This document shows positions 1-64,000 of a stretch of 64,000 bases of DNA, piece by piece. The notes below the pieces were generated by a model, which saw only the letters and a program-made list of their open reading frames with translations, had not been told where the DNA came from and ran no database searches. Within the stretch, counting starts at the first letter, position 1. The number at the start of each line of letters is the position of its first letter. A program made the position numbers and the translations under genes. Source of the stretch: a virus; IMG/VR virus record IMGVR_UViG_3300037475_000071, positions 1 through 64,000 of that record; one strand, written 5' to 3'.

Positions 1-115
1 AGTAGACCTTTTTACCAAGATAGCGTTCCTCTGTTGGTTCAAGGGCGACGAGACGACCGAATCGGTGTCCCGTCCAGTCCTTAAACGCAGGTTCATCTAA
101 GTGGTTAGTTATCAT
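1..115 (-). CDS. N-terminus of a homing endonuclease-like protein (partial, runs off window)
   Basis: Manual translation MITNHLDEPAFKDWTGHRFGRLVALEPTEERYLGKKVY; ATG overlaps upstream stop (TAATG); the D-x-TG-x-RFGRL start resembles the ORFs at 6681 and 11588. Confidence 0.6.
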   Translation of the reverse strand, partial: MITNHLDEPAFKDWTGHRFGRLVALEPTEERYLGKKVY

Positions 116-723
116 TAACTTGCGGACAAGGTACAAGTGATATTCAAAGTATCACCACTCAGAACCGACCGCGAACCACCAGTGAACGACGCCGCGCCGT
201 ACAACACGCCGGTCGTACCGGACTTGGTGCTGTTGGTCGTAACGAAGGCTCCCAGTATGGTCGCCGTAGCATTGATGTTGAAAACGGCTTTCGAAGCACT
301 GTTATCAATCGAACCCGCCGATGCCGTGCCAAGCGTAAGGGCTGGCCGCGTGGCATTCGAATACGCTGCGCTCTCAAGCCATCCCGCGTGGGAGGCCATC
401 GTGTCGGCAGTGGCATAAGCACTGAAGCTGGCGTTATCCACCAAACCAACGAAGAAAGCCGCGGTATACGCGCTGCCCTTGAAGTAGTTCGTGAGCAAAT
501 CGTTGATGCCAGCAGTCATCACTGTGTTAGGAACTTCTTCCACCCACTTAAGATTGCCGAAGGAATCGAAGCACTCGAAGCGATAAACGTTCTTGAACTT
601 GATTGCTGGATTCAGCATCGCGTTCATAACTAAGTCAGCCACGGTGACGGTTTTATTCTTTGCAGAAACAACTGCACCCTTCAGGCCGCTGATAAACGAT
701 TTCAGAAACTCGGAAATATTCAT
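115..723 (-). CDS. putative virion structural protein
   Basis: 202 aa, Ala/Thr/Ser/Gly-rich, ends in GDTLNIT-like strand; downstream of terL in the late operon. Confidence 0.55.
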   Translation of the reverse strand: MNISEFLKSFISGLKGAVVSAKNKTVTVADLVMNAMLNPAIKFKNVYRFECFDSFGNLKWVEEVPNTVMTAGINDLLTNYFKGSAYTAAFFVGLVDNASFSAYATADTMASHAGWLESAAYSNATRPALTLGTASAGSIDNSASKAVFNINATATILGAFVTTNSTKSGTTGVLYGAASFTGGSRSVLSGDTLNITCTLSAS

Positions 724-772
724 TTTGTTACATGAGTCCTTATAAGAAAGTTTTCAAAACCGAAGGGTAGCG

Positions 773-2182
773 TTACCAGTTGATTCTCTCGGCCAACATG
801 AATCGCTGGGTGCAAGTATTACTTGTGCTTGCCACACTAAAATTGACTGCTGTGCAGAGCGTTCTGGCCACCGTTAGGTCGGCACTGAATGTGCTGCTGG
901 CGGGACTTATTTGAGCCCCTTGAATCTGAACTGTTCCACCCGAAGCTGACGTACCGCTGATACCACTAGCAGTGCGAATAAGGTTGCACTGGATATACCA
1001 AGAACCTGAACCAGAAGCACTGACGGGGAACGTTGCAAACATAATCGACGCGATGTTTATAAACGCAAACTTTATCGTCATGTTGCAAGCGGAGCCACCA
1101 ACTGCGTACACACCGAATGCACTCAGTCTAATAATGCGCCCCACCACATCGCAGTAACCAGCCGGAACCGACCACTGCATCATGTTCTGATCGCCCGTGG
1201 TTGACGTGGCGGCGGTAACCGCTGCTTGACTTGCGAACTTTGGGTAACATCCGGTAGGCGCTTCGTCCTCTAAACCGTTAGAGTCAAGGCCGTGATAACC
1301 GTTCGCGGAATCTTTCGTAGTTGTTAGAACTACGGTAGCCGGAAGTTGAGCAACCGCAACCAACCCACCTGAGTCAAGACCACAATACCCGCTGGCGGCG
1401 TTTTTATTCGCCTGCCACTCTGTAGTGTGCCAGCTAGCATTGGTAAAATATTTTAGAGCGTGGGAAGTAGCGTCTATGTAAACATCGCCATCCACACCTG
1501 TCGTCGGCTGCGTTCCCGCTGCACCAACGTTTATGCCTGTGCCACCAGTAACGGACGCGGGAAAGGTCTGCTTAGCAGTCCACGTATTCGCCACACTGAG
1601 CGATGCTCCGCCGCCGAGTCCCGAAGGAATCTGGGCTGCTGTTAGCTTGCCAGTACCATCCAACGTAGCCACGCCGCTAGCAACCCCAAGCTGGCTAGTA
1701 TTCACAACTGTGCCAAGCTGAGCAACCGCTACGTTTCCGCTGGCGTCAAGCTGACAAACGCCATTCACAGCACCTAGCTGAGAAAGCAGAAGAACGTTGC
1801 TCAAAGAAGTGCCGAGCGCGGCCTCTATAGCGTTGACTTCAGCGGCCAACTGATTGTGTGACTTCGCAGTGATGTAAGCGTCTACGTTGGCATTAGCAGA
1901 GTGTGCGGCCCCAGTAGTTCCTTCTGAACCGCGAACCAACGACGACAGTGTGTCAGTGGTTCGGGTGCCAACAAAGATTATTTCGCTGTCAATCGTTATA
2001 GAAAAATTGTCGGTAGGAAATGCTGCGCCAGTGCCAGCAGTCAACGTCAGAGTCGTGACAGTGGCGTTTATGCTACTAAGTAACTGAGGCTCCGTAGTGG
2101 AAACTAATTTGTTCTGCCAGTTGAGAAGGTCGGCTACGCCAGCTACTGCTGTCGGGAATTTTGCGGTTGCGGCGAAACCCAT
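773..2182 (-). CDS. putative virion structural / tail-fibre-like protein
   Basis: 469 aa with IDSEII...RGSEGTTGAAH and repeated G-x-A-x-LD-x-x-G-x-x-x-x-QL motifs. Confidence 0.6.
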   Translation of the reverse strand: MGFAATAKFPTAVAGVADLLNWQNKLVSTTEPQLLSSINATVTTLTLTAGTGAAFPTDNFSITIDSEIIFVGTRTTDTLSSLVRGSEGTTGAAHSANANVDAYITAKSHNQLAAEVNAIEAALGTSLSNVLLLSQLGAVNGVCQLDASGNVAVAQLGTVVNTSQLGVASGVATLDGTGKLTAAQIPSGLGGGASLSVANTWTAKQTFPASVTGGTGINVGAAGTQPTTGVDGDVYIDATSHALKYFTNASWHTTEWQANKNAASGYCGLDSGGLVAVAQLPATVVLTTTKDSANGYHGLDSNGLEDEAPTGCYPKFASQAAVTAATSTTGDQNMMQWSVPAGYCDVVGRIIRLSAFGVYAVGGSACNMTIKFAFINIASIMFATFPVSASGSGSWYIQCNLIRTASGISGTSASGGTVQIQGAQISPASSTFSADLTVARTLCTAVNFSVASTSNTCTQRFMLAERINW

Positions 2183-2192
2183 TTGTTATTCC

Positions 2193-2645
2193 TCAAAGAG
2201 CTTTTTGCATTTTCAACATGTTCTTACGCATTGAGCCGTATTCGCAGTTCTGATAAAACTTCACAGCACGATAACCAAGTTTGAAATAAAGTGTCTGCGC
2301 GGGATTCTCAGTATGAACGAGTAGCGTTATGCTGTCGTAACCGAGTTCCACGAAGTGTCGCTCACACTCTGCTACCAGAGCAGAAGCAACACCTTTACCA
2401 CGACTCTTGCTGGCTACGTCGATGCTAGCGATGTGAGGAACCTTGCGGTCAACCCACGCAACCAAGAACCCAATAACGTCGTCATCAGTCTCTGCAACCC
2501 ATACCTGAGCTTTAGGGAGGTTTTCCTTAAACTCGACTAAGTTCCACGCGACTCCAAATTCAAAACACTCCCGCTCTATCTCGCGCAAGCGCGGAATCTC
2601 GTCTGGCCGATAGCCGCTGCGCACTTTGAACGAGAGCTTCTTCAC
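2193..2645 (-). CDS. GNAT (RimI-like) N-acetyltransferase
   Basis: Motif A V-x-x-x-x-RGKGVA and motif B N-P-A-x-x-LY-x-KLGY. Confidence 0.85.
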   Translation of the reverse strand: MKKLSFKVRSGYRPDEIPRLREIERECFEFGVAWNLVEFKENLPKAQVWVAETDDDVIGFLVAWVDRKVPHIASIDVASKSRGKGVASALVAECERHFVELGYDSITLLVHTENPAQTLYFKLGYRAVKFYQNCEYGSMRKNMLKMQKAL

Positions 2646-2648
2646 TGA

Positions 2649-4147
2649 TTAAACTCCGCGTTGTTGAAAATATCTGTAGGTAAATCTTTCCTGCGCACAC
2701 AGTCGAACAGCGAGCGCCAAAGACGTTACACAGTCGTCGTAAAAACCTTCAGGAGCTTCGAACTGAATCGTGCCACCTGCGGTTTCCTTGTACTGGAAGC
2801 GTTGAAGCTCGTCGATAAGAATGGGAATTTCTGGGTAAGATATTCTTCCTTGCTCAAGCTCTACGCGGAGCGTATCAATCAACTGTCGTTTAGCTACGTT
2901 GCTGCCAATCTTGTAGGGCTCAATTACGAGGCCACAACCCTGTAACGAAGAAACAATAGGGTCGCCAATGCCTGTAGAGTCGATTGAGATGGTCGCGTTG
3001 TAGGCACGCGCAGTCTGAATGATTTTCAGAATCTGAATCTGCCAGTCAATCTGATTGAAACGTTCCCAATAAACAACGTGCTTGGTTTCCCTGTCCATCA
3101 CGGTTAGAACCGTGTAGTCATGAAGGCGAGCCAAGTCAACGCCCATAACATAAAAGTGGTCGGGCTGACGTGCAGTAAATCCGCCAGGGCGAACGCAACC
3201 TTTAATGTTGCGGAAAACTCCGGCTGACTCGTTGATGAACTCCGCCATGTATTCTTGGCGGAAGGAATCGGCGGGAAGGTTTCTCTTCGCATCCTCGATT
3301 GCCTTTCTAGGCACATGAGGGTTAGCCGCTGTCGGCATTTTTAACGAGTACCATTCGGGCCACTCGGTGGGATATAACTTGCGGTCTCCGCGACTAAAGA
3401 GATCGTAAAACCAGCCCCTTCCGTTGGGGGTGGAAATAATAATTCCGCGGCCATTCGTCTGAGTAACGGTCGTTAATACCGACTCGAAACTTGCGAACGG
3501 CATACCACGTGCTGCCTCGTCGATAATGAAGAACGACACGGCGGCACCGCGAAGTAAATCTGGGTCTTCTGCGGACTTGAAATCAATGAATGAACGGTTG
3601 CTGCCGTCTGGGTTCAGAACCGTTATGCGGTGCTTAGCTACTTGTTCCCGATAGAGGCCGTCGGGCAAACGACGTTTTACTTCTTCCATAGCCAAGTCTG
3701 ACTGGCTATACGAGGGTGCTACCCACCAATTAGTGGTGCCTGCATTTTCCCACGCTTCTTTAACTATGCGGGTTGAACAGCCGTACGTTTTGCCAAAGAT
3801 GACAATGCCCCTCGATTCGAAAACCGAGAGGCCAACTCCTTAGTTCCGCAGGCACCTACGATGAACCGTAGGCCGGGAAACATGAAAGGCAATCCTTTCG
3901 CATCGACTCCGCTGGGAAGCCAACTAGGAATAAATTCTGCCGTTATAGGAGTAGGGTTATCTGGAACAAAAAAGGGATTTAGTTTTGCTTCTTCAGGATG
4001 TACGTGGCATTCCCAAGCGTTAATTAACTTATACTGCTCCACACTGTGCGCCGGAGGTAGGGCCAACGTAACTGGCTTCCATACTTCCTTCGACAAAACA
4101 CTCTTCACTGTGTTCTTGTAAGGCTTTGCGGCCGCTGTTCTCGACAT
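2649..4147 (-). CDS. terL: terminase large subunit, interrupted by a 41-nt insert (join 4147..3839 + 3797..2649, ~485 aa)
   Basis: Joined frame gives Walker A FIVGACGTK|FGKT, WWVAPSY, Walker B FFIIDEA, STPNG, and nuclease acidic motifs GVDLA, DSTG, DDCV. Confidence 0.9.
3798..3838 (-). other. 41-nt frame-shifting hairpin insert in the terL Walker A codons
   Basis: GAGTTGGCCTCTCGGTTTTCGAATCGAGGGGCATTGTCATC between AAG (K) and TTT (F); 11-bp stem with UUCG loop at 3807-3832. Confidence 0.8.
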
Positions 4148-4604
4148 GTCTATAGTCCGTTGCCTTATCTCTTTTGGCGGAGTTGCAACTACCACACAGC
4201 GGTTGAATATTGGAAATTATATTTGGGCCGCCTACGCTACGAGGAATAACATGGTCAGGTGTTAGGGTGATTTCAGGCTCGCATTTACCACAGCACAAGC
4301 ATTTATACCCGCAGTCAGCTTTCAATCCTACCCATTCTTCAACAGTCAAAATACCTACTATGCCCTCTTTGGCACACCTGTAATTAGCCTGATATACAAT
4401 GTAGTCATCGTGGTTATCAGCTTGACGCCGCATTACCTGCTGAATTCTCACAGTACGGTGCTGTCGGTAGTTCTTTTTCTTCGCCAGCAGTTCGCACTCC
4501 ATGCACTGTCTCCTCCAATAATTCCCCCTGTCTGTTCGCAGGCGAAAATTCTCCTCGGTCAGAGGCTTGGGGATATTGCACGTTTTGCAGGTTCTCATTT
4601 CCAT
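4029..4604 (-). CDS. HNH homing endonuclease
   Basis: CKTC...CMEC zinc finger, CLCCG...DHVIP...GG...NIQPLCGSCNSAK. Confidence 0.9.
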   Translation of the reverse strand: MEMRTCKTCNIPKPLTEENFRLRTDRGNYWRRQCMECELLAKKKNYRQHRTVRIQQVMRRQADNHDDYIVYQANYRCAKEGIVGILTVEEWVGLKADCGYKCLCCGKCEPEITLTPDHVIPRSVGGPNIISNIQPLCGSCNSAKRDKATDYRHVENSGRKALQEHSEECFVEGSMEASYVGPTSGAQCGAV

Positions 4605-5127
4605 TAGTCAATTCCGGGTGTGAAACAATGTGTCCTTGAATTACAGGAACAGATGCCGAAGTTGGGGGCTGCATTCCTACAGAGGCAGTAAACTGAAATT
4701 TTTCTACGTGAAGCGTGCCCAAATCTTTAGGAAGCACACCCAAATCCTGCAAGCCCTTCACATAGTCCTGCTGCAACTTGAAAGAAGATTTCTGGTGCTC
4801 CAAGTACGTCATCGTACCGAGCTTGGCTTTCTGTGCGCTCTTCTCGATGTTGCGCATTACCTTGTTGAAGCACAGGCGAAGGTCGGCGAGTATCAGCCCT
4901 ACGTCTTCGTCCTTTACTTCCTCTGCGACAGCTTCACGGATGGCCTTGCGGTCGTTGGCAATCGTGCGGTCGGAAACTCCGAACAGTTCCGCCGACTCGC
5001 TGATAGAGGGGCAGTCGTCGCCCGGCCGGGACATCAGGTAAGCAACAACGTGCCTACGCTGCTCTGTCGTCAGGGGCTGCTTCTGCCGCGCTAAGTCCAG
5101 CCATTGTTCGGCTTGGATGATTGCCAT
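4417..5127 (-). CDS. putative terminase small subunit
   Basis: N-terminal HTH (ISESAELFGVSDRTIANDRK) plus helical region; immediately upstream of terL. Confidence 0.6.
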   Translation of the reverse strand: MAIIQAEQWLDLARQKQPLTTEQRRHVVAYLMSRPGDDCPSISESAELFGVSDRTIANDRKAIREAVAEEVKDEDVGLILADLRLCFNKVMRNIEKSAQKAKLGTMTYLEHQKSSFKLQQDYVKGLQDLGVLPKDLGTLHVEKFQFTASVGMQPPTSASVPVIQGHIVSHPELTNGNENLQNVQYPQASDRGEFSPANRQGELLEETVHGVRTAGEEKELPTAPYCENSAGNAASS

Positions 5128-5360
5128 CGTATGTCCTAAGTGTTTTGTCCGCGCCCAACAAGATACTGGACAGTTGCGGTGTTTATTTCATCCTCTGCGC
5201 GTAGCAAGTGGATGTACGCAGAGGCCCAGATGTGCAACCAGTAGGCCCGTCAAGTTGCTACCCTCGATAGACTTTCTTTCCCAGTACCTCGGTGGACGCG
5301 GGTTAAAGACTAGCCGCTGATTTCAGCTTTCAATGAAGAGGCTTAGCGGCTGCGTTTTCG

Positions 5361-5537
5361 TTAAAGTGATTTCTTGACTGCGCTCACACCCGCGCTGGCG
5401 GCGGTAGCAACGCTGGAAGCAGCTTGTTTGGCAGCCGCGGCTGAACTCACTGCGGCACGTTCAACTTTTGCGCCCCAGAGATACCCGCCTGCGCCTCCTG
5501 CCAAGAGCGCGATAATTGCAACGATAAAGGTCAACAT
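5361..5537 (-). CDS. small membrane protein
   Basis: Hydrophobic N-terminal helix, Ala-rich tail. Confidence 0.55.
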   Translation of the reverse strand: MLTFIVAIIALLAGGAGGYLWGAKVERAAVSSAAAAKQAASSVATAASAGVSAVKKSL

Positions 5538-5583
5538 GAGTAGTCTCCTGATTTGAAAATCTAACCGTCCCAACCGTCGTTAA

Positions 5584-5811
5584 TCATTTCTTATGTCCAA
5601 AATTCTCGGCAAACACGAGCCTTTTTTCTAGCTTCACGTTCCCGCTTTTCTTGGCCGAAGCCAACTTGCTGTGTAGTTCCTTAACAGGAATGTGCTGGCC
5701 TTCTGGAACGTGTAATTCTTTATGGAGGGCACCGGGATGCTTGATGTGAATCGGCTTCGTCGCTGCCTCTTGGTGTGCTCTAACCGCAGACTGTGCGTTG
5801 ATTGGTTGCAT
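5584..5811 (-). CDS. small basic phage protein
   Basis: IKHPGALHKELHVPEG motif; collinear with late operon. Confidence 0.6.
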   Translation of the reverse strand: MQPINAQSAVRAHQEAATKPIHIKHPGALHKELHVPEGQHIPVKELHSKLASAKKSGNVKLEKRLVFAENFGHKK

Positions 5812-5820
5812 GTCACTTCC

Positions 5821-6003
5821 CTATTTCAAAAAAGTTGGGGTAGCTACAATCAGTGGATTTCCGCCTGTCTTGGAGCTATTTTTAGACCCGCATTTTGGGC
5901 AAACGGTCAGAGGACTGCGAATGTAGGTACCAATTACTCCCCACTCGGTATTCCACAAGTGGGAGCAGTCACCACATTTCATTTCCAGTATTCCGTAGCT
6001 CAT
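5821..6003 (-). CDS. small zinc-ribbon protein
   Basis: CGDC...CPKCG. Confidence 0.55.
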   Translation of the reverse strand: MSYGILEMKCGDCSHLWNTEWGVIGTYIRSPLTVCPKCGSKNSSKTGGNPLIVATPTFLK

Positions 6004-6012
6004 AAAAAGTTT

Positions 6013-6478
6013 TGCTGGGGCTACCAGTGGGTCGAAATTACCGCAAACACTCCCCAGCTAGGTCTGCGGCTACTCTTGCCCACTATCTAAAATAAGGTTT
6101 TCCTAGATAGCTTCCTGCTACACCCCAAGGTCACAGGCTCGCAGCCGACTTAACGGCCAAACAAAATCTAAGATCATAAACGGGGAGATACGTCTCTACT
6201 CCCCGAACCGAGACACATTGCGACGGCTGGTATGTTTTGCAACCGTAGTGCTCGCTGTAAAGGTGGCGCGTATTGTACGCCGCGCCGTGCGGAAAGCCGG
6301 TAGCGAGCCGGCAACTAACAGTGTCCCGCCGTAAGTCGCACGTCCGGCAGGTGCTCAGATAAACCGCTGAGTACGGTACCCCGTTTGTTTGATTGAATGC
6401 GACGGGTGAAGTCTAAAACCTTGGCAGCCTGAGAGGGTCAGGCTGCCAAAGTTAAAAGGCGCTTGGAGGGAAGCGCCT
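6013..6478 (-). ncRNA. candidate structured leader / sRNA cluster at the head of the late operon
   Basis: Mostly ORF-free ~470 nt with many hairpins, including 6421-6449 and 6457-6478 with CCCUC(C) loops. Confidence 0.45.
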
Positions 6479-6535
6479 CATGGTTGGAAAAATTTGTGTA
6501 TTGGTGTAACTGGGCGTAATCTTGACTGTGATTCT

Positions 6536-6564
6536 AGTCTATCATGGAAAACAAAATTTGTCAA
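6536..6564 (-). promoter_or_regulatory. sigma70-type promoter for leftward transcript
   Basis: TTGACA-17-TAGACT with TGn extended -10. Confidence 0.65.
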
Positions 6565-6680
6565 CTTTTTAACACATTTTGTGATTACAACAAATAATTG
6601 TCAAGTACAACGGATTCAGTGATATACGGAGAAGCGTCCAGTGCAGGTAGGTTCCATTTTTATACTATTGTTAAGCTCAC

Positions 6681-7427
6681 TTAAAGTTCACCAAACCAGT
6701 CAATGTCTCCTACTTCGGCTGGTTCTATTCCGGGTAATGGCTTAGCGGTATTATAGCGTTTCTTGAGTCCCCTTCTCTTAGGTAAACTTTTTTCCTTAGC
6801 CTGCGTTTTTGCGTCGGCCCAAATGCAGTTAGATTTGTGATACGGCCCGTCCCCGTCAACACGATGAATGGAAGTGTTTGGCGGCCTTGGCCCCATATCT
6901 CTCAAGAATGTTTCAAAGTTGTCCCATTCCTCATCTATAGTGATACCCCTACCCCCGTATCGCCAATAACTATGACTGGTGGGGTCTAAGCAGCGTTGTC
7001 GCATAGACTGCCAACTTCTGTATTCTGGCGTCCCACTTAAACCGTGTGTAACGGAAGATTCCGCCTTATGATTACCGCAACTCTGAGTTTGGCCGGTTTG
7101 CAAATTACCGTGCATTGCAATAATGGTCTTACCGCACTCACAGAGACATACCCACTTCGTCTGCCCGTTCTCTCTGGCGGCAAATGATTGCACGGTTAGC
7201 TTACCGAACGTTTTACCCGTAAGGTCTACTCTGACGCCCCGCACCAGACACCCACAGCTCTTAGTCAAACCTGCGCGTAAATTACCTGCTCTAACCTCCG
7301 TTGTTTTACCACAATCGCAAATACATAGCCATACAGCGTTTCTACTCTTATCAAAGCGCACTATAGATTGCGCTGTGAGAAGACCGTACCGCTGCCCGGT
7401 CAAATCCAATCGCTTACCTTTTGCCAT
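6681..7427 (-). CDS. HNH-type homing endonuclease with duplicated N-terminal domain
   Basis: Two DLTG-x-x-F/YG-x-L...W-x-C-x-C-x-CG repeats, SW-x-SM-x-x-RC, YGGRGI, DMGPRP...NCIWA. Confidence 0.85.
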   Translation of the reverse strand: MAKGKRLDLTGQRYGLLTAQSIVRFDKSRNAVWLCICDCGKTTEVRAGNLRAGLTKSCGCLVRGVRVDLTGKTFGKLTVQSFAARENGQTKWVCLCECGKTIIAMHGNLQTGQTQSCGNHKAESSVTHGLSGTPEYRSWQSMRQRCLDPTSHSYWRYGGRGITIDEEWDNFETFLRDMGPRPPNTSIHRVDGDGPYHKSNCIWADAKTQAKEKSLPKRRGLKKRYNTAKPLPGIEPAEVGDIDWFGEL

Positions 7428-7657
7428 GTAGTATCATTACCACAAAACAGTGTGCCTTGTCAACTCCTTTATGTGTGCCGACCCTACACATGCACCTTTT
7501 CTGGTGCAAAAGAATAAATATTGTGCAACTCTGACGAAAGTTGTTGCATATTCCTTCGGGCGGCGGTATATTCATTCCACTCCAAAGGGAATACAGATTA
7601 TCCTGTAAACCCCCTAAAGTGTTCCCCTATCAAACGATAAAGGACGGCATCACTTTT

Positions 7658-8161
7658 ATGGAATCTTCGGGTATGTGCTATTCCTGCGGTGGGAGCTTCC
7701 CACTGTCCGCTTTAACTATCTGCCCAACCTGCCACGAAGCCCTCTGCCTAGACCCAAACTGCGATTGCGACGGCGAATGCCGCTGTGCTATCACCGCTGA
7801 AAAATTTAGACAGAGACCTGTGACCGAGCCGCTTTACCCCTTCACCATCTCGTACGTGAAAGACATGGACGGGACATATCTAGCCGTAAATAATCCACAC
7901 GATTTCTTCGATATGCGGGTCGGCTATACCGACATCGAGGTTTTCGGCGAGGAACTGGCTATGGAAGCCCGAGAATACGACCGAGAAGTCATCCGCACTG
8001 GAAAGGACGTGGAATACCTCCTAGAAGTAAGCACTAGAAATGGAAAACGTCTATGGCAGCATGTAAAATCCTGCGTAGCCGGTCTGGAGGGACATGTAAT
8101 TGTGGGCTACTGTCTGGACATCACGCCGATGCTAGCGTGCAACAACGGCACAGTGTGCTGA
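7658..8161 (+). CDS. Cys-rich zinc-binding + PAS-like domain protein
   Basis: CYSC..CPTC..C..C-x-C N-terminus; YVKDMDGTYLAVN...GYTDIEVFG...DREVIRTG...IVGYCLDIT resembles a PAS fold. Confidence 0.6.
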   Translation: MESSGMCYSCGGSFPLSALTICPTCHEALCLDPNCDCDGECRCAITAEKFRQRPVTEPLYPFTISYVKDMDGTYLAVNNPHDFFDMRVGYTDIEVFGEELAMEAREYDREVIRTGKDVEYLLEVSTRNGKRLWQHVKSCVAGLEGHVIVGYCLDITPMLACNNGTVC

Positions 8162-8167
8162 AAACCC

Positions 8168-8515
8168 CTACTTCCCCTGTACTTCGGGTTCCACCACTGT
8201 CGCTTTAGGTTTAATAGGCCGCCCCATTGAAGCCCTCCCCAGGTGCTTGAATTCCTCGACCTGTACGCCCAGAGTCTCTGCCAGCTTTGGCATGGTTTCT
8301 GGTGAAGGCACTCGCTTCCCCTGCATGTAGAAATAGAAAAGTGGCTTGCTGATTTTCGCCCTGATGCAGAATTCCGCCGCGCTCAGGCCGGTTTTTGAGA
8401 ACTTCTCTTTGAAATACTCTTGAAAATTCAAGTAAAATGCCTCGTTTATAGGATGTAATGAAAAAGGCCAGCAACTTTTTAGGGCTACTGACCCGAAAGG
8501 TGCACAAATGAACAA
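8168..8515 (-). CDS. XRE-family HTH regulator
   Basis: GLSAAEFCIRAKISKPLFYFYMQGKRVPS...KLAETLGV; C-terminal GRP. Confidence 0.75.
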   Translation of the reverse strand: MFICAPFGSVALKSCWPFSLHPINEAFYLNFQEYFKEKFSKTGLSAAEFCIRAKISKPLFYFYMQGKRVPSPETMPKLAETLGVQVEEFKHLGRASMGRPIKPKATVVEPEVQGK

Positions 8516-8552
8516 AAACCAAACGCTCCATTACAGAACGCTTACTGAATAA

Positions 8553-8582
8553 ACAGTAGCATACTTCTATGTGTACTGTCAA
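8553..8582 (-). promoter_or_regulatory. promoter of the TTGACA-NN-ACACA family
   Basis: TTGACAGTACACAT...TACTGT, 18-nt spacer. Confidence 0.55.
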
Positions 8583-8599
8583 CTGTTTTTGTTGTATAT

Positions 8600-8881
8600 T
8601 TATCTGTAGCGGGTGCTCACAGATTTGAGAGCCCCACCACTTCCCTTGGGACGCCCATTCGTACGAGGTGTGTACTGGCTTAGACCTGCTTCTAGAGGGA
8701 GCTTCAGTTCCTGACATATTCTGGCCATAGCCTGTTCGCTGGGTCGGCTGAGGTCGTTCATATACCCATAGAGGGTACTTCTACCTATCCGAACACGTTT
8801 AGCAAACTGTTCGAATGATAGATTAGTACGTTTAGCTACCTGAGCAGGGAGCCATTGTCTCAAATGATTGTAGTTAGGCAT
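8600..8881 (-). CDS. XRE-family HTH regulator
   Basis: LSFEQFAKRVRIGRSTLYGYMNDLSRPS; C-terminal GRPKG. Confidence 0.75.
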   Translation of the reverse strand: MPNYNHLRQWLPAQVAKRTNLSFEQFAKRVRIGRSTLYGYMNDLSRPSEQAMARICQELKLPLEAGLSQYTPRTNGRPKGSGGALKSVSTRYR

Positions 8882-9247
8882 GATGGAAGAGAAAATAATA
8901 ATCCCTACAGACTCCCCAATAGTTAACAGTTATATGAGGGGTTGGTAACCATGTTACTAGCGACGAACCTACGGTTTGATTATCTCATGGATTTATTCCG
9001 AATTGTCACCAAATTGTCACCAACCCTGTGGAAAACTCCGCATCTAGTTGTGTTTTCACACACATAAAAAAGTGCATTTGCAATTAGGTCTACATTTATA
9101 CTACCACCCTAGTGTTGTTGGATTTAGCTATACAACCTATAGTGTTTATCATGTTATAAACACTACCGCTACCTTTTTGTTAACCCTGTAGTTACTACAC
9201 ACAACATAGTTGCATTTCCACACAATCTGTGCTACTCTCCGTATTGA

Positions 9248-11587
9248 ATGACAGCAGCCGCCCCCGCAATACAAGAACTACCCTATCTGGTTCCCCACGA
9301 GATGCAGCCAGCCATGAACCCTTTTCTGGTGGTAGATGGGGCTGGGTTGGACAAAATGGTATCTTACCTGACTCGGGTAGCCACTTCCGCACAGCCTGCG
9401 TTTGGCCTCGATACTGAAACCGACATCCAAGAGAACTTCCTTGAACAACGCCTTCGCACCATTCAGGTCGGGGCCAAAGACGAGCAGTACGTTATCGACC
9501 TGCTGGCCTTCGCCGAGACCTCCGAAAACCTAAAGAGCTTGCAGGGATTCAGGAAGACTTCAAAGTGCTTCGAACCAGTTGTAAATGCTCTCCGTCCCTT
9601 TCTCGATTCCAACTCCGTTTTGAAGATTGGTCACGGTCTCCAGTTTGAATACGAGATGCTCAGTTGGAATCTCGGTCTATACACTTGGCACCTGTGGTGT
9701 ACTTTGATCGTTGAGCGCGTTCGCTGGGCCGGACTTCAACCGTTCAAGCGCAAAGGCTTCTGGGGCATGGAGCACCTGGTTGAACGCTATTTGAAAGTAC
9801 GGATGAGCGAGGAAAGTGAGCAGTTACAGAAATCGTTCGACTTGTGTACGCCGCTAACCGACGAGCAAGTCTTGTACGCCGCGATTGATACCCGCCTTCC
9901 TATGGGTGTCTATCACGGTCAGAAACTGGTTTGCGCCAGCGACCGATTGCTTGAAACCGCGCAGATCGAGAATGACTATATTCCAGCTAATGGTGACATG
10001 CACATCAACGGGTTCAAGCTCGACCGCGATGCTTGGATGAAGCTGGTAGACGAGCAAACTACAAGACACACAGAACATGTGCGCGTAATGGACACATTCT
10101 TTCTGCCCATTGTCGGCAAAAAGAATATGCCTGCCGAGAACCTGCTGGAGCTTGAACAAAAGTGGCGTGCACTGTCTGACCGCGGCGAAGAAGAGATGTC
10201 CTACCACGTTATGGCCAAGCAGTACGGGCAGACCCCGCAGGAGAAGAAGGAATGGAGATTGAAACGAGATGCCCTTGAAGATAAGCGGCTGCTTCTCAAG
10301 AAACAGGCCGGAGAAGAGTACAAAGCCGCGTCTAAGTACGCGACGTGGTTTAAGAAGGAAGGTGACAAGATGGAGGGTGAGGCTTGCATCGTTTACGCGA
10401 GTCCTGCCCAGCTTGTGGCGGCCCTCCAGAAAATGCCGGGCCTTGAAAATATTGAGGACACCAACGATAAAACGCTGTCGAAGTTGAGAAGTGAATTTCC
10501 CGTCCTAGTCGCTGTGGAAAATTATCGTTCTACGGGAAAGGCAGTCAGTTCTTTCGGGGAGAACATTCTGGAGTTCATTAACCCGATAACGGGCCGTTTG
10601 CATTCCCGTCATGACCAACTCGGGGCTGTAACGGGCAGAATGACTTGCCAAAATCCCAATTTGATGCAAATTCCGATAGACCCCCGCTACAGAGAATGCT
10701 TTGTAGCCGAACGGCGTCGCAAAATGGCTACTCTCGATTACGACGGATGCGAAGTTCGAATCATGACTGAGGCCAGCGGAGACCCTGTTTGGACAGAGGC
10801 TCTTAATAACAACTGGGACATTCATAGCGTGGTTGCGGAGAAGATGAGAACTACTGACTGGGTTAAAGCCACATTGGAGGCTTGTGCTTTCGTAGCACGC
10901 CATGCGAAGTGCGACTGCCCAGAACACAAGCATATTCGTAGTGAATCGAAGAGCATCAACTTCGGTCTTGCGTATGGTCTCACTGCTAAGGGACTTGCAG
11001 ACCAACTCAACATCACAGAAGAACGAGCGCAGGCTCTGCTTAATCTCTGGCACGCTTCGAACCCAGTTCTCAGCGCGGCCCTGACGTTGTGGGGAGACTT
11101 GGCTAAGGCAACGTGTGAAGCGCGTGACCTCGCTGGCCGCCGCAGACTGTTCCGCAAGCCTTCTTGGGAGTGGTGCAAAGAAATAGTTACTGCGAACAAC
11201 AAGAAATACAAAGACAGCAGGAACTACGGAAAGCCAGCCAGCGAGGGCCAAATCAAATGGAAAATGAAATCCATGATGGAGTCGATTGCTCGTGAAGGCT
11301 GCAACCACAAAATTCAGGGAACCAACGCCAGTGCTATTAAGCTCTCGATGGGGTGTGGTTACGATAGTAATGGCACCCCATTCTTCTGGCACTACAGCCG
11401 CCCCGACAAGGAGCAAGCGTTCCTTTGCAATCTCGTGCACGACGAAGCAGTGTTCGAATCTCCTGACGAAAAGATTACAGAGGCATACGAAGTCGCAAAA
11501 GACTGCATGATTCGCGCACTGAGTCGGTACGTTAAGAAGGTGCCGGTCACGGTGGACGGCACAATTGATACCCACTGGGTCAAATAA
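9248..11587 (+). CDS. polA: family A DNA polymerase with 3'-5' exonuclease
   Basis: Exo motifs LDTET and YAAID; polymerase motifs TGRMT..NPNLMQIP, DYDGCEVR, KSINFGLAYG, IQG, VHDE. Confidence 0.95.
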   Translation: MTAAAPAIQELPYLVPHEMQPAMNPFLVVDGAGLDKMVSYLTRVATSAQPAFGLDTETDIQENFLEQRLRTIQVGAKDEQYVIDLLAFAETSENLKSLQGFRKTSKCFEPVVNALRPFLDSNSVLKIGHGLQFEYEMLSWNLGLYTWHLWCTLIVERVRWAGLQPFKRKGFWGMEHLVERYLKVRMSEESEQLQKSFDLCTPLTDEQVLYAAIDTRLPMGVYHGQKLVCASDRLLETAQIENDYIPANGDMHINGFKLDRDAWMKLVDEQTTRHTEHVRVMDTFFLPIVGKKNMPAENLLELEQKWRALSDRGEEEMSYHVMAKQYGQTPQEKKEWRLKRDALEDKRLLLKKQAGEEYKAASKYATWFKKEGDKMEGEACIVYASPAQLVAALQKMPGLENIEDTNDKTLSKLRSEFPVLVAVENYRSTGKAVSSFGENILEFINPITGRLHSRHDQLGAVTGRMTCQNPNLMQIPIDPRYRECFVAERRRKMATLDYDGCEVRIMTEASGDPVWTEALNNNWDIHSVVAEKMRTTDWVKATLEACAFVARHAKCDCPEHKHIRSESKSINFGLAYGLTAKGLADQLNITEERAQALLNLWHASNPVLSAALTLWGDLAKATCEARDLAGRRRLFRKPSWEWCKEIVTANNKKYKDSRNYGKPASEGQIKWKMKSMMESIAREGCNHKIQGTNASAIKLSMGCGYDSNGTPFFWHYSRPDKEQAFLCNLVHDEAVFESPDEKITEAYEVAKDCMIRALSRYVKKVPVTVDGTIDTHWVK

Positions 11588-12118
11588 ATGGCGAAAAGGA
11601 AAAACTTAGTGGGCAGAAGATTCGGTAGGTACACCGTACTAGCCTTTGTTGGGATGCGCGGGGACGAGTCTGTTTGGCTAGTTGTCTGCGACTGCGGTAC
11701 TGTAAAAGAGCTACAACGACAGTGCATAACTTCTTCAAAACGTTTGGTTCCGAATTGCGGCTGCCTAACGAAAGAAAAGGCAATACACAGGGGAACTAAA
11801 AATAATCCCAATTTTAAGCACGGTCACCGTAGAGCCGCAATAAGAAGCCGGGAATACAATTCCTGGAGAGGGATGAGGGGCAGGTGTCTTTATTCAAAAC
11901 ACATTGCATTTCCTGATTACGGAGGCAGGGGAATTACGGTTTGTGATCGTTGGAAATATTTTGCCAATTTTTTAATGGACATGGGGCCGAGGCCGGAAAA
12001 AACTAGCATAGACCGTATAAATCCCGATGGAAATTATGAGCCTAGCAACTGTCGCTGGGCGACGGCGGCGCAACAGCAGGCCAACAAGAGGGTCAAAGTA
12101 TTAACAGAGGCAAAATAA
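11588..12118 (+). CDS. HNH-type homing endonuclease
   Basis: RFGRY..W..CDCG, SWRGMRGRC, YGGRGITVC, SIDRINPDGNYEPSNCRWAT. Confidence 0.88.
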   Translation: MAKRKNLVGRRFGRYTVLAFVGMRGDESVWLVVCDCGTVKELQRQCITSSKRLVPNCGCLTKEKAIHRGTKNNPNFKHGHRRAAIRSREYNSWRGMRGRCLYSKHIAFPDYGGRGITVCDRWKYFANFLMDMGPRPEKTSIDRINPDGNYEPSNCRWATAAQQQANKRVKVLTEAK

Positions 12119-12190
12119 CAGTGTTTTGCACATCGTCGATATGTTACATTTCTTTCCTGTGATGTTCGACTCAACCAGAGGGGGAAATAA

Positions 12191-12625
12191 TTGGATGCAA
12201 CTTCACGAGAAAAGGAAAAAATAGTTACCGTTATGTTGGGCATCAACATAATGTCTACAAACAATCTCAGGCGTATAAACAAAATCCTGGCCAAAATAAA
12301 ACTGAACGCAAGGCAGTATTCAATCCTCTACCAAATAACGCGAACCGACAGACCTCCTCCGCGGAGCCAGAAGGAGCTAGCTGAACGCTCTGCTATTCGA
12401 GAGAACAGAATTGTTTCCGTTTTACACCGTATGAGTAAAGCTGGCCTCTTGAGGAGGGAGAAAACAACAGACCGCCGCCTTAACCAAGTGGCGATAACGG
12501 ACAAAGGCAGAAAGCAACTGGATAAGGCTGAGAACGATGTCAGGCTTTATTATGATGAGTTGCTAGCGAGGATTTCCAACAATGAGAGGCAAGCTATGAC
12601 TTGTTTGCTGAAGAATTACAAGTAA
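12191..12625 (+). CDS. MarR-family winged-helix regulator
   Basis: SQKELAE...L-x-x-M-x-KAGLL-x-R...DRR...ITDKG. Confidence 0.8.
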   Translation: MDATSREKEKIVTVMLGINIMSTNNLRRINKILAKIKLNARQYSILYQITRTDRPPPRSQKELAERSAIRENRIVSVLHRMSKAGLLRREKTTDRRLNQVAITDKGRKQLDKAENDVRLYYDELLARISNNERQAMTCLLKNYK

Positions 12626-12628
12626 AAC

Positions 12629-12670
12629 GAAAAAGGCGACCCAAGACCAAACCTGGGTCGCTGTCTTCTT
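12629..12670. terminator. hairpin terminator between convergent genes
   Basis: GGCGACCCA...TGGGTCGCT with an A-run on the left. Confidence 0.65.
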
Positions 12671-13124
12671 AGGCCCGAGCCGATTTTGCCGCAGCTTCAA
12701 TCATGCTGGAAATCATTTCAAACTGCGCTTCATTCAGTTTGCGCAGGTTACGCTCAGCTCTGTCGTATTTCGGGTCTTTGTCACCTCCGTATAAAGACTC
12801 TGGCAGGTCAGCGTATTTGTGTTTCAGCTTGTCCTTCAAAACCATGCGCTGCATTTCCGCCATTCTCTCCTTGTTCCACTTCAGGGCTTGGGCCATCATT
12901 CCCATTAGTGGCTTAGAAGGAAACGCCATGCTTTTAATCAGCCGACGAACGTGTTCGTAGGTAACTCCAATTTCGTCGGACAAATTCTGGATAGAGATAT
13001 TTTTCTCCTCCATCTCCTGTTGCAAGGCTTCGCCAAATAATCCCTGTTCGGGGAGTGCTTTGTTTCGGGGTCTGTTCATTAGTTTGGCCATATTTTGCTT
13101 TCCATTCTCCTTTGCAGGGTTCAT
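12669..13124 (-). CDS. XRE-family repressor-like protein
   Basis: ISIQNLSDEIGVTYEHVRRLIKSMAFPS; divergent from the RNase H operon. Confidence 0.7.
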   Translation of the reverse strand: MNPAKENGKQNMAKLMNRPRNKALPEQGLFGEALQQEMEEKNISIQNLSDEIGVTYEHVRRLIKSMAFPSKPLMGMMAQALKWNKERMAEMQRMVLKDKLKHKYADLPESLYGGDKDPKYDRAERNLRKLNEAQFEMISSMIEAAAKSARA

Positions 13125-13242
13125 TTAACTGCCGACGTGAACCACTTTAATACACATCCAGTTGCTAGTCAACAGTTATTTTGTGTGACCTTTTGCACAC
13201 GATTGCTGTTGACAACACACATTTTTTGTGTGACTATCTTAC

Positions 13243-13662
13243 ATGCAACGAATCTTCCGTGGCTTTAGCGACGGAGCCTGCCGCTCTTTTCAGCAGCACG
13301 CCGCGTGGGGAGCACTGTTAATCGACCAGTTCGGCAAGCGCAAGGAGACTTTCCAGTATATCGGAAGAGCCAGCAACAACGTCGCTGAATACCGCGGTCT
13401 CATTGGGGCACTGAATCTGGCCGTATCGCTCGGCGCTGACCGCTTGTTCATGAATATGGACTCAGAATTGGTCGTGCGCCAGGTCACTGGTGTCTACCGC
13501 GTATCCAAACCAGAACTGGCTGTGCTGCTAAACGAGGCCAAAACACTGATAGCCAGAATTCCCGCCTTCACCATTCAGCACGTTTACCGAGAGAAAAACC
13601 AAGAGGCCGACGCGCTTGCCAACCGTGCCATCGACGACTTCATTCAGCAGGAGAAAAAGTAA
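13243..13662 (+). CDS. rnhA: ribonuclease HI-family protein
   Basis: SDGA, SNNVAEYRGLI, MDSELVVRQ, HVYREKNQEADALAN. Confidence 0.92.
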   Translation: MQRIFRGFSDGACRSFQQHAAWGALLIDQFGKRKETFQYIGRASNNVAEYRGLIGALNLAVSLGADRLFMNMDSELVVRQVTGVYRVSKPELAVLLNEAKTLIARIPAFTIQHVYREKNQEADALANRAIDDFIQQEKK

Positions 13663-15830
13663 TGTTCAAGAAGGTACATCCGAAGGAAATAGAAGCGAGT
13701 ATTGAGCAGTTCCCTCATTGTGACCAGCGTGTGCTTCACGCTCCGGGAGAATGCAATTATTGCGACAGGCATCCACTCTGGCAAGAGCTTCGTCAGGCGT
13801 GGGGTATTGCTTTTACAAACTATCAGCCGGAAAAAGATGAACTTCCCTGCCCGGCAAACTTTGCGCGAGGAGATGCTGTTAACGGCTGGCAAGGAAACGT
13901 GGAATCCAAAGAGGAAGAGGGGAACGACTCGTGGGGAGTCTAACGTTACTGAAATTCCCGCCCAAGAAAAAGGAACCCGTTGAAACCGCCAGCAAGTCGA
14001 TTACTAGCGTTCTCAACTTTGTCAAAAAGGATGTGAAAGACCTCGCCGCTATCGTGGTCGTAGCTGTGACCAACGACAACGCGGTTTACACGCTGAGTAA
14101 CGGCCTTACCGACGGCGATACGGTGCTCGCGCTGGAGAGGGCCAAGGTTTGGTTCGTGGAGAACACGGGGAGGAAGAGCCAATGAAGACGAACGATGTGC
14201 TGGCGGGTTTGCTGGGCGTTCTGGTGGGGGCGTTCTTGACGTTCTCTTTGCGTGGTAAGGCTTCAGTGCAGGAGAACCGCAGAGTGTGCGTTCCCGTAAA
14301 GAGGGGAAATCTGATTGTGTGGGCTACGCGATGAGCCCCCTTTATGCAAATGTTGCGGTGTGTATTTGGGTACTAATTTTCTGTGTTGGATTTGTTGTAA
14401 AAGCTGTGCGCAGTTGTAGCCGCTCAGAACCGTTGTGGAGCAGGTTTTTAACGTACTTTTTAGTTAGCGTAATGGTGGCCATAATAGGTGGGACAGCCGT
14501 ATACAGCGTTGCTTGGGAATGGAAGGCCGTTGAGCGTCAATACCCACAACTCCATACTGCTGCGCCGCCGTCGCATTGGTGGCGCGGTGCATCGGAGACC
14601 AAATGAAACAACTGAAAATGCCTTGGAACGACTTCGTGGAAGCCGCCATGCAAACGATTAAAGCTGATTACCCCGACGCCAACAACCCAGTGAGAATGGC
14701 TACACAGGCGTATGAACGGGATTTTGAGTGCTACGAAACGCCGTCGTACGTTTTAATTGATTTGGAGAAGAAAGCATGAGCAAGCCTAACGAATGGTGGA
14801 CTCTTCGTCGTGCGGCTCGTCACGTAGTAGTTGGCTTGTGGACTTCAGCTGAGTTGTGGTCACGCCCTGAATCAATTCTAAATGCGTACGAAGCGGTTCG
14901 TCTGCTGCGCGACACGGCAAACCTAATAACAGATAAGCCTCCCAGTAAGAAACATTTTTGGCTGCATTTAGGCGGATGAAATGACAGAACCCCGCGTGAC
15001 CTTGGGAATAGTGATACGCGACCTTGTACGCTTCCGTAATGTCCAGACCTTCATTCCCGCCCGAACGGAGGATTTGGACATTATGGGAATCCTGCTGCCA
15101 ATCGTGCCCGCCATTCGCATCGGCTTAAATAACCTGCTCAACGGCAATGACCCAACTTACTGCGTTGTGAACCTCGCCAAAGCCGAGGTCGTGGATTATT
15201 TCTTTTCGTGGAAACACGCGCTGTTAAAAGCAGAGGAGCTGAATAGGAGCTTCTCAGCATGACCTGCCCGTGGTGTGACTTACCTATCCGTTGGTGGCAC
15301 CTAAAATGTAAGTACCTAGGCGTCCTATGGCACAAAAGGTGTAAGAACGGCCGATAAACCGACGATAAAATCCACAGTAAAATTATTTATTAGATGTGCG
15401 ATACCGCACAATCAGTGCTAGAATCGCTTTGCAGTGGAATGATCACAGAATGGAATGAAGTGCCACTCATGGTTCCAGTGCATTGTGAGCGGCATGGTTT
15501 GGATGTATATTCACCTTTGGAGGTAGTGACCGTGCGGCGTATGGTTGGAGTTGATTACGAGGGTCTTTACAGACACTTGGGAAGTGGATCGGTAGTTGTC
15601 ATCAAAGATGTGAACAAGGATGGCAGCGTTACATGGGAATCTTTAACCGGTGGAGACTTAATCGAGGGGCACCGCTGGGGAAAAATGCAGGGTGTGCCGT
15701 TTTTAGAGCAGTTCAGCTCGTTGAAAGACTCGGCTGACACGGTGGCCGATATTAGGAAGGAAGAAAGAGCAAAACGAATAGTTAAACCAAATTGAAAACA
15801 CAGAATTTCGGCTAACATATGGCCGAATCC

Positions 15831-15910
15831 ACGCCCAGAGGGGCCGAGAAATCATGCGGATTCCACGGCCCTGCGTCCTTCCCCCTATTCCTGGGCGTGG
15901 TTTTATTTTC
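15831..15910 (+). terminator. long hairpin with U-tract (terminator or small RNA)
   Basis: CCACGCCCAG...CTGGGCGTGG enclosing a GGGCCG/CGGCCC stem, followed by TTTTATTTT. Confidence 0.55.
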
Positions 15911-16110
15911 TGCCGTCCATTTACTAATGGACATAACAGATTGTGGGACAGTTTGTGGTCTCCGCGCCAAGAGGGTTGATAGGTCTGGTATCTGTATAAG
16001 AGGATATTTTCCATGTTCTGCAAGGCTTGCAAACATTTAATGTGGTTCTACACACTTTGGCGTTGCATGAATCCCTACTGTTCGGGTAGAATCCCAGTTG
16101 GAGGCGGGAA

Positions 16111-16701
16111 ATGAAGACAATTTTGATGATTTTGGCGTGTTTTTCGTCGTTGGCGACCGCGCAGACGCTGGCAAGACAACAAATTGAGTCGCACAACACG
16201 GTTTACGGGCAGGAACTGGGCAAACCGCTCACGATTCCAGAATGCCCAGTGACCAGACACAAGAAAGCGTCGTGGTACACGGATATTTCGTCGGCAAAAG
16301 AGCTTTGCTTCCAGTTCGAGGGCGAAACTACGCTGGTGCCGACCAACGGAGAGCCTCTACGTAATGCTCGACTACGCTTGGTGGCACCGGATGGTCAACT
16401 TCTGGGCGGAGTGACAGAAGCCGAGGTGGTTGACGGGAAATTGGACTTAGTAAGTTTCACCACGGCCGGAACTACCGACCAAGAGCACATGTTCAGCGTT
16501 CTGGTTAAGAAATACGGAGAGCCCACGACGAAGAAAGTCAAGCACCTAGGAAACGGCTACGGTGCCGCGGTAGACGGTATCTTCTCCGAGTGGTCTCTGC
16601 CTGATGTCAAGGTGATATTCATGGGAGCACTAACTCTGTCTGAGGGAAAAGTGATTATCGAGACCCCGCGCACTGAAAAACTATTGGAGCCTAAATTATG
16701 A
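16111..16701 (+). CDS. secreted protein, unknown function
   Basis: Signal-peptide-like MKTILMILACFSSLATA. Confidence 0.6.
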   Translation: MKTILMILACFSSLATAQTLARQQIESHNTVYGQELGKPLTIPECPVTRHKKASWYTDISSAKELCFQFEGETTLVPTNGEPLRNARLRLVAPDGQLLGGVTEAEVVDGKLDLVSFTTAGTTDQEHMFSVLVKKYGEPTTKKVKHLGNGYGAAVDGIFSEWSLPDVKVIFMGALTLSEGKVIIETPRTEKLLEPKL

Positions 16702-16910
16702 CCAACCTGACACTCCGCGAGCAACTGATAGTAGACCTGCTTCTGCAAGGTTGCGACAATCCTGACATAGCCCGACAACTCAATATGAAGTTGAGAACCG
16801 TGAAGCTCTATTTTAATCGAATGTTCGAACGCTTCGGAATCACGGATGGGGTTAAGCGGGTGAAGTTGGCAACTCTGTTGTATCGTCGGCAGCTTGAGGT
16901 AGGTGCTTAA
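16698..16910 (+). CDS. stand-alone LuxR-type HTH protein
   Basis: LTLREQLIVDLLLQGCDNPDIARQLNMKLRTVK. Confidence 0.85.
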   Translation: MTNLTLREQLIVDLLLQGCDNPDIARQLNMKLRTVKLYFNRMFERFGITDGVKRVKLATLLYRRQLEVGA

Positions 16911-17008
16911 TATACTTGGCATTTATGTGTGCAAATGCACAAATGCCTAGTATGATAGGCAAGCATCATGGCCGTGATTGTAAACTTGGCCTTGACTAAC
17001 GGAGAAAC

Positions 17009-17617
17009 ATGAGAGTCCTTGATTTAGGATGTGGAACCGGCAAGCCGCTTACCTACTGGGGCGTAACCCCGCAGGACGAAGTGGTTGGGCTGGACATAGA
17101 CCGCGCCAGTCTGGAGGAGGCCGCCCACAAATACCCAGAGAGAAGGTTCTATGTGGGTTCTGGGGAGCAGATGCCGTTCGACGACGGACGCTTCGATAGG
17201 GTCATTTCGAACGTGGCTTTGCCATACATGAACATCCCCGCGGCCCTAAAGGAAATCAACCGCGTTCTCATCCCGGCTGGAATGCTGTCGGTTAGTTTGC
17301 ATCCGCCGCGGTTCACGCTGTCGGAACTCCGCCAAGCCTTCCCGAACCCAACGGCGACGTTGTACAGGCTGTACGTGCTGATGACAGGGGTTCTGTTTCA
17401 TTTGACTGGGTGGGCACCAACTGAGTCGTTTCAAACCAAGCGTGGAATGTGGATTGCTCTGAGACGGGCGGGGTTCTACATTACTGATATGCGTTTCGAA
17501 CGTGGTAAGAAGCAGAAGTACAGGTTTATTGTAGAGGCGATGAAGTGTACTATTACAGACCTTTTTGAAGACTCGGTGAATAGTAACGCAGGGTTACTGA
17601 AGGTGTTGAATGACTAA
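17009..17617 (+). CDS. class I SAM-dependent methyltransferase
   Basis: VLDLGCGTG, GLDID, MPFDDGRFDRV, EINRVL. Confidence 0.9.
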   Translation: MRVLDLGCGTGKPLTYWGVTPQDEVVGLDIDRASLEEAAHKYPERRFYVGSGEQMPFDDGRFDRVISNVALPYMNIPAALKEINRVLIPAGMLSVSLHPPRFTLSELRQAFPNPTATLYRLYVLMTGVLFHLTGWAPTESFQTKRGMWIALRRAGFYITDMRFERGKKQKYRFIVEAMKCTITDLFEDSVNSNAGLLKVLND

Positions 17618-17808
17618 TTTGTATAACTACTACCGCTCCGTGGCTCTCTGGTGGTGGAGATACTTGGTTAGTACAGAGTTTCGAACTTTGGTAGGATTGA
17701 AGGGGAGACGATGATTAGCTTAGTTCCATTGGTTATGATAGCGGGTTTTGGGTATGCGGTATATCTCTGGGCATCTTATAAACCTGAGAGGGTAGGCCGA
17801 CGACGCAA

Positions 17809-17939
17809 GTAGTGTATAGTTAGGAGAAGTGTTACTGGGTTTCACCGGGGTTGGCCAGTTGTAGAGTGAACAGGGGCAACCGTTCTTACCGCCCATAAGA
17901 GCGTGGAATAGAGTTACACTTCTTCTAACTGTATACTAC
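17809..17939 (+). ncRNA. candidate ncRNA: ~28-bp basal stem with multibranch top
   Basis: GTAGTGTATAGTTAGGAGAAGTGT pairs ACACTTCTTCTAACTGTATACTAC; its three non-Watson-Crick pairs are all G-U on +. Confidence 0.55.
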
Positions 17940-18736
17940 CCTCCTGCAATACCCCTCCCCCTACATATAGACATTTCTACAGTCTATACCCATATGTGGT
18001 ATACCTCGCTCTCTGAACTCCGCCCAACACATATTCCCGCCCAGTGAAGGTTCACTAGCTTGCACAGGATGAGAAAAGCACTGGGAGGAACGGGGTCTAC
18101 GCTGCTACAACGAGTTAGCAGAGCGTAGGTGTGCCTAGACCTCATCCCGGCTCTATCTGTCGTTCCTAGCGGCGTATCCCTATGACTACTGTGGCTTTCA
18201 TAGGATGGGTGACAGGTCGGTAACTTCGTAAGTGACTCAGTTATAACCTAGTTAGATGTGTATAAATGGGTTGGAAACGTTGTATTAGACCCGTCAACCA
18301 CCCCGTAATCTCCCCTTCCTTCCCCGCCCAACCATGACCCTACCATGTAATAACTACATGAAACTAGGTAAGAGACGCTGCGAAGACCTAGTGGGACTGG
18401 GTTTACGTAGTTGGATGAGGTTGGAGACTGGGTTTTACGTGATTGATATTGTTTGAGAGTGGGTACGCCGTAGTCTATAACCTTGCCTACAGATAAGTTT
18501 GAGACAGTGAGAAACAAACAGGAGTAGTGTTCAGCATTACCGAACGTACACGTATCGTGTACAGCAACACTGTTTAAACAATGTAAACCCCACTGTACAG
18601 CTCTAACCTGCTACTGTACCTACTGGTGTCTCTGGCATAGGCCGGCGATCGTGGTGCAGGTTTTCTACATATGTATATGCGCTCACCAGGATTCGCACAC
18701 TCTGCGTTCGCTATTCCCGAATAGCGAATATGTGCC

Positions 18737-18756
18737 TGTGGAAAACCTGTGCATAA
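18737..18756 (-). promoter_or_regulatory. tandem DnaA-box-like nonamers
   Basis: Minus strand TTATGCACA and TTTTCCACA, 2 nt apart. Confidence 0.4.
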
Positions 18757-18842
18757 CTACCAGACACATCTTTTTATTGTCTACACAACAGACTGACAAT
18801 ACATCCACTTACACTTTTCTTTTGTGATTCCACACTTTTCTG

Positions 18843-18871
18843 TTGACATCCAATCCTAACAGGTTTAACTT
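18843..18871 (+). promoter_or_regulatory. sigma70-type early promoter
   Basis: TTGACA-17-TAACTT with upstream AT-rich tract. Confidence 0.6.
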
Positions 18872-18877
18872 CACATC

Positions 18878-19635
18878 ATCGCAAGCGGGTTACAGCAAGC
18901 GAGTAGCAGAGAATCAAGAGATTCTGAAAGCTGCTAATTGACATCGAGAGTGCTACAACGAACCGAGTAATCGTCGCAGGCATAGGACGTAAAGCCTGTA
19001 CTCTCACCAACAGTCTAGTTCAAAGCTGGCGTTACTAGGGTTTGACACTAGGCGACGATGGCGCGGTGAGTTTAGGACGTGACCTGCGGACAGTGTACCG
19101 TTCATATGGTTTGGAGTCCGAAAGCCGCAAGCGGTGAGCGCAATTAGCTTCAGCTCACAGTATGCCGATAATCGCTGCCGAGTAACAGTTTAATCCCGCC
19201 AAGTGGAATGTAGGTAATACGCGACATTCCGCGATAGTTCGCCAATAGCGCAATGACTAGCACGTTACGCAATAGCAAGCGTACGTGATTGGATGCTCGG
19301 ATGAGGATACCAATCTTAAGCTCAAGCTACAGGGCAGCATTCACTGGCATTCTGGCGATTGTATGAGGACAGACCAAAGCGCATAAACGCGACCCATTGC
19401 AGAGAATAGCAGAATAAGCCACTGTGACCACTGGGCAAAGCATAACAGAATGTTTTTACCTTGCATTCTGTACCTATGGCGGAATACAGAAAAGAGAATC
19501 GCCGGCGAGCAACCTATTACGCTATTCAGCATTACGCTGGATGGCGTAACAAAGTGAATCCGGCGCGAGCAACCTACTGGATGTGTGGCAACACTCCGCG
19601 CCAATGTACATAGTGCAAGAGTAAGCACATTGTGA
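18878..19635 (+). ncRNA. candidate large structured ncRNA (~750 nt)
   Basis: No ORF on + in the track; many hairpins, frequent GCAA/GAAA/GTAA words, long-range pairings, directly after a promoter. Confidence 0.6.
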
Positions 19636-21226
19636 GGTAATCATGGCATACGATCACCGCTACACGTATGTAACTTGCTCTAAATGCCTGAATAAATGGC
19701 AGCGCATCGACTACGGATGTGCTCACCATCAGTTAACCTGCGGGTACCCATTACCCGCGCAACTAGAACCTAATCCTACACGCGCATTAACTACTGAGGA
19801 ATGGGAACAGTTTGACAAATGTCTCCCTTACGTCAAAGCATTACACAATATTGTAGAGGCTACTTCTGCGTACCATAAATACGATACTGCGGGTAGACCT
19901 TGGCTAGTAGAAGCGTTGCGGATAGTTGGCCGCGCAGGTAAGGAGTAACTCCCATGTTCTATATAACAATTCACGGTTTTACCCTAGAGCAAGTTTTGAT
20001 TATGGCGGCTTTGAACATAGCTAGCCAAGATGAGCACACCTCAGATTGGCTGTAAGGGGACACTATGCCGGAATACCATGTTTGGGAACGGGGATGTAAT
20101 CGCGGTCGGAGTACTGGAAAAGTTATTACCGCGCCTAATATTTACAAGGCTGTAGAGCAGTTAGCAGGAACAAACATTCTTAATCTTTCGTCACTTCAAT
20201 ATTTGTCTTGTGGAACTAGCAAAAGTAACCCAGGGCGTTTTATTGCATCGGACGGTTCAGCGCGGGAATTTACCGCGTATGAAATACACGAGTTTTCCCT
20301 TTAATGGGAAATAGCTAGGTCATAGGCGCATACGCGGAGAACCTGCCGCACAGTGTGCGCCTACGTAGTAATTCAATAAGGCGGGATTCTAAAACCCGCC
20401 ATCCAGAGGAGCAAACCGCATATGCTCACTGTACAGCATGACCCGTTCAAAGGCATCTTCCGAGTATCACGCGGAACTAGCCTAATCGCATCCCTGCCGG
20501 AAATATCCGCCAGATCATTCGCGGAAGATGTCCGGTCGATATTCAACCAAGCGAAAGATTGCCCGTCACAGGCTTTCATGGTGCCTAACGTGTGCGCCCG
20601 TTTCTAATTCACAATGAATACGGTACACTCGCCATTGTGTATGCTAGCCACTTACAGGATGCGCTAGACGAAGCGGTAGACGCTGACAGGATGAATAGTT
20701 GCCTTGTTTCGGATGAGGATTACGCGGAAGCGGAAAAAGAAGGATGGGCAGACGAGTATGCACGATTAGGAAATGCCGGAGAACCGTTTGACCTAACGTA
20801 TATCGGGTATGTGGAACTACCCAACCAACAGTACGGACTACCAGACTCCGGCGAGTAAAGGATGGTCACCCTATGTCACTAAAAGAGTTTATTGAAGCAT
20901 CCCGCGTACTGGCAATTGCACACTTTAGGGCCGGCACTCCAGAAGGCAAGGCGAAGCTATTGGCGGCAGGCGGCACAGCTCTACCTCAATGCACAATATC
21001 GCAAACGGTAAGGATGGTTACCCATGTCTAAAAAAGACTTCATTGCATTGGCGGATTCTATCCGTGCATTTCCTGGCCGGTTTTCCAATGAGCAAATCTT
21101 CATGCTGGCGGAGTTTTGCAAATCCCGCAATCCCGCCTTTAACCGCGAGAGATGGCTTTCGTATATCGCGGGTGAATGTGGGCCTAATGGTGGCCGGAAG
21201 TAATAACCGCGTTTGACAGGATGGCC

Positions 21227-21252
21227 AGCCCCGCACAGTCTGCGGGGTTTTT
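21227..21252 (+). terminator. intrinsic terminator
   Basis: AGCCCCGCA-CAGTC-TGCGGGGTT TTT. Confidence 0.65.
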
Positions 21253-22270
21253 CATTGCCACAAACCCGCCCAAGACAAGGATGGTCAGCCATGTATAGCA
21301 CAACAGTACGGCATCCCGATTACCCAAAGGATGAGTATGGATTCTGTTTACCCCAACGTGAAGCGGTAATAGCGGCATACGCACTGTTCACAATGAGAAC
21401 GGCGAATAGTTGGGAGTGGGAAGAACGATTCGGGCCTCTCGCGGTTCGCTCTAAACATGCTTGGATTTGCCAAGGATGGACAGCTCTGGATAAGGAAACC
21501 CGCCAATGATACCAGTAATGAGCACTCTAGCCGGATTGTTTGCGTTTCTAACGTGGTCACTATGCCGCGCTGCTGGTAGAGCAGATGCCGCCCGTGCAAG
21601 GATGGTCAGCCCTGTTCCTTACCAGGAATACGAGGATACAGACGTGTATGTGTGCGAAAGGATGGTAGGGCTATGAAGAATAGCAAGGGCGAAGTCCTGT
21701 ATCAGATAGTCTCCTTTGACAATTCTGACGGTAACTACACTGGTAATCCGTCTCCTCTGGCGGGAAATCTCCCGCGTGAGACAGCAATACGGATGTTGAA
21801 GTCCTACCGAGCTATAAAGCACGAAGAAGGACAGCAATTCCGCTATATCATGCGGAAACAGTAAAGGATGGTAGATCATGGCATACCAGCGCAAAACCCG
21901 CGACTATTACAGCATCCAGCAGTACACAGGGCGAGAATACGGGTGGGAAGAAGTAAACGCGGAAGATAATTGGAGAGATGCACAGCGCTCTGTAAAGGAA
22001 TACAGCGAGAATCAACCGGAATACCCTGTGCGCCGACGTTTGAAACGCGAAAGGATTGAGGCCGCCTAATGACAACGTACATAGCCAAGGTTAACGGCAT
22101 TATCTGGCAAGGATGTAAGGCCAGTACCGAGTACAACTTCGACCATAACCCGACTAAACAGGAAATCAAGGAAAGGTCGGGCGATTTTCAGGTGGTTACT
22201 TCGGCGCGGGTTATAGCGCGGACTGTAACCGTCAAACAGGTAGAGAGCTACAGATTCTAAGGAGAATTAC

Positions 22271-23083
22271 GTGAAAATAAAGTTTGAGATTAAGCATTGG
22301 GCGGGAAAAGTGTTGTTCACCTACGAAGGCGAAACATTGAAAGAGGCTGTTGTCGCGGCGGTTAAGTCCCGCGCAAACCTGTACGGCGCAAACCTGTACG
22401 GCGCAAACCTGTACGGAGCAGACCTGTACGGAGCAAACCTGTCCCGCGCAAACCTGTACGGCGCAAACCTGTCCGGCGCAAACCTGTACGGAGCAAACCT
22501 GTCCCGCGCAAACCTGTACGGAGCAAACCTGTACGGCGCAAACCTGTACGGAGCAGACCTGTACGGAGCAAACCTGTCCCGCGCAAACCTGTACGGCGCA
22601 AACCTGTCCGGCGCAAACCTGTACGGAGCAAACCTGTCCCGCGCAAACCTGTACGGAGCAAACCTGTCCCGCGCAAACCTGTACGGAGCAGACCTGTACG
22701 GAGCAAACCTGTCCGGCGCAGACCTGTACGGAGCAAACCTAAAAGAAGTAAAGAACAGTGAGCTAGTGCTGCTGCGAACCTCAATTCTTCCCCAAGATGG
22801 GCCGCTATTTGGCTGGAAGAAATGCATGAATGGGGTGTTAGTAAAACTCGCTGTCGGTTCAAAAGCCAAGCGCAGCAACGCATATGGGCGAAAATGCAGG
22901 GCCGAATACGTAAAAGTCTTGGAGGTTCACGGGGCAGATGTAGGCATCAGTGCACACGATCAAAAGACCGAATATCGAGTGGGTAAAATCGTCCGCTGCA
23001 ATAAGTGGGATGAAGATCGCTGGAACGAATGCTCTGGCGGAATTCATTTTTTTCTGAGCAAAGAGGAAGCGCAGGCGTACTAA
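22271..23083 (+). CDS. pentapeptide-repeat protein with conserved C-terminal domain
   Basis: ~25 A(N/D)L(Y/S)(G/R) repeats; C-terminal GWKKC...RKCRAE...ECSGGIHFF (DUF5758-like from memory). Confidence 0.9.
22369..22741 (+). repeat. 15-bp tandem repeat encoding the pentapeptide units
   Basis: GCA(A/G)ACCTGT(A/C)C(G/C)G(A/C) x ~25. Confidence 0.95.
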
Positions 23084-23354
23084 TGGAACGCACTTGCGAA
23101 CATGGTTGCAGCCCTGAAATCTGCCCACCTGACGGGCGTTACTACGTTAGCTGCCAAGATGGTGGACAATCCTGGCTGATGGCCGGCCCTTACCAGACAC
23201 ACGCGGAAGCACTCGCAGATGTGGACAAGGCTTTACACATTGCCGATAGCAAGGATGGTCGGGCGTGGTTCATGGGTTGGGGTACTTGCCACATGAAAGA
23301 AGATTACACAAAGCCGGGAAAGCTGAATCAACTTGGTTTTATATAGGAGAGTAA

Positions 23355-23699
23355 ATGGAAACTAAGACAGTTACACATACGCCGGGGCCGTGGACGGTAT
23401 CGCACGATAATGAACAGGCGTCTGACATTGCATATATTCGTGCTGGAAATGCTGTATTCAGTCAATTCGACCAAGAAATAGCGGTGTGCTTCCCAGCCTG
23501 TGAACAAGTAGAGGCTAATGCCCGTCTTATGGCCGCATCTCCCCAAATGCTCCAAGCATTGGAGTATGCGCAAGAGATACTTAACCTTGCCCGTCAGTAT
23601 TTCCCTAAGTCTATACAGAACCGCGATACATTCCAGCTTAACAATGCGTGTGCGACTGTTGGAAAGGCTATTCATATCGCTAAAGGTACGGAGAACTAA
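23355..23699 (+). CDS. HTPGPW-family phage protein
   Basis: HTPGPW...ANARLMAASPQMLQAL; paralog of 27895. Confidence 0.7.
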   Translation: METKTVTHTPGPWTVSHDNEQASDIAYIRAGNAVFSQFDQEIAVCFPACEQVEANARLMAASPQMLQALEYAQEILNLARQYFPKSIQNRDTFQLNNACATVGKAIHIAKGTEN

Positions 23700-23956
23700 C
23701 ATGCGACCTGGAGTCGGATTCTTTGTCGAACATCCTTTAGGCCGTGTGCCTGAGTCCCAGATAGTAGAGCACACTTGCCCCGCCTGTAACCGTGTTTCAT
23801 TTGAAGGGCCAGCGTGGATGGTACTGGAAGATTACCGCGATCACGTAATCGAGGAACACATCGACATCCTTGAGGAGTGCGGTTGCTGCGGTGGTTTGCA
23901 CTTCGCTGAGTTCGATGGGGATTGCCGGGAAGATGCAGAACGGTTTTAACACACTT

Positions 23957-24460
23957 ATGAAACTAATCTCACTGACACAAGGGTTGTTTGCACAAGTAAG
24001 CGACAAAGACTATGCGCATCTTAATACGTTCAAATGGTGTGCCCACAAGGTGAATAACACTTACTACGCAGAACGGGCTACAGCGAGAGATGCTAATGGT
24101 AAGCAGCGGATGATTAAAATGCATCGCGTAATTATGGACGTTACCGATGGCCGAATCAAGGTTGACCATATAAATGGAGATGGACTTGATAATCAGCGGC
24201 CAAATCTCCGAGTAGCTAGCACTTCTCAGAACGGCATGAACCGTAGGAAACACAAAACCGCAACGTCGATTTACAAAGGTGTTTGTTGGCACATACGGGA
24301 TTTGAAGTGGGTAGCTCAAATCAAGGCTGACGGGCGTTATCACTCTTTAGGTTATTACGATAATGAAAGGGAGGCCGCCGAAGCATACGACTCCGCCGCA
24401 CAAGCACTGTACGGACAATATGCGAGTCTTAATTTCCCACAAGAAATGGTGAACAGATAA
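23957..24460 (+). CDS. HNH-AP2 homing endonuclease
   Basis: MHRVIM...VDHINGDGLDNQRPNLR; AP2-like SIYKGV.W...W.AQI...LGYY...AAEAYD...LNFP. Confidence 0.9.
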   Translation: MKLISLTQGLFAQVSDKDYAHLNTFKWCAHKVNNTYYAERATARDANGKQRMIKMHRVIMDVTDGRIKVDHINGDGLDNQRPNLRVASTSQNGMNRRKHKTATSIYKGVCWHIRDLKWVAQIKADGRYHSLGYYDNEREAAEAYDSAAQALYGQYASLNFPQEMVNR

Positions 24461-24578
24461 TGGCTACTCTAGGTAGTACCCGCGTACAACTGGCAATCTT
24501 CTGGATGGTGGTCGGGATTATTTCCGGCCTACTATTGGCGATCGGTTATTGCAGAACATATTGAGAGGATACCAAACA

Positions 24579-25139
24579 ATGGCAACTAGCACACCGTGGG
24601 GCAAGTCCGACCATACCCACAAAATCGCGCCGGGAATCACGTTTTACGGTACCCCGTCGCATGGAGGAATCAAGGTATCCAGCAAACTCAACGAGCTCAT
24701 CCCTGAGTATATGCGGCAAGAATCAGGATGGTACGAGGAAGATTGCGATTACGCCAAGGTGGTAGCCGTGTTCCCTGAGTTGTTTGATGACAAGGAACGC
24801 GAGGCCGCCAAGGAGGTATTCTCGGGTTACTTCCCTGATGAGTTTGAGAAGTTCTATGCCGTCACTTTGGAACCCGGCCAATCCTATGAGAAAGACAAAC
24901 GCCAGTTTTACGCAGACCATGCGCAGGATTGGATAGCTGTGGCCGCGTGGGGACATTGGCATCCCGCCGTTCCTAAAGGGATGGTCGGGGTTACTGCCGT
25001 GGTTGGCAACAGGGAGAATGACTGTGGCCGCCCATGCAGGAAGTATTTCCTAGTCCCTGCTGAGGAATACGCGGTCAAAGGTAAGTTTGGCTTTGTTGTA
25101 GACCCCGCCAGACATCAAGAGATTCCAGCGATTACATAG
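24579..25139 (+). CDS. conserved mobile-element protein (TPWG/SHGG/YEEDC motif)
   Basis: STPWG...TPSHGG...WYEEDCD. Confidence 0.65.
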   Translation: MATSTPWGKSDHTHKIAPGITFYGTPSHGGIKVSSKLNELIPEYMRQESGWYEEDCDYAKVVAVFPELFDDKEREAAKEVFSGYFPDEFEKFYAVTLEPGQSYEKDKRQFYADHAQDWIAVAAWGHWHPAVPKGMVGVTAVVGNRENDCGRPCRKYFLVPAEEYAVKGKFGFVVDPARHQEIPAIT

Positions 25140-25761
25140 GAGGGTTACATGGCCGTAGTAATAGGCGTATGTCCTGTTTGCAAAAGTAACATTTCTGCGT
25201 TCAAAGACAAGGCGTCATACCATGAGTTTTGCTTAAGTGGTTTGTGTCAGAACTGCCAAGATGATGTATTTGGGGATGCCTACACCTGCGAATACTGCGG
25301 TAAGGAAGTGGAAAAATCCGCAGGGTGCCCAGTAGAGCATCACTTTTATTGCTCGTATGAGTGTTACGGCCATGATGTTGGATTCTGAGAAGGAGAAACC
25401 ATAATGCCGCCCATTGGAGAGGTAATCCACGTTATAACGAGGGCCGGCTGGAAATCCGGCCTTAGCTTTTTGACAGTCCAAGCCATAGAGGGAGACAGTG
25501 TTGTTTGTACGGATGGTCAGACGCATCAGCGAATCAGCCGTGCTGATGTGCGGAAGTCTTACGGCGGAAACTGGTGGGTGTTTTGAAACCTGACGCGAGG
25601 TATAAAATACTGGACAGTCCGTTAGAGGATGCGGTTGTACGTTGGGGTTCCGACAGCTTAGAGGCAGCACAAAAGATGTGCAACTCCCTTAATAGGATAA
25701 ACGCAAACCAGCGTGGCCCGTGGGATGGCGGTCGCTACTGGATTGATGATACGGAGAAACC

Positions 25762-26097
25762 ATGAACCACAAAGAATACAATGGTTGGTGGAATTATGAG
25801 ACTTGGCTGGTCAATCTCTGGATGGACAACGAAGAAGGCAGCTACCGCTATTGGGGCGAAGTGGCTGGCGAGACCTATGAAGAAGCCGAGGCCGAGAAGC
25901 CGTTCTCCAAAGAGGAACGGGCCAAGCTGGATTTGTCCGAGCGTCTCAAAGAGGAGCACGAGGAAGCCGCGCCAGAACTGCAAGGCGTATTTTCCGACTT
26001 GTTGAACGCCGCCATGTCTGAGGTGAACTGGTACGAAATAGCGGAGCACATGATTGACGAGTACGTGCAAGACAAACCGCAAGTCAAGGAGGGTTAA
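25762..26097 (+). CDS. acidic phage protein (YNGW-x-NYETW family)
   Basis: YNGWWNYETWLVNLW...EVNWYEIA. Confidence 0.7.
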   Translation: MNHKEYNGWWNYETWLVNLWMDNEEGSYRYWGEVAGETYEEAEAEKPFSKEERAKLDLSERLKEEHEEAAPELQGVFSDLLNAAMSEVNWYEIAEHMIDEYVQDKPQVKEG

Positions 26098-27656
26098 ATG
26101 AAATACCGCGTTCACATCTATGCTGTTGTCCGCGTTCCCGTCGAGGTAGAAGCTAAGAGCCAACAGGGAGCAATTCAGAAAGCCGTGAGGTATACCGACT
26201 TGGAGTATGATTTCAAGCAAGGCGAATACGCTGATGACATCGAGAGTTTCGTAGTGGATGAAATTGGTGACAAGGATTATCTAAATACCAAGTCGTACGA
26301 CAAGCACCATCAGATTATTCCGTAACAAAACCCCGCCCACAACTCAAACCAACAAAAGCAGTCGAAGGGAGAACTATGCAACCACTGACCGCCAAAGTTA
26401 TCGCTGTAGAACTCGGAGAGAACAACGCGCACACTGTGCGCTTGCGCTTTCCCGCCGCCACCAGCTTTGTTTATAACGCTCTAGCCGTCCAGAACACTGA
26501 CAACCTGGCTCTCGGGGATACCGTGACGTTTGTATCGGTGTCGCAAGAGGTCGCGCAAGAGTTGGCGGATTTGAGGGTAGAATTGGGGTTGGCAAAATCC
26601 GCCCTTCAGGAATATCAGCGCCGCGACCTTGAGCAAGACATGGCGCGAGAGGAGGTGGAGGTTGTCAATGCTTGAATACGAATCCGTTGCTGGCATCATC
26701 CTTGACCTCGTTGCAAAACGAGGCACGGTTCGAGTGCATCCGCGTTATTTGCCTGATGTGTTGGCCTTGCTGAGTCGCGGCGAGATTTGCATAATTGACA
26801 ACAGTTCCGCTAAGAACCCAATTATTGTAGGGAGAGCCTAATGACGAAAACCGCATGTAAACACTGTGGCGAAGAGATAGGCGAATGGGCCGACGATTGG
26901 GGCGATTATCGAGAATGGATGCACGCTCCCGATGACGGGCCAGATGCTTACGTGGAGTGTCGTTGCAAATGTGCGGACTGCTATCAGCCGCTTGGTACAG
27001 GGCCGTGCATTGTTGGCGAAGTTGCCGAACCCGAGGAGGCCGTCGTTGCGTAAACAGACGTTATGTATATCTCCCAAGCAGTTCAGTGTGCTTGGAGAAA
27101 TTCTGGCCGACTATTTGCAGATGGTTGGTAAAGACCCGAACCGAGCACTACGCATTAAAACCGCCAATGAACTGCTGAAACGATGGGGTAAGGGGGAAAA
27201 ATGAAGGAGGTCGCCGTTGTCTAAAAACGAGAGGCACACCGTAAATGGAGACGAACGCAACGGTTGGTATTGCTACCAGTGCGAGTTCTTCTCCCGCGAC
27301 GTTGCCGAGGCCGCTGCACACGATGGCAGCAAACCCGGCGCAACCGTCTGCCGTCACATGAAAGAGCCTATGGAATGCAGGGAATGCTTAGGAGGGAATG
27401 ATGCCTAAAACAAAGACAATGACCCCCGCAGAGTTTGCTCAGATGATGCGCCTAATCAGCGATGCAAAAGCCGCTCACCTTCAGGCCGATAGCCTGATGT
27501 GTGAAGTTCTGGAATCGCTAGGCTATGGCGAGGGCGTAGAGATTTTTGAGAACATGGAGAAATCGTACGCATGAGGCTGCTACACCTCACAGCTTGAAGG
27601 ATACCGCTTGCAAGGCGTAAAATAACGCGGAAATCTGTAAGTCATTGAATACAAAG

Positions 27657-27694
27657 GCGGGAGTAGTTCAGCGGTAGAACGCCAGCTTCCCAAG
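27657..27694 (+). other. 5' half of tRNA-Gly(CCC), putative attP core
   Basis: GCGGGAG TA GTTC AGCGGTA GAAC G CCAGC TTCCCAA G, then similarity stops; no T-arm or 3' acceptor; ~700 bp upstream of integrase. Confidence 0.8.
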
Positions 27695-27894
27695 AAGCCT
27701 GTGTACATGCACACAACTCAGTTGCTTGTTGTTTCTCCTACGTAACTTGTATTCCTTGGTTTACAGGGATTTCCCAATAAATACGCATATCGTCCTGCAT
27801 AGAATATAGCGGTTGCAAACTGATACAGTTGTGTGTATAGTCAATCACATGTGGCTAATGACGCCGAGTCTGCCGCTTGCAAAGGAAAAACGAC

Positions 27895-28230
27895 ATGGAA
27901 AAGCACACTTCGGGGCCGTGGTGGGTACAGACGGATAAGGGATTACCTTTCTGCATCAATGGTAAATTGGCTATTCTCGCCGCTGCTCCACTGGACAACA
28001 ATCAACCAGTTAGGCTTGCCGATATTCCTGATGTCGAAGATGGCAAAGGCGCAGTGGATGCTGAGTCGTTGGCCAATGCCCTTCTAATCTCAGCAGCTCC
28101 GCAACTGTTGGAAGCATTGGAAGGACTACTTGAGGAATTGCGGCTAATCCGCCTAAAGGATACCGGCGCGGTTTACAACCCGACAATACGACTCATTGCG
28201 GAGCAGGCTATTCGTGTTGCCAAAGGCTAA
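27895..28230 (+). CDS. HTPGPW-family phage protein
   Basis: HTSGPW...ANALLISAAPQLLEAL. Confidence 0.65.
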   Translation: MEKHTSGPWWVQTDKGLPFCINGKLAILAAAPLDNNQPVRLADIPDVEDGKGAVDAESLANALLISAAPQLLEALEGLLEELRLIRLKDTGAVYNPTIRLIAEQAIRVAKG

Positions 28231-28386
28231 CTATGACTGAGTTAATACAAGACCTTGAATTACTCAACAATCTACGTGGAATGTTGGAATTGTTGATAGA
28301 GAACTCCCCCAATAAGGTTAAGCAAGAAGCCTTTACCGTTTTACACAATGATGTTGTTGCCTTGACTCAACAATTGTTGGACGAAA

Positions 28387-29460
28387 ATGTTGCAGGTGCA
28401 TGAGATGGCCTCCGCGAAAGTAACCCCGTTCAAACACGCCTTCGACACTGGCAAATCCGATAAAGGCATGGGCTGGCAGGAAGCCTTAACCCTGTTTGAA
28501 CGCAGCCGCCGAGTTGGAAACTACGGTGCCAAGAAGCCAAACCGAGAGCGCACCATTGAGCAGTACCACTTCGAGATAGGCGACCGCTTCATTCCCTACA
28601 TGGAGAAGCGTGGCCTGACTCATTACAACGAACTCACCAACGCTCACATCCTCGCGTACATGGAGTGGGTGAACAAGAAACCGTGGGCACCTGCTACCCG
28701 CCACAAGAATCTTCGCGCTTTGCGAACTTTCTTCAAGTGGGTAGCTGTTGACCCTGAGTGCAAGCTGGCTAAGATGAAGTCCTTCGCTGACACACTTCCC
28801 TCTATGCCGGAAGGCAAAGGCCGGACTTGGATACCGACCGTCGAAGTGATGATGCAGTTTCTAAACTCGTGGAACACGGCGGTACGTTGGGGACTGAGAG
28901 ATTACGTCATTCATTCTCTGATGCTGGATTGTGGGCCGCGCATTGGCGAGATTTGCCATATGCGTTTGAGCCATTTGAAGCTGGATGGCAACCCCGCCCA
29001 GATAATCATCCCCGAGGAAGGCAAGACAGGTAGCCGCATAGTTCCAGTGAGTGATGCGTTCGTGCCGGCCATGCGTCGTTGGTTGAGAGACCGCGAACGC
29101 TATGCCAAGAACGACTATGTGTTCGTCAATCGGTTCGGCGGTCGGATAACGCCCAACACCATCCAGCAGACCTTCAATAAGCAACGGCAGTTGACGGGAC
29201 TCGGTAAGGGAGATGGTGGGCAACTGAGTTGTCACGTGGTTCGCCACTACTTCTGTACGCACTATCTGGTGAACGGCGGGAGTCTACATAACCTGAAACA
29301 GATTACAGGGCACAAGACGTTGGAGACGCTGATGATCTACGTCCACATGGCCAATCAGCTCACGTCGGTTTCCCAAGAGCACACGCGGGTGAGTCCGTTG
29401 AAGAGCATTGGTTCGGTCGGGGCTAACGGCGTGATAAAGAAGAAAAGGAGGGTAGTGTGA
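28387..29460 (+). CDS. int: tyrosine recombinase / integrase
   Basis: Catalytic set R (GPRIGE), K (GKTG), HVVRH, GH, Y; N-terminal core-binding domain. Confidence 0.92.
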   Translation: MLQVHEMASAKVTPFKHAFDTGKSDKGMGWQEALTLFERSRRVGNYGAKKPNRERTIEQYHFEIGDRFIPYMEKRGLTHYNELTNAHILAYMEWVNKKPWAPATRHKNLRALRTFFKWVAVDPECKLAKMKSFADTLPSMPEGKGRTWIPTVEVMMQFLNSWNTAVRWGLRDYVIHSLMLDCGPRIGEICHMRLSHLKLDGNPAQIIIPEEGKTGSRIVPVSDAFVPAMRRWLRDRERYAKNDYVFVNRFGGRITPNTIQQTFNKQRQLTGLGKGDGGQLSCHVVRHYFCTHYLVNGGSLHNLKQITGHKTLETLMIYVHMANQLTSVSQEHTRVSPLKSIGSVGANGVIKKKRRVV

Positions 29461-29757
29461 TTATCGCAGACCGTGCGTTTGTATGTGAGGTTCTACGCCG
29501 CTACCGAGAAGCTAGGGAACAAATGTTCGTACTACCCGATGTAGCGTGGCGTTCATTCTGGAACGGAAGAGTTGACGCTCTTAACGAGATGTATACGGAA
29601 CTGAAGGGAAGAGGGTACGCCGACAAAACCTCCGTGAAGAAGAAGCGCAAAGTCGTATAAAACGCAGACTGTGCGCTTAATTCGTTTGACATTGCACCTG
29701 ATTTTGGTGTATTGTTGGACGTGGTAGGAAATCCGCCATCCAGAAGGAGATTCTCAA

Positions 29758-30048
29758 GTGTCAGATAGCGAGCCGCGAATGGAAAGCGCAGCAGCCAGAA
29801 CGCATATTGGAGAACAGCAAATTGAGAAATTGGCGAGCGATCTTATCTTGAGCGAAAAATTGCCGGAGGTTGGCGAGCGTGTTCGCGTGTGGAATTTTAT
29901 GGTACACGGCACCGTAGCCGAAGAAAACGCCACATTCGAGGGCGGGAAATTTATCGACGAGTCCGGCACAAATACTGATTTGACACGAGTTGTGTCACAT
30001 TGGATGCCTGTGGCCTACCCGCCGAAGGATAGAGTCTCTAATGGATAG
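29758..30048 (+). CDS. phage protein with VSHWMP C-terminus (DUF551-like)
   Basis: SEKLPE...VSHWMP. Confidence 0.55.
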   Translation: MSDSEPRMESAAARTHIGEQQIEKLASDLILSEKLPEVGERVRVWNFMVHGTVAEENATFEGGKFIDESGTNTDLTRVVSHWMPVAYPPKDRVSNG

Positions 30049-30247
30049 CCCTTTTTCCCGCAATCCCAAGGTTATGTTTGGCCAAGTCTGCATTCGGGGA
30101 ACGCGAATTTCGCTCAACTTTATCAAAGCTCGGAGACGAGGCGGGGATTCAGTCAAGGCGATAGCGGAGTCTTACAACCAGACCATAGGGATCATTAGGG
30201 CAGCAATCAATTATGGTTTACGGAAACGGGGAGGCTCTAATGGATAG
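30041..30247 (+). CDS. DUF433-like small protein
   Basis: NPKVMFGQVCIRGTRI...GDS..AIAESY...IRAAINY. Confidence 0.65.
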   Translation: MDSPFSRNPKVMFGQVCIRGTRISLNFIKARRRGGDSVKAIAESYNQTIGIIRAAINYGLRKRGGSNG

Positions 30248-30533
30248 CGAAGAGACACCTTTAATCGTCGAGGAAATTTACACACATTGGTCACACTTCA
30301 ATTTTCAGCCCGAACAGTGGCGCAAAGCCGCTGAGCGATTCCTAGCATTAGTTGAGGCCATTAAACGGTCAGAAGCCGACGACGAAGAGGTAGATCACGA
30401 CGCTTTGGGCGAAACTTTCACAAGTTGCGACATCTGCGAACACATCAGTAATTTGCAAGATGATTTCACGGAATTCGCCAAAGAATTCGCTCCAATTTGG
30501 GCGGAAAAAGCGAAGGAGAGAGCCGATGGATAG
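30240..30533 (+). CDS. acidic hypothetical protein (MDSE start)
   Basis: ATGGATAG overlap with the previous stop. Confidence 0.6.
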   Translation: MDSEETPLIVEEIYTHWSHFNFQPEQWRKAAERFLALVEAIKRSEADDEEVDHDALGETFTSCDICEHISNLQDDFTEFAKEFAPIWAEKAKERADG

Positions 30534-31002
30534 CGAAGACAGTAAGCCGCTCGCCGCGATTAAAAAATTTCGAGAAACTCGCGGAAGGCACGAAGGAGAG
30601 CACGATTCATTAGGCGGCGTAAGTTGCTCTCGATGCGAAATGGCATACGTCGAAGCCGAAGCCGATCTGGATTCCGTCTTGGCAGAAGAACACGACGAAG
30701 ATTGCCCATGCTACGGAGACCATGTAGAGCATTCAACAGATTGTGCTAATTGCGAGTGCGCCGGGGGACAGCAGGAGCCGCCACGACCCGATGAATGCCC
30801 GACATGCGGAAGCGTGAATCCCTATTACGTGAAAGTGGGCGGAGCTGGGGTGGAGGAGCCTGCACAATGCTCAAAATGTCAACATCCGGCTCATGACTCG
30901 GTATGCCGAGAGTGCATTTTCCCTGGAGTATTTTGTTTCTGCGGAGTTAAGCGCGGGGTGGAGGAGCCTGGCGCACCGCAACCGGCGCTGCGGCGGTGGT
31001 AA
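30526..31002 (+). CDS. modular Cys-rich protein (MDSE start)
   Basis: Several CxxC modules separated by G(V/Q)(E/Q)EP linkers. Confidence 0.6.
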   Translation: MDSEDSKPLAAIKKFRETRGRHEGEHDSLGGVSCSRCEMAYVEAEADLDSVLAEEHDEDCPCYGDHVEHSTDCANCECAGGQQEPPRPDECPTCGSVNPYYVKVGGAGVEEPAQCSKCQHPAHDSVCRECIFPGVFCFCGVKRGVEEPGAPQPALRRW

Positions 31003-31147
31003 ACCCGGTTATATGACGATATGCAAAGTGGGCGAAAAATGCGAACCAATTAAGGAAAATCCATGAAATCAATTTTAGCGTATGTGTTACTGCTGGGGAT
31101 CGGAGCACCATAGTTTGGCCGGAGATTGCAATTCCCGCCTTTTGTAG

Positions 31148-31177
31148 TTGACATTACACATCTTCCTGTTGTATCCT
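31148..31177 (+). promoter_or_regulatory. promoter of the TTGACA-NN-ACACA family
   Basis: TTGACATTACACAT...TG TATCCT, 18-nt spacer. Confidence 0.65.
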
Positions 31178-31190
31178 CATAAAAGCTATA

Positions 31191-31374
31191 GGAGGCGGCC
31201 GGGATGCGATATTCCCAGTCATCAACATTGACCCTACGCGGAATCTCCTCGTGATGCCGCCGTCGTAGGGTTGCGTGTCTGGATAACCGTCTGGGCACAG
31301 GGCAGCTAGCGAGACAGCCGAAAAGGGGTACACGTAGCTAATAGGAATCCGCAAGCTATGTGTTCCCCGTTTCC
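31191..31374 (+). ncRNA. candidate multibranch structured RNA
   Basis: GGAGGCGG/CCGTTTCC closing stem plus 4-5 internal hairpins, just after a promoter. Confidence 0.45.
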
Positions 31375-32026
31375 TTTTGGAGGCTGCTATGAACGAATGG
31401 GACGAAGAACTGACCGAGTTGTTAGACGCAGACTGTGCGGAATATGAACGCCGCCTTGCAGAAGAGAGGATCATCGACCTATGAGTGCTACCGACGAAGG
31501 ACGCCAAGCCGCAATAGATGGCAAGCACCATCTGAACAATCCTTACAAGGTTCTGACGGGCAATCACGACCAGTGGAACGGCGGGTACTGGGAGGATGAG
31601 CTAAATGAAGACAACAGCGATTTGGAAGCCGCCGACTCTAAGTTCTCCAAGTTACGTGGTTTGGACTGGGAAGCAATAGCGCAAGCCGCCGAGTATCTGG
31701 GACACACCGGTGGAGGGCCGTTGGAAGCGCGGTTACGCTCTCTGTACCAAGAAGTGAAGGGGTTGCTGCAAAATGAAGCTAATTAAAATGCTAATACACA
31801 AGCTGCTTAATAAACAGTGTGAAGTCTCGCCTGTGACCTCGCAATTGACGAAGAAGGAAGTAGAAGATATTGAAACTTTTATGGCTGATTATGAAAAGTG
31901 CGCTGGTGACTTTACCAAATGGTTAGAACAGCAGTGCGCCGCCATTAACGCTCAGTATGATGTTCCGAAGAAAGCGCGTATTGAGTACATAATGTAGAAC
32001 TAGAACACGCAGTTGACAGTTTTCTG

Positions 32027-32056
32027 TTGACACTACACATGTTTTGCTTGTATTTT
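32027..32056 (+). promoter_or_regulatory. promoter of the TTGACA-NN-ACACA family
   Basis: TTGACACTACACAT...TG TATTTT. Confidence 0.6.
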
Positions 32057-32075
32057 TGAGTTGTGCCGATGCACA

Positions 32076-32311
32076 CAAGGTGAGGCCGGTTCTGGTCGGG
32101 CGCGACAAGGCGGGGCCAGACCTGTCCCGTTGCGGCAGTCATGGAGCGGTAGGCTAGGTCGGGAGTGACAGGTTACGGTAAGGCAGTTATGGTAAGGCCG
32201 GTTGCGGTGAGTCAGGTAGCGGTGAGTTCGGGTGAGGCGCAGCGCGATGAGACGCGGCAGGCGCGGCGGGGCACGTTTTGGTGAGGAACGTCATGATGCG
32301 ACTTGGCAGGC
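32076..32311 (+). repeat. degenerate 5-nt-periodic G-rich tract
   Basis: ~45 NNNG(G/T/A) pentamers punctuated by CAGG/CAGT/TAGG tetramers. Confidence 0.8.
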
Positions 32312-32335
32312 ATATTGAAAAAGAGGAGCTAAACA

Positions 32336-33652
32336 ATGGGTGTACTCAGTATGAAGTTAGGTAGCATTGAATCTTTATTGCAACCAGAAGAAAAGACCAC
32401 TGTTAGCTACCCTCTTTATCGAGGAACGGTAGAACTCATTTATAACGATCAAGAGCATTCCTATTTCGTCATGCGTGACGGGGCATTGACTGGGGTAGCT
32501 GGCGTAACGTCGGTCACTGGGGTTTTGAACAAACCTAATTTGGTTCCTTGGGCTGTTAGGGAAGCCGCCGATTGTCTTATTGCAATGATGGAGGGCGACA
32601 CTTATGTAGGTGGCGACGTTCGTTACCTACCTCCAATGACGTTTGATGAGTTTGTTAGCAGGGTCACAGAGTCTAAAGCAGAATATCGCAGAATCAGCCA
32701 GCACGCTTTAGATGTGGGGCACGAAGCTCATCAATGGTTAGAGGACTTGCAAAAGTTAGCTATCAACCAGCGGACAACCATACACGCCGTGTGGGATTCT
32801 GGGCAACTTCCGTTGCCTATCATCACTCCTGATTTAAGCGTAGCAGACGACGATTTGAGAGCTAAGCGCGTAGCCGCAGCCGAAACCCATACCGAGACGG
32901 TACGCAATTGCTGTAAAGCAGGGGTCAATTGGATGTTGGCGCACAACTACAGGGCCGTTCGCGTCGAAAACAAAACATTTTCCAAGCAGTGGCTGTTCGC
33001 TGGAACGTTTGATTGCATTGCACTGGTTGATTCCTGCGATAACGAAGAGTGCTGCGCTAAACCCTACAAAAACCTAATAGTTATCGCAGATTGGAAAAGT
33101 TCTAAGGGTCTTTATCCCGAGTACAGGCTGCAATTAGCCGCCTACTTGGAATCCTGGATGGAGGAGTACGGAGACGACAACGAATTCTGGGAATCGGTAG
33201 AGAAACGCTACGGAGTGTTGTTCCCACAACGTTCCCTACAGGGGCGCATCGTTGTCAAATTGGGAAAAGAGGATGGTCAATTCGAAGCGTTTTTCCTCGA
33301 CAACGCTGACCAGCCGAAGGACTTCGCCGCGTTCCTCGGCCTCACTACCCCGTACGAACGGATTCAAGAGATAGAAGAATCCGAACGCATGGTTCGTAAC
33401 CTTGAGTCCTCCATTAAAAAAGCAGCACGAGCAGATGCAGACGCGGCCGAAGCCTTACGTAAAGCGCAGGCCAGAGCGTTGCGCCAAGCCGAGTCTGAAA
33501 ACAAGAAGCGCGAGGAAGAAGCTGCCAAAGCGTTGAAGGCCGCCGAAAAAATAGCAGCCAAAGCCGCCAAGGAAGCCGAAAAGCAGCGCGACAAAGAAGC
33601 CAAACAGTTACTCAAAGAGGCGAAGAAAGCTGGAAAGGAGTTAGTGCAATGA
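32336..33652 (+). CDS. PD-(D/E)XK (Cas4-like) exonuclease with Lys/Ala-rich tail
   Basis: GVTSV..VLNKPNL..W, GHEAH, FAGTFD, ADWKSS, QLAAY. Confidence 0.8.
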   Translation: MGVLSMKLGSIESLLQPEEKTTVSYPLYRGTVELIYNDQEHSYFVMRDGALTGVAGVTSVTGVLNKPNLVPWAVREAADCLIAMMEGDTYVGGDVRYLPPMTFDEFVSRVTESKAEYRRISQHALDVGHEAHQWLEDLQKLAINQRTTIHAVWDSGQLPLPIITPDLSVADDDLRAKRVAAAETHTETVRNCCKAGVNWMLAHNYRAVRVENKTFSKQWLFAGTFDCIALVDSCDNEECCAKPYKNLIVIADWKSSKGLYPEYRLQLAAYLESWMEEYGDDNEFWESVEKRYGVLFPQRSLQGRIVVKLGKEDGQFEAFFLDNADQPKDFAAFLGLTTPYERIQEIEESERMVRNLESSIKKAARADADAAEALRKAQARALRQAESENKKREEEAAKALKAAEKIAAKAAKEAEKQRDKEAKQLLKEAKKAGKELVQ

Positions 33653-34986
33653 GAGAACCCACAGCAAGCGAAGAGGCCGAGATTATTAAAGGGTGGGAAA
33701 AGATAAATCGCAGTATGGAGGAACTAATCCCTTTAGTTGAAGCCAACACAGAGAAATTGAAGTATATCCATGCGTCTTTCTTTGGGATGATACCAGTGGT
33801 AAAGTGCAGTTGCGACAGGGAACATACCGATGAATGCTTGAAGTGTAACGGAGACGGGTATGTGCGGGTAGAGAAGCCAGTTACTCCTACTCCGCCCCTA
33901 GAGTGCTCCTGCGACCCAGCCTATTCTCACCTGTGCTGGAAATGTGGTGGTACGGGGTACCTGAAGCAATGAAGCTACTCCTAGTCGCCCTCCTAGCACT
34001 TACAACCACAACCCTGCACCAAGAACGTGAGAACCGCGTCAGTAACGTTCCCCCAGCCGCGTTGTTTCCCTATTACAACGGGCCAGTCACGGTGAACCAT
34101 TCTCCCACTGTGCCGACTGTGCGAATCTCCGCATTCAGCGGTGACTGCGGACTTCGCTACTTGTCGGAAGTACAGCTGGTCAACCACGCAATGGTGGCTC
34201 TGGGCGTAACCCCGGCCAGCATTGAGATTGACGAAACCGACCCCGGTAAGGGAGTAGATACCTGTCTAGGCGTGGATGCTACGTGCGACGGCAGGGCTAT
34301 CTCTATCGTTCGGTCGGGCGGCGGTTCCCTGCTCAGTATCCATCACTACTCCGTGTTCACCAGCATCGACGGGTTCAACCTGAAGCTGTTGATTGACTTG
34401 GCTCCATCGGCGAATGGACTGGATTTGACGCAGTTTGCAATAAAGCCGGGAACGTTTTTCTACCTGAAAGTAGTGAGCCAGCCGTTGATGCGAAACACAT
34501 TCATTCCGATGGGAGTTTGTCCACAATGACTAAATATGTTGATGTAGCCGCACCGCCAACGCGAGGAGAAGGTAATTTAGTAAACAAATACCACATATTT
34601 CATGGTGAGGAAAATAGTCTTGATGATTGTGGAAGCCACGGCTGCACAGGGCATACTTCCTACTATCTAGTTTGCGATTGTGGATTTTCCGCTCCTTGCA
34701 GCTACGAGACAGAACAAGTCGTAATTCAGCGGCACGAATTGGACGTTATCAAGTACCAATTAGGCTTGAAGTTCTTTGTCCAATGAAGCCCCTGAAGTAG
34801 AGTGCTGGGGTCTGGACTACCAAGGCAAAGTCCGCGGCAAGCACAAACCACTACCTGCTGTATACGACGGGAAACCGGCCACAAGCTGCGCTTGGTGTGG
34901 TTATTTCCTAGATACACACAAAGCAGTTGACTTCACACCAGAAGTATGACACAATCATAAATGTCCCTACTCAGGGAAGGAGAAAT

Positions 34987-35898
34987 ATGAGCACATCTTT
35001 GATTCCAGCACAACCGCAGGGTTCTTCCCTCGTTAAACTCGATGGTGGGTTGGCCGGATTTGAGCAGAAAATCACTATCGAACAGGTTGACTTGGTGCAG
35101 AACACCACCCGCGCCGAAGGAGCCGAACCTGGTAAATTCCGCAGCAAGTCCTCGGGACAGCACGTAACCGAACTGTTCGCCATTCCAATCGGAGCACAGA
35201 CCAAGCGTGTTCTATTTCCTGATGGGGAGTTTGGCGCGAATCCTATTTGCCGTTCTAACGACGGCATTGTCCCCGCTGACTCCATTGCAAATCCGCCCTC
35301 GCAGTCGTGTAAGACCTGCAAGATGTCTAGCTGGAACGCATACTCTGCGGCCAAACGTCGTGGAGCACCGCAGTCCACGTTACAGGCACTGAAGCCGAAG
35401 TGCGACGAGAAGCTGGAACTACTGTTCCTCGACAAGCTGACCTTCAAGGTTCTCCGTTTGAACACTGGCGGGGCGTCGTTGAAGGAAGTCAAAAGCTCCA
35501 TCCGCTCGATTCAACAAGAAATCCAGTCCATCATGGACAAGGCGGCGATGGACGAAGCCGAAGCGATAGCGGCAGGCAAGGAGTTCAAGCCAGTCAACAT
35601 CGGCATGTACGACTTCATGCTGCATATCAAATCGCACAAGCTGGTCAATAGCTCGGGAACGTTCTACGTCCTGCAAATCAAGCAAGGTCGTACGCCGTTC
35701 ACCAACGAAGATGTCCGGCAGAGGTTTGCGAAGATGTACAACAACAAAGTCGCAGCCTTGCAGGAGATGTTCACCCGCGCTACCGACGACGCCGAACAGG
35801 AGTACGTCGAAGCACAGATTGACCAGTCTATGCCGACACCTGCTGTGGCGGGCGTTGGCGGGGCTCCAGAGCCTGTCATTGAAGCGGGGTCGTACTAG
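34987..35898 (+). CDS. putative ssDNA-binding / recombination protein
   Basis: ICRSNDG..P...CKTC..W...KPKC with acidic C-terminus; located among recombination genes. Confidence 0.45.
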   Translation: MSTSLIPAQPQGSSLVKLDGGLAGFEQKITIEQVDLVQNTTRAEGAEPGKFRSKSSGQHVTELFAIPIGAQTKRVLFPDGEFGANPICRSNDGIVPADSIANPPSQSCKTCKMSSWNAYSAAKRRGAPQSTLQALKPKCDEKLELLFLDKLTFKVLRLNTGGASLKEVKSSIRSIQQEIQSIMDKAAMDEAEAIAAGKEFKPVNIGMYDFMLHIKSHKLVNSSGTFYVLQIKQGRTPFTNEDVRQRFAKMYNNKVAALQEMFTRATDDAEQEYVEAQIDQSMPTPAVAGVGGAPEPVIEAGSY

Positions 35899-37809
35899 AT
35901 TTCAGTAGTTTTGAAAAGGAGAACAATGCACTACGCAAATGGAAAAGAAGCTAAGAACGGGGACAAAATAGTTCACATTTCGCCGTATAGTGGTCACGTT
36001 ACAGTAGGCATTCTTTATGATGCCGTAGCTGGCAACGATTACTGCAACGGGAAATTGGCTATTACATCCGTCTCTGATCCCTGCCCTAACCTAAAGGAGT
36101 GTCTTCACTTGGATGATGTGAAGGCTTTGTTCCCAGAAAAGCTGGAGTTGGTTCCTACTAAAGGAGACAAACGTGGTAACAGTAGAGATTAACGTCACTA
36201 AGAAAGACATTGCTCAAGGCGTGTGCTCTGACGGCACTAATTGCCCCATAGCGCGTGCTGCTATTCGGGCAGGATTCGACGAAGTAGGTGTTGACAGTTT
36301 GGGACTGGTCTTCGGGTACGGGAACCTTGTACGCACAACATTTGGTAGCTATTTTGAGGATGGTGGTTGGGCGAATCTGCCTAAAGTAGCTAAAACCTTT
36401 GTTGAAACTTTCGACGGACAAGGCGAAGTTAAACCATTCAAATTTCGAGTCAAACTTAAGAACTCCGTAGCTAAGCAGTTGAAACTACGCAAATCCGCGA
36501 TTGTCTCCGCCTAACATGGACTTCACTTTCAACAACATCGCCGCCGAGGTTCAGCAACTCAGTCCTCGTGCCGCCGTGGTTAGAGATAGCCTGAAGAAGT
36601 TGCAGGGTCGGATGAACGATTCCACCTTCGAACTGGCCGACTTGCTGGCCGAAGCTCTGGAGAACAACTACCCGACCCAGCTTGGCTTCGCTGACCTCAA
36701 TGCGTGGCTCGAAGACGCGGAACTGGACATTCGGCAGCGGCAGGCCGAACAACTTGTTCAAATCAAGTATAGGAGCGAGGCTCTTGGCATACCACGCGAG
36801 ACACTGCGCCACCTAGCGACTGGGAAACTCAAGGCCATCTTCTCCCTCGACGTTGATCGGCATTTTGGCGGGGATAAGGCCAAGTACGAAGCCGCCGTAC
36901 GCGGACTGGTAGAAGAAGCCCCGAATACCAAGCTGGATGCGCTGGAATCCAAAGTCCGGCAACAGAAAGGCATCGAGGAGGAAGGCACCGTTCTTCGCTC
37001 ATACCGTATGAGCGAGGAAGGCTACGAGAACGAAGTCAAGCCAGCCATTGAAAGAGTTAAAGGTTTGGCGGGGCAAGAGATGTCCGACGGGGCGGCACTG
37101 ATTGAGATTTGCTCAGACTTCAACGCTGGGCCTGACAGTATTTAAGGTCAACTATATGGTACCTTAAGCCACATAAGCACAATTATAAGACACTTTAAAA
37201 GTAAATAAAAAATGGGAATAACCTTCAAAATAGTTGCTTCTGAACGCAAACTGGTTGACAAGATTGAATGTGACCACTGCGGTAAAGAAATCAAGAAACA
37301 TTCCGAGGGCAACTGGAATCCCTACGGAGAGCCATACAGCAAATTCCACAAGCCGTTGTTCGACGACTATTTTCTGCTGCAACACAGTTGGGGGTACAGT
37401 TCCCGCAAGGATTTAGAGACTCACGAAGCTGTAATCTGCGAGGACTGCTACGACGTTATTTTCAAGAACGTAAAGATTCATATTAAGCATTACGCATAAG
37501 GAGAACCCATTGTTTATCTTCAATTCATGCCCCGACCACACGCACATCATCCTCGAAGGTGACGAACGGGACATCGTTCAGTCACTTCTGGAAGCCTCTG
37601 TATTTGGCGGCGATGGTGCTGTTGACTCTGAGCAACTATCCCACTACGTAGCGGACGAGACTGGAGCTACGCCGCTAGGGGTTATGGTGACTACTTCAGA
37701 GTTGGCCGACCAGCTCATGTACGCACTCTGTAACCCTGACTACAACAACGACGAAGAGACGGAAGCTAAGCCTTTGACGACGGCTAGCAACACGACGACC
37801 ATCAACTAA

Positions 37810-38091
37810 GTGACGGACGATGAGTACAAGGCACTATGTCGTCGGGTACTTAAACGCGACCATTACAAATGTGTGGTTCCTCTCTGTGGCGCACGGTCTG
37901 CGCTGCATTGCCACCCCGTACGTTATAGGTCGGCAGGCGGCCCAGACGAAAGCTCAAACCTGCTGACGGTGTGTAGTCGGTGTCACGACCGCATCCACGT
38001 CACTGGCGAAGTTCAAATCGTTGCACTCTGGGAAGGCACGGAGATAAACGCCGACCTGAAGCACTACAAATTTGTTATTAGGAGGAAGTGA
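37810..38091 (+). CDS. small HNH endonuclease
   Basis: RDHYKC...C...GG...NLLTVCSRCHDRIH. Confidence 0.75.
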   Translation: MTDDEYKALCRRVLKRDHYKCVVPLCGARSALHCHPVRYRSAGGPDESSNLLTVCSRCHDRIHVTGEVQIVALWEGTEINADLKHYKFVIRRK

Positions 38092-38400
38092 TTGTACGAG
38101 TTCTTAAAGCCTAGAAACGGCCCAGTAGTTGATGGGATGGAGTCGGAGGAAGTTGTGTACGCGGAAGACCAGCCTCAGTACATTCCACTGCGTACGCTAG
38201 TAAGTTCAGCCCCAGATGGACGTGTGGTATCCCGCTGGACGCCGACGGATGAGCAGCGAAAGCTAATCGCCGACGGCGCAGACATTTTCTTAGAGTTGCT
38301 AACTTTTCACCAACCATTAAACCCCATCCGAGTAGCTGTTTCTGACGGAAAGCTGGATAACGGGTGGGTACGGGTTTGCTTGCTAGGACGACACGCATAA

Positions 38401-39087
38401 ATGAGTAAATATGATAATTCAACTTGCAATTGGTGTGGTGCAATTATACCTAAACCAAACAAGACGCAGCGGGCAGGATTACACAGGGCAGGCCATGCTT
38501 ACTGCTCCACTGAATGCTCATCGGCCAACGCTTCTCATATAAGTTCAATAAGGATGGCCGAGACTAACCGCAAGCACTGCTCAGCGCGTATGAAACGTAA
38601 CAATCCTATGAAGCGCGAGGATGTTAGGCAGAAACAGTTAGCTAGTATACTTAGGGCTGGCGTAAAACCTCCGATACAGGGAGGTAACGGAAGAGGGCCG
38701 ACCAAATGGGAAGCTATGTTGGCTGCTGCCACGGGTCTAGCCGTTAATGTAGTGGTTCCGACTAAAGTACCGCGAGGTACGGGATACCCTACGTGTTACA
38801 AGATAGACCTCGGCGATGAGTTTTACAAAGTTGGCGTAGAAGTTGACGGCAACTCACATTACGGCGTTCGCAAAGTACAAGACAACAAGAAGGATTTGTT
38901 TTTACAGGAGCGAGGTTGGACTATTCTTCGCTTCAAGAATAAAGAAGTGGAAAATAACCTACGAGCGTGTGTCGATAGCATAAATAGCACACTGGAGAAA
39001 AAACGTGAAGCTGAGACCCTATCAGGAATCTGCCTTGGAAGCAATCAAGCTCCAGTACCAGAATGGAGTCAATCGGCTACTCCTTAA
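38401..39087 (+). CDS. DUF559/Vsr-like endonuclease (probable homing endonuclease)
   Basis: YKIDLG...VEVDGNSH...QDNKKD..L..RGW.ILRF.N; overlaps helicase start. Confidence 0.75.
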   Translation: MSKYDNSTCNWCGAIIPKPNKTQRAGLHRAGHAYCSTECSSANASHISSIRMAETNRKHCSARMKRNNPMKREDVRQKQLASILRAGVKPPIQGGNGRGPTKWEAMLAAATGLAVNVVVPTKVPRGTGYPTCYKIDLGDEFYKVGVEVDGNSHYGVRKVQDNKKDLFLQERGWTILRFKNKEVENNLRACVDSINSTLEKKREAETLSGICLGSNQAPVPEWSQSATP

Positions 39088-40693
39088 TCTTCCCTGCGGA
39101 ACCGGAAAAACTTGCTGCTTTAGTATGTTGCCACAACGCATGGAGTTGCCCGGAAAGTGGCTAATCTTGGTGCATCGCACCGAACTAGCGCAGCAGGCGT
39201 TCGACAAAATCAGCAAATGGAATCCCGACCTTAAAGTTGAAATTGAAATGGGTAGCGACCACGCCTGCGCCTCTTCTGACGTTGTTATAGCTTCCGTTCA
39301 GACTCTCGGTATGGAAGGCGGCACGCGGATTAACAAGTGGAATCCAGAAGAGTTTGCTGGCGTCGTAATAGATGAGTGTCATAGAAGTACGGCTGCTACG
39401 TACACCCGCGTGCTTGAGCATTTCGGCCTAGATAAACCAGGTGGTAAGCGATTATTGCTGGGAGTAACTGCCACAGTCAATCGTGCAGACGGACAGGGGC
39501 TGGATAAGGTCTACGACGCCATTGCTTATGAACTGTCGCTTCTGGACGCTGTAAGGCAGGGCTGGCTGGTGGATTTAAAGGGTATTCGCGTGGTTACGGG
39601 CGTTAGCTTGGATGGAGTCAAAATTACGGCCGGGGACTTTAACCCAAAGCAGCTTGAGGATGCCATTAATACGCCAGCACGTAATAAAGTAATCGTTCAA
39701 GAATGGCTGAAACACGCTGAACGTAGACGTACGGTAGCGTTCACCGTTGACATCCAGCACGCGAAGGACTTGGCAGCAATGTTCCGTGAGCATGACGTTA
39801 AGGCGGAAGCAGTATGGGGAACCGACCCTAACCGTAAAGAAAAATTAGCACAGTATGCTGCTGGCCAATTCGAAGTGCTGACCAACAGTTTTTTGTTGGT
39901 TGAAGGTTGGGACGACCCAGAGACAGCCTGTGTATTACAGGCAAAGCCCACCAGAAGCCTAGTAATGTATCAACAGCAGATTGGGCGAGGAGATCGTCTC
40001 CAAGCAAGTGTAGACAACCTCCTAGAAGCCAGAAAACTTGGCCAGAAACTGGAGAAGGAAGATTGCCTGATTATCGACGTAGTGGACAACACGACGAAGC
40101 ACTCGCTCGTGACGGTTCCCTCGTTGATGGGCCTCAATCCTGACCTAGACCTTAAAGGCGAGAGCGTTGTTTTCGCCAAGGATAGGGCCGACGCACTACA
40201 GGCCGCCAATCCGCTGGCCGACATGTCCAAGGTTACGGACATTGAGCAACTACGTGGCGACACTATTCCGGTGGATTTGTGGAAGGTAGAGTTCGCGCCG
40301 GAGGTACTGAAGGAGACGAGGCTACAGTGGCACAAGACTGGAGAGAGCAGCTACCTGCTGTCTATGAAATCCGGCCAAGGTGCAGTGGTATGGCAGGACT
40401 CGCTGAATAAGTGGCATGTAAAAGCCGTGTATGGGCAGAACAAGTTCGACGAGACCTTCGATACCCGCAAAGCTACGTTCGGGTTCGCTGAGAGAATGGC
40501 GGGTCTATGCAATGGGGACGACGCCAGATGGTTGACCCGTAATAATTCGTGGGGAGCCAAGCCAGCAACTAAGAACCAACTGGACTACTTACGTCGTCGT
40601 GGCGTGGCCGTCAAGGAAGATATTACTTCTGGACAGGCTAATCAAATTATTAACCGTTTGCAAGCAATTAACAGCGTAGGAGCAGCGCAATGA
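39005..40693 (+). CDS. superfamily 2 DExH helicase
   Basis: LRPYQ, GTGKT, DECH, TAT, EGWD, QQIGRG. Confidence 0.92.
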   Translation: MKLRPYQESALEAIKLQYQNGVNRLLLNLPCGTGKTCCFSMLPQRMELPGKWLILVHRTELAQQAFDKISKWNPDLKVEIEMGSDHACASSDVVIASVQTLGMEGGTRINKWNPEEFAGVVIDECHRSTAATYTRVLEHFGLDKPGGKRLLLGVTATVNRADGQGLDKVYDAIAYELSLLDAVRQGWLVDLKGIRVVTGVSLDGVKITAGDFNPKQLEDAINTPARNKVIVQEWLKHAERRRTVAFTVDIQHAKDLAAMFREHDVKAEAVWGTDPNRKEKLAQYAAGQFEVLTNSFLLVEGWDDPETACVLQAKPTRSLVMYQQQIGRGDRLQASVDNLLEARKLGQKLEKEDCLIIDVVDNTTKHSLVTVPSLMGLNPDLDLKGESVVFAKDRADALQAANPLADMSKVTDIEQLRGDTIPVDLWKVEFAPEVLKETRLQWHKTGESSYLLSMKSGQGAVVWQDSLNKWHVKAVYGQNKFDETFDTRKATFGFAERMAGLCNGDDARWLTRNNSWGAKPATKNQLDYLRRRGVAVKEDITSGQANQIINRLQAINSVGAAQ

Positions 40694-40940
40694 AGATAGA
40701 CAAATTCGAAGGGGACATATTCTGGAACGCTGAAGACAGGGAGATGGACGTAGAGCCCGAAGAGTATATGAACGAGGTTGGCTGCGGCATAGTAATTCAG
40801 TTTTCTCAAGCCAAGAGCTTACCTGACTTCTACGGTGTTCAATACTACGAGTCCGACAAGGATGAATACGTTGATGTATTCTTCACAACGCTCGAAGAGG
40901 CAGAAGACTGGGTTAATGCACACCCAGAGAAATAACCTAT

Positions 40941-42065
40941 ATGCCGTTTAAGATTGTTACCCTGTCCAAACGGCCTGAAAACCTCATCCCGTTCGTGGAA
41001 TCCATCTATCGGCAAGACCCCACCATACCCCGCGAGAACATCGTGGTGGTCAATGATGGTGCCCGTGCTGAGGCGGAGATAGCCCTGCCTGGTATTACTT
41101 GGGTTGAGGGCGAGAAGCCGTTCGTGTTCTCCCGCAATGCCAACATCGGTATCCTTGCGGCGGATTCAGATGTAGTAATCCTGTGCAACGACGACATAAC
41201 CCTGCAAACTCAGGGCGGATTCACCAAGCTGGCTACAGTCTCGGGTAGATTTGGTCTCACCTCGGCTGCGATACACGGCCCAGTAGGTAATCCAACACAG
41301 AGTTGGGTGCGCGGGGATAAGGAGCACGGCCTCCGCGAAGAACATATCCTGCTGTGCTTTGTCTGCGTGGCTATTCCCCGCTTCGTGTGGGACACTGTTG
41401 GCCCTCTGGACGAAAGGTTTGTCGGGTACGGCTATGAGGATGACGACTACAGCAAGCGGGTACAGGACGCCGGCCAGAAGCTGTACATCTACGATGGCTG
41501 CGTAGTCCAACACGGCGGGATACAGAAGTCCACGTTCCGAGACCAATACGATGAGAGTTTTGTTTCTCTCATGGCTCAAAGCAAGAAAGCATTCAAAGAA
41601 AAATGGGGAGAATCCTTGTCACTACGATTAAATCTGGGGTGCTCCGACGCGCATGTGTCGGGCTATACCAACGTAGATTTAGCTGAACCCGCCGATGTCA
41701 TTGCCGACCTGTCGAAGCCGTGGCCGTGGGCCGACTCAAGCATAGAGGCTATCCGCGCTCACGACATCATTGAACACTTGCCTAACAAGATTCAAACCAT
41801 GAACGAGATGTGGCGGGTGCTGAAGCCAGAGGGTAGGGCGGAAATAGTTGTGCCCACCACTGGAGGTACGGGAGCATTCCAAGACCCCACCCATGTGAGT
41901 TTCTGGAACCGCCGTAGCTTCCTGTATTACGAGAGCGGCTGCCTGTATCGGGAGCGTTTCGCCAAAGCCTACGGCATTACGGCGGCGTTCAAGATGGTAG
42001 AAGATAGCGAGACACAGACTATGGACGGGCCGAAGCTGCGCATCGTGTTGCAGGCGGTGAAATAG
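40941..42065 (+). CDS. GT2-like glycosyltransferase fused to SAM methyltransferase
   Basis: VVVND, FSRNANIG, CNDD, LDERF.GYG.EDDDY; C-terminal LNLGC...HDIIEH...RVLKP..DPTH. Confidence 0.85.
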   Translation: MPFKIVTLSKRPENLIPFVESIYRQDPTIPRENIVVVNDGARAEAEIALPGITWVEGEKPFVFSRNANIGILAADSDVVILCNDDITLQTQGGFTKLATVSGRFGLTSAAIHGPVGNPTQSWVRGDKEHGLREEHILLCFVCVAIPRFVWDTVGPLDERFVGYGYEDDDYSKRVQDAGQKLYIYDGCVVQHGGIQKSTFRDQYDESFVSLMAQSKKAFKEKWGESLSLRLNLGCSDAHVSGYTNVDLAEPADVIADLSKPWPWADSSIEAIRAHDIIEHLPNKIQTMNEMWRVLKPEGRAEIVVPTTGGTGAFQDPTHVSFWNRRSFLYYESGCLYRERFAKAYGITAAFKMVEDSETQTMDGPKLRIVLQAVK

Positions 42066-42787
42066 TGCAGCTAATCGCAGCCATGCGTATCAAGGATGAA
42101 TCGCGTTGGATAGTGGAAGTGCTGGAGTCCATCCTTCCCGTCTGCGAGAAGGTGTTTATTCTCGACGATCATTCCACGGACGGCACCGTGGAACTCTGTC
42201 GGTCATTCAATCGTGTGACGGTGTTGGAGTCTCCGTTTGAAGGGGTGGACGAGGCCAGAGACAAAACGTGGCTCATGGCACAAGTGCTATCCGTTCACGA
42301 CGCGGAATGGGTCTTAATGATAGACGGTGACGAGGTTCTGGAATCAGCAGGCCCACAGAAGATACGGCGGCTATTGCAATACCCACTCTACGAGTATTAC
42401 TCATTCAACATCCTGTATCTGTGGAACGACGCGCACACTGTGCGTAGAGATGGGGTGTACGGCAGCTTCAAGCGCCCTTCGCTGTTTCGGGTGCAGCCTA
42501 ATCAGTTGCCGATATGGAAGAGTACCAACTACGGCGGCAACTTTCATTGCAGCAATATACCCAGCTACTTGATGAACCTGCCCTACGCCGCGTCAGAGAT
42601 AAACCTATACCACTACGGCTACATCGACGCCTCCCTACGAGAGCGAAAGTATCGCTGGTACAACCAAATCGATCCCAACAACCTTGCTGAAGATTGCTAC
42701 CGCCATACCGTACAAGGTGACCCGTGTGGCCCGCCAGCAGACATGAAGCTATTGCACGCTGGGCCACTGAGATTGGAACGCATATGA
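42065..42787 (+). CDS. GT2-like glycosyltransferase
   Basis: DDHSTDGT, IDGDE, HYGY. Confidence 0.85.
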   Translation: MQLIAAMRIKDESRWIVEVLESILPVCEKVFILDDHSTDGTVELCRSFNRVTVLESPFEGVDEARDKTWLMAQVLSVHDAEWVLMIDGDEVLESAGPQKIRRLLQYPLYEYYSFNILYLWNDAHTVRRDGVYGSFKRPSLFRVQPNQLPIWKSTNYGGNFHCSNIPSYLMNLPYAASEINLYHYGYIDASLRERKYRWYNQIDPNNLAEDCYRHTVQGDPCGPPADMKLLHAGPLRLERI

Positions 42788-44712
42788 GCATCGAGTCTAA
42801 AGCAGTTCAATACTTCGAGAGCAAAGGGTGGATGGAAACAGCTAAGTTCTCTGACGACCATGTAATGCTAGAACTCTGCCCCATCTGCGGCAAGGATGGC
42901 TGGCATTTCTACGTCAACATTTCTCCTGAGAAGGACGGCCTGTACTCCTGTAAGGTGGGAGGGTGCGAAGGAAACCTCACAAAACTCCGCCAAGAACTGG
43001 GAGACACCCAACAGAAAACGGAAGCACACACAGAGTTAACCTCGACTTCAGACTGGGCCAAGGACAAGAAGCCGGACGTGTTGCCCAACGTTGCTGCCTG
43101 CTACAGCCGACTCATCAACGACGTAGACGCGCTTGACTACCTCATGAATACACGGGGATGGTCACGTCGTGTTATCGACGAGTTGCAACTGGGTCTCATG
43201 GCCCAGCATGGCAAGAAGTACCTCGTCATACCCTACCTAGACCAGACTGGTCAGATTGTTTTTTCTAAGTACCGCAGTTTGCCTCCCGCTGAGAAGGCGT
43301 TCTTCATTTCCAAAGGCCACCCGACGCGGCTCTACAACGAGACCTGCATTCAGCCTGAGATGGAAGAGCTCACCCTCCTAGAAGGTGAGGGAGATACTAT
43401 AACGATGCTCGACTGGGGCATCACGTCGGTGGTCGGAGTTCCCGGTGCTGGAAACAAGAAGACAGAATGGATAACCAAGATAGACAAGGCCCGACCGAAG
43501 AAAATCTATATCCTCTTCGATAATGACAAAGCTGGCCAACAAGGGGCGGCGGAGTTAGCCAAGAAGTTGATGCTGAACACGGAGTTGCCTACCCCGCTCA
43601 GTATAGTTCTTCCTCCGTTTGAAACCCATGATGGCGACGAAGGCAAGGATATAAGCGACTTCAAACGCGCTGGACACACTCGTGAAGAGTTTGAAGCACT
43701 GAAAGAGAAGGCACTCCCATTTGAAGTCAAGGGAGTGGCTACACTGGGAGACGCGCTCGATCGGCTGGAACAGGAACTGTTGGGTAAAGAGTTGCTGGCA
43801 CCGCGGTACGCTACTCAGTTTGCTTCCCTGAATACCAAGCTGGGCGGGTTCGAACGAGGAGACATCGTTGATATTATCGCAGGTGAAAAACAGGGTAAGA
43901 GCTCCTTCGCGCTTAACCTGATAGAGCACCTCGTATCGACGTACAACGAGTCGGGCTTATTCGAGTGCCTTGAAATGCCTGACACGCGGCTTGCTAGGAA
44001 ATGGGTCAGCATGGTCACCAAGACTGACGACTCTCCTGCGAAGACACCAGAAGAAGCTAGGGCACGTATGCTGGTGATGCGGGAGGCCATTGTTACGGCT
44101 AAACAAATTGCAGGCTCACGCGAAGCCGACCTGTTGTTTGGTTTCACGCGGGTCAAAGACCCCGAAGAGATTTATGACACCATCAGACAGGCTGTGCGCC
44201 GATACGGAGTGCGCTTCGTAGTGGTGGACAACATTCAATTACTGGCTGACCAGACCCTTAAGAATCAAAACCATCGTACAACCCACCTGAGCCAAATCAG
44301 TAAGAAGCTCAAGGCGTTGGCTCTGGAGCTAGAGATTGTGATGTTCCGCATCGTTCAGCCTAATCGCATCCGTGAAGGTGAAGTTGCCAGCCATTTGAAC
44401 GCCGATGGAAGCAGTCAGTTGGCCAAGGACTGCGATGCAACCATAGCTCTACACCGTAACACGAAGATGAAGCTGAGTGCCGACGACCTCAAGCAGATTG
44501 GATTCATGGATGAAGACCAATCGTTCGAGCCTCAACTGTACACACGGGTCTCAATCACCCGCTACGCTGCTGGCGGGATGTGCACGCTGAAGTTCCAAGG
44601 CGAATACAGCTTAGTTTCAGAGTGGACTTCCGACGAGGCCGCAGGGCTAACCAACCCAGTGCAAGCAGGGCTGGACATGAAGACCATCGCCGTTCCTGTT
44701 GGCGGTTACTAA
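42784..44712 (+). CDS. primase-helicase (zinc finger + TOPRIM + DnaB-like)
   Basis: CPIC..., EGEGD, FDNDKAG, KDISD, GKSS, LEM, VVVDN. Confidence 0.9.
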   Translation: MSIESKAVQYFESKGWMETAKFSDDHVMLELCPICGKDGWHFYVNISPEKDGLYSCKVGGCEGNLTKLRQELGDTQQKTEAHTELTSTSDWAKDKKPDVLPNVAACYSRLINDVDALDYLMNTRGWSRRVIDELQLGLMAQHGKKYLVIPYLDQTGQIVFSKYRSLPPAEKAFFISKGHPTRLYNETCIQPEMEELTLLEGEGDTITMLDWGITSVVGVPGAGNKKTEWITKIDKARPKKIYILFDNDKAGQQGAAELAKKLMLNTELPTPLSIVLPPFETHDGDEGKDISDFKRAGHTREEFEALKEKALPFEVKGVATLGDALDRLEQELLGKELLAPRYATQFASLNTKLGGFERGDIVDIIAGEKQGKSSFALNLIEHLVSTYNESGLFECLEMPDTRLARKWVSMVTKTDDSPAKTPEEARARMLVMREAIVTAKQIAGSREADLLFGFTRVKDPEEIYDTIRQAVRRYGVRFVVVDNIQLLADQTLKNQNHRTTHLSQISKKLKALALELEIVMFRIVQPNRIREGEVASHLNADGSSQLAKDCDATIALHRNTKMKLSADDLKQIGFMDEDQSFEPQLYTRVSITRYAAGGMCTLKFQGEYSLVSEWTSDEAAGLTNPVQAGLDMKTIAVPVGGY

Positions 44713-44727
44713 TCACACATGTTTTAG

Positions 44728-44756
44728 TTGACATTACACTCCGTTTCGTGTAGTGT
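44728..44756 (+). promoter_or_regulatory. promoter of the TTGACA-NN-ACAC family
   Basis: TTGACATTACAC...TG TAGTGT, 17-nt spacer; ACACAT also upstream. Confidence 0.6.
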
Positions 44757-44800
44757 AATAGCAGATGGGGAGAGCGGTATTTGGTCACTGCTCCAACCAA

Positions 44801-44950
44801 TTGTGCGGCGACCGTGGAAGGACACGCACGGCTTGGGAAGTAGCTTATCTGCAACGTGTCAGTCTCAGCAGAATCAAGCATCCCTAGACAGCCGGAGTAG
44901 TGGAGGGACTGACAAACCCACTGAGTAGGAATCAAGCCCTACCCGCACAA
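44801..44950 (+). ncRNA. tRNA-like structured RNA with expanded arms
   Basis: TTGTGCGG/CCGCACAA closing stem, D-like CGTG-GAAGGA-CACG, T-like GTAGG-AATCAAGC-CCTAC. Confidence 0.5.
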
Positions 44951-45556
44951 ACAAAATTCATATGTTCGAAAACATACGCCGCGCTACACCCAAGGAACGC
45001 TCCGACCCACGGCAAACCAGCCTCTATGGTAGCCGACACGAGCAGGAGCTTCAACACTTTTATACAACCACGAGACAACCACAAGGGAGCGGAGACTTGT
45101 CAACTGAGTCATTTGCTATACCAGTTCCACTACAGCACGCCGAAGAGTACGACGTAATAAACGGCATCACCATCCGAGAAGCCAACCGCGCCACACGGTT
45201 TGAATACTACGCTTCTGAGATTGTCATCCTAGCGAAAATAGCCAAAGAAAACTACCTGGACAAGGGCGTCAACGCGGTTCTCGTCAAGGTTCCCACCAAG
45301 CACAGGCCGTTCCACAAGGTTGCTGTCTACGTGGAAGAGGGCTTCCTTGTGCCAGTCTCACGCAGCTTCTCAGAACGGGACAGCGACTAATGGGCTGCGG
45401 ACTGTGTACTGACGGGGTAAAGAAGATTGTGGGCGACAGGGGCTGGGAAGAAATACCGTGCTGGTGTCCTGCTGGCCGGGCTATAGCGGAAGCACAACGT
45501 CAAGAGAAAGCTACCAACATTGCGGCGGAGCGGGAAATACTTCGCCAATCAAACAA

Positions 45557-45970
45557 GTGACAAAGCAGAGTTCTAAGGACAGGGCAAGGGCAAGAAACCT
45601 CTGGTTATTTTACCGGATAACACCCGAAGAACACGCACTCATAAAGAAGTATCAGCAAGACCATTCAATTTACCGCCTACTGCTGGGTAAACGAAACTCC
45701 TGTGACCACGACCACACTAGCGGGGAAATCCGGGGCTTACTCGAATGGCGATTGAATAAAGCATACGGCCTGTTTGAGAAGGTAGCTGGCGACAACCTAC
45801 CAGACGTACTAAGAGCGTTGGCAACATATCACGAACACCCTCCAGCAGAACTCGCCTTGGGTGAAAAGAAATTCGGACTCATCGGCCTCGCTAAAAGGAA
45901 AAAAGTAATGACGTACGGCCCACCAGTCATAAAGAAAGGGAAAGAACCACGCACTAATAAACCTCAATGA
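45557..45970 (+). CDS. endonuclease VII-like (Holliday junction resolvase-like) protein
   Basis: Y.IT..E...Q...DHDHTSGEIRGLL...N. Confidence 0.75.
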   Translation: MTKQSSKDRARARNLWLFYRITPEEHALIKKYQQDHSIYRLLLGKRNSCDHDHTSGEIRGLLEWRLNKAYGLFEKVAGDNLPDVLRALATYHEHPPAELALGEKKFGLIGLAKRKKVMTYGPPVIKKGKEPRTNKPQ

Positions 45971-46880
45971 CCGATTCGGTTTCACAGATGTCAGAAAAGA
46001 AATCAGTAGAGTTTAGAACGGCGTTCTCCCGGGTAATGGAGACGTACGAGGAGGCCAGATCAGCACAGGTCAGCCATCCCCGCCGCGTCCTCATGAGCGA
46101 CTCCGGCCCTGGTCGGGTGGCTCCATCCACGGTGGACTTCATTTGCGACGTTGAGCTCGCCGCCCTGCGTACCTTGAACTCAGAAGACTTCCGTGTATTC
46201 AAGACTGTCTACTGCGACCAAGAAGAAATATCCATGTTCCTACGGCGTACAGAAGTGTTCAAGCACATCGAGGACAGGATTATGAGAACCGTAGGGCGGG
46301 CTTTCAAACAACGTGGCATATCGTCCGCTAACTATTTCAAACCAGTCTATATCACAAGGAAAAAGAAATGATCGAATTACCCGATAACGACAAAGTACAA
46401 CAAGCACCTCCGCCCCCGAAGCATATTAAAGACGTGCGCTTCGTTGTTGTTCACTCAGACGGCCAAGTCGAAGCTCATTGGAAGATTGGCTACAACGAAC
46501 TGCCGCAGTTACATGGAAAGGTTCAGCAGCTTCTTCAGCAGTTCTCCATCACGGGCATTACAGACATGAGCGGACTTGAAAGCAAGAGCGAGATTTCACA
46601 CATCCCCGCTCACCGCATCAAGCGCATCCACGCCCACATCGACACCAACGTTATTGAGGTTGTATCGCCGGCACAGATACAAGGAAAGCTCCATGTCTAA
46701 GATTCACTTCGCCGTTCGTACGATTAACGGCAAGCTGGTAGCGCGGGAGGGCAAGTTCGGAACTGGTAAGCGGCTGCATTTCTACTGCGGCTTCTGCAAG
46801 GGGTGGTTTGTGTCTCGTCGGCAGCGCAACGACCACGTTAGCGGCTGCGTGGAATACCAGCCACGCCAGAGGAGAACACG

Positions 46881-48725
46881 TTGAGCACAAAGAAAGAGAA
46901 GCTGAAAGCCTTGGAGAACGCCGCCGAAGCACTGGAGAAGACCCACGGAGAAGGTTCAATCATGCGAGTTGGTTCGCGCAAGATTGTCCCCATCGACGTT
47001 ATCCCTACCCAGATATTCGAGCTTGACCACTACGTCATCGGGGCTGGTGGGTTTCCACGGGGGCGCATCGTGGAGGTGTACGGCCCAGAAGCGTGCTTGG
47101 ACGGGGATTCGTTCATACAATACAGTATAAGAACCAAGGAAGGACGCCGCCAGAATCAAAAGGGGGGAACAATACGGCGGCTGTTCCAACGCTTCAATAG
47201 TATTCCCACCAAGGGAAAAGGCTATTACCAGAGAGCTTGCACAAAAGACGCAGTATTTTTCGCTACCTCTATAAATGAAGAAGGCAGGGTCTTTCAGAAC
47301 AGGGTATTGGGTGTATTTTATGCTGGCGACAAGCCTTGTTTTAAGTTAACAACACAATCAGGCAGGGCAATATTAGCGAGTGCAGATCACAAATTCTTTG
47401 TGGGGAACAAATACGTTGAACTAGGGTCGCTGCAAGTGGGAGACACACTATACATACACAACAACACTCGCTTTAAGTGTGGCGACAATACAGAACGCCC
47501 CTATAGAAAAGACTTACTCGTTAAACATCACCCCGTTGCTGGTACCAAAGTAATTGAAGGTAAGTACACTTACCATCGTATAGCTCAGTCCAGAGCCACA
47601 GTTGAAGCAGAAATGAATGGCATGTCCCTAGATGCCTACGTCGCTCTGCTCAATGCAGGAGACATCGAGGGAATACGGGTGCTCTCCCGTGAAGACCATG
47701 TACATCACATTGATGAGAACCCCTCAAATGATGCGTTGTCTAATCTGGTTGTAATTATAGGAGAGGAACATAATAGGTTACACGCTACATTAAATCACAA
47801 CTATTTGCGTTTCACAGCCGTACCCGATTCCGTTGCCTCCGTGGAATATGCGGGCGTTCGGGACACATATGACATCCGTATGGCTGCCCCCTTTAACAAT
47901 TACGTAGCTAACGAATTCATAGTTCACAACTCAGGAAAAACCACCATCGCCCTTCAAGTGGTTGCCAACGTTCAACAGGGCGGAGGCACGGCTGCCTACA
48001 TCGACGCTGAACACGCTCTCGACCTCAACTACGCACAGTCTCTCGGGGTAGAGACCAACGATGTCTTCCTAAGCCAGCCTGATAACGGCGAACAGGCTCT
48101 GGAGATCGCAGACGGTCTCATCGAGACAGGAATGGTAGACATTGTTGTAGTTGACTCCGTTGCTGCGCTGATTCCAGCGGCGGAATTGAATGGAGAAATG
48201 ACCGACCAATTCATGGGACTGCAAGCACGTCTCATGGGTAAAGCCATGCGCAAGCTGGCTGGCAAGGTGCGCAGAACTGGTACCTGTCTCGTGTTCATTA
48301 ACCAGATACGCGAGAAGATTGGCGTTCAATTTGGCTCACCAGAAACGACACCCGGTGGACGTGCACTGAAGTTTGCAGCGTCGTTGCGACTGGATGTACG
48401 CCGTACTGAGCAAGTGAAAGATGGAGAAGCTATTGTCGGAGCTAAGACCAAGTTCAAAGCCGCGAAGAACAAAATAGCTGCACCACTAAGGGAGTGCTCG
48501 GTTGACCTGCTGTATGGAACTGGGTTCGATAAGGCTGGCAGCCTGGTTGCGGCGGGGTTGAAGTACGGCGTAGTAGAGAAGTCAGGCTCTTGGTACAACG
48601 TATTCGGAGACCGTATCGGACAGGGAGCACTCAATGCAGCGCAGACTGTGCGTAGTAGTCCGGAGTTGTTCACCAAGATTGCGGCGGCGATTCTAAAGAT
48701 TAAGGAAGAGGAGACTAAGAAATGA
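46881..48725 (+). CDS. recA: RecA recombinase containing an intein
   Basis: GRIVEVYGPEA|SGKTT, YIDAEHALD, VVDSVAAL, FINQIREKIG, TPGGRALKF. Confidence 0.95.
   Translation: MSTKKEKLKALENAAEALEKTHGEGSIMRVGSRKIVPIDVIPTQIFELDHYVIGAGGFPRGRIVEVYGPEACLDGDSFIQYSIRTKEGRRQNQKGGTIRRLFQRFNSIPTKGKGYYQRACTKDAVFFATSINEEGRVFQNRVLGVFYAGDKPCFKLTTQSGRAILASADHKFFVGNKYVELGSLQVGDTLYIHNNTRFKCGDNTERPYRKDLLVKHHPVAGTKVIEGKYTYHRIAQSRATVEAEMNGMSLDAYVALLNAGDIEGIRVLSREDHVHHIDENPSNDALSNLVVIIGEEHNRLHATLNHNYLRFTAVPDSVASVEYAGVRDTYDIRMAAPFNNYVANEFIVHNSGKTTIALQVVANVQQGGGTAAYIDAEHALDLNYAQSLGVETNDVFLSQPDNGEQALEIADGLIETGMVDIVVVDSVAALIPAAELNGEMTDQFMGLQARLMGKAMRKLAGKVRRTGTCLVFINQIREKIGVQFGSPETTPGGRALKFAASLRLDVRRTEQVKDGEAIVGAKTKFKAAKNKIAAPLRECSVDLLYGTGFDKAGSLVAAGLKYGVVEKSGSWYNVFGDRIGQGALNAAQTVRSSPELFTKIAAAILKIKEEETKK
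47094..47930 (+). mobile_element. intein (279 aa) with HNH endonuclease, inserted in the RecA P-loop
   Basis: Starts CLDGD, ends IVHN followed by Ser; ADHKF block B; HVHHIDENPSND...NL...H. Confidence 0.92.
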
Positions 48726-48915
48726 CCTCACAACAATTTTTGAAGTCTGTTTACGCAGAGTTGCAGGCTGACGGCCATTGCGCAGCAGGGTACGTGGAGC
48801 AAGACAATGGCTTAGATGTTTATTACGAGAAGTACAACTATAAGACGTTTAGTTCTTGTCCATTTGGTAAGGCTATTACCAAAGCGTTCAACAAGCTAAA
48901 CAGGGCTAAAAAGTA

Positions 48916-49365
48916 ATGCCCTTATTCGTTAAGAAGCTAGACCCGCGAGCAACGGTGCCCACCTGCGCTCATCCCGGCGAAGACCTTGCGTATGACCTCT
49001 ATGCGTTGGAGGACATTAGGATTGGCGGCCCAGCCACTAAGGTGCGAACCGGAATCGCCATGCAGCATGACCGTCAGTACGAATGCCTCACGCGCTTAGG
49101 GTTCCTGTTAAGAGACCGCTCTTCCATGGCGGCCAAGGGAGTGTTTGTTACAGGCGGAGTTATAGACGCAGGATACACTGGGGAAATAATAGTGTTGATG
49201 TCAACTATCTTAACTTCATACCAAATAAAGGCCGGAGATAAGATAGTACAAGCAGTTCCCTTCCCCGTTTTAACCGCCGAAATTGGCCCTATCACGTTGG
49301 TGGAAGGCGGCCAAGAGCTTATAGGCACCCGCGGCGACAAAGGCTTTGGTAGTTCCGGTAGATAA
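48916..49365 (+). CDS. dut: dUTPase
   Basis: AYDL, RSS, GVIDAGYTGEI, GDKIVQ, RGDKGFGSSG. Confidence 0.93.
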   Translation: MPLFVKKLDPRATVPTCAHPGEDLAYDLYALEDIRIGGPATKVRTGIAMQHDRQYECLTRLGFLLRDRSSMAAKGVFVTGGVIDAGYTGEIIVLMSTILTSYQIKAGDKIVQAVPFPVLTAEIGPITLVEGGQELIGTRGDKGFGSSGR

Positions 49366-49406
49366 CCCTTAACAATTTAATACAGATTAGGAAAACTCAT
49401 AAAGCA

Positions 49407-51077
49407 ATGGGTCAGGACGTAGTTACGCAATCATCGCAAGAAATGTCGGTATTCGCCCAAACAATCTTAGCTCAGAAGTACGCACATGATTTGAAAGATG
49501 GAGGTAAAGAGACGTGGCACGATGTAGCCACGAGAGTGGGGCGCACGGTGTTGCGTTCAGTGAACGCGCCGAAGTCTCTCATCGACCAAGCCGTTGAATT
49601 CATAGCTCTGCGTAAGTTCATTCCCGGTGGTCGCTACTTGTATGCAACTGGTCGCCCGTTCCACCAAGTTCAGAACTGTCTGCTCCTCAAAGCAGAGGAC
49701 AGCCGCGAGGGTTGGTCTGAACTGATGCAAAAAATAACAATGGCTTTGATGACTGGGGCTGGTATCGGAGTGGACTACTCTGACATTCGCGCCGAGGGTA
49801 AAGCCATCCGTAAGACAGGAGGAGTAGCTACTGGGCCGATCGCCCTGGCTTGCATGATTAACGAGGCGGGTAGGGGAATCATGCAAGGAGGCTCACGTCG
49901 CTCAGCAATATGGGCCGGGTTGTCTTGGAGCCACCCCGACGTAATGAAGTTTATTGCCATCAAGAACTGGATTCCGGAAGTCCGCTCATTAAAAGAACGT
50001 GACTTCAATTTCCCTGCAACTCTGGACGGCACCAACATCAGCGTCCAGTTGAACGACGAGTTCTTCCGCGCCTACAACAATGAGAAGCATTCGCTACACG
50101 GCCATGCACACGCAGTTTACTGGGCTGTAGTCGGGCAGATGCTTAAGACCGCAGAGCCGGGCTTCAGTATTGACACTGGTGAAAACTCGAAAGAGACCCT
50201 ACGCAATGCCTGTACCGAAGTGACCAGCGCAGATGATAGCGACATTTGCAATCTCGGCTCCATCAACATGGCGCGGGTCACTAGCCTCGAAGAAATGAAA
50301 GCACTGGTAGAAGTTGCCACAGCATTTCTTTTAGCTGGCACCGTGTATAGCGACGTTCCCTACGCCAAGGTGGACATGGTTCGCACGAAGAACCGCCGTC
50401 TCGGGCTGGGTTTAATGGGTGTGCACGAGTGGCTGCTGCTCAACGGCAAACGCTACGGAGCGGATGCTGACCTCGATAAATACCTTGAGATATACGCCAC
50501 TAGCACCGACGTTGCAGCGCAGTACGCAAACAAGTGGGACTTGTCTAAGCCAGTGAAAACAAGGGCGATAGCTCCTACAGGAACCATCGGAATTTTAGCA
50601 GAAACTTCAACCGGCCTTGAGCCCCTGTTCTGCGCGGCGTTCAAACGTCGGTATGCCAAGGGCAGCGTATGGAATTACCAATACGTATTAGACCCTACTG
50701 CTAAACGCTTAATTGAAGAGCAAGGCGTAGCTCCCGAGAGTATCGAAGATGCCTACGTTCTGGCGGAAGATGTGGAACGCAGGGTAGCGTTTCAGGCTCA
50801 CGTTCAGAAGTACGTAGACCATGCTATCTCCTCCACCATAAACCTGCCGCAATGGGGCAGCGAGCTAAACAATAGCGACACCGTGCAGAAGTTCGGAAAG
50901 ATGCTTATCAAATATCTTCCACAGCTTCGCGGGATTACTACCTATCCTGATGGAGCCAGAAACGGGCAGCCACTAACTCCCGTCAAATGGGCCACCGCAA
51001 TTAAGCACGTTGGGCAGACATTTATTGAATCTACTGACGTGTGCGACTTGACCCGTGGGGGAAGTTGTGGCTCTTGA
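49407..51077 (+). CDS. nrdJ: ribonucleotide reductase, class II-like
   Basis: PGGR, QNC, GGSRRSA, NACTE, CNLGSIN, APTGT, ISSTINL; no small subunit gene nearby. Confidence 0.85.
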   Translation: MGQDVVTQSSQEMSVFAQTILAQKYAHDLKDGGKETWHDVATRVGRTVLRSVNAPKSLIDQAVEFIALRKFIPGGRYLYATGRPFHQVQNCLLLKAEDSREGWSELMQKITMALMTGAGIGVDYSDIRAEGKAIRKTGGVATGPIALACMINEAGRGIMQGGSRRSAIWAGLSWSHPDVMKFIAIKNWIPEVRSLKERDFNFPATLDGTNISVQLNDEFFRAYNNEKHSLHGHAHAVYWAVVGQMLKTAEPGFSIDTGENSKETLRNACTEVTSADDSDICNLGSINMARVTSLEEMKALVEVATAFLLAGTVYSDVPYAKVDMVRTKNRRLGLGLMGVHEWLLLNGKRYGADADLDKYLEIYATSTDVAAQYANKWDLSKPVKTRAIAPTGTIGILAETSTGLEPLFCAAFKRRYAKGSVWNYQYVLDPTAKRLIEEQGVAPESIEDAYVLAEDVERRVAFQAHVQKYVDHAISSTINLPQWGSELNNSDTVQKFGKMLIKYLPQLRGITTYPDGARNGQPLTPVKWATAIKHVGQTFIESTDVCDLTRGGSCGS

Positions 51078-51617
51078 GGAGAGTAATGCTATCAGGGTTG
51101 AATTAAGACAACGCGGCACACAGAAAGGGGGAAAATATAAGAGGAGAGAATCTTTTTATGTCTATCTCTGCTCTGCGTGTGGCAAAGAGATTGCTTTCAC
51201 ATACAGCGAACTGCGTCGTGTATCAGGCAGGTGCAAAACATGCTCGAATAAGGAAACTGGAAAGAAAACATCAATTAGGGAGCGCCTTGAACCATACAAG
51301 GCGCTCTTCAATAAGTTTATGTATGACCGCGCAAGAGATAATCACGATGTCGATTTAACGTTTTTAGACTTTTTAGAGTTCACCGCGATAAGGTATGTCA
51401 TTATTGTGGCAATACCGTTACTTGGGCGACTCACAATCTTCAGAAAAATGGTTACCGCTATAATCTCGATCGCAAAGACAACGATGTTGGCTACCTAAAA
51501 TACAACGTTGTTGTCTGCTGTTGGCGTTGCAACGAAACAAAAGCTGACCGATTTACGTACGAGCAGTTCGTTCAGATAGGAGCCGTCATTCGTTCGTGGT
51601 CGTTAAATACCAGTTGA
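51055..51617 (+). pseudogene. frameshifted HNH-type endonuclease
   Basis: Frame 0 breaks near 51390; -1 frame continues CHYCG...LDRKDN..GY..NVV.CC.RCN..K to TGA at 51615. Confidence 0.7.
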
Positions 51618-51643
51618 CATCACACATGTCCTTGGTGTATCTT
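51614..51643 (+). promoter_or_regulatory. promoter of the TTGACA-NN-ACACA family
   Basis: TTGACATCACACAT...TG TATCTT. Confidence 0.65.
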
Positions 51644-51932
51644 CACTGAAGTGGGGCCACAGTAGTCATATTCATTTCCCTGCTACGCAGTAGGAAATAA
51701 CACAAGCGACGTAATCCTGTGGCCATCCCGCTTCCCACCTTGAAGGAGACCTTATTTGTCAGCGAGTGAACACTACAACCGAGTCAACGAACTACTCAAA
51801 GAAATCTTCACGGACAAGAAAGAAGATTCAGGCCAGCCGGGGCCACACTACGTCCCCAACTCAGTAGTCGTCGTTCCACCCAGCCCACGGCCATCTCAGG
51901 GCGAGAAATACTAGAAAGGCTCAGACAACCAC

Positions 51933-52343
51933 ATGGATTTGTTAGTACAGAGAAAGATATTTTCAGACAACAGCACCATCGGCGACCTGCTCATCAATGG
52001 CGAGAAATTCTGCAACACGCTGGAGCCGCGCAAAGACCAGTCCAAAGGCAAACCATACCTCACGCCTGCGGGAACCTACGAAGTCAAAATCTTCTTCTCA
52101 CCAAAGTTTAATCGCAAGATGCCGCACGTCATGGATGTGCCGGGGTTTGACGCCATAGAAATTCATAATGGTTCGCTACCGGCAAATACTCACGGATGCA
52201 CGATGGTAGGAGTTTATCACCCAGGTACTCCCGACTTCATTAACCACAGCGTGGACACCTTCGACAAGTTCTACGACCTGTTGGTTAAGGAAGAGTCCGG
52301 CAACAAGAATACATTCATCACCTACGTGGAGGTGACGGCGTGA
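51933..52343 (+). CDS. DUF5675-like protein (possible peptidoglycan-active enzyme)
   Basis: STIG.L...C.TLE...PAGTY...IEIHNG...THGC..VG. Confidence 0.65.
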   Translation: MDLLVQRKIFSDNSTIGDLLINGEKFCNTLEPRKDQSKGKPYLTPAGTYEVKIFFSPKFNRKMPHVMDVPGFDAIEIHNGSLPANTHGCTMVGVYHPGTPDFINHSVDTFDKFYDLLVKEESGNKNTFITYVEVTA

Positions 52344-53158
52344 TAGATGATTACGCTAACGAGTACCGTCAGGACTATTGCCGAGTCATGGTATGGAGCA
52401 ATGAACCGATACCTGACGATGAAATGAAGAAACTTCAATATGCTCTGGGAGAAACCTTAAAGCAATTCCCTTGGGCTAACTTCGGTATAGAAGGATCATC
52501 CTCCACGGCTGTAAAGACTACCAAACCCGCAATGCATTGGGCTACAGCAAAGGACGACCAATGAGACTCCGCACAATAGACCCAGAAGCAGAACGCGAAC
52601 GCCGTCGCCTACTGGCCATCAACAAGGGAGACGAGGTTACCTACGAAGGCGTCACCTACATCGTCACCCAGGTCGGCAGCAAGTGGGTGCACATGTACCG
52701 CAAGGTTGACCCACAGCGGCGGGACTCGGTGGCCTTCAAGTCAACGTTGAGCAAGGCCATCCCTATGCCGGTTCAGGAAGCATTGCCGGGACTGCCTAAA
52801 TAGCTATGGAATACGAAGATTTTCCTAGGAGTAACAAAGCACTTCTTTCAGAAACATCCACGCGAGAGCAGTTTCTAATTGAGTTGCTAGACCTACTGAA
52901 AGAGCACCACCAAGTCGCGCTAGCTTCTCTGAAGTACAAAGAGGGACTAGCAATGACTGAAGTGGAGATCAAATTGAGGCACGCCATTGACATTCTCAAT
53001 AACGTTTATGACAAGTATGGCGTTGAGGCTTCTGGATCGTTTGGATTTTATCGTGATGAGGTGGATGCCTCACACAGGTACCGTACTAGCGATATGGATA
53101 GGGAGCGTATTGCTGGGGATACTGACAAGCCATCTGTGGACGATGCTACGGGGCAATC

Positions 53159-53605
53159 GTGAGTGAACTGTGGGATAGGCGGTTTTTAGCTATGGCCAAG
53201 CTTGTGTCCACGTTCAGCAAAGACCCCTCGACGCAAACAGGGGCAGTCATTGTTCGCCCCGACAAATCCGTGGCGTCTGTTGGGTACAACGGGTTCCCTC
53301 GTGGTATGTCTGATTATCCAGAGTTGCTAGAAAACCGTGAGGAAAAGTATTCACGCATCGTGCACTGCGAAATCAACGCATTGATACACGCGAACGAACG
53401 TGTCGTAGGACACACCCTATATACGGTTCCTTTTCTCTCATGCGAGCGGTGCTGTGTTCAGATGCTTCAAGCTGGTATTGCCAGATTCGTAGCTCCCAAG
53501 GCAACACCAGAGCAGTTAACTAGGTGGGGAGCTGCCTTCGATAGGACAAAACGCTACTGCCAAGAAGTCGGCGTACCCGTAGAGGAGATTGATGCAAACC
53601 TATAA
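53159..53605 (+). CDS. dCMP deaminase
   Basis: SKDPSTQ.GA, GYNGFPRG, HCE.NA, SC..C. Confidence 0.9.
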   Translation: MSELWDRRFLAMAKLVSTFSKDPSTQTGAVIVRPDKSVASVGYNGFPRGMSDYPELLENREEKYSRIVHCEINALIHANERVVGHTLYTVPFLSCERCCVQMLQAGIARFVAPKATPEQLTRWGAAFDRTKRYCQEVGVPVEEIDANL

Positions 53606-53802
53606 CCCCGCAACAAAGTGCCCCAAGTGCGGCCACGACAAAGTTGAAACGTCATACCGCGACACACTTGACCTCTTACGGCGTACTTGTGAGAGGTGCA
53701 GCTACAACTGGCAGGAGTTGCCGCTGGACAGCGTAGGGCAGGTACTGCCTATCAGTCCGGTGCCGGTAATTGCCCTGAACGACCCTGTTACGGACAAAAA
53801 TA

Positions 53803-54204
53803 ATGACCTGCCGTTCTAAAAACAAATGGTTCATTCAGGAATGGGGAACGCTTCCCAACGAGACCTTGGTTATCGTCGGCATGACGCAGAAGCAAATCGT
53901 TGCGCGGATGAAGCGCAGCAAGTTCCACAAGGATGTAGTAGATGCGTTCAAGCGTAGTGAACCACTGGAAGACGCCAGCGCATGGGTGTGGTTGAGGCAG
54001 GGCAGAACTGTGTTGTGGTTTCCAGACTGGAAGGACGATTGGAGTCACTACAACACCCTGCTCCACGAGACCAACCATCTGGTCTACCACATCATCCGCG
54101 ACAAGGGCATGACGGACGAGATAGAAGCGCAGGCATACCAGCACGAGTACCTGTTCGACAACATCCGGCGCAGACTGTGCGCCAAACCAAAGAGGAAAAA
54201 GTAA
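53803..54204 (+). CDS. HExxH metalloprotease-like protein
   Basis: LLHETNHL...EAQAY. Confidence 0.55.
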   Translation: MTCRSKNKWFIQEWGTLPNETLVIVGMTQKQIVARMKRSKFHKDVVDAFKRSEPLEDASAWVWLRQGRTVLWFPDWKDDWSHYNTLLHETNHLVYHIIRDKGMTDEIEAQAYQHEYLFDNIRRRLCAKPKRKK

Positions 54205-54707
54205 TGGTCACAGTAATCTTCAGCACTGAGAAAGATTTAGTCAGCGGCACCATCCGCGCTTTTACTTGGTCGTCAGTGTCGCACGTCGATATTCGCCTTC
54301 CGGCCGGATTGAAGTACGGCAATGGCCGCGTCACCGAGAATGGAGACCTCGTTGGAGCGCGGTTCGCCCAAGACAAAGGGCTCAACAAGGGCGTCAGCGT
54401 CCGGCCTTGGAACTACCACAAGACCTCGAAGGAAATCTGGACGGTTAGCGACACCACGCCAGAGACCGACGCCAAGATTTACGAAGCGGCTCTGTCGCAG
54501 GTGGGGAAGCCATACGACTTGAGCGGCATTGCAAACTTCGCTTTACACCGCGATTGGCGCGAGGAAGATAGCTTTTTTTGCAGCGAGCTGGTTGCGTGGG
54601 CGTTTGAACAGGCTGGAGCACCTCTGCTTAACGGCAACTGCAATCGCATTACACCGGGAATGCTGCTGATGTCTCCCCTCTTAAAGGTAGTCGCAGAAAA
54701 GCGGTAG
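54204..54707 (+). CDS. permuted papain-like (YiiX/YebB-type) amidase
   Basis: SHV...QVGKPYD...FCSELV. Confidence 0.8.
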   Translation: MVTVIFSTEKDLVSGTIRAFTWSSVSHVDIRLPAGLKYGNGRVTENGDLVGARFAQDKGLNKGVSVRPWNYHKTSKEIWTVSDTTPETDAKIYEAALSQVGKPYDLSGIANFALHRDWREEDSFFCSELVAWAFEQAGAPLLNGNCNRITPGMLLMSPLLKVVAEKR

Positions 54708-54713
54708 AACTCA

Positions 54714-55301
54714 ATGACAAAACAGTGCTCCATGTGCAGAGAGGTGAAACCTGTCTCTGAGTTTAATAAAACCAATTCCAAGCACCCTAGCCATAGGTAT
54801 TGTCGTTACTGTAGAGAATGTCAGAAATTCGCCTACTCTGAATGGGTAGCCAAGAACAAAGAAAGAAAACTCAAAGCCGTTAAAGAGTATCAAAGAGCCA
54901 ATGTATCTTGGATAGCCATCCAGGACAAACGCCGATACGACAACGGGGGAAAGGAAAGACAACAAGCACATATCAGTGCAAACAGAGACCAATACAACAG
55001 TTACAACAACGCGGCCAGAGCACGCAAGAAAAATGCTGAAGGAGCCTATACCGCCGAAGATGTTCAACGTATGCTGCTCGCCCAATCAGGTCTCTGTAAC
55101 GGCTGCGGAAAACCCATGATGCCCTACTGCGTAGACCACATAATCCCTCTCAACGACCACGGCACCAACTGGCCGGACAATCTCCAGTTGCTGTGCCGGA
55201 GTTGCAACTGCAAGAAGAGCGACTTGGACTGGGAAGAATTCCTCTCACGATTGTCAGCGGAAAAAATTTTGCTTGACGCTACACATGAGTTGTGTGTATA
55301 G
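54714..55301 (+). CDS. HNH homing endonuclease
   Basis: CSMC..CREC, CNGCG...DHIIPL...NLQLLCRSCNCKK; similar to 4029..4604. Confidence 0.88.
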   Translation: MTKQCSMCREVKPVSEFNKTNSKHPSHRYCRYCRECQKFAYSEWVAKNKERKLKAVKEYQRANVSWIAIQDKRRYDNGGKERQQAHISANRDQYNSYNNAARARKKNAEGAYTAEDVQRMLLAQSGLCNGCGKPMMPYCVDHIIPLNDHGTNWPDNLQLLCRSCNCKKSDLDWEEFLSRLSAEKILLDATHELCV

Positions 55302-55302
55302 T
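55273..55302 (+). promoter_or_regulatory. promoter of the TTGAC-NNN-ACACA family
   Basis: TTGACGCTACACAT...TG TATAGT. Confidence 0.6.
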
Positions 55303-55573
55303 CACATCATCAGGTCAGGAGGTTTGTACGCCAATAATACAGTTCACTTGCTCATGCGGAAACGAGTTTGAAAAGATACTGCCCTTCCGCAAAGTCCACG
55401 ACAAAATGAAACACGCTTGCCCTTCCTGTGGCAAGAGCGCACCCAGAATCTTATTCTCCCGTGTGCTAGAGCCCCATTTTTATGGGAGTCCAGAAGGCTA
55501 TCACAAGCCAAGCGCAGCGCGTAGATACAGCTACAAACTTGCAGCGGCCAACGGAAATGGAAACGCTATATGA
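55292..55573 (+). CDS. FmdB-like zinc-ribbon protein
   Basis: P...F.CSCGNEFE...CPSCG; start uncertain. Confidence 0.55.
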   Translation: MCIVTSSGQEVCTPIIQFTCSCGNEFEKILPFRKVHDKMKHACPSCGKSAPRILFSRVLEPHFYGSPEGYHKPSAARRYSYKLAAANGNGNAI

Positions 55574-55754
55574 GACTACTAAGAATTTGGTTATGGACGT
55601 TAGGACTTGCCGGCATTCTGTCATTCCTATTCTCGGTGTGCATGGTAATCGGCAACATCATCTACGACGCGGCCCCGTTTACCTCGGTGGCCGTTGCTTT
55701 CGTCAGCTTCACGCTGTTAATAGCCTACCTCATCAAGGAAGCTACAACACTGTA

Positions 55755-56354
55755 ATGACTATACACGCTCCTAAGATCGTACCTGAAATCTCAGTACCAA
55801 ATGCTGAGTGCCCCTTCCCCCAGCGTTACAGCATGTATGAGGGCATGAGCAGTGAACTGGAAGTTTTGGAATTCCTCCATTCGTTGGTGCGCCTACTCAA
55901 ACCTGAAGTAGCTATAGAGACGGGTACCTACGTCGGCTGGTCGGCGTTGAACATGGTTCAGGCCATGCACAAGAACGGCTTCGGCGTTCTCCACACAGCA
56001 GAACCCTGCCGGGAACTATGGGAGGCCGCCGCCCAGCGCCTAGTAGGATACGAAGACCACGTACAGTTTCACCATTGCACGGGAGAAGAAATGATTGACC
56101 GCATTCCCGACATCATTGACTTCGCGTTCTTGGATTCCAACATCGACACACGCATTAGAGAGATGCGAGCTCTGATGCCGCGGCTAAAGGAGAACGGCGT
56201 CGTTGCGGTGCACGATTGTAGTAGTTTCCACCAGCAGAATAGCAATGGGCCGAGAAAAACCTTCATGGCCTTTGCCGCCACCCACAGAATGCAGATCATA
56301 AATCTAGATTCACCAAGAGGCGTTGCAGTTCTAAGGAGATGGCCTACCGTATGA
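55755..56354 (+). CDS. class I SAM-dependent methyltransferase
   Basis: IETGTYVGWS, DFAFLDS, L..NGVV.VHD. Confidence 0.85.
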   Translation: MTIHAPKIVPEISVPNAECPFPQRYSMYEGMSSELEVLEFLHSLVRLLKPEVAIETGTYVGWSALNMVQAMHKNGFGVLHTAEPCRELWEAAAQRLVGYEDHVQFHHCTGEEMIDRIPDIIDFAFLDSNIDTRIREMRALMPRLKENGVVAVHDCSSFHQQNSNGPRKTFMAFAATHRMQIINLDSPRGVAVLRRWPTV

Positions 56355-56823
56355 CCGCAGCAATGCTTTACGAGGACTGGGAGAGCACTGGCCCTGGTCA
56401 GGAAGGCCCAGACGTAATTCTAATTCTACTTGTCTTGCTGCTGGTGGGACTTCTGGCAAAGGCGGTGTTCGGATGAAGGGTAAACGCGGCAGTCCAACCC
56501 AGTTAGAACTCAATCAAAAGCTGAAGGACAAGGTTGCAAAGCTGGAAGAGGAAGTCAAGACACTCCGGCGCAAGCTGAAGTCAAGCGAGTTCTGGTCGAA
56601 GTTCGTTTACCCAGAAGGGGCCAAGGCTACCGACATCCAGAACGAATTGATGGATTACCACGAGATGTTGGGCGAGGTGGACAAGGTTTACGACCACATT
56701 ACGTGCGGCCGGATTTCAAAGCCCAACACCAAAGCATCGTCGGTAATAGCTGTAGCCAATGAAGTGGCGCAACGGGACATACAGAACGCTATAGAAGATC
56801 ACCACGAGGTCTATTCAGAGTAA

Positions 56824-57258
56824 ATGCCAACCAAATACTCATTGGGTCTATCGTTCAACAAGACTGGCAGCCGAGTGGTGCTCATTCGTAAAAAGCGTCC
56901 CAAGTGGCAGCTAGGCAGGTTGAACGGCGTCGGAGGCCATGTGGAACCCAGCGAGAGCTTCCGTCAGTGCATGGTGAGGGAGTTCAAGGAAGAGACTGGG
57001 GTAGCGACTGACCCTTATTCGTGGCAGGACTTTGGTCACTTGAAGAACCCCGCCGCGACCGTAGCCATGTTCATGCGCTTTGACGACGACGTGTACGACG
57101 TTCAAACCATGACCGACGAAGCTGTGGAGTTATGGGAGGTGAGTGATCTGCATAAAGAGCCGGACTCTGGACTCATGACAAACCTGCGATGGATTATTCC
57201 GTCAGCCGTGGACAAGTGGGAGCACAACAGTGGGTTGTACATTGAGGCTACGCTGTGA
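56824..57258 (+). CDS. Nudix hydrolase
   Basis: GGHVEPSE....MVREFKEETG. Confidence 0.9.
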   Translation: MPTKYSLGLSFNKTGSRVVLIRKKRPKWQLGRLNGVGGHVEPSESFRQCMVREFKEETGVATDPYSWQDFGHLKNPAATVAMFMRFDDDVYDVQTMTDEAVELWEVSDLHKEPDSGLMTNLRWIIPSAVDKWEHNSGLYIEATL

Positions 57259-58510
57259 GCGACATGGAGAGAACTGGTGACAATCGAAGAACTGGCTAAG
57301 ACCTACAAGCTCAAAACCAAGAAGGTCTGCGAGGGTGAGTACGTCATTCCCGGCAAGCTGGGGGAAATCTACATGTACGACGAGGACGAAGGTCTGGTCG
57401 GGGCGATGTTCCTGTCAGAGACTCCGACTAAAGGATGGGCGTTCCGCAAGAAAGAGTTCACTAAGGCGGGGGCCAGCATCGTTCAAAACGGTGAATACGA
57501 AGGAGCGGTATCATTCCCCGCCACCGACAAGGCACTAATGAAGCTAGCCATCAAGCTACTCGGCGTTAGAACCAAGAGAACGGTGTCGGAAACAGAGCGC
57601 AAGAAGCTGACAGACAGGCTTACTAAGGCGCGGCAGGCTAAAGGACGATAGCAACCTCTGCGACGTTTTTAAAAGGGTACAGAAAACAGGGGGAATTCGT
57701 CCTAGAAACGATTGATACTGTACTGCCCACGTCGTACTGTCTAGCGATAAATTGTCATTACGGTTCATTAACCACGTAACCTATTAAGACACAAGGAGAT
57801 ACATGGCAAACGCAAAGATACTTAACAAAACTAACCTTAAACTTAGCACCAAAGAACTAAAACTCCTTGTGGCTTTGCTTTGGAAAGGAATATAAGTGAG
57901 CACAGCAGCCATCGCAGTTACCAACGCCAGCATCCAGCAATCCGGCGACAACGCATCCGATGAACTCAAACGTCAACTGGCGGGTGCCATACTGGGCGTT
58001 GCCAAAACCAAGAGCGAGTTCACGACCGACGATGTTTGGACGGAGTTTGAACGTCGTGGAGGTACGTCCTACCTGTCCGCGGCTGAGCGATCAGTGCTTG
58101 GTTACGTCGTTAGGCAGGGTGTGCGGCTGGGCTATATCAATGCCAGCCAGAAGTCGCGGCGGTCAAAGCGGCCCTCATCACACAGTCGGCTTCTAACCGT
58201 GTTCGTATCCAACCAGAACAAGCTGAGTGACATTCAGGAAGGGCGGAACTATGTCTCCTAAGAAGAGAGCAAAGCGCAAGGCGGCCGCAGCAAAGCCAAT
58301 GAGGTTTAGATTTGTGAAAGATAATGATGGGCATACCTATCTTATAGAAGCAGACCAGATAGGGCAGTTCGAAACATGGTTGGAAGCTGGGCCATACTGG
58401 GACTGGAATGGATACGAGGGAGAAGACTTCAACATCTACCGAGTAGACGGCACAGGGCAATACACCTTCACCGACCCACAGCAAGACTAGCTCCTTTACA
58501 AACACAAATA

Positions 58511-58560
58511 GACCCAAAGCCGCCTACCTGTACCTTGGTAGATGACTTTGGGTCTTTTTT
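58511..58560 (+). terminator. intrinsic terminator
   Basis: GACCCAAAG...CTTTGGGTC followed by TTTTTT. Confidence 0.6.
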
Positions 58561-58578
58561 ATTGTATGCTATAAAGCC

Positions 58579-58803
58579 TTGGAGGTAGCAATGAACCTTG
58601 AACCAATCAAGCAACAACTGAAGGCGGAATTAGAGCGGATACAAACTGCACTGACTGCGCTCGATGAACTAGACGGCGCAAAGCCAGCACAAGAGTACCG
58701 TTCAGTCAAAACAAACAAACGCCACATGAGCGAAGCAGCGCGTAAGCGCATTTCTATGGCACAGAAAGCACGCTGGGCCAAACAACGTAAGGAAGCCGCA
58801 TAA
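58579..58803 (+). CDS. small coiled-coil/basic protein
   Basis: LKAELERI..AL..L...MSEAARKRISMAQKARWAK. Confidence 0.7.
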   Translation: MEVAMNLEPIKQQLKAELERIQTALTALDELDGAKPAQEYRSVKTNKRHMSEAARKRISMAQKARWAKQRKEAA

Positions 58804-58858
58804 CGAATCGGGCCGCGGAAGGAGACAGCAACCGCGGCCCAACCTCGTTCCCTCAACT

Positions 58859-59683
58859 CTAAAAAATCTTCTGCACCGGAATCGGATACGGCCCTGTCAG
58901 CGTGTTTATCTTGTTGGTAGCACTCTGGCTTGTAGGGGTCGCGGGGTACACGCCGTTCACCGCATCGTATTCAAACCAAGCAATCGGCCCATAGCCACGC
59001 CGGAACTGCTTGGTCTCTTTGGCTGTGTATTGAACCACACCATTAACCAGCGCCCCACCGCGCTCGTAATCCGCAAACCAGTCCTCACCTGCCGGAAGGT
59101 CGCCAATCGCAGCCGAGTTCAGGTACGGCCCACGAACCGTGCAACGGCACAGCTTATTGGAGTATCTAACCGCGTCTGGAACCCCACCCGTTTCGTAGGT
59201 AAGGTAGTCGGTTTCTGGAGGGGCTAAAGTAAACGACCACGAACCAGGTTCTGGCAATAATGTCACTGTCGGCATCACTGGATCAGGGGCGGCCATATAC
59301 GCCACAGCCACGCCGGGGATGTCCGACGACGCACTGCCGGCCGTGTAGACCGGAGGTGGAACTACCAACGTTGAAGGAGTGTAGTCTAAATAACGTGGGA
59401 AACGACGTGCGCCGTTTTGGAAGAACATCTTCCCTGTTGACGGGTCTGTCCATACCTTTTCCGTCAGGAGCTGGCGAATCCACGGGCCAGAGGCTCTGCA
59501 CCAGTCCCACGGATACGTAGTGTTGTTCGTGGTGTTTATCCCTTTGGAGAACACAACATCAATCGAACCATCTGCTGCGGCTGGGAAAGCGTAGACGTAG
59601 CTGGGCGTGCTGCCTGACAAGTATTTACCAGCCATCAGCGTCGGCGACGGCATCATAATGTCGTTCAAAAAATCTATCCGCAT
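58859..59683 (-). CDS. hypothetical late protein
   Basis: 274-aa ORF, Pro/Tyr/Thr-rich. Confidence 0.55.
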   Translation of the reverse strand: MRIDFLNDIMMPSPTLMAGKYLSGSTPSYVYAFPAAADGSIDVVFSKGINTTNNTTYPWDWCRASGPWIRQLLTEKVWTDPSTGKMFFQNGARRFPRYLDYTPSTLVVPPPVYTAGSASSDIPGVAVAYMAAPDPVMPTVTLLPEPGSWSFTLAPPETDYLTYETGGVPDAVRYSNKLCRCTVRGPYLNSAAIGDLPAGEDWFADYERGGALVNGVVQYTAKETKQFRRGYGPIAWFEYDAVNGVYPATPTSQSATNKINTLTGPYPIPVQKIF

Positions 59684-59967
59684 TGGTACTCCATACTTAA
59701 AATTTGACTAGCAGGGGCGCATGTTGGAATCGAAGTGGCTGCCGCCCCACGCGGCTATATAACGATAGTCGGCGTACAGGCATGAAGCGCAGAGGAGCAC
59801 CTCGCCGGGATTAGCGAACTGCCCCCAGTAAATAGAAGACATCTCGAACGTCGCTGGCGCAGGCGGTAAGAACACGAATTTATCACACCGACTACACGCA
59901 GAGACAATCTCATCCGTGGCCATGCTACTGGTAACGTTTAGGCCAATTGAGGCATCGTAGTCAGCCA

Positions 59968-60324
59968 TTAGCTAGGATCGGGGAGGCCCTCTCGGTCACC
60001 CTGCTTCCCGTCTCCTGCTTTGGTGAAGTATCTGCCTATAGAATTACCAACGCCGTTGGCTCCCAGAACGGTGAGCATAGTAGGAAAGTCCGTTCGGTCT
60101 TTAGCAAACATGAATGCCACAGTTACGGCTATAATTCCGAACGCCGTCGCAATTCCGTGGAGCAGGTAAACCATTCTCGACATTTCCTCTGGTTTCTCAA
60201 GACACCCGGTAAGGATGGTTTTCAGGAAATCAATCACCCTAGAGCGCATCTTAACCCCAGCAATGAACGCCAGAGACGATGACGATAAAACAATAATGAG
60301 AACTTTCAGTACAGTGATAATCAT
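59968..60324 (-). CDS. holin-like membrane protein
   Basis: ~3 hydrophobic segments in 118 aa with a charged C-terminus. Confidence 0.45.
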   Translation of the reverse strand: MIITVLKVLIIVLSSSSLAFIAGVKMRSRVIDFLKTILTGCLEKPEEMSRMVYLLHGIATAFGIIAVTVAFMFAKDRTDFPTMLTVLGANGVGNSIGRYFTKAGDGKQGDREGLPDPS

Positions 60325-61073
60325 AGATGCCCTATCTCATAACCGACAGCAGCGCCGAGAGCGATCTCTCCAACCTTTGTCACGCCGTCGAAGATGCGCC
60401 GTATCTTGGATTTCTTAGCAACCTTCTCGAAGGCGGCAACGGTGTCATTGCACTTGTCTAGTGTCTTGGTCACCGTCAGCAGTTCCCCAGTCAATGCCTG
60501 CGTCTTTCCCTGCTCGATCTGGTAGAGATTGGTCGTATCTTTCAGGTCGGATACAGCGGTGTCGCCCTTAATCTTGTCCTGAATGGCTCCTTGCACCTGT
60601 GCCGGCGTGAAGGCCAGCTTCTGGTCTGGGGTAATCTGTGCTTGCGCGTCGTAATACTGCTTTACGGCCTTGGCAACATCGTCTGGAGTGACCAGTGCTT
60701 GAACCGCCTGCGTCTGTTGCGCAGACTGTGCGTCACGTTGTACGACCGTGCGCGTTACTACTTGCTGCTGGGCCGTAGCGTTCTTTAGTTGCTGCTCAAC
60801 CTGCGCCTTCTCGACCTGCATCTGCTTTAACTGCGCTTGATACCCAGCCTGAACCTGCTCGGCTGCGGCGAGTGCCTTATCATACCCAGTAATCTCGTGT
60901 TTCACCACGAAACCCAGTACGAGCAAAGCAGCCAGCAACACTGCTACGAGCAGTCCACTGACTTGGAGGTGCTTATTGCTTAGGATTTTGGCTTGGTTCT
61001 CGAAGCTGGTGAGGATTAACGAAAGGTCACTTTCTATCTTTTGTCCGGTCGTTGGTAAAGTCGGGGAAGCCAT
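60321..61073 (-). CDS. membrane-anchored coiled-coil protein (spanin-like)
   Basis: Single N-proximal TM helix followed by a long Gln/Ala-rich coiled coil. Confidence 0.45.
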   Translation of the reverse strand: MASPTLPTTGQKIESDLSLILTSFENQAKILSNKHLQVSGLLVAVLLAALLVLGFVVKHEITGYDKALAAAEQVQAGYQAQLKQMQVEKAQVEQQLKNATAQQQVVTRTVVQRDAQSAQQTQAVQALVTPDDVAKAVKQYYDAQAQITPDQKLAFTPAQVQGAIQDKIKGDTAVSDLKDTTNLYQIEQGKTQALTGELLTVTKTLDKCNDTVAAFEKVAKKSKIRRIFDGVTKVGEIALGAAVGYEIGHL

Positions 61074-61770
61074 CGAAGTCCTCCTTCTTTTGTTCCTCTT
61101 TCGGCGTAGGTGGAACGAAGGTCTTGGCGCGTTTCCACTGAAACTCAGTCAGCTCTACCGGCAAAGATTCCATGTATTTATTGTTAATCGCTGCATGGAC
61201 TTGGTTGCTAACGAAGCTGAGAACACCTACAATCTTTCCTTTATCGTTGAAAACCCCTGACCCAGAATCGCCGAAGAACCCGTTGAGGTCATACATCGTT
61301 ATGCTCTCGGAGTCGGTATCCTCGTCGTCTTTTTTATCGAAGCTGGGACTGTCATCGTCGTCAGTTGTTTCGTAGCCGCTAACGTATCCGCGGCGAAACA
61401 CATCGTTGTTAGCGCCAGGATTACCGAAGATAAAAACCCCGTCACCTTGTTCTGGGGGCTTTACACTCATCTCTGCTATGTCGGTGAACGTAATACCATC
61501 CAGCAAATAGATGGCGTGGTCTAGCCCGTCTTCCATCACTTCGACAACTTTGACAGACTCCCCGTCTATCTCTATCGTGCGCGTGATTCCCACACAGTGG
61601 GCCGCCGTCAATAAAGCATTGGGGCCGACCGCCGTGCCGGAGCATTTCCCTCTACCCTCGTTGATGCTACTAACGCGCAAGCGGTGAGTGGACTTGTGGG
61701 CGGTGCTCACAACCGAGTCCGCACCGAAGCCGAGGACGGAGCACATCAATATCATTAAAAACGTTTTCAC
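61027..61770 (-). CDS. secreted trypsin-like serine protease
   Basis: Signal peptide, LLTAAHC, DHA, GDSGSG. Confidence 0.88.
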   Translation of the reverse strand: MKTFLMILMCSVLGFGADSVVSTAHKSTHRLRVSSINEGRGKCSGTAVGPNALLTAAHCVGITRTIEIDGESVKVVEVMEDGLDHAIYLLDGITFTDIAEMSVKPPEQGDGVFIFGNPGANNDVFRRGYVSGYETTDDDDSPSFDKKDDEDTDSESITMYDLNGFFGDSGSGVFNDKGKIVGVLSFVSNQVHAAINNKYMESLPVELTEFQWKRAKTFVPPTPKEEQKKEDFDGFPDFTNDRTKDRK

Positions 61771-62131
61771 TTCTGGTTCTCCTTGTCCTTCTTGGCGGCA
61801 TCTAGTTTGTCTTTTACAGCTTGGCGGTATCGCGGATCGCGTTTATATCTATCGCGGGAATATTGCCACAGGATTTCTCGGAAGGTGCCTTCCTTATACG
61901 TTGGCGGTTTCGGCATTGTCTAACCTCTCCTCAACAACTCTGACCGCCGAGCGAATGGTGACTTCGGCATCTTTCATTTCGTACCCAGTGGACTGAATAT
62001 CCATATGTGGAACGCTGGCAGGAGCCAGTCCCCTCTTGGCTAGGTCTTTTTTGTACTCGTCAAACAACGCCTTAATGTCGATGTTCAGTGAGCCAACGGT
62101 CTTTGGTTTGGAGCAGTGGAAATAGAGAACT

Positions 62132-62866
62132 TCACCCATTCACTTCCTCCGTGGAAAGCAGCACAGTGTGCGCCCAGCTATTCAACTCTTCGGCGGTAGG
62201 GCCGGGAACGGAGTCAGCAACAATGGTGTCGAACAAAACTACTGCGTCTTTTTTAAGTTCTTCAAGACTGTTGTCGGGGCATACTATCTCATAATCGAAT
62301 TTGTATCCGTCTAGCTTTGATTCGGAAGGATGAGTCAAACCGTTGTCGAAGCCGTAACGTTCAACCTTAACGGTAACGCCGTCCATGCGATTACGAATGA
62401 ACCAGTACTCGTTAGGAAATCTTAAATCTGTCACGAGTGCTACTTGAGGCCGTTCTTTGTCCACCGTTGCCTGTAGGCGTCCTATCCAATAAAAGGGATT
62501 TTGAAACCTACGGTACTCAGTTCCCCAAAATTGTAAAAGCAGCCGTTGCTTACCGTAAGGGCAAAGGGGGTCAGCCATGTCTGGTGCTGGGTCGTAAGAG
62601 ATACGAAGAGGTTGCCCTACGGCATCCTTGTACCCGTTCTGCACACAGAGCTTATCCGCCCAATGGCAAAGGTGAGCAACAGCGTCTTGCGCAGACAAGT
62701 TGTGCTGCACCATCGTAAACTCTATGGCTTGGGTGTACTCTTTTTTCAATTCGTCAGCGAAGGCGTACTTGCGTATGTCGTACTGCCCACCGCGAGCCTT
62801 GATGATCTCAGCGGCAACCGTGTCCTTCCCGTTTCTTGCGCGAAACCCAATTCCTATAAGCAACAT
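62132..62866 (-). CDS. deoxynucleoside monophosphate kinase
   Basis: IGIG.RARNGKDT, FADELK, RLLLQFWGTE, TDLRFPNE, HPSE. Confidence 0.85.
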   Translation of the reverse strand: MLLIGIGFRARNGKDTVAAEIIKARGGQYDIRKYAFADELKKEYTQAIEFTMVQHNLSAQDAVAHLCHWADKLCVQNGYKDAVGQPLRISYDPAPDMADPLCPYGKQRLLLQFWGTEYRRFQNPFYWIGRLQATVDKERPQVALVTDLRFPNEYWFIRNRMDGVTVKVERYGFDNGLTHPSESKLDGYKFDYEIVCPDNSLEELKKDAVVLFDTIVADSVPGPTAEELNSWAHTVLLSTEEVNG

Positions 62867-63195
62867 TATCCCCTCCTCAGTTTGTCGAACTCTTGTACAA
62901 AGACATGGCGGACTGCTCGCTGTAGAACAACGAGAGCAACCTCGACTGCCATAGCCAAAAGGTAGGTTCGAACAACGCCGAGCACAGGGACGTGCAGTGC
63001 GAAATGAAGTAGAACATTAACGACGAACACTGCAACCGCAGTCAGAACATTTCCTAGTCCAAACAACAAAGCAATCACAGGGACTGCTACCGCATACCGT
63101 GCGGTGATCGTCTTTAGGGTTGTGTCTTCCTTCTTGATGGGCACGAGCAACTTACCCAACCAAGCGTTTAATTTCTGCGATAGTCTCACCAACAT
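62866..63195 (-). CDS. membrane protein
   Basis: Multiple hydrophobic segments. Confidence 0.5.
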   Translation of the reverse strand: MLVRLSQKLNAWLGKLLVPIKKEDTTLKTITARYAVAVPVIALLFGLGNVLTAVAVFVVNVLLHFALHVPVLGVVRTYLLAMAVEVALVVLQRAVRHVFVQEFDKLRRG

Positions 63196-63276
63196 CAGTT
63201 GGTTGTCTCCTTGTTTATGGGGTTAGAGGTTGACCACAAGGTCTGCCAGTTTCCCCAGCAGACCTTGTAGCGAAGT

Positions 63277-63999
63277 TTACGGGGTTCTTGTTCCTACGAG
63301 TACAGCAGAAACTGCGGCATTAACCGTGGTTACATCAGCACCTAAGTCAGTTCCGTCACTAGCTTGGTCGGCCTGTCCAGCAGCAAACACGCTATTAGTA
63401 GCGCATCCCCTAACTGTAGTGCACAACCTGTAGTCGCCACCGCTAGCATTGTTGTAGTTAACAAACCCTACCGCCGTATGCGATAACTGCCAGATTGGTG
63501 AACTCGAAAACACGGTAGGACTAGCCGTAGAGTCCATTAAGTTGTTGTGATCGAATACGTACGGAGAGACAAGAACAAATCCGGGAGGAGTTGCCACGGG
63601 AGCATATGCTCCTCCGTTGCTTGATAGCTCCCACCCCGTACCAGACACGTTGCAGTAGAAGGTGTTGCCTGATGCCGGATGTTTGCAACTAGCTAGCGCG
63701 ACTGCATTCCAGCCTGTGCCTTGGAAAGCCAGCGCCTCGGTATCTGTTGCACCTGTGCCCTGCGCTTGGTCGGCATCATTGTTCTCCCCGTTCGCATTGA
63801 TAAACGTAGAAGACCCTGCTGCTGCAATGATGTTGTCCTGAATCTTGAAGTTTATAAGCTGGTACTGAGCGATATAGTTATTCAGCCAGAACGGATTGAC
63901 AGCATCGCCTATCAGAGTGTTGTGGGTAACAAAGATGTTGGCGGCCAGCGGCGTAGTCGGCGATGTCCAGCTTAGGACATTTATACTGGCCGTTCCACC
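63277..63999 (-). CDS. C-terminus of a beta-helix-like (tailspike/pectin-lyase-like) protein, partial
   Basis: Frame is open to the window end (…NIFVTHNTL…IQDNII…); ends GDYRL…ASDGTDLGAD. Confidence 0.6.
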   Translation of the reverse strand, partial: GGTASINVLSWTSPTTPLAANIFVTHNTLIGDAVNPFWLNNYIAQYQLINFKIQDNIIAAAGSSTFINANGENNDADQAQGTGATDTEALAFQGTGWNAVALASCKHPASGNTFYCNVSGTGWELSSNGGAYAPVATPPGFVLVSPYVFDHNNLMDSTASPTVFSSSPIWQLSHTAVGFVNYNNASGGDYRLCTTVRGCATNSVFAAGQADQASDGTDLGADVTTVNAAVSAVLVGTRTP

Positions 64000-64000
64000 C

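Follow-up and report, generated by a model that had tools for sequence, protein, structure and literature searches.

Gene organization and reading frames at the terL locus

The DNA analysed here (the window) is a 64,000-nucleotide stretch, positions 1 to 64,000 of the IMG/VR virus record IMGVR_UViG_3300037475_000071, and the features described below all lie on its minus strand. A free-standing HNH endonuclease gene (4029-4604), situated between an upstream HTH-type gene and the large terminase gene terL, encodes HNH_5/HNH domains (Pfam HNH_5, 2.4e-12) and matches PHROG endonuclease families. The start of terL is an ATG at 4147 (MSRTAAAKP) that is conserved in two relatives, L086, which carries the interruption described below, and L087, which does not; with this start, terL overlaps the final 119 nt of the HNH ORF. 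The 5' part of the gene, TerL-N (3839-4147), runs for 103 codons in frame 0, reading ...FPGLRFIVGACGTK up to the AAG codon at 3841-3839, and its translation terminates in the first half of the Walker A motif, GACGTK. The 3' part, TerL-C (2649-3797), consists of 382 codons from FGKT to the stop codon at 2651-2649 and supplies the remainder of the ATPase domain together with the nuclease domain (Pfam Terminase_6N and Terminase_6C). The two parts are separated by a frame-breaking insert, or coding gap, of exactly 41 nt (3798-3838), after which the coding sequence continues from 3797 in frame -1.

Without a special event, frame 0 continues into the insert as ELASRFSNRGAL... and ends at a TAG (3764-3766), the same stop that the initial annotation had placed at 3764. 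The -1 frame is closed by the TAA at 3842-3840, after which it remains open and reads GVGLSVFESRGIVI-FGKTYGCSTR..., with the TTT codon at 3797-3795. The frame-0 stop of L086 is a UGA at the position equivalent to 3814-3812, and the frame-0 tail that follows TerL-N, 25 residues in the window vs 8 in L086, is not conserved in length. Given the start at 4147, joining of the two parts would yield a product of 103+382 = 485 aa, in line with the approximately 485 aa first estimated for the restored protein.

The family motif and its interruptions

Homologs that cover the site share an unbroken motif, GACG[TS]K[FWY]GK[TS], with no extra residues, and the position preceding FGKT is K or R throughout the family. 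The closest homologs over the junction, namely FPGLRFIVGACGTKFGKTYGCSTR (P0005, 83% identical) and L087, the closest relative devoid of the insert, are both uninterrupted. Deletion of exactly the 41 nt at 3838-3798 therefore restores the family motif as GACGTKFGKT, which bears out both the extent of the insert and the junction proposed earlier, and the alignment of homologs over the P-loop reveals no in-frame insertion at this site. The nearest cultured relative is the Tunturiibacter phage Tunturi_4 (48%), and a scan of GTDB genomes recovered only distant terminases of 43% identity or less, so that no host could be assigned.

L086 is approximately 12% diverged, comes from independent samples and possesses an insert of identical length. 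In L202, another interrupted relative, this loop contains a palindromic insert of 71 nt, and a 1-nt deletion lies further downstream; the terL of L202 may be defective or decaying, and its resume codon is not preceded by a start codon of any type. The same P-loop also harbors inteins in six relatives; they interrupt GKT between its K and its T, 9 nt 3' of the insert. When IMG/VR was scanned for patterns of an interrupted P-loop or of the insert, it returned either nothing or chance matches in unrelated ORFs, and a search for loci related to P0130 recovered intact relatives only.

The HNH gene is absent from this site in L086, in L087 and in the contigs of runs X2 and X3, and the interval between the upstream gene and terL correspondingly contracts from ~450-520 nt in the window to 83-117 nt in L086 and L087. 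Close relatives thus differ in whether this one intergenic site carries the gene, as expected of a free-standing homing endonuclease. The initial annotation had suggested a cassette combining an endonuclease and a protective insert, and had asked whether the two co-vary. Such co-variation is not seen: the insert occurs without the HNH gene in L086 and X3, and the insert-less L087 lacks the HNH gene too. Because an insert-bearing relative has no HNH gene, the latter is an independent homing-endonuclease insertion, separate from the insert and a neighbor rather than an obligatory part of the element.

Authenticity of the insert and selection on the gene

A contig from run X1, produced by an independent assembler, spans 3124-4521 with 0 differences from the window, and a contig from run X3, belonging to another study, aligns to 3213-4079 without any gap (88% identity). 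X3 and the JGI contig L086 belong to one lineage, sharing 17 of 17 listed differences, and in L086 the insert can be followed base by base in the alignment. As an insert of the same length is present in a diverged relative from independent samples, it is not an artefact.

Comparison with L086 further shows that both halves of terL are under strong purifying selection, each in its own frame right up to the insert. The dN/dS ratio is 0.094 for TerL-N (dS 0.76, over 4066-3839) and 0.049 for TerL-C (dS 0.56). Near the insert on its upstream side, 9 of 10 substitutions fall at third positions of frame 0, and in 3797-3700 all 12 of 12 fall at third positions of the -1 frame, the phase of substitution thus flipping across the insert; the changes directly following it are synonymous, TTT>TTC in the F codon and GGC>GGA in the G codon. 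The insert itself differs from that of L086 at only 4 of its 41 positions, vs ~30-48% at silent sites, a constraint that is significant at P<=0.002 under a third-position rate of 0.30 and at 3e-5 under a pS of 0.39. Three of these four changes preserve or improve the hairpin described below. The insert is accordingly selectively maintained, a diverged lineage having kept both its length and its structure.

These observations bear on the reading in which terL is non-functional, a MITE-like hairpin having settled in the gene of a defective element, or in which the interruption is an assembly error. L202, with its palindromic insert and possible decay, offers a precedent for the former. This reading is nevertheless very improbable and largely refuted, given the same insert in independent assemblies and studies, the strong purifying selection on both halves since the lineages split, the constraint on the insert with its compensatory change, and a complete 100-kb genome with a single terL. 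Terminase_6N matches one locus in this record of ~100 kb, rated 100% complete by CheckV, and TerL_ATPase and Terminase_3 have no match in it. As the sole terL of a complete genome, the gene must have its gap overcome. The original view of a frame-breaking insert in an essential motif, to be recoded or removed, hence stands: the insert is real and selected, and neither the assembly artefact nor the defective element that had been named as possible refutations agrees with the independent assemblies and the selection on both halves.

RNA structure and sequence signals

Folding recovers the 11-bp stem capped by UUCG at 3807-3832 that had been noticed at the outset (loop at 3821-3818; dG -15.6). 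This core hairpin can be extended to 3801-3838 by a 4x4 internal loop, GUUG/AUUG, and a 2-bp base, GA/UC, such that the extended hairpin begins at the first base 3' of the AAG codon. The 41-mer of the window has a dG of -18.5 (z -4.2), and the fold is unchanged in the L086 insert (dG -19.6, z -4.7). A compensatory pair of changes in L086, G3825A with C3814U, replaces a G-C by an A-U pair, while U3815C converts the G.U pair 3824-3815 to G-C; with DNA available from two lineages, the covariation consists of this one double change and one wobble change. The hairpin occurs as one copy in the 100-kb genome in a scan allowing up to 3 mismatches.

A perfect Shine-Dalgarno (SD)-like heptamer, UAAGGAG (3836-3842), identical in L086, straddles the 5' junction, and its UAA is the triplet that closes the -1 frame. 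A further SD-like run, GAGGGG (3808-3813), is conserved in the 3' arm of the stem; its AGGGG ends at 3808, 7 nt before an AUC, with the spacer CAUUGUC preceding this AUY triplet, an arrangement likewise conserved in L086. The AUC (3798-3800; AUU in L086) comprises the sole bases of the insert outside the extended hairpin, and would be the P-site triplet if decoding resumes at UUU. An additional helix between the flanks, CUAAGGA/UCUUUGG, had been proposed to set both junctions opposite each other. Although these bases can pair in the window, the minimum free-energy fold does not contain the helix, and the synonymous TTT>TTC change in L086 weakens it by an A.C mismatch; we therefore reject it.

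Possible routes to a full-length terminase

Our preferred reading is that full-length TerL is made by programmed translational bypassing of the 41-nt hairpin gap, which we hold to be about evenly balanced against all others together. Both the skipping by the ribosome and its place of landing are what we infer from sequence; a search for sequencing runs containing it listed no RNA run. The ribosome would decode as far as GACGTK (AAG), meet a stable UUCG-capped hairpin beginning at the next base, disengage, and resume in the -1 frame at UUU GGC AAA ACG (FGKT).

Examination of codon pairs agrees with what had first been noted, in that no stop follows AAG, AAG and AUC are unmatched, and a UUU-to-UUU hop would give GTKELASRFGKT. 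AAG and AUC/AUU can share pairing at 1 of 3 positions only. Since there is no cognate pair of take-off and landing codons for clean excision, three products are possible. One would be the exact product, GTK joined directly to FGKT, with landing set by the SD-like AGGGG 7 nt before AUY and not by anticodon pairing. Another, GTK-I-FGKT, with one additional Ile, would result if only the 38-nt extended hairpin were skipped. The remaining one, GTK-ELAS(R/Q)-FGKT, with five additional residues, would result from a matched hop from UUU (3823-3821) to UUU/UUC (3797-3795), the sole matched pair whose landing ahead of GKT is in the correct frame. This hop would lengthen by five residues a loop that is not extended in any homolog seen, and the position that is K or R in the family would be R in one of the two lineages but Q in the second. 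The codons after the candidate take-off sites are neither stops nor rare by the codon usage of the phage (GAG after AAG, 23.7 per 1000; UCG after UUU, 10.9 per 1000). TerL-N corresponds to the ordinary N-terminus of the uninterrupted relatives P0005 and L087, and no cassette-borne nascent-peptide signal is evident in it. Other hops were considered and discarded: take-off at AAU/AAC, which precedes a rare CGA in the window and the UGA stop in L086, finds no in-frame landing site, a 30-nt UUG-to-UUG hop over the hairpin remains in frame 0 and is unproductive, and a 50-nt AAG-to-AAA hop would remove FGK.

The lack of any cognate codon pair to explain an exact ribosomal hop is also what favors removal at the RNA level, in which a host or phage endoribonuclease would cut the 41 nt from the mRNA as a mini-intron and the ends would be rejoined, ordinary translation then giving GACGTKFGKT. 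Exact excision yields the perfect family motif in both lineages, and the insert is little more than one compact hairpin and three bases, starting exactly at the 5' junction. Against this, 41 nt is far too little for a group I/II intron, as the initial annotation had rightly remarked, such introns having a conserved catalytic core and a size of 200 nt or more, and no Rfam match was obtained at E<=1 in 3600-4200, which sets aside a group I/II intron or a described RNA family. Moreover, L086 has a mismatch that weakens the flank helix by which the junctions would be aligned, and the phage genome has no match to RtcB or RNA_ligase; a search with T4 Rnl1 also gave no match, its positive control being likewise unmatched anywhere. 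We know of no bacterial mRNA splicing of this kind, and the splicing option raised at first finds no evidence here; RNA-level removal is consequently unlikely in our estimation. We accord a similarly low probability to a split terminase, in which TerL-N would be a separate protein of 103 aa plus the short frame-0 tail, and TerL-C would be started at the AUC/AUU at 3800-3798 by termination-reinitiation or coupling through AGGGG, with the two assembling non-covalently. The optimal 7-nt spacing of AGGGG from a near-cognate start (AUC in the window, AUU in L086), the position of the L086 frame-0 stop UGA immediately beside the SD-like run, and the unconserved tail, as would be expected of an irrelevant one, are all in keeping with such a split. 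However, the break would fall between K and F of the P-loop and add residues at the ATP site, no homolog seen has a working split of this type, AUC and AUU are poor starts, and pairing in the stem masks the SD-like run; L202, which may itself be defective, lacks any start codon before its resume codon.

Somewhat less probable still is an early frameshift or short hop, after which most of the insert would be translated in the -1 frame, contributing 7-14 extra residues (e.g. GVGLSVFESRGIVI) ahead of FGKT. The -1 frame is open from 3839, the matched pairs GGA/GGA and GAG/GAA are present, GIVIFGKT formally matches GxxxxGKT, and two of the three -1-frame codons changed in L086 are synonymous (UCG>UCA, AUC>AUU), but stem pairing fully accounts for the same substitutions. 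Such a product would have bulky hydrophobic residues in place of the glycine-rich loop, and an insertion in this loop is found in no homolog seen. No slippery heptamer is present anywhere before the hairpin; in particular, a programmed -1 frameshift of the dnaX type was rejected since 3850-3797 contains no X XXY YYZ heptamer and UUG alone separates AAGGAG from the stem.

Returning to translational bypassing, a more specific and more tentative proposal, which we regard as possible but doubtful, is that ribosomes skip exactly 41 nt without a cognate landing codon, landing being directed by the hairpin and AGGGG, and that the insert belongs to an undescribed family of hairpin gaps that repeatedly colonizes the Walker A codons of terminases, the site used by inteins too, possibly as protection against homing endonucleases. 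We conjecture that the benefit of the insert would lie in disrupting a DNA site targeted by such endonucleases.

Comparison with known systems

Hopping over a gap is a very rare way to read a gene. To our knowledge, experiments have demonstrated long-distance bypassing in yeast mitochondria and otherwise in essentially a single gene family, comprising T4 gene 60 with its homologs. Our comparison with T4 used the 50-nt coding gap of gene 60 (record NC_000866) and the topoisomerase homologs of myoviruses. According to a preprint by Manning and Atkins (10.1101/2022.08.31.505936), the stem-loop of the gene 60 cassettes is capped by UUCG and starts at take-off, the landing position lies 5-7 nt past an SD-like motif from which an A/U-rich spacer separates it, and the cassettes have changed little at a dS of ~0.4, several of the changes preserving pairing. 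A mini-SD at such spacing permits low-level resumption of coding even in the absence of anticodon pairing (10.1101/2024.12.09.627546). The terL insert resembles this system in breaking the frame of an essential phage gene by some tens of nucleotides, in its UUCG stem-loop (3838-3801) beginning at take-off and kept by pair-preserving changes, in the SD-like motif and subsequent A/U-rich spacer that closely precede the resume site (AGGGG at 7 nt here, the T4 mini-SD at 6 nt), in the conservation of nearly all positions at a dS of ~0.4-0.7, and in the proximity of an HNH homing-endonuclease gene. It differs in residing in a terminase instead of a topoisomerase, with no sequence homology between the two, and in the lack of a same-tRNA pair of take-off and landing codons for a collinear product (AAG vs AUC/AUU), of a stop or rare codon after take-off, and of an evident cassette-borne N-terminal peptide. 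Furthermore, the hairpin fills nearly the whole gap, leaving 3-9 nt to the resume codon vs 26 nt in T4, and, unlike the MobA-type HNH element of T4, the other insert-bearing lineage (L086/X3) is without an HNH gene.

For the terminase gene of the Streptomyces phage Hau3, and for that of two prophages, inserts of 7-10 nt led by UUA have been described as candidates for bypassing (PMC10732093). There, as here, a frame-disrupting block lies at a conserved junction of the large terminase, the argument is made from flanks that match uninterrupted homologs, and a stem-loop and an SD-like signal are proposed. The present insert is set apart by its length of 41 nt vs 7-10 nt, by its site in the Walker A loop, and by having no rare codon, whereas in Hau3 a rare A-site UUA is viewed as a sensor of host state. 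The byp elements of Magnusiomyces capitatus mitochondria occupy 81 positions in one genome and involve an unused A-site codon and relaxed mitochondrial decoding (PMC5009743). They too are short insertions that put coding sequences out of frame, with the correction made as the message is translated, but the terL insert is a single copy in a phage genome with bacterial-type translation and has no unused codon after its take-off candidates. With the P-loop inteins it shares the same hot spot, yet it is a frame-breaking element of 41 nt, unlike inteins, which keep the reading frame, extend over hundreds of codons and are excised through protein splicing.

Implications

The terminase bypass cases in print are the 7-10-nt candidates, and we found no published instance of a hairpin gap of this sort in terL, in which the gap here is a 41-nt hairpin. 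If true, bypassing at this locus would constitute an independent natural bypass system, located within the motif that is most strongly conserved in an essential ATPase of DNA packaging. A gap that dispenses with the textbook matched codons and stop could, in that event, serve to test what sets take-off and landing, anticodon pairing vs an SD together with structure. The insert also has a bearing on the arms race between phage genes and the homing endonucleases or inteins that occupy the terminase P-loop.

A more practical bearing is on annotation. The phage is described as a 100-kb soil phage with terL as its only DNA-packaging motor gene, and the public gene call of this terL begins at an internal Met, lacking the ATP-binding loop. 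The terL genes of several relatives are apparently mis-called likewise, and the proteins P0043 and P0129-P0136 from Logan and JGI resemble the products of further interrupted terL genes.

An insert in the Walker A motif of the large terminase gene

The record of which the window forms the first 64 kb is a soil phage genome of 100,155 bp, estimated by CheckV to be 100% complete, with a single Terminase_6N locus and no match to the TerL_ATPase or Terminase_3 domains. This locus, terL, lies on the minus strand and starts at ATG 4147 (MSRTAAAKP), a start that is kept in relatives. Frame 0 reads ...FPGLRFIVGACGTK up to the AAG codon at 3841-3839, continues through the next 41 nt (3838-3798) as ELASRFSNRGAL... 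and ends at a TAG at 3766-3764. The -1 frame is closed by a TAA at 3842-3840 and is thereafter open through the insert into FGKTYGCSTR..., from which point (TTT 3797-3795) it comprises 382 codons with the Terminase_6N and Terminase_6C domains. The 103 codons of the N-terminal part (TerL-N, 4147-3839) and the 382 of the C-terminal part (TerL-C, 3797-2649) give a joined product of 485 aa, the size anticipated in the initial annotation.

A search of 5.8 billion proteins recovered more than 1,500 relatives, and the inspected subset of these that cover the site reads GACG[TS]K[FWY]GK[TS], with zero residues between the lysine and the aromatic position. P0005, which is 83% identical and among the closest intact relatives, has FPGLRFIVGACGTKFGKTYGCSTR, and L087, the closest relative at the DNA level (87% identical), reads ACG AAA TTT GGT AAG ACG across the junction. 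Since the intact homologs read an uninterrupted motif, deletion of exactly 3838-3798 restores the family consensus, as had been proposed from the sequence alone; the junction is fixed, no sliding being possible at the nucleotide level. The public terL gene call (P0004), which uses an internal methionine, is wrong: it spans 2649-3695 on the minus strand, begins MEEVKRRL... and leaves out both halves of the Walker A motif. Similarly truncated calls among the homologs (e.g. P0011, P0072, P0105, P0111 and P0120) may conceal more interruptions. Four nucleotides past the terL stop begins a gene for a GNAT acetyltransferase (2193-2645, minus strand), an unusual neighbor in a packaging module.

The insert is real. 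An independent Logan assembly of X1, the probable source run, covers 3124-4521 with 0 differences, and a contig from X3, a microbial fuel cell metagenome of a different study, aligns over 3213-4079 at 88% identity with 0 gaps. The JGI soil contig L086 represents the same lineage as X3, with all 17 of the 17 listed differences in common and totals of 103 and 104, and carries the insert base by base, at equal length and with 4 substitutions. A protein-level search also recovered an N-terminal fragment of this lineage, P0124, ending GACGTKELASQFSN at a stop. The originally noted 41-nt interruption is confirmed. The X1 sample additionally contains minor-variant terL contigs over 2860-3153 (26 differences in 232 nt), indicating that related strains coexist in one soil sample.

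Selection on the gene and on the insert

In the comparison of the window with L086, TerL-N shows a dS of 0.76 and a dN/dS of 0.094, and TerL-C a dS of 0.56 and a dN/dS of 0.049. Upstream of the insert 9 of the 10 nearby differences fall at third positions of frame 0, and downstream (3797-3700) all 12 fall at third positions of the -1 frame, including TTT>TTC and GGC>GGA in the first two codons 3' of the insert. This flip in substitution phase implies that both halves of terL are translated up to the very edges of the insert, frame 0 being used upstream and the -1 frame downstream.

The insert itself has changed at 4 of 41 nt, as against 27-48% at silent sites (P<=0.002 at a rate of 0.30; 3e-5 at a rate of 0.39). 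The stem accounts for three of these substitutions: G3825A and C3814U together turn one G-C pair into A-U, and U3815C replaces a G.U wobble with G-C. In both lineages the 41-mer has an identical predicted structure, with a folding energy of -18.5 kcal/mol (z -4.2) for the window and -19.6 kcal/mol (z -4.7) for L086. The T4 gene 60 cassette is reported to bear the same evolutionary signature, with 6 changes in 50 nt at a dS of about 0.4, two of them pair-preserving (10.1101/2022.08.31.505936). On the whole, the comparative evidence supports the central proposal of the initial annotation that the insert is a recoding or removal element and not damage.

Anatomy of the element and its neighborhood

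Nearly the whole insert is occupied by an extended hairpin (3838-3801), present in one copy in the genome, which begins at the first base past AAG and is predicted to rise from a base of 2 bp through a symmetric 4x4 internal loop (GUUG/AUUG) to a stem of 11 bp capped by UUCG. The AAG codon belongs to a perfect SD-like UAAGGAG (3842-3836). The sole insert bases outside the hairpin, AUC at 3800-3798 (AUU in L086), abut the resume codon UUU. Within the 3' arm lies GAGGGG, whose AGGGG ends 7 nt before this AUY triplet, a spacing that is ribosome-binding-site geometry and matches that of the T4 gene 60 mini-SD, located 6 nt before the landing codon (10.1101/2022.08.31.505936).

The HNH endonuclease ORF at 4604-4029 (minus strand; HNH_5/HNH domains, with matches to phage endonuclease PHROGs) is carried, in alignment with L086 and L087, on an insertion of about 450-520 nt that separates terL from the HTH-type gene upstream of it, where these relatives have 83-117 nt only; contigs from runs X2 and X3 also diverge from the window at 4079. 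Because L086 has the insert and lacks the HNH gene, and both are missing from L087, the endonuclease gene is, judging from these alignments, a free-standing homing-endonuclease-type insertion polymorphic independently of the 41-nt insert. The proposed pairing of endonuclease and insert in one cassette is not borne out by co-variation, though a "hit and run" history might still link the two. The upstream gene (4417-5127, minus strand) is HTH-like by eye only, matches nothing in Pfam or PHROG and may encode a small terminase; its C-terminal end has been replaced by the HNH insertion, homology stopping at 4599 with L086 and at 4706 with L087. A second free-standing HNH gene is present 2 kb away, at 6681-7427 (minus strand; PHROG 374, E 7.5e-74), and the genome seems rich in homing-type nucleases.

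Potential mechanisms for crossing the gap

We infer that ribosomal bypassing, with all landing variants taken together, is the foremost reading, having about an even chance of being correct. Exact skipping from AAG to UUU would give the canonical motif in both lineages. Of the three bases of the P-site triplet, AUC/AUU, a single one would pair with tRNA-Lys. Landing could be positioned by the SD-like AGGGG 7 nt upstream; for gene 60 constructs, a mini-SD so spaced is reported to permit low-level resumption of coding even with no anticodon pairing (10.1101/2024.12.09.627546). Alternatively, the ribosome might skip only the 38-nt extended hairpin, leaving one in-frame AUY (Ile) codon, in which case C3798U would be synonymous. 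The sole correctly landing cognate pair, from UUU 3823-3821 at the hairpin tip to UUU/UUC 3797-3795, is kept in both lineages and would yield GTK-ELAS(R/Q)-FGKT; against it, this hop lengthens a loop that no inspected homolog lengthens, and puts R or Q, depending on the lineage, at a position that is K or R in the family. Codon usage points to no hungry codon after AAG or after UUU.

Other routes are termination with reinitiation at AUY, leaving TerL split inside the P-loop, and an early frameshift or short hop within the insert that would add 7-14 residues, although a slippery heptamer is absent. Excision of the insert at the RNA level is a further option, but there is no Rfam match, neither RtcB nor RNA_ligase is found in the phage, and the helix between the flanks, to which the initial annotation had drawn attention, is weakened in L086 and thus not supported.

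Bypassing is covered in print or preprint for gene 60 and its homologs (10.1101/2022.08.31.505936), for mitochondrial byp elements (PMC5009743) and, as candidates of 7-10 nt led by UUA, for terminases of Streptomyces phages (PMC10732093); we found no description in print or preprint of a hairpin gap in a terminase P-loop. The element is best filed under programmed translational bypassing, as a new form that, unlike the gene 60 type, has no matched codons and no stop or hungry codon. It is worth testing because these two defining gene 60 features are missing.

Other interruptions in the same loop

The terL Walker A loop is an insertion hot spot. In six relatives (L016, L023, L075, L079, L096 and L103) an intein separates the K and T of GKT, at a point 9 nt downstream from the 41-nt insert of the window. 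These inteins are in-frame, about 140-360 residues long (GK/...HN/T) and begin with A, L, K or C; some have a LAGLIDADG-like endonuclease motif.

A profile of N-terminal regions further identified seven short terL-family proteins (P0129, P0130, P0131, P0133, P0134, P0135 and P0136) that end inside the loop, breaking off after K, F or FG (GACGTK, GACGTKF, GACGTKFG) and continuing into tails such as GSAPP... or, up to a stop, ASAP, ALAPLSKTA and GVAPQSLER. Conversely, the C-terminal protein P0043 has an unrelated leader ending ...GLFGPFI, followed by FGKT. Known from proteins alone, these eight look like further frame-breaking inserts, staggered within one loop. The longest contig is 31,753 for both P0129 and P0056 and 59,893 for both P0136 and P0113, which suggests that each pair derives from the same contig.

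In the interrupted IMG/VR relative L202 (L202:1415-1510), a 71-nt insert follows FG (GGU). It consists of a near-perfect hairpin (about 60 nt, -47 kcal/mol), whose base takes in the GGU codon and whose apex holds a frame-0 UAG, and of a 10-nt tail on the 3' side. The resume codon AAG is preceded by the triplet AGC, which matches GGU at 2 of 3 positions. Both insert lengths, 41 and 71, are 2 modulo 3, and in both the resume codon lies 10-11 nt past the 3' base of the hairpin (measured in the window from the 11-bp core stem). Later in the same gene one G is missing from a G-run (L202:2265-2275, at ...ISW/EAQY...), shifting the frame; this terL may be decaying or mis-assembled, and is a lead only. 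A distant prophage terL on the GTDB MAG contig L141 (GRRWGKT) changes frame about 20 codons after Walker A, just past ...HAWESP, with no visible insert, and is probably a simple frameshift or long-read error.

Follow-up and report, generated by a model that had tools for sequence, protein, structure and literature searches.

Untranslated leaders are known from the early transcripts of bacteriophages T7 and lambda, where they measure about 430 nt and about 220 nt, respectively. T7 has one RNase III site just before gene 0.3, and in the lambda N leader cutting by RNase III frees a ribosome site that is otherwise occluded. In the tightly packed genomes of phages, an untranslated leader as long as 0.8-0.9 kb is a rarity.

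The locus described here belongs to a phage whose nearest known kin are the Tunturi phages of Acidobacteriota. The window, i.e. the whole stretch of DNA that was analyzed, comprises the first 64 kb of a 100-kb phage contig. The relatives compared at the locus are G001 from IMG/VR (= L043), Tunturi_4 (= L004) and L067, and additionally Tunturi_3; their DNA polymerases are 35-42% identical to that of the phage studied here. In these related phages of Acidobacteriota, a 1.8-kb locus without ORFs is kept at the same place. We read positions 18878-19642 as the untranslated 5' leader of the rightward early operon, with a control or processing element beside the ribosome site, and we give this reading an even chance. 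Related phages keep the length and place of the leader but not its sequence; therefore, it most likely represents a leader of an unusual sort rather than a conserved giant RNA of a new kind. The original prediction had proposed a new large class of non-coding RNA. Part of this proposal stands: the region is non-coding, belongs to no known family, is structured, and has counterparts in relatives. However, neither a terminator nor alignable counterparts were found.

Features of the ORF-free locus and the head of the early operon (positions refer to the window)
Feature	Position	Strand	Basis or remark
Upstream half of the ORF-free locus	17813..18842		origin-like or regulatory DNA, outside the transcript of the promoter at 18843
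9-mer CCCTACCAT	18338..18346	+	common to the upstream halves of four phages
Two iteron-like direct repeats GACTGGGTTT(T)ACGT	18394..18442	+	repeat families D4, D7
Tandem DnaA-box-like sites TTTTCCACA, TTATGCACA	18737..18756	-	TTWTNCACA matches
AT-rich stretch between DnaA-like boxes and promoter	18757..18842		GC 0.36 vs genome 0.505
Promoter TTGACA-17-TAACTT	18843..18871	+	resembles the phage's own promoter family
Putative untranslated leader RNA, 765 nt, three predicted domains	18878..19642	+	fold z, composition, no terminator, no Rfam match
Domain 1 (predicted): 20-bp long-range helix enclosing a 16-bp hairpin	18950..19078	+	inverted repeat I2
Domain 2 (predicted): 17-bp closing helix 19174-19193 / 19316-19338	19174..19338	+	mean pair probability 0.92
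Domain 3 (predicted): 30-bp closing duplex 19446-19481 / 19599-19634	19446..19634	+	pair probabilities 0.83-1.0
Two 26-nt direct repeats flanking a 14-bp hairpin	19491-19516, 19551-19576	+	repeat family D2
First operon gene, 101-aa Cys/His-rich protein	19643..19948	+	GAGG ribosome site 19634-19637

A probable untranslated leader at the head of the early operon

The stretch without ORFs extends from 17813 to 19642 and is, with 1.83 kb, the longest in the 100-kb genome; it exceeds the extent of the original prediction. Across it, each of the three stop codons occurs densely in every one of the six frames, and this frequency rules out an alternative genetic code. Between the promoter and the ATG at 19643, where no plus-strand ORF had been predicted, there is indeed no credible ORF. 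The two longest ORFs inside the stretch and five shorter ones (31-95 aa) match no Pfam or PHROG family. The sole relative of the 95-aa ORF on the minus strand, P0005, aligns to the DNA of our phage in three different frames, and this ORF is therefore not maintained as coding. A search for shorter homologs of it found none, and the near relative differs from our sequence through frameshifting indels.

Known structured RNAs were not detected either. In the window, ARAGORN predicts no tRNA or tmRNA gene, and Rfam gives no match at gathering score. When matches up to E = 10 are admitted for positions 18000-20200, only three appear, all at chance level (19, 15 and 14 bits vs thresholds of 48, 47 and 60); the counterparts in Tunturi_4 and Tunturi_3 give none. 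With respect to the searched models, this bears out the earlier remark that no tmRNA, RNase P or group I/II RNA is recognizable.

The promoter, which had been described as of sigma70 type, is missed by a generic promoter scan, but it matches a family of repeated promoters of the phage itself (members at 13209, 29686, 31148, 32027, 44728 and 51614), and the likeness extends to TTTTCTGTTGACA and T(A/T)TCTTCAC. Transcription would start near 18878; the presumed transcripts of our phage and G001 begin alike (CATCGC(G)CAAGCG). No TTGACA occurs on the minus strand between 17 and 20 kb. At the promoter, the strand composition switches to that of the downstream genes: the leader has a purine fraction of 0.56, an AT skew of +0.17 and more G than C (by only +0.07), and in this it resembles the genes that follow. 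In all four phages (our phage, G001, Tunturi_4 and L067), purine richness and AT skew begin at the promoter and match the downstream genes. A repeat comparison shows that the promoter words are all that the leader has in common with other leaders of the same genome.

No terminator was found between the promoter and the first gene; therefore, the RNA would continue into this gene and constitute a 5' leader, not a separate RNA. The 101-aa product of the first gene has no Pfam family; three metagenome homologs share an invariant N-terminal domain. An antiterminator, as suggested originally, is unsupported, be it of the lambda nut or the HK022 put type: no boxA (CGCTCTTTA-like) is present in the leader within 1-3 mismatches, and Rfam yields no cis-regulatory or put-like match.

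Predicted structure of the leader

As a whole, the 765 nt fold better than shuffled sequences (z = -3.4 and -3.9 for the plus strand in two runs). The leader also exceeds the structure of coding DNA from its own genome, as 14 coding segments of equal length have z values of -0.47 +/- 0.95 with a minimum of -1.6. The minus strand folds as well or better over the same length (z = -4.2 and -5.5), which leaves room for a cause at the level of DNA. When 150-nt windows are considered, positions 18825-19424 are ordinary (z about 0, with one window at -2.2), and only 19425-19650 is outstanding, with z values of -5.2 and -4.0 on the plus strand vs -2.8 and -1.4 on the minus strand. The dense hairpins listed in the original prediction all exist, and most of them belong to the minimum-energy fold, but a local excess of structure is confined to the last ~200 nt.

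The predicted fold comprises three domains. In domain 1, the long-range helix (18950-18975 / 19054-19078) has a mean pair probability of 0.98. The pair ATCGTCGC/GCGACGAT, taken earlier for a possible pseudoknot, is part of this nested 20-bp helix, which competes with the GAGAGTG/TACTCTC stem. The alternative pairings that had been proposed carry no evidence, because by our own arithmetic a sequence of 765 nt should contain about 4-5 perfect 8-nt complements through chance alone. The closing helix of domain 2 surrounds the hairpins GGAATGT/ACATTCC and CACGTTACGC/GCGTACGTG.

The closing duplex of domain 3 is predicted to stop 9 nt before the ATG and to cover the first G of the ribosome site; the two G that follow would pair with bases at the beginning of the coding sequence. 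The interior consists of a CGCCGG/CCGGCG helix and the 14-bp hairpin (19517-19549, with two G.U pairs). The flanking direct repeats are 81% identical at a spacing of 60 nt and include the duplicated GCGAGCAACCTA, a duplication that the original prediction had rightly pointed out. Among shuffled sequences, 12% form a helix of at least 30 bp, and 16% form one of at least 19 bp near the 3' end; because such helices are this frequent, the modeled duplex beside the ribosome site is only suggestive when taken from a single sequence. In the near relative, a compensatory change (19501 G>A with 19564 C>U) and a wobble change (19502 C>U) fall within domain 3; this covariation stems from one relative known only through a translated ORF, and the partners of two further changes lie at unreadable sites.

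Counterparts in related phages

G001, Tunturi_4 and L067 possess ORF-free, purine-rich leaders of 830-890 nt at the syntenic place, followed by an orthologous first gene. On the sense strand these leaders have z values of -2.9 (G001), -3.6 (Tunturi_4) and -4.5 (L067); on the antisense strand the values are -0.6 for Tunturi_4 and -1.1 for L067. Blastn, nhmmer and MAFFT align only short words among the ORF-free loci of these positional counterparts, and tblastx finds nothing significant. Even in Tunturi_4 and L067, with a flanking protein that is 69% identical, the leaders share only a 33-nt island and their ends. As the counterparts share no alignable sequence, a conserved elaborate fold appears unlikely. 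What is kept across the counterparts is length, composition, general foldedness, and a terminal hairpin.

The leaders of our phage, G001, Tunturi_4 and L067 all finish in a predicted duplex of 19-30 bp, located 9-43 nt before the start codon. In the comparison of Tunturi_4 and L067, the 20 pairs of this hairpin show seven compensatory and two wobble changes in perfect register, with a common bulged G; the register was anchored on the conserved 3' arm, since MAFFT and RNAalifold misaligned the 5' arms. In Tunturi_4 (L004), the hairpin occupies positions 23502-23548, and its leader would begin near 22700. An RNA family of its own would be expected to have alignable homologs and covariation over most of the fold; with few close relatives at hand, covariation is seen only in this hairpin and in the one pair of domain 3. 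Furthermore, the ORF-free locus of Tunturi_3 has its promoter about 30 nt before the first gene, and the long leader is therefore not universal. L002, a metagenome relative of the first gene, has small genes upstream and no leader.

Wider searches add little. A DNA search of INPHARED phages with positions 17600-19700 gives no match, and an exact-pattern scan of IMG/VR for the duplicated motif GCGAGCAACCTA likewise gives none. In IMG/VR, single-protein searches (first gene, methyltransferase, polymerase) and a search with the first-gene alignment give nothing useful; a polymerase-alignment search of GTDB genomes gives nothing. A metagenome scan yields two short contigs that have only the N-terminal domain of the first gene in common with our phage. 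The publication on the Tunturi phages is silent on these regions and on the genome termini. We consider it improbable that the locus is a physical genome end or packaging site, since 2.6-8.9 kb is where the terminase gene and the start of the late operon are found.

Based on these observations, we propose the following model for the leader. Host RNA polymerase would transcribe it from the TTGACA-17-TAACTT promoter and, in the absence of a terminator, proceed into the first gene. Of the three domains that the RNA is predicted to form, domain 3 would be the working part, a processing and translation-control element that may be likened to the RNase III targets of two known RNAs, the early transcript of T7 and the N leader of lambda. 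Once domain 3 is cut or opened, the ribosome site would be freed and a protective stem left on the mRNA. The start of transcription, the processing and the translation control are inferred, and a part of RNase III in the cutting is pure inference. The other roughly 570 nt might represent a fast-evolving folded spacer, whose structured, purine-rich make-up with G over C could keep Rho and RNases off a long untranslated RNA.

Alternative explanations

A functional non-coding RNA could be tied to the adjacent DNA, which resembles an origin, and activate or prime replication, or serve as an abundant early decoy; ColE1 RNA II, the R-loop origins of coliphage T4 and the promoter-driven primary origin of T7 provide precedents. 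We regard this explanation as unlikely. The upstream half of the locus belongs to our main reading as well, in which the leader begins directly behind an origin-like DNA module. This half is unlike the leader: its purine fraction is 0.48, its AT skew is about 0, there is no strand bias, and either strand folds with a z of only about -2. ORF-free DNA also occupies the syntenic place in G001, Tunturi_4, Tunturi_3 and L067. The shared 9-mer CCCTACCAT occurs at 21599 in Tunturi_4 (L004), at 14224 on the minus strand in G001 (L043) and at 2363 in L067, always in the orientation of the operon; we estimate the chance expectation of a 9-mer common to all four phages at about 1e-4. The iteron-like repeats lie 31 nt apart, and a third, weaker copy is found at 17834. 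Likewise, the two DnaA-box-like sites are 11 nt apart, with a third site at 18257. Three of the eight TTWTNCACA matches in the genome fall in the 1.8-kb locus, for which 0.44 one-mismatch TTATCCACA matches are expected. Between these boxes and the promoter lies a stretch that ranks 32nd of 10,008 80-nt windows in AT richness. From its sequence, the upstream half thus looks like replication-origin DNA.

Immediately before the promoter come the tandem DnaA-box-like sites and a stretch that is among the richest in AT in the whole genome, and G001 and L067 show the same succession of boxes, promoter and long leader. A tandem pair (TTATCCACA, ATATCCACA) is found in L067 and single boxes in Tunturi_3 and G001, all of them 75-450 nt upstream of their promoters. 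Four phages maintain the length (765-890 nt), purine richness and foldedness of the leader but not its sequence, which is in favor of an RNA of this kind, as are the family A DNA polymerase of these phages and the annotated RNase H of the Tunturi phages. Several observations disagree. The GC skew reaches its minimum near 9 kb and not at 18 kb; over the genome as a whole, the number of DnaA-like boxes does not exceed chance; the G excess of the leader is weak for R-loop formation; no terminator or other mark of a separate RNA is present; and Tunturi_3 retains repeats and a DnaA box but has no long leader.

A second alternative ascribes the function to the DNA itself: the whole 1.8 kb would serve as an origin or as a regulatory spacer, its inverted repeats would bind proteins or form cruciforms, and the RNA would be incidental. 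This, too, we consider unlikely. In our leader the minus strand equals or surpasses the plus strand in folding, and conserved words occur in either orientation (GTTTTCCAC is inverted in our phage vs the relatives, CCCTACCAT is in common). Consistent with a DNA function are also the tandem repeats within the locus of Tunturi_3 and Tunturi_4, as well as additional copies of TTGACA that lack a -10 element (18938 and 19042 in our phage; 22771 and 23339 in Tunturi_4). However, the excess folding of Tunturi_4 and L067 is specific to the sense strand, the G.U pairs of the conserved hairpin would be A.C mismatches on the other strand, and the 3' domain of our leader favors the plus strand. Moreover, the conserved DNA words sit in the upstream half, outside the leader, and the strand composition of the leader is that of transcribed DNA.

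A similarly low probability goes to the idea that a clade of phages of Acidobacteriota has in common an early RNA of a new type, untranslated, 0.8-0.9 kb long, purine-rich, strongly folded and fast-evolving, which would be transcribed from a promoter abutting a DnaA-box/AT-rich module and act as RNA itself, with selection only on length, foldedness and the terminal hairpin. Origin priming or activation, or the early soaking up of a host nuclease or defense sensor, are examples of roles that such an RNA could have.

Neutral filler, i.e. decayed genes or leftover DNA with a fold signal that is a by-product of composition or history, is very unlikely. The lack of sequence conservation in Tunturi_4 and L067 despite their similar flanking protein, the frameshifting indels of the near relative, and the locally unremarkable middle of our leader are what would be expected of such DNA. 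However, in spite of the tight packing of phage genomes, 0.8-0.9 kb of ORF-free DNA has stayed at the same place in four phages; the leaders of all four surpass shuffles by 3-4.5 sd in folding, which is not true of coding controls; the terminal hairpin covaries; and the searches revealed no trace of similarity to proteins.

One or more small unannotated proteins can hardly account for the stretch: ORFs of 31-58 aa on the plus strand and of 89 and 95 aa on the minus strand are present, but all inspected plus-strand ORFs are without a preceding ribosome site, no scanned ORF matches a family, the four loci show no conserved translated similarity, and the 95-aa ORF has the three-frame relative and lack of shorter homologs described above.

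Place, size, composition and foldedness of the leader are kept while the sequence drifts, which points to selection on something other than a specific fold. Tunturi_4 is in culture and its host, Tunturiibacter empetritectus M8UP27, is known; the ideas put forward here are therefore open to bench testing, be it the processing hairpin ahead of the first gene, the shielding from Rho, or the connection with the adjacent origin-like DNA. If the leader RNA does act in replication or counter-defense, it would represent a new phage strategy; otherwise, the locus is a warning that strong fold scores alone do not define a new RNA class.

Comparison with known systems

With GOLLD, ROOL, HEARO and OLE, the leader has in common a size of several hundred nucleotides, non-coding status, a predicted multi-domain fold, and the phage context. 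Those RNAs are defined by conserved cores, whereas the counterparts of our leader have no conserved sequence blocks; in addition, the leader matches no Rfam model even at E = 10 and, being without a terminator, is not a separate gene.

ColE1 RNA II, the T4 oriF/oriG R-loops and the T7 primary origin are similar in that a promoter fires across or away from a stretch prone to unwinding, that the transcript is long, structured and untranslated, and that a family A polymerase is present, with RNase H annotated in relatives. As to differences, the skew minimum of our phage lies away from the locus, no marked G-rich run was seen, Rfam gives no plasmid-RNA match, and DnaA boxes are foreign to those origins.

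The iteron/DnaA-box origins of plasmids and phage P1 resemble the upstream half in their tandem DnaA-box-like sites, short direct repeats and adjacent AT-rich stretch. The locus differs in having only two to three weak iteron copies and boxes that deviate from TTATCCACA, and no initiator gene was identified.

The early leaders of T7 and lambda (pL-N) have no sequence relation to ours, for which cleavage is proposed. Our leader is longer (765 nt, and 830-890 nt in the relatives), has a single recognizable promoter and no nut/boxA, and its duplex is a long-range helix closing a 190-nt domain instead of a simple hairpin. In both T7 and lambda, as at our locus, a promoter for host polymerase heads the early region and is followed by an untranslated leader, which in our phage would continue into the first early gene; and as in T7, a long imperfect duplex is predicted directly upstream of that gene.

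Position and genomic context of the leader

Judged from its sequence, the stretch ahead of the first early gene belongs to a known kind of element, the structured leaders of early operons, of which it is an unusually long form; it is retained at this position within a phage clade that has received little study. The window spans bases 1-64000 of a phage contig (100,155 bp, IMG/VR) rated complete by CheckV. This contig has genes for a family A DNA polymerase, helicases, a primase-helicase, an integrase, a terminase and the tail. The profile of the large terminase is matched only C-terminally by a 348-aa ORF, hence this gene is split; an HNH endonuclease segment lies in the middle of the UvsX/RecA-like gene. 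Among described phages, the most similar polymerases are those of the Tunturiibacter (Acidobacteriota) phages Tunturi_4 (35% identity) and Tunturi_3 (29%), both from tundra soil (PMC11924767); G001, the closest IMG/VR relative, has a polymerase 42% identical to ours. Searches of INPHARED, IMG/VR and the GTDB genomes revealed no phage whose DNA could be aligned with ours, and gene order was more informative than DNA similarity for finding counterparts.

The segment 18878-19642 contains no credible ORF. The stretch free of ORFs in truth starts at 17813, directly after the gene of a 33-aa membrane peptide, and is the longest of the genome (17813-19642). The first early gene has no Pfam family; its Cys/His-rich N-terminal domain (YDxRY..VTCSKC..QRIDYG..H..TCGYPLPAQ) is strongly conserved in three metagenome homologues. 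Since the C-termini and flanks of these homologues are unrelated, it is a mosaic small gene. On the metagenome contig L002, two small Cys-rich ORFs follow a TTGACA promoter in the place of our leader.

Features of the leader locus and of counterpart loci (IR, inverted repeat; z, fold z-score)
Feature	Genome	Position	Description
Large terminase	own	2649-4604	
AT-rich windows	own	6511-6551; 37131-37191	GC 0.25-0.31
ORF-free gap	own	6091-6680	590 nt
DnaA-box-like matches	own	9027; 12124; 13191; 28339	intergenic
Promoter family	own	13209; 29686; 31148; 32027; 44728; 51614	TTGACA-N17/18-TATCTT-like
IR	own	17809-17939	37 nt, 78% complementary, 57 nt apart
Upstream half	own	17813-18842	
Tandem DnaA-box matches	own	18737-18756	11 nt apart
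Promoter	own	18843	TTGACA-17-TAACTTCAC
Leader	own	18878-19642	765 nt
Nested helix	own	18950-18975 with 19054-19078	20 bp
Minus-strand ORF	own	19341-19628	95 aa
Third domain	own	19446-19634	closing duplex 30 bp (pair probabilities 0.83-1.0), ending 9 nt before ATG, first G of GAGG ribosome site covered; inner helix CGCCGG/CCGGCG; inner hairpin 14 bp, two G.U pairs
First early gene	own; L002; L003	19643-19948; 907-1152; 74-178	
Cys-rich ORFs	L002	424-591; 668-858	55 aa; 63 aa
UvsX/RecA-like gene	own	46881-48725	
Counterpart	Tunturi_4	promoter 22664	ORF-free 2.37 kb, 7.9 kb downstream of polymerase gene, same strand; TTGACA-N18-TAGAGT; leader about 890 nt, z -3.6 (antisense -0.6)
Counterpart	G001		tiny membrane ORF, then about 0.8 kb C-rich DNA; TTGCAA-N17-TATCTT; leader about 880 nt, z -2.9 (antisense -2.9)
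Counterpart	L067	−35-like box near 3134	ORF-free 2.1 kb; TTGCTT, no clear −10 seen; leader about 830 nt, z -4.5 (antisense -1.1)
Counterpart	Tunturi_3		ORF-free 1.66 kb with tandem repeats; promoter about 30 nt before first gene; no leader
Counterpart	L008		syntenic 2.3-kb ORF-poor gap
AAA+ ATPase	G001; Tunturi_4; L067	11551-12906 (minus); 23591-24868; 4001-5254	Cys-rich N-terminus
Repeats in gap	Tunturi_4	21820-22170	seven tandem GACACACACA units; long GT-rich tract
Repeats in gap	Tunturi_3	17940-18010; 17260-17450	four tandem TATTGAGTACGTT units; GTACTGACCCCCTAT repeats
DnaA box	Tunturi_3	18427	perfect, TTATCCACA

Promoter and direction of transcription

The promoter at 18843 is missed by a generic promoter scan. 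Its flanks are those of the genome's own promoter family: TTTTCTGTTGACA is shared with the member at 32027, and T(A/T)TCTTCAC with that at 51614. The minus strand lacks TTGACA from 17 to 20 kb, and 17400-20200 contains no terminator-like site. For the 1,030 nt upstream, the purine fraction is 0.48 and the AT skew -0.04; the 765 nt after the promoter (0.56 and +0.17, G over C) resemble the next 3 kb of genes, and the switch in composition coincides with the promoter. From the promoter flanks, the minus strand devoid of TTGACA, the lack of a terminator and the compositional change, we conclude that the stretch is presumably transcribed rightward into the first gene, as a 5' leader and not as a separate RNA gene.

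Between the two hexamers, members of the promoter family carry the inverted repeat ACACA...TGTGT, which looks like a shared operator and is absent from the 18843 promoter; several are followed by ORF-free leaders of 200-300 nt. The inverted repeat that starts from the stop codon of the polymerase operon's last gene may end that operon's transcript.

Predicted structure

The predicted folding energy of the full leader is -255 kcal/mol (z = -3.4 with 20 shuffles, -3.9 with 30). Because 14 coding segments of the same length and genome reach only -0.47 +/- 0.95 (minimum -1.6), this excess is real. It is uneven: 150-nt windows are near zero in 18825-19424, and those in 19425-19650 reach -5.2 and -4.0 on the plus strand versus -2.8 and -1.4 on the minus strand; at full length, the minus strand folds equally well or better. 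Three domains are predicted. The hairpins listed in the original prediction are all present; the strands of its proposed pseudoknot are more plausibly explained as belonging to a nested 20-bp helix. We estimate that 765 nt would contain 4-5 complements of 8 nt by chance alone.

Beyond the base covered by the closing duplex of the third domain, the following two G of the ribosome site have predicted partners among the early coding bases. Dinucleotide shuffles contain a helix of at least 30 bp in 12% of cases and one of at least 19 bp near the 3' end in 16%, which tempers the duplex reading. The minus-strand ORF inside the leader has one relative among 5.8 billion proteins (P0005, on a 1,188-nt JGI contig), whose amino-acid differences imply six base changes in our 3' domain. 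Two (19501 G>A, 19564 C>U) turn a G-C pair into A-U and one (19502 C>U) gives a wobble with G19563; two have partners at frame-silent sites and are hence unreadable, and one falls in an unpaired stretch.

Conservation among relatives

In G001, Tunturi_4 and the 87.7-kb IMG/VR phage L067, the first gene downstream of the leader encodes an AAA+ ATPase (G001 37% and L067 69% identical to that of Tunturi_4, where it is annotated 'porphyrin biosynthesis protein'); this common gene makes their leaders true positional homologues. A translated search with the Tunturi_4 region holding it gave no match in our phage. The transcript starts of G001 (CATCGCGCAAGCG) and ours (CATCGCAAGCG) are alike. All leaders are purine-rich with G over C; fold z of the upstream halves is only +0.6 to -2.6.

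Between Tunturi_4 and L067 a flanking protein is 69% identical, yet the similarity of their leaders is confined to the two ends and a 33-nt island around CTTTGACAAT; ours has only a few 7-8-mers in common with the others. In Tunturi_4 and L067, a hairpin whose end lies about 40 nt ahead of the start codon can be aligned without any register shift if its conserved 3' arm serves as anchor: 7 of 20 pairs are changed on both sides with pairing kept, 2 more to or from G.U, the same G is bulged in both, and no change disrupts a pair. This pattern clearly points to selection on the hairpin as RNA. The equivalent place is occupied by a 23-bp duplex in G001 and the 30-bp duplex in ours. On the best-supported reading, this is a long, structured 5' leader; its terminal domain would control or process the message beside the ribosome site, and its folded, G-over-C body may protect the long untranslated RNA against Rho and RNases.

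Alternative roles

A possible role of the transcript in replication is the more novel alternative, raised because the promoter abuts origin-like DNA. The upstream half has the look of an origin or of DNA-level control sequence. Of the genome's eight TTWTNCACA (DnaA-box) matches, three lie in it; the tandem pair among them is followed by a 36% GC stretch (within the 0.3% most AT-rich 80-nt windows of the genome) and then by the promoter. The matching place in L067 carries TTATCCACA and ATATCCACA in tandem, Tunturi_3 has a perfect DnaA box and 13-nt tandem repeats, and the G001 locus has TTTTCCACA; CCCTACCAT occurs in the upstream half of four phages. Two observations call for caution about an origin here: the genome-wide DnaA-box count is not above chance, and the GC-skew minimum lies near 9 kb. 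A pure DNA-level role of the stretch is less likely.

Seven of the eight TTWTNCACA matches are intergenic; the matches might be recognised by another regulator, not DnaA. The genome's most AT-rich 80-nt windows lie elsewhere, the first inside a 590-nt ORF-free gap. The unannotated 2.4-kb gap of Tunturi_4 is also rich in CTAG words (14 per kb vs 5 elsewhere), and the 1.7-kb gap of Tunturi_3, with its repeats and perfect DnaA box, is a good candidate for an origin.

That the leader encodes small proteins is less likely as well. TAA, TAG and TGA are each frequent in all six frames, thus no recoding opens the stretch, and neither Pfam nor PHROGs has a match for the ORFs inside it. The match of P0005 to our DNA is spread over three different frames; frameshifting indels therefore separate the two sequences, and the 95-aa ORF is not kept as coding. 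Neutral filler is likewise a less likely account of this folded stretch.

Comparison with known systems

The observation behind the original prediction was confirmed in part, and its interpretation is supported in part. Rfam gave no match in the window at gathering scores and, with E allowed up to 10, hits no better than chance, placing the leader in no known RNA family (ARAGORN found no tRNA or tmRNA), but a new large class of conserved non-coding RNA is not demonstrable. One known model for the leader is the early transcript of T7 with its RNase III sites (PMC4858673). GOLLD and ROOL have a conserved elaborate fold, whereas our leader and its counterparts share almost no sequence, which argues against such a fold here. 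The lambda N leader is a second model.
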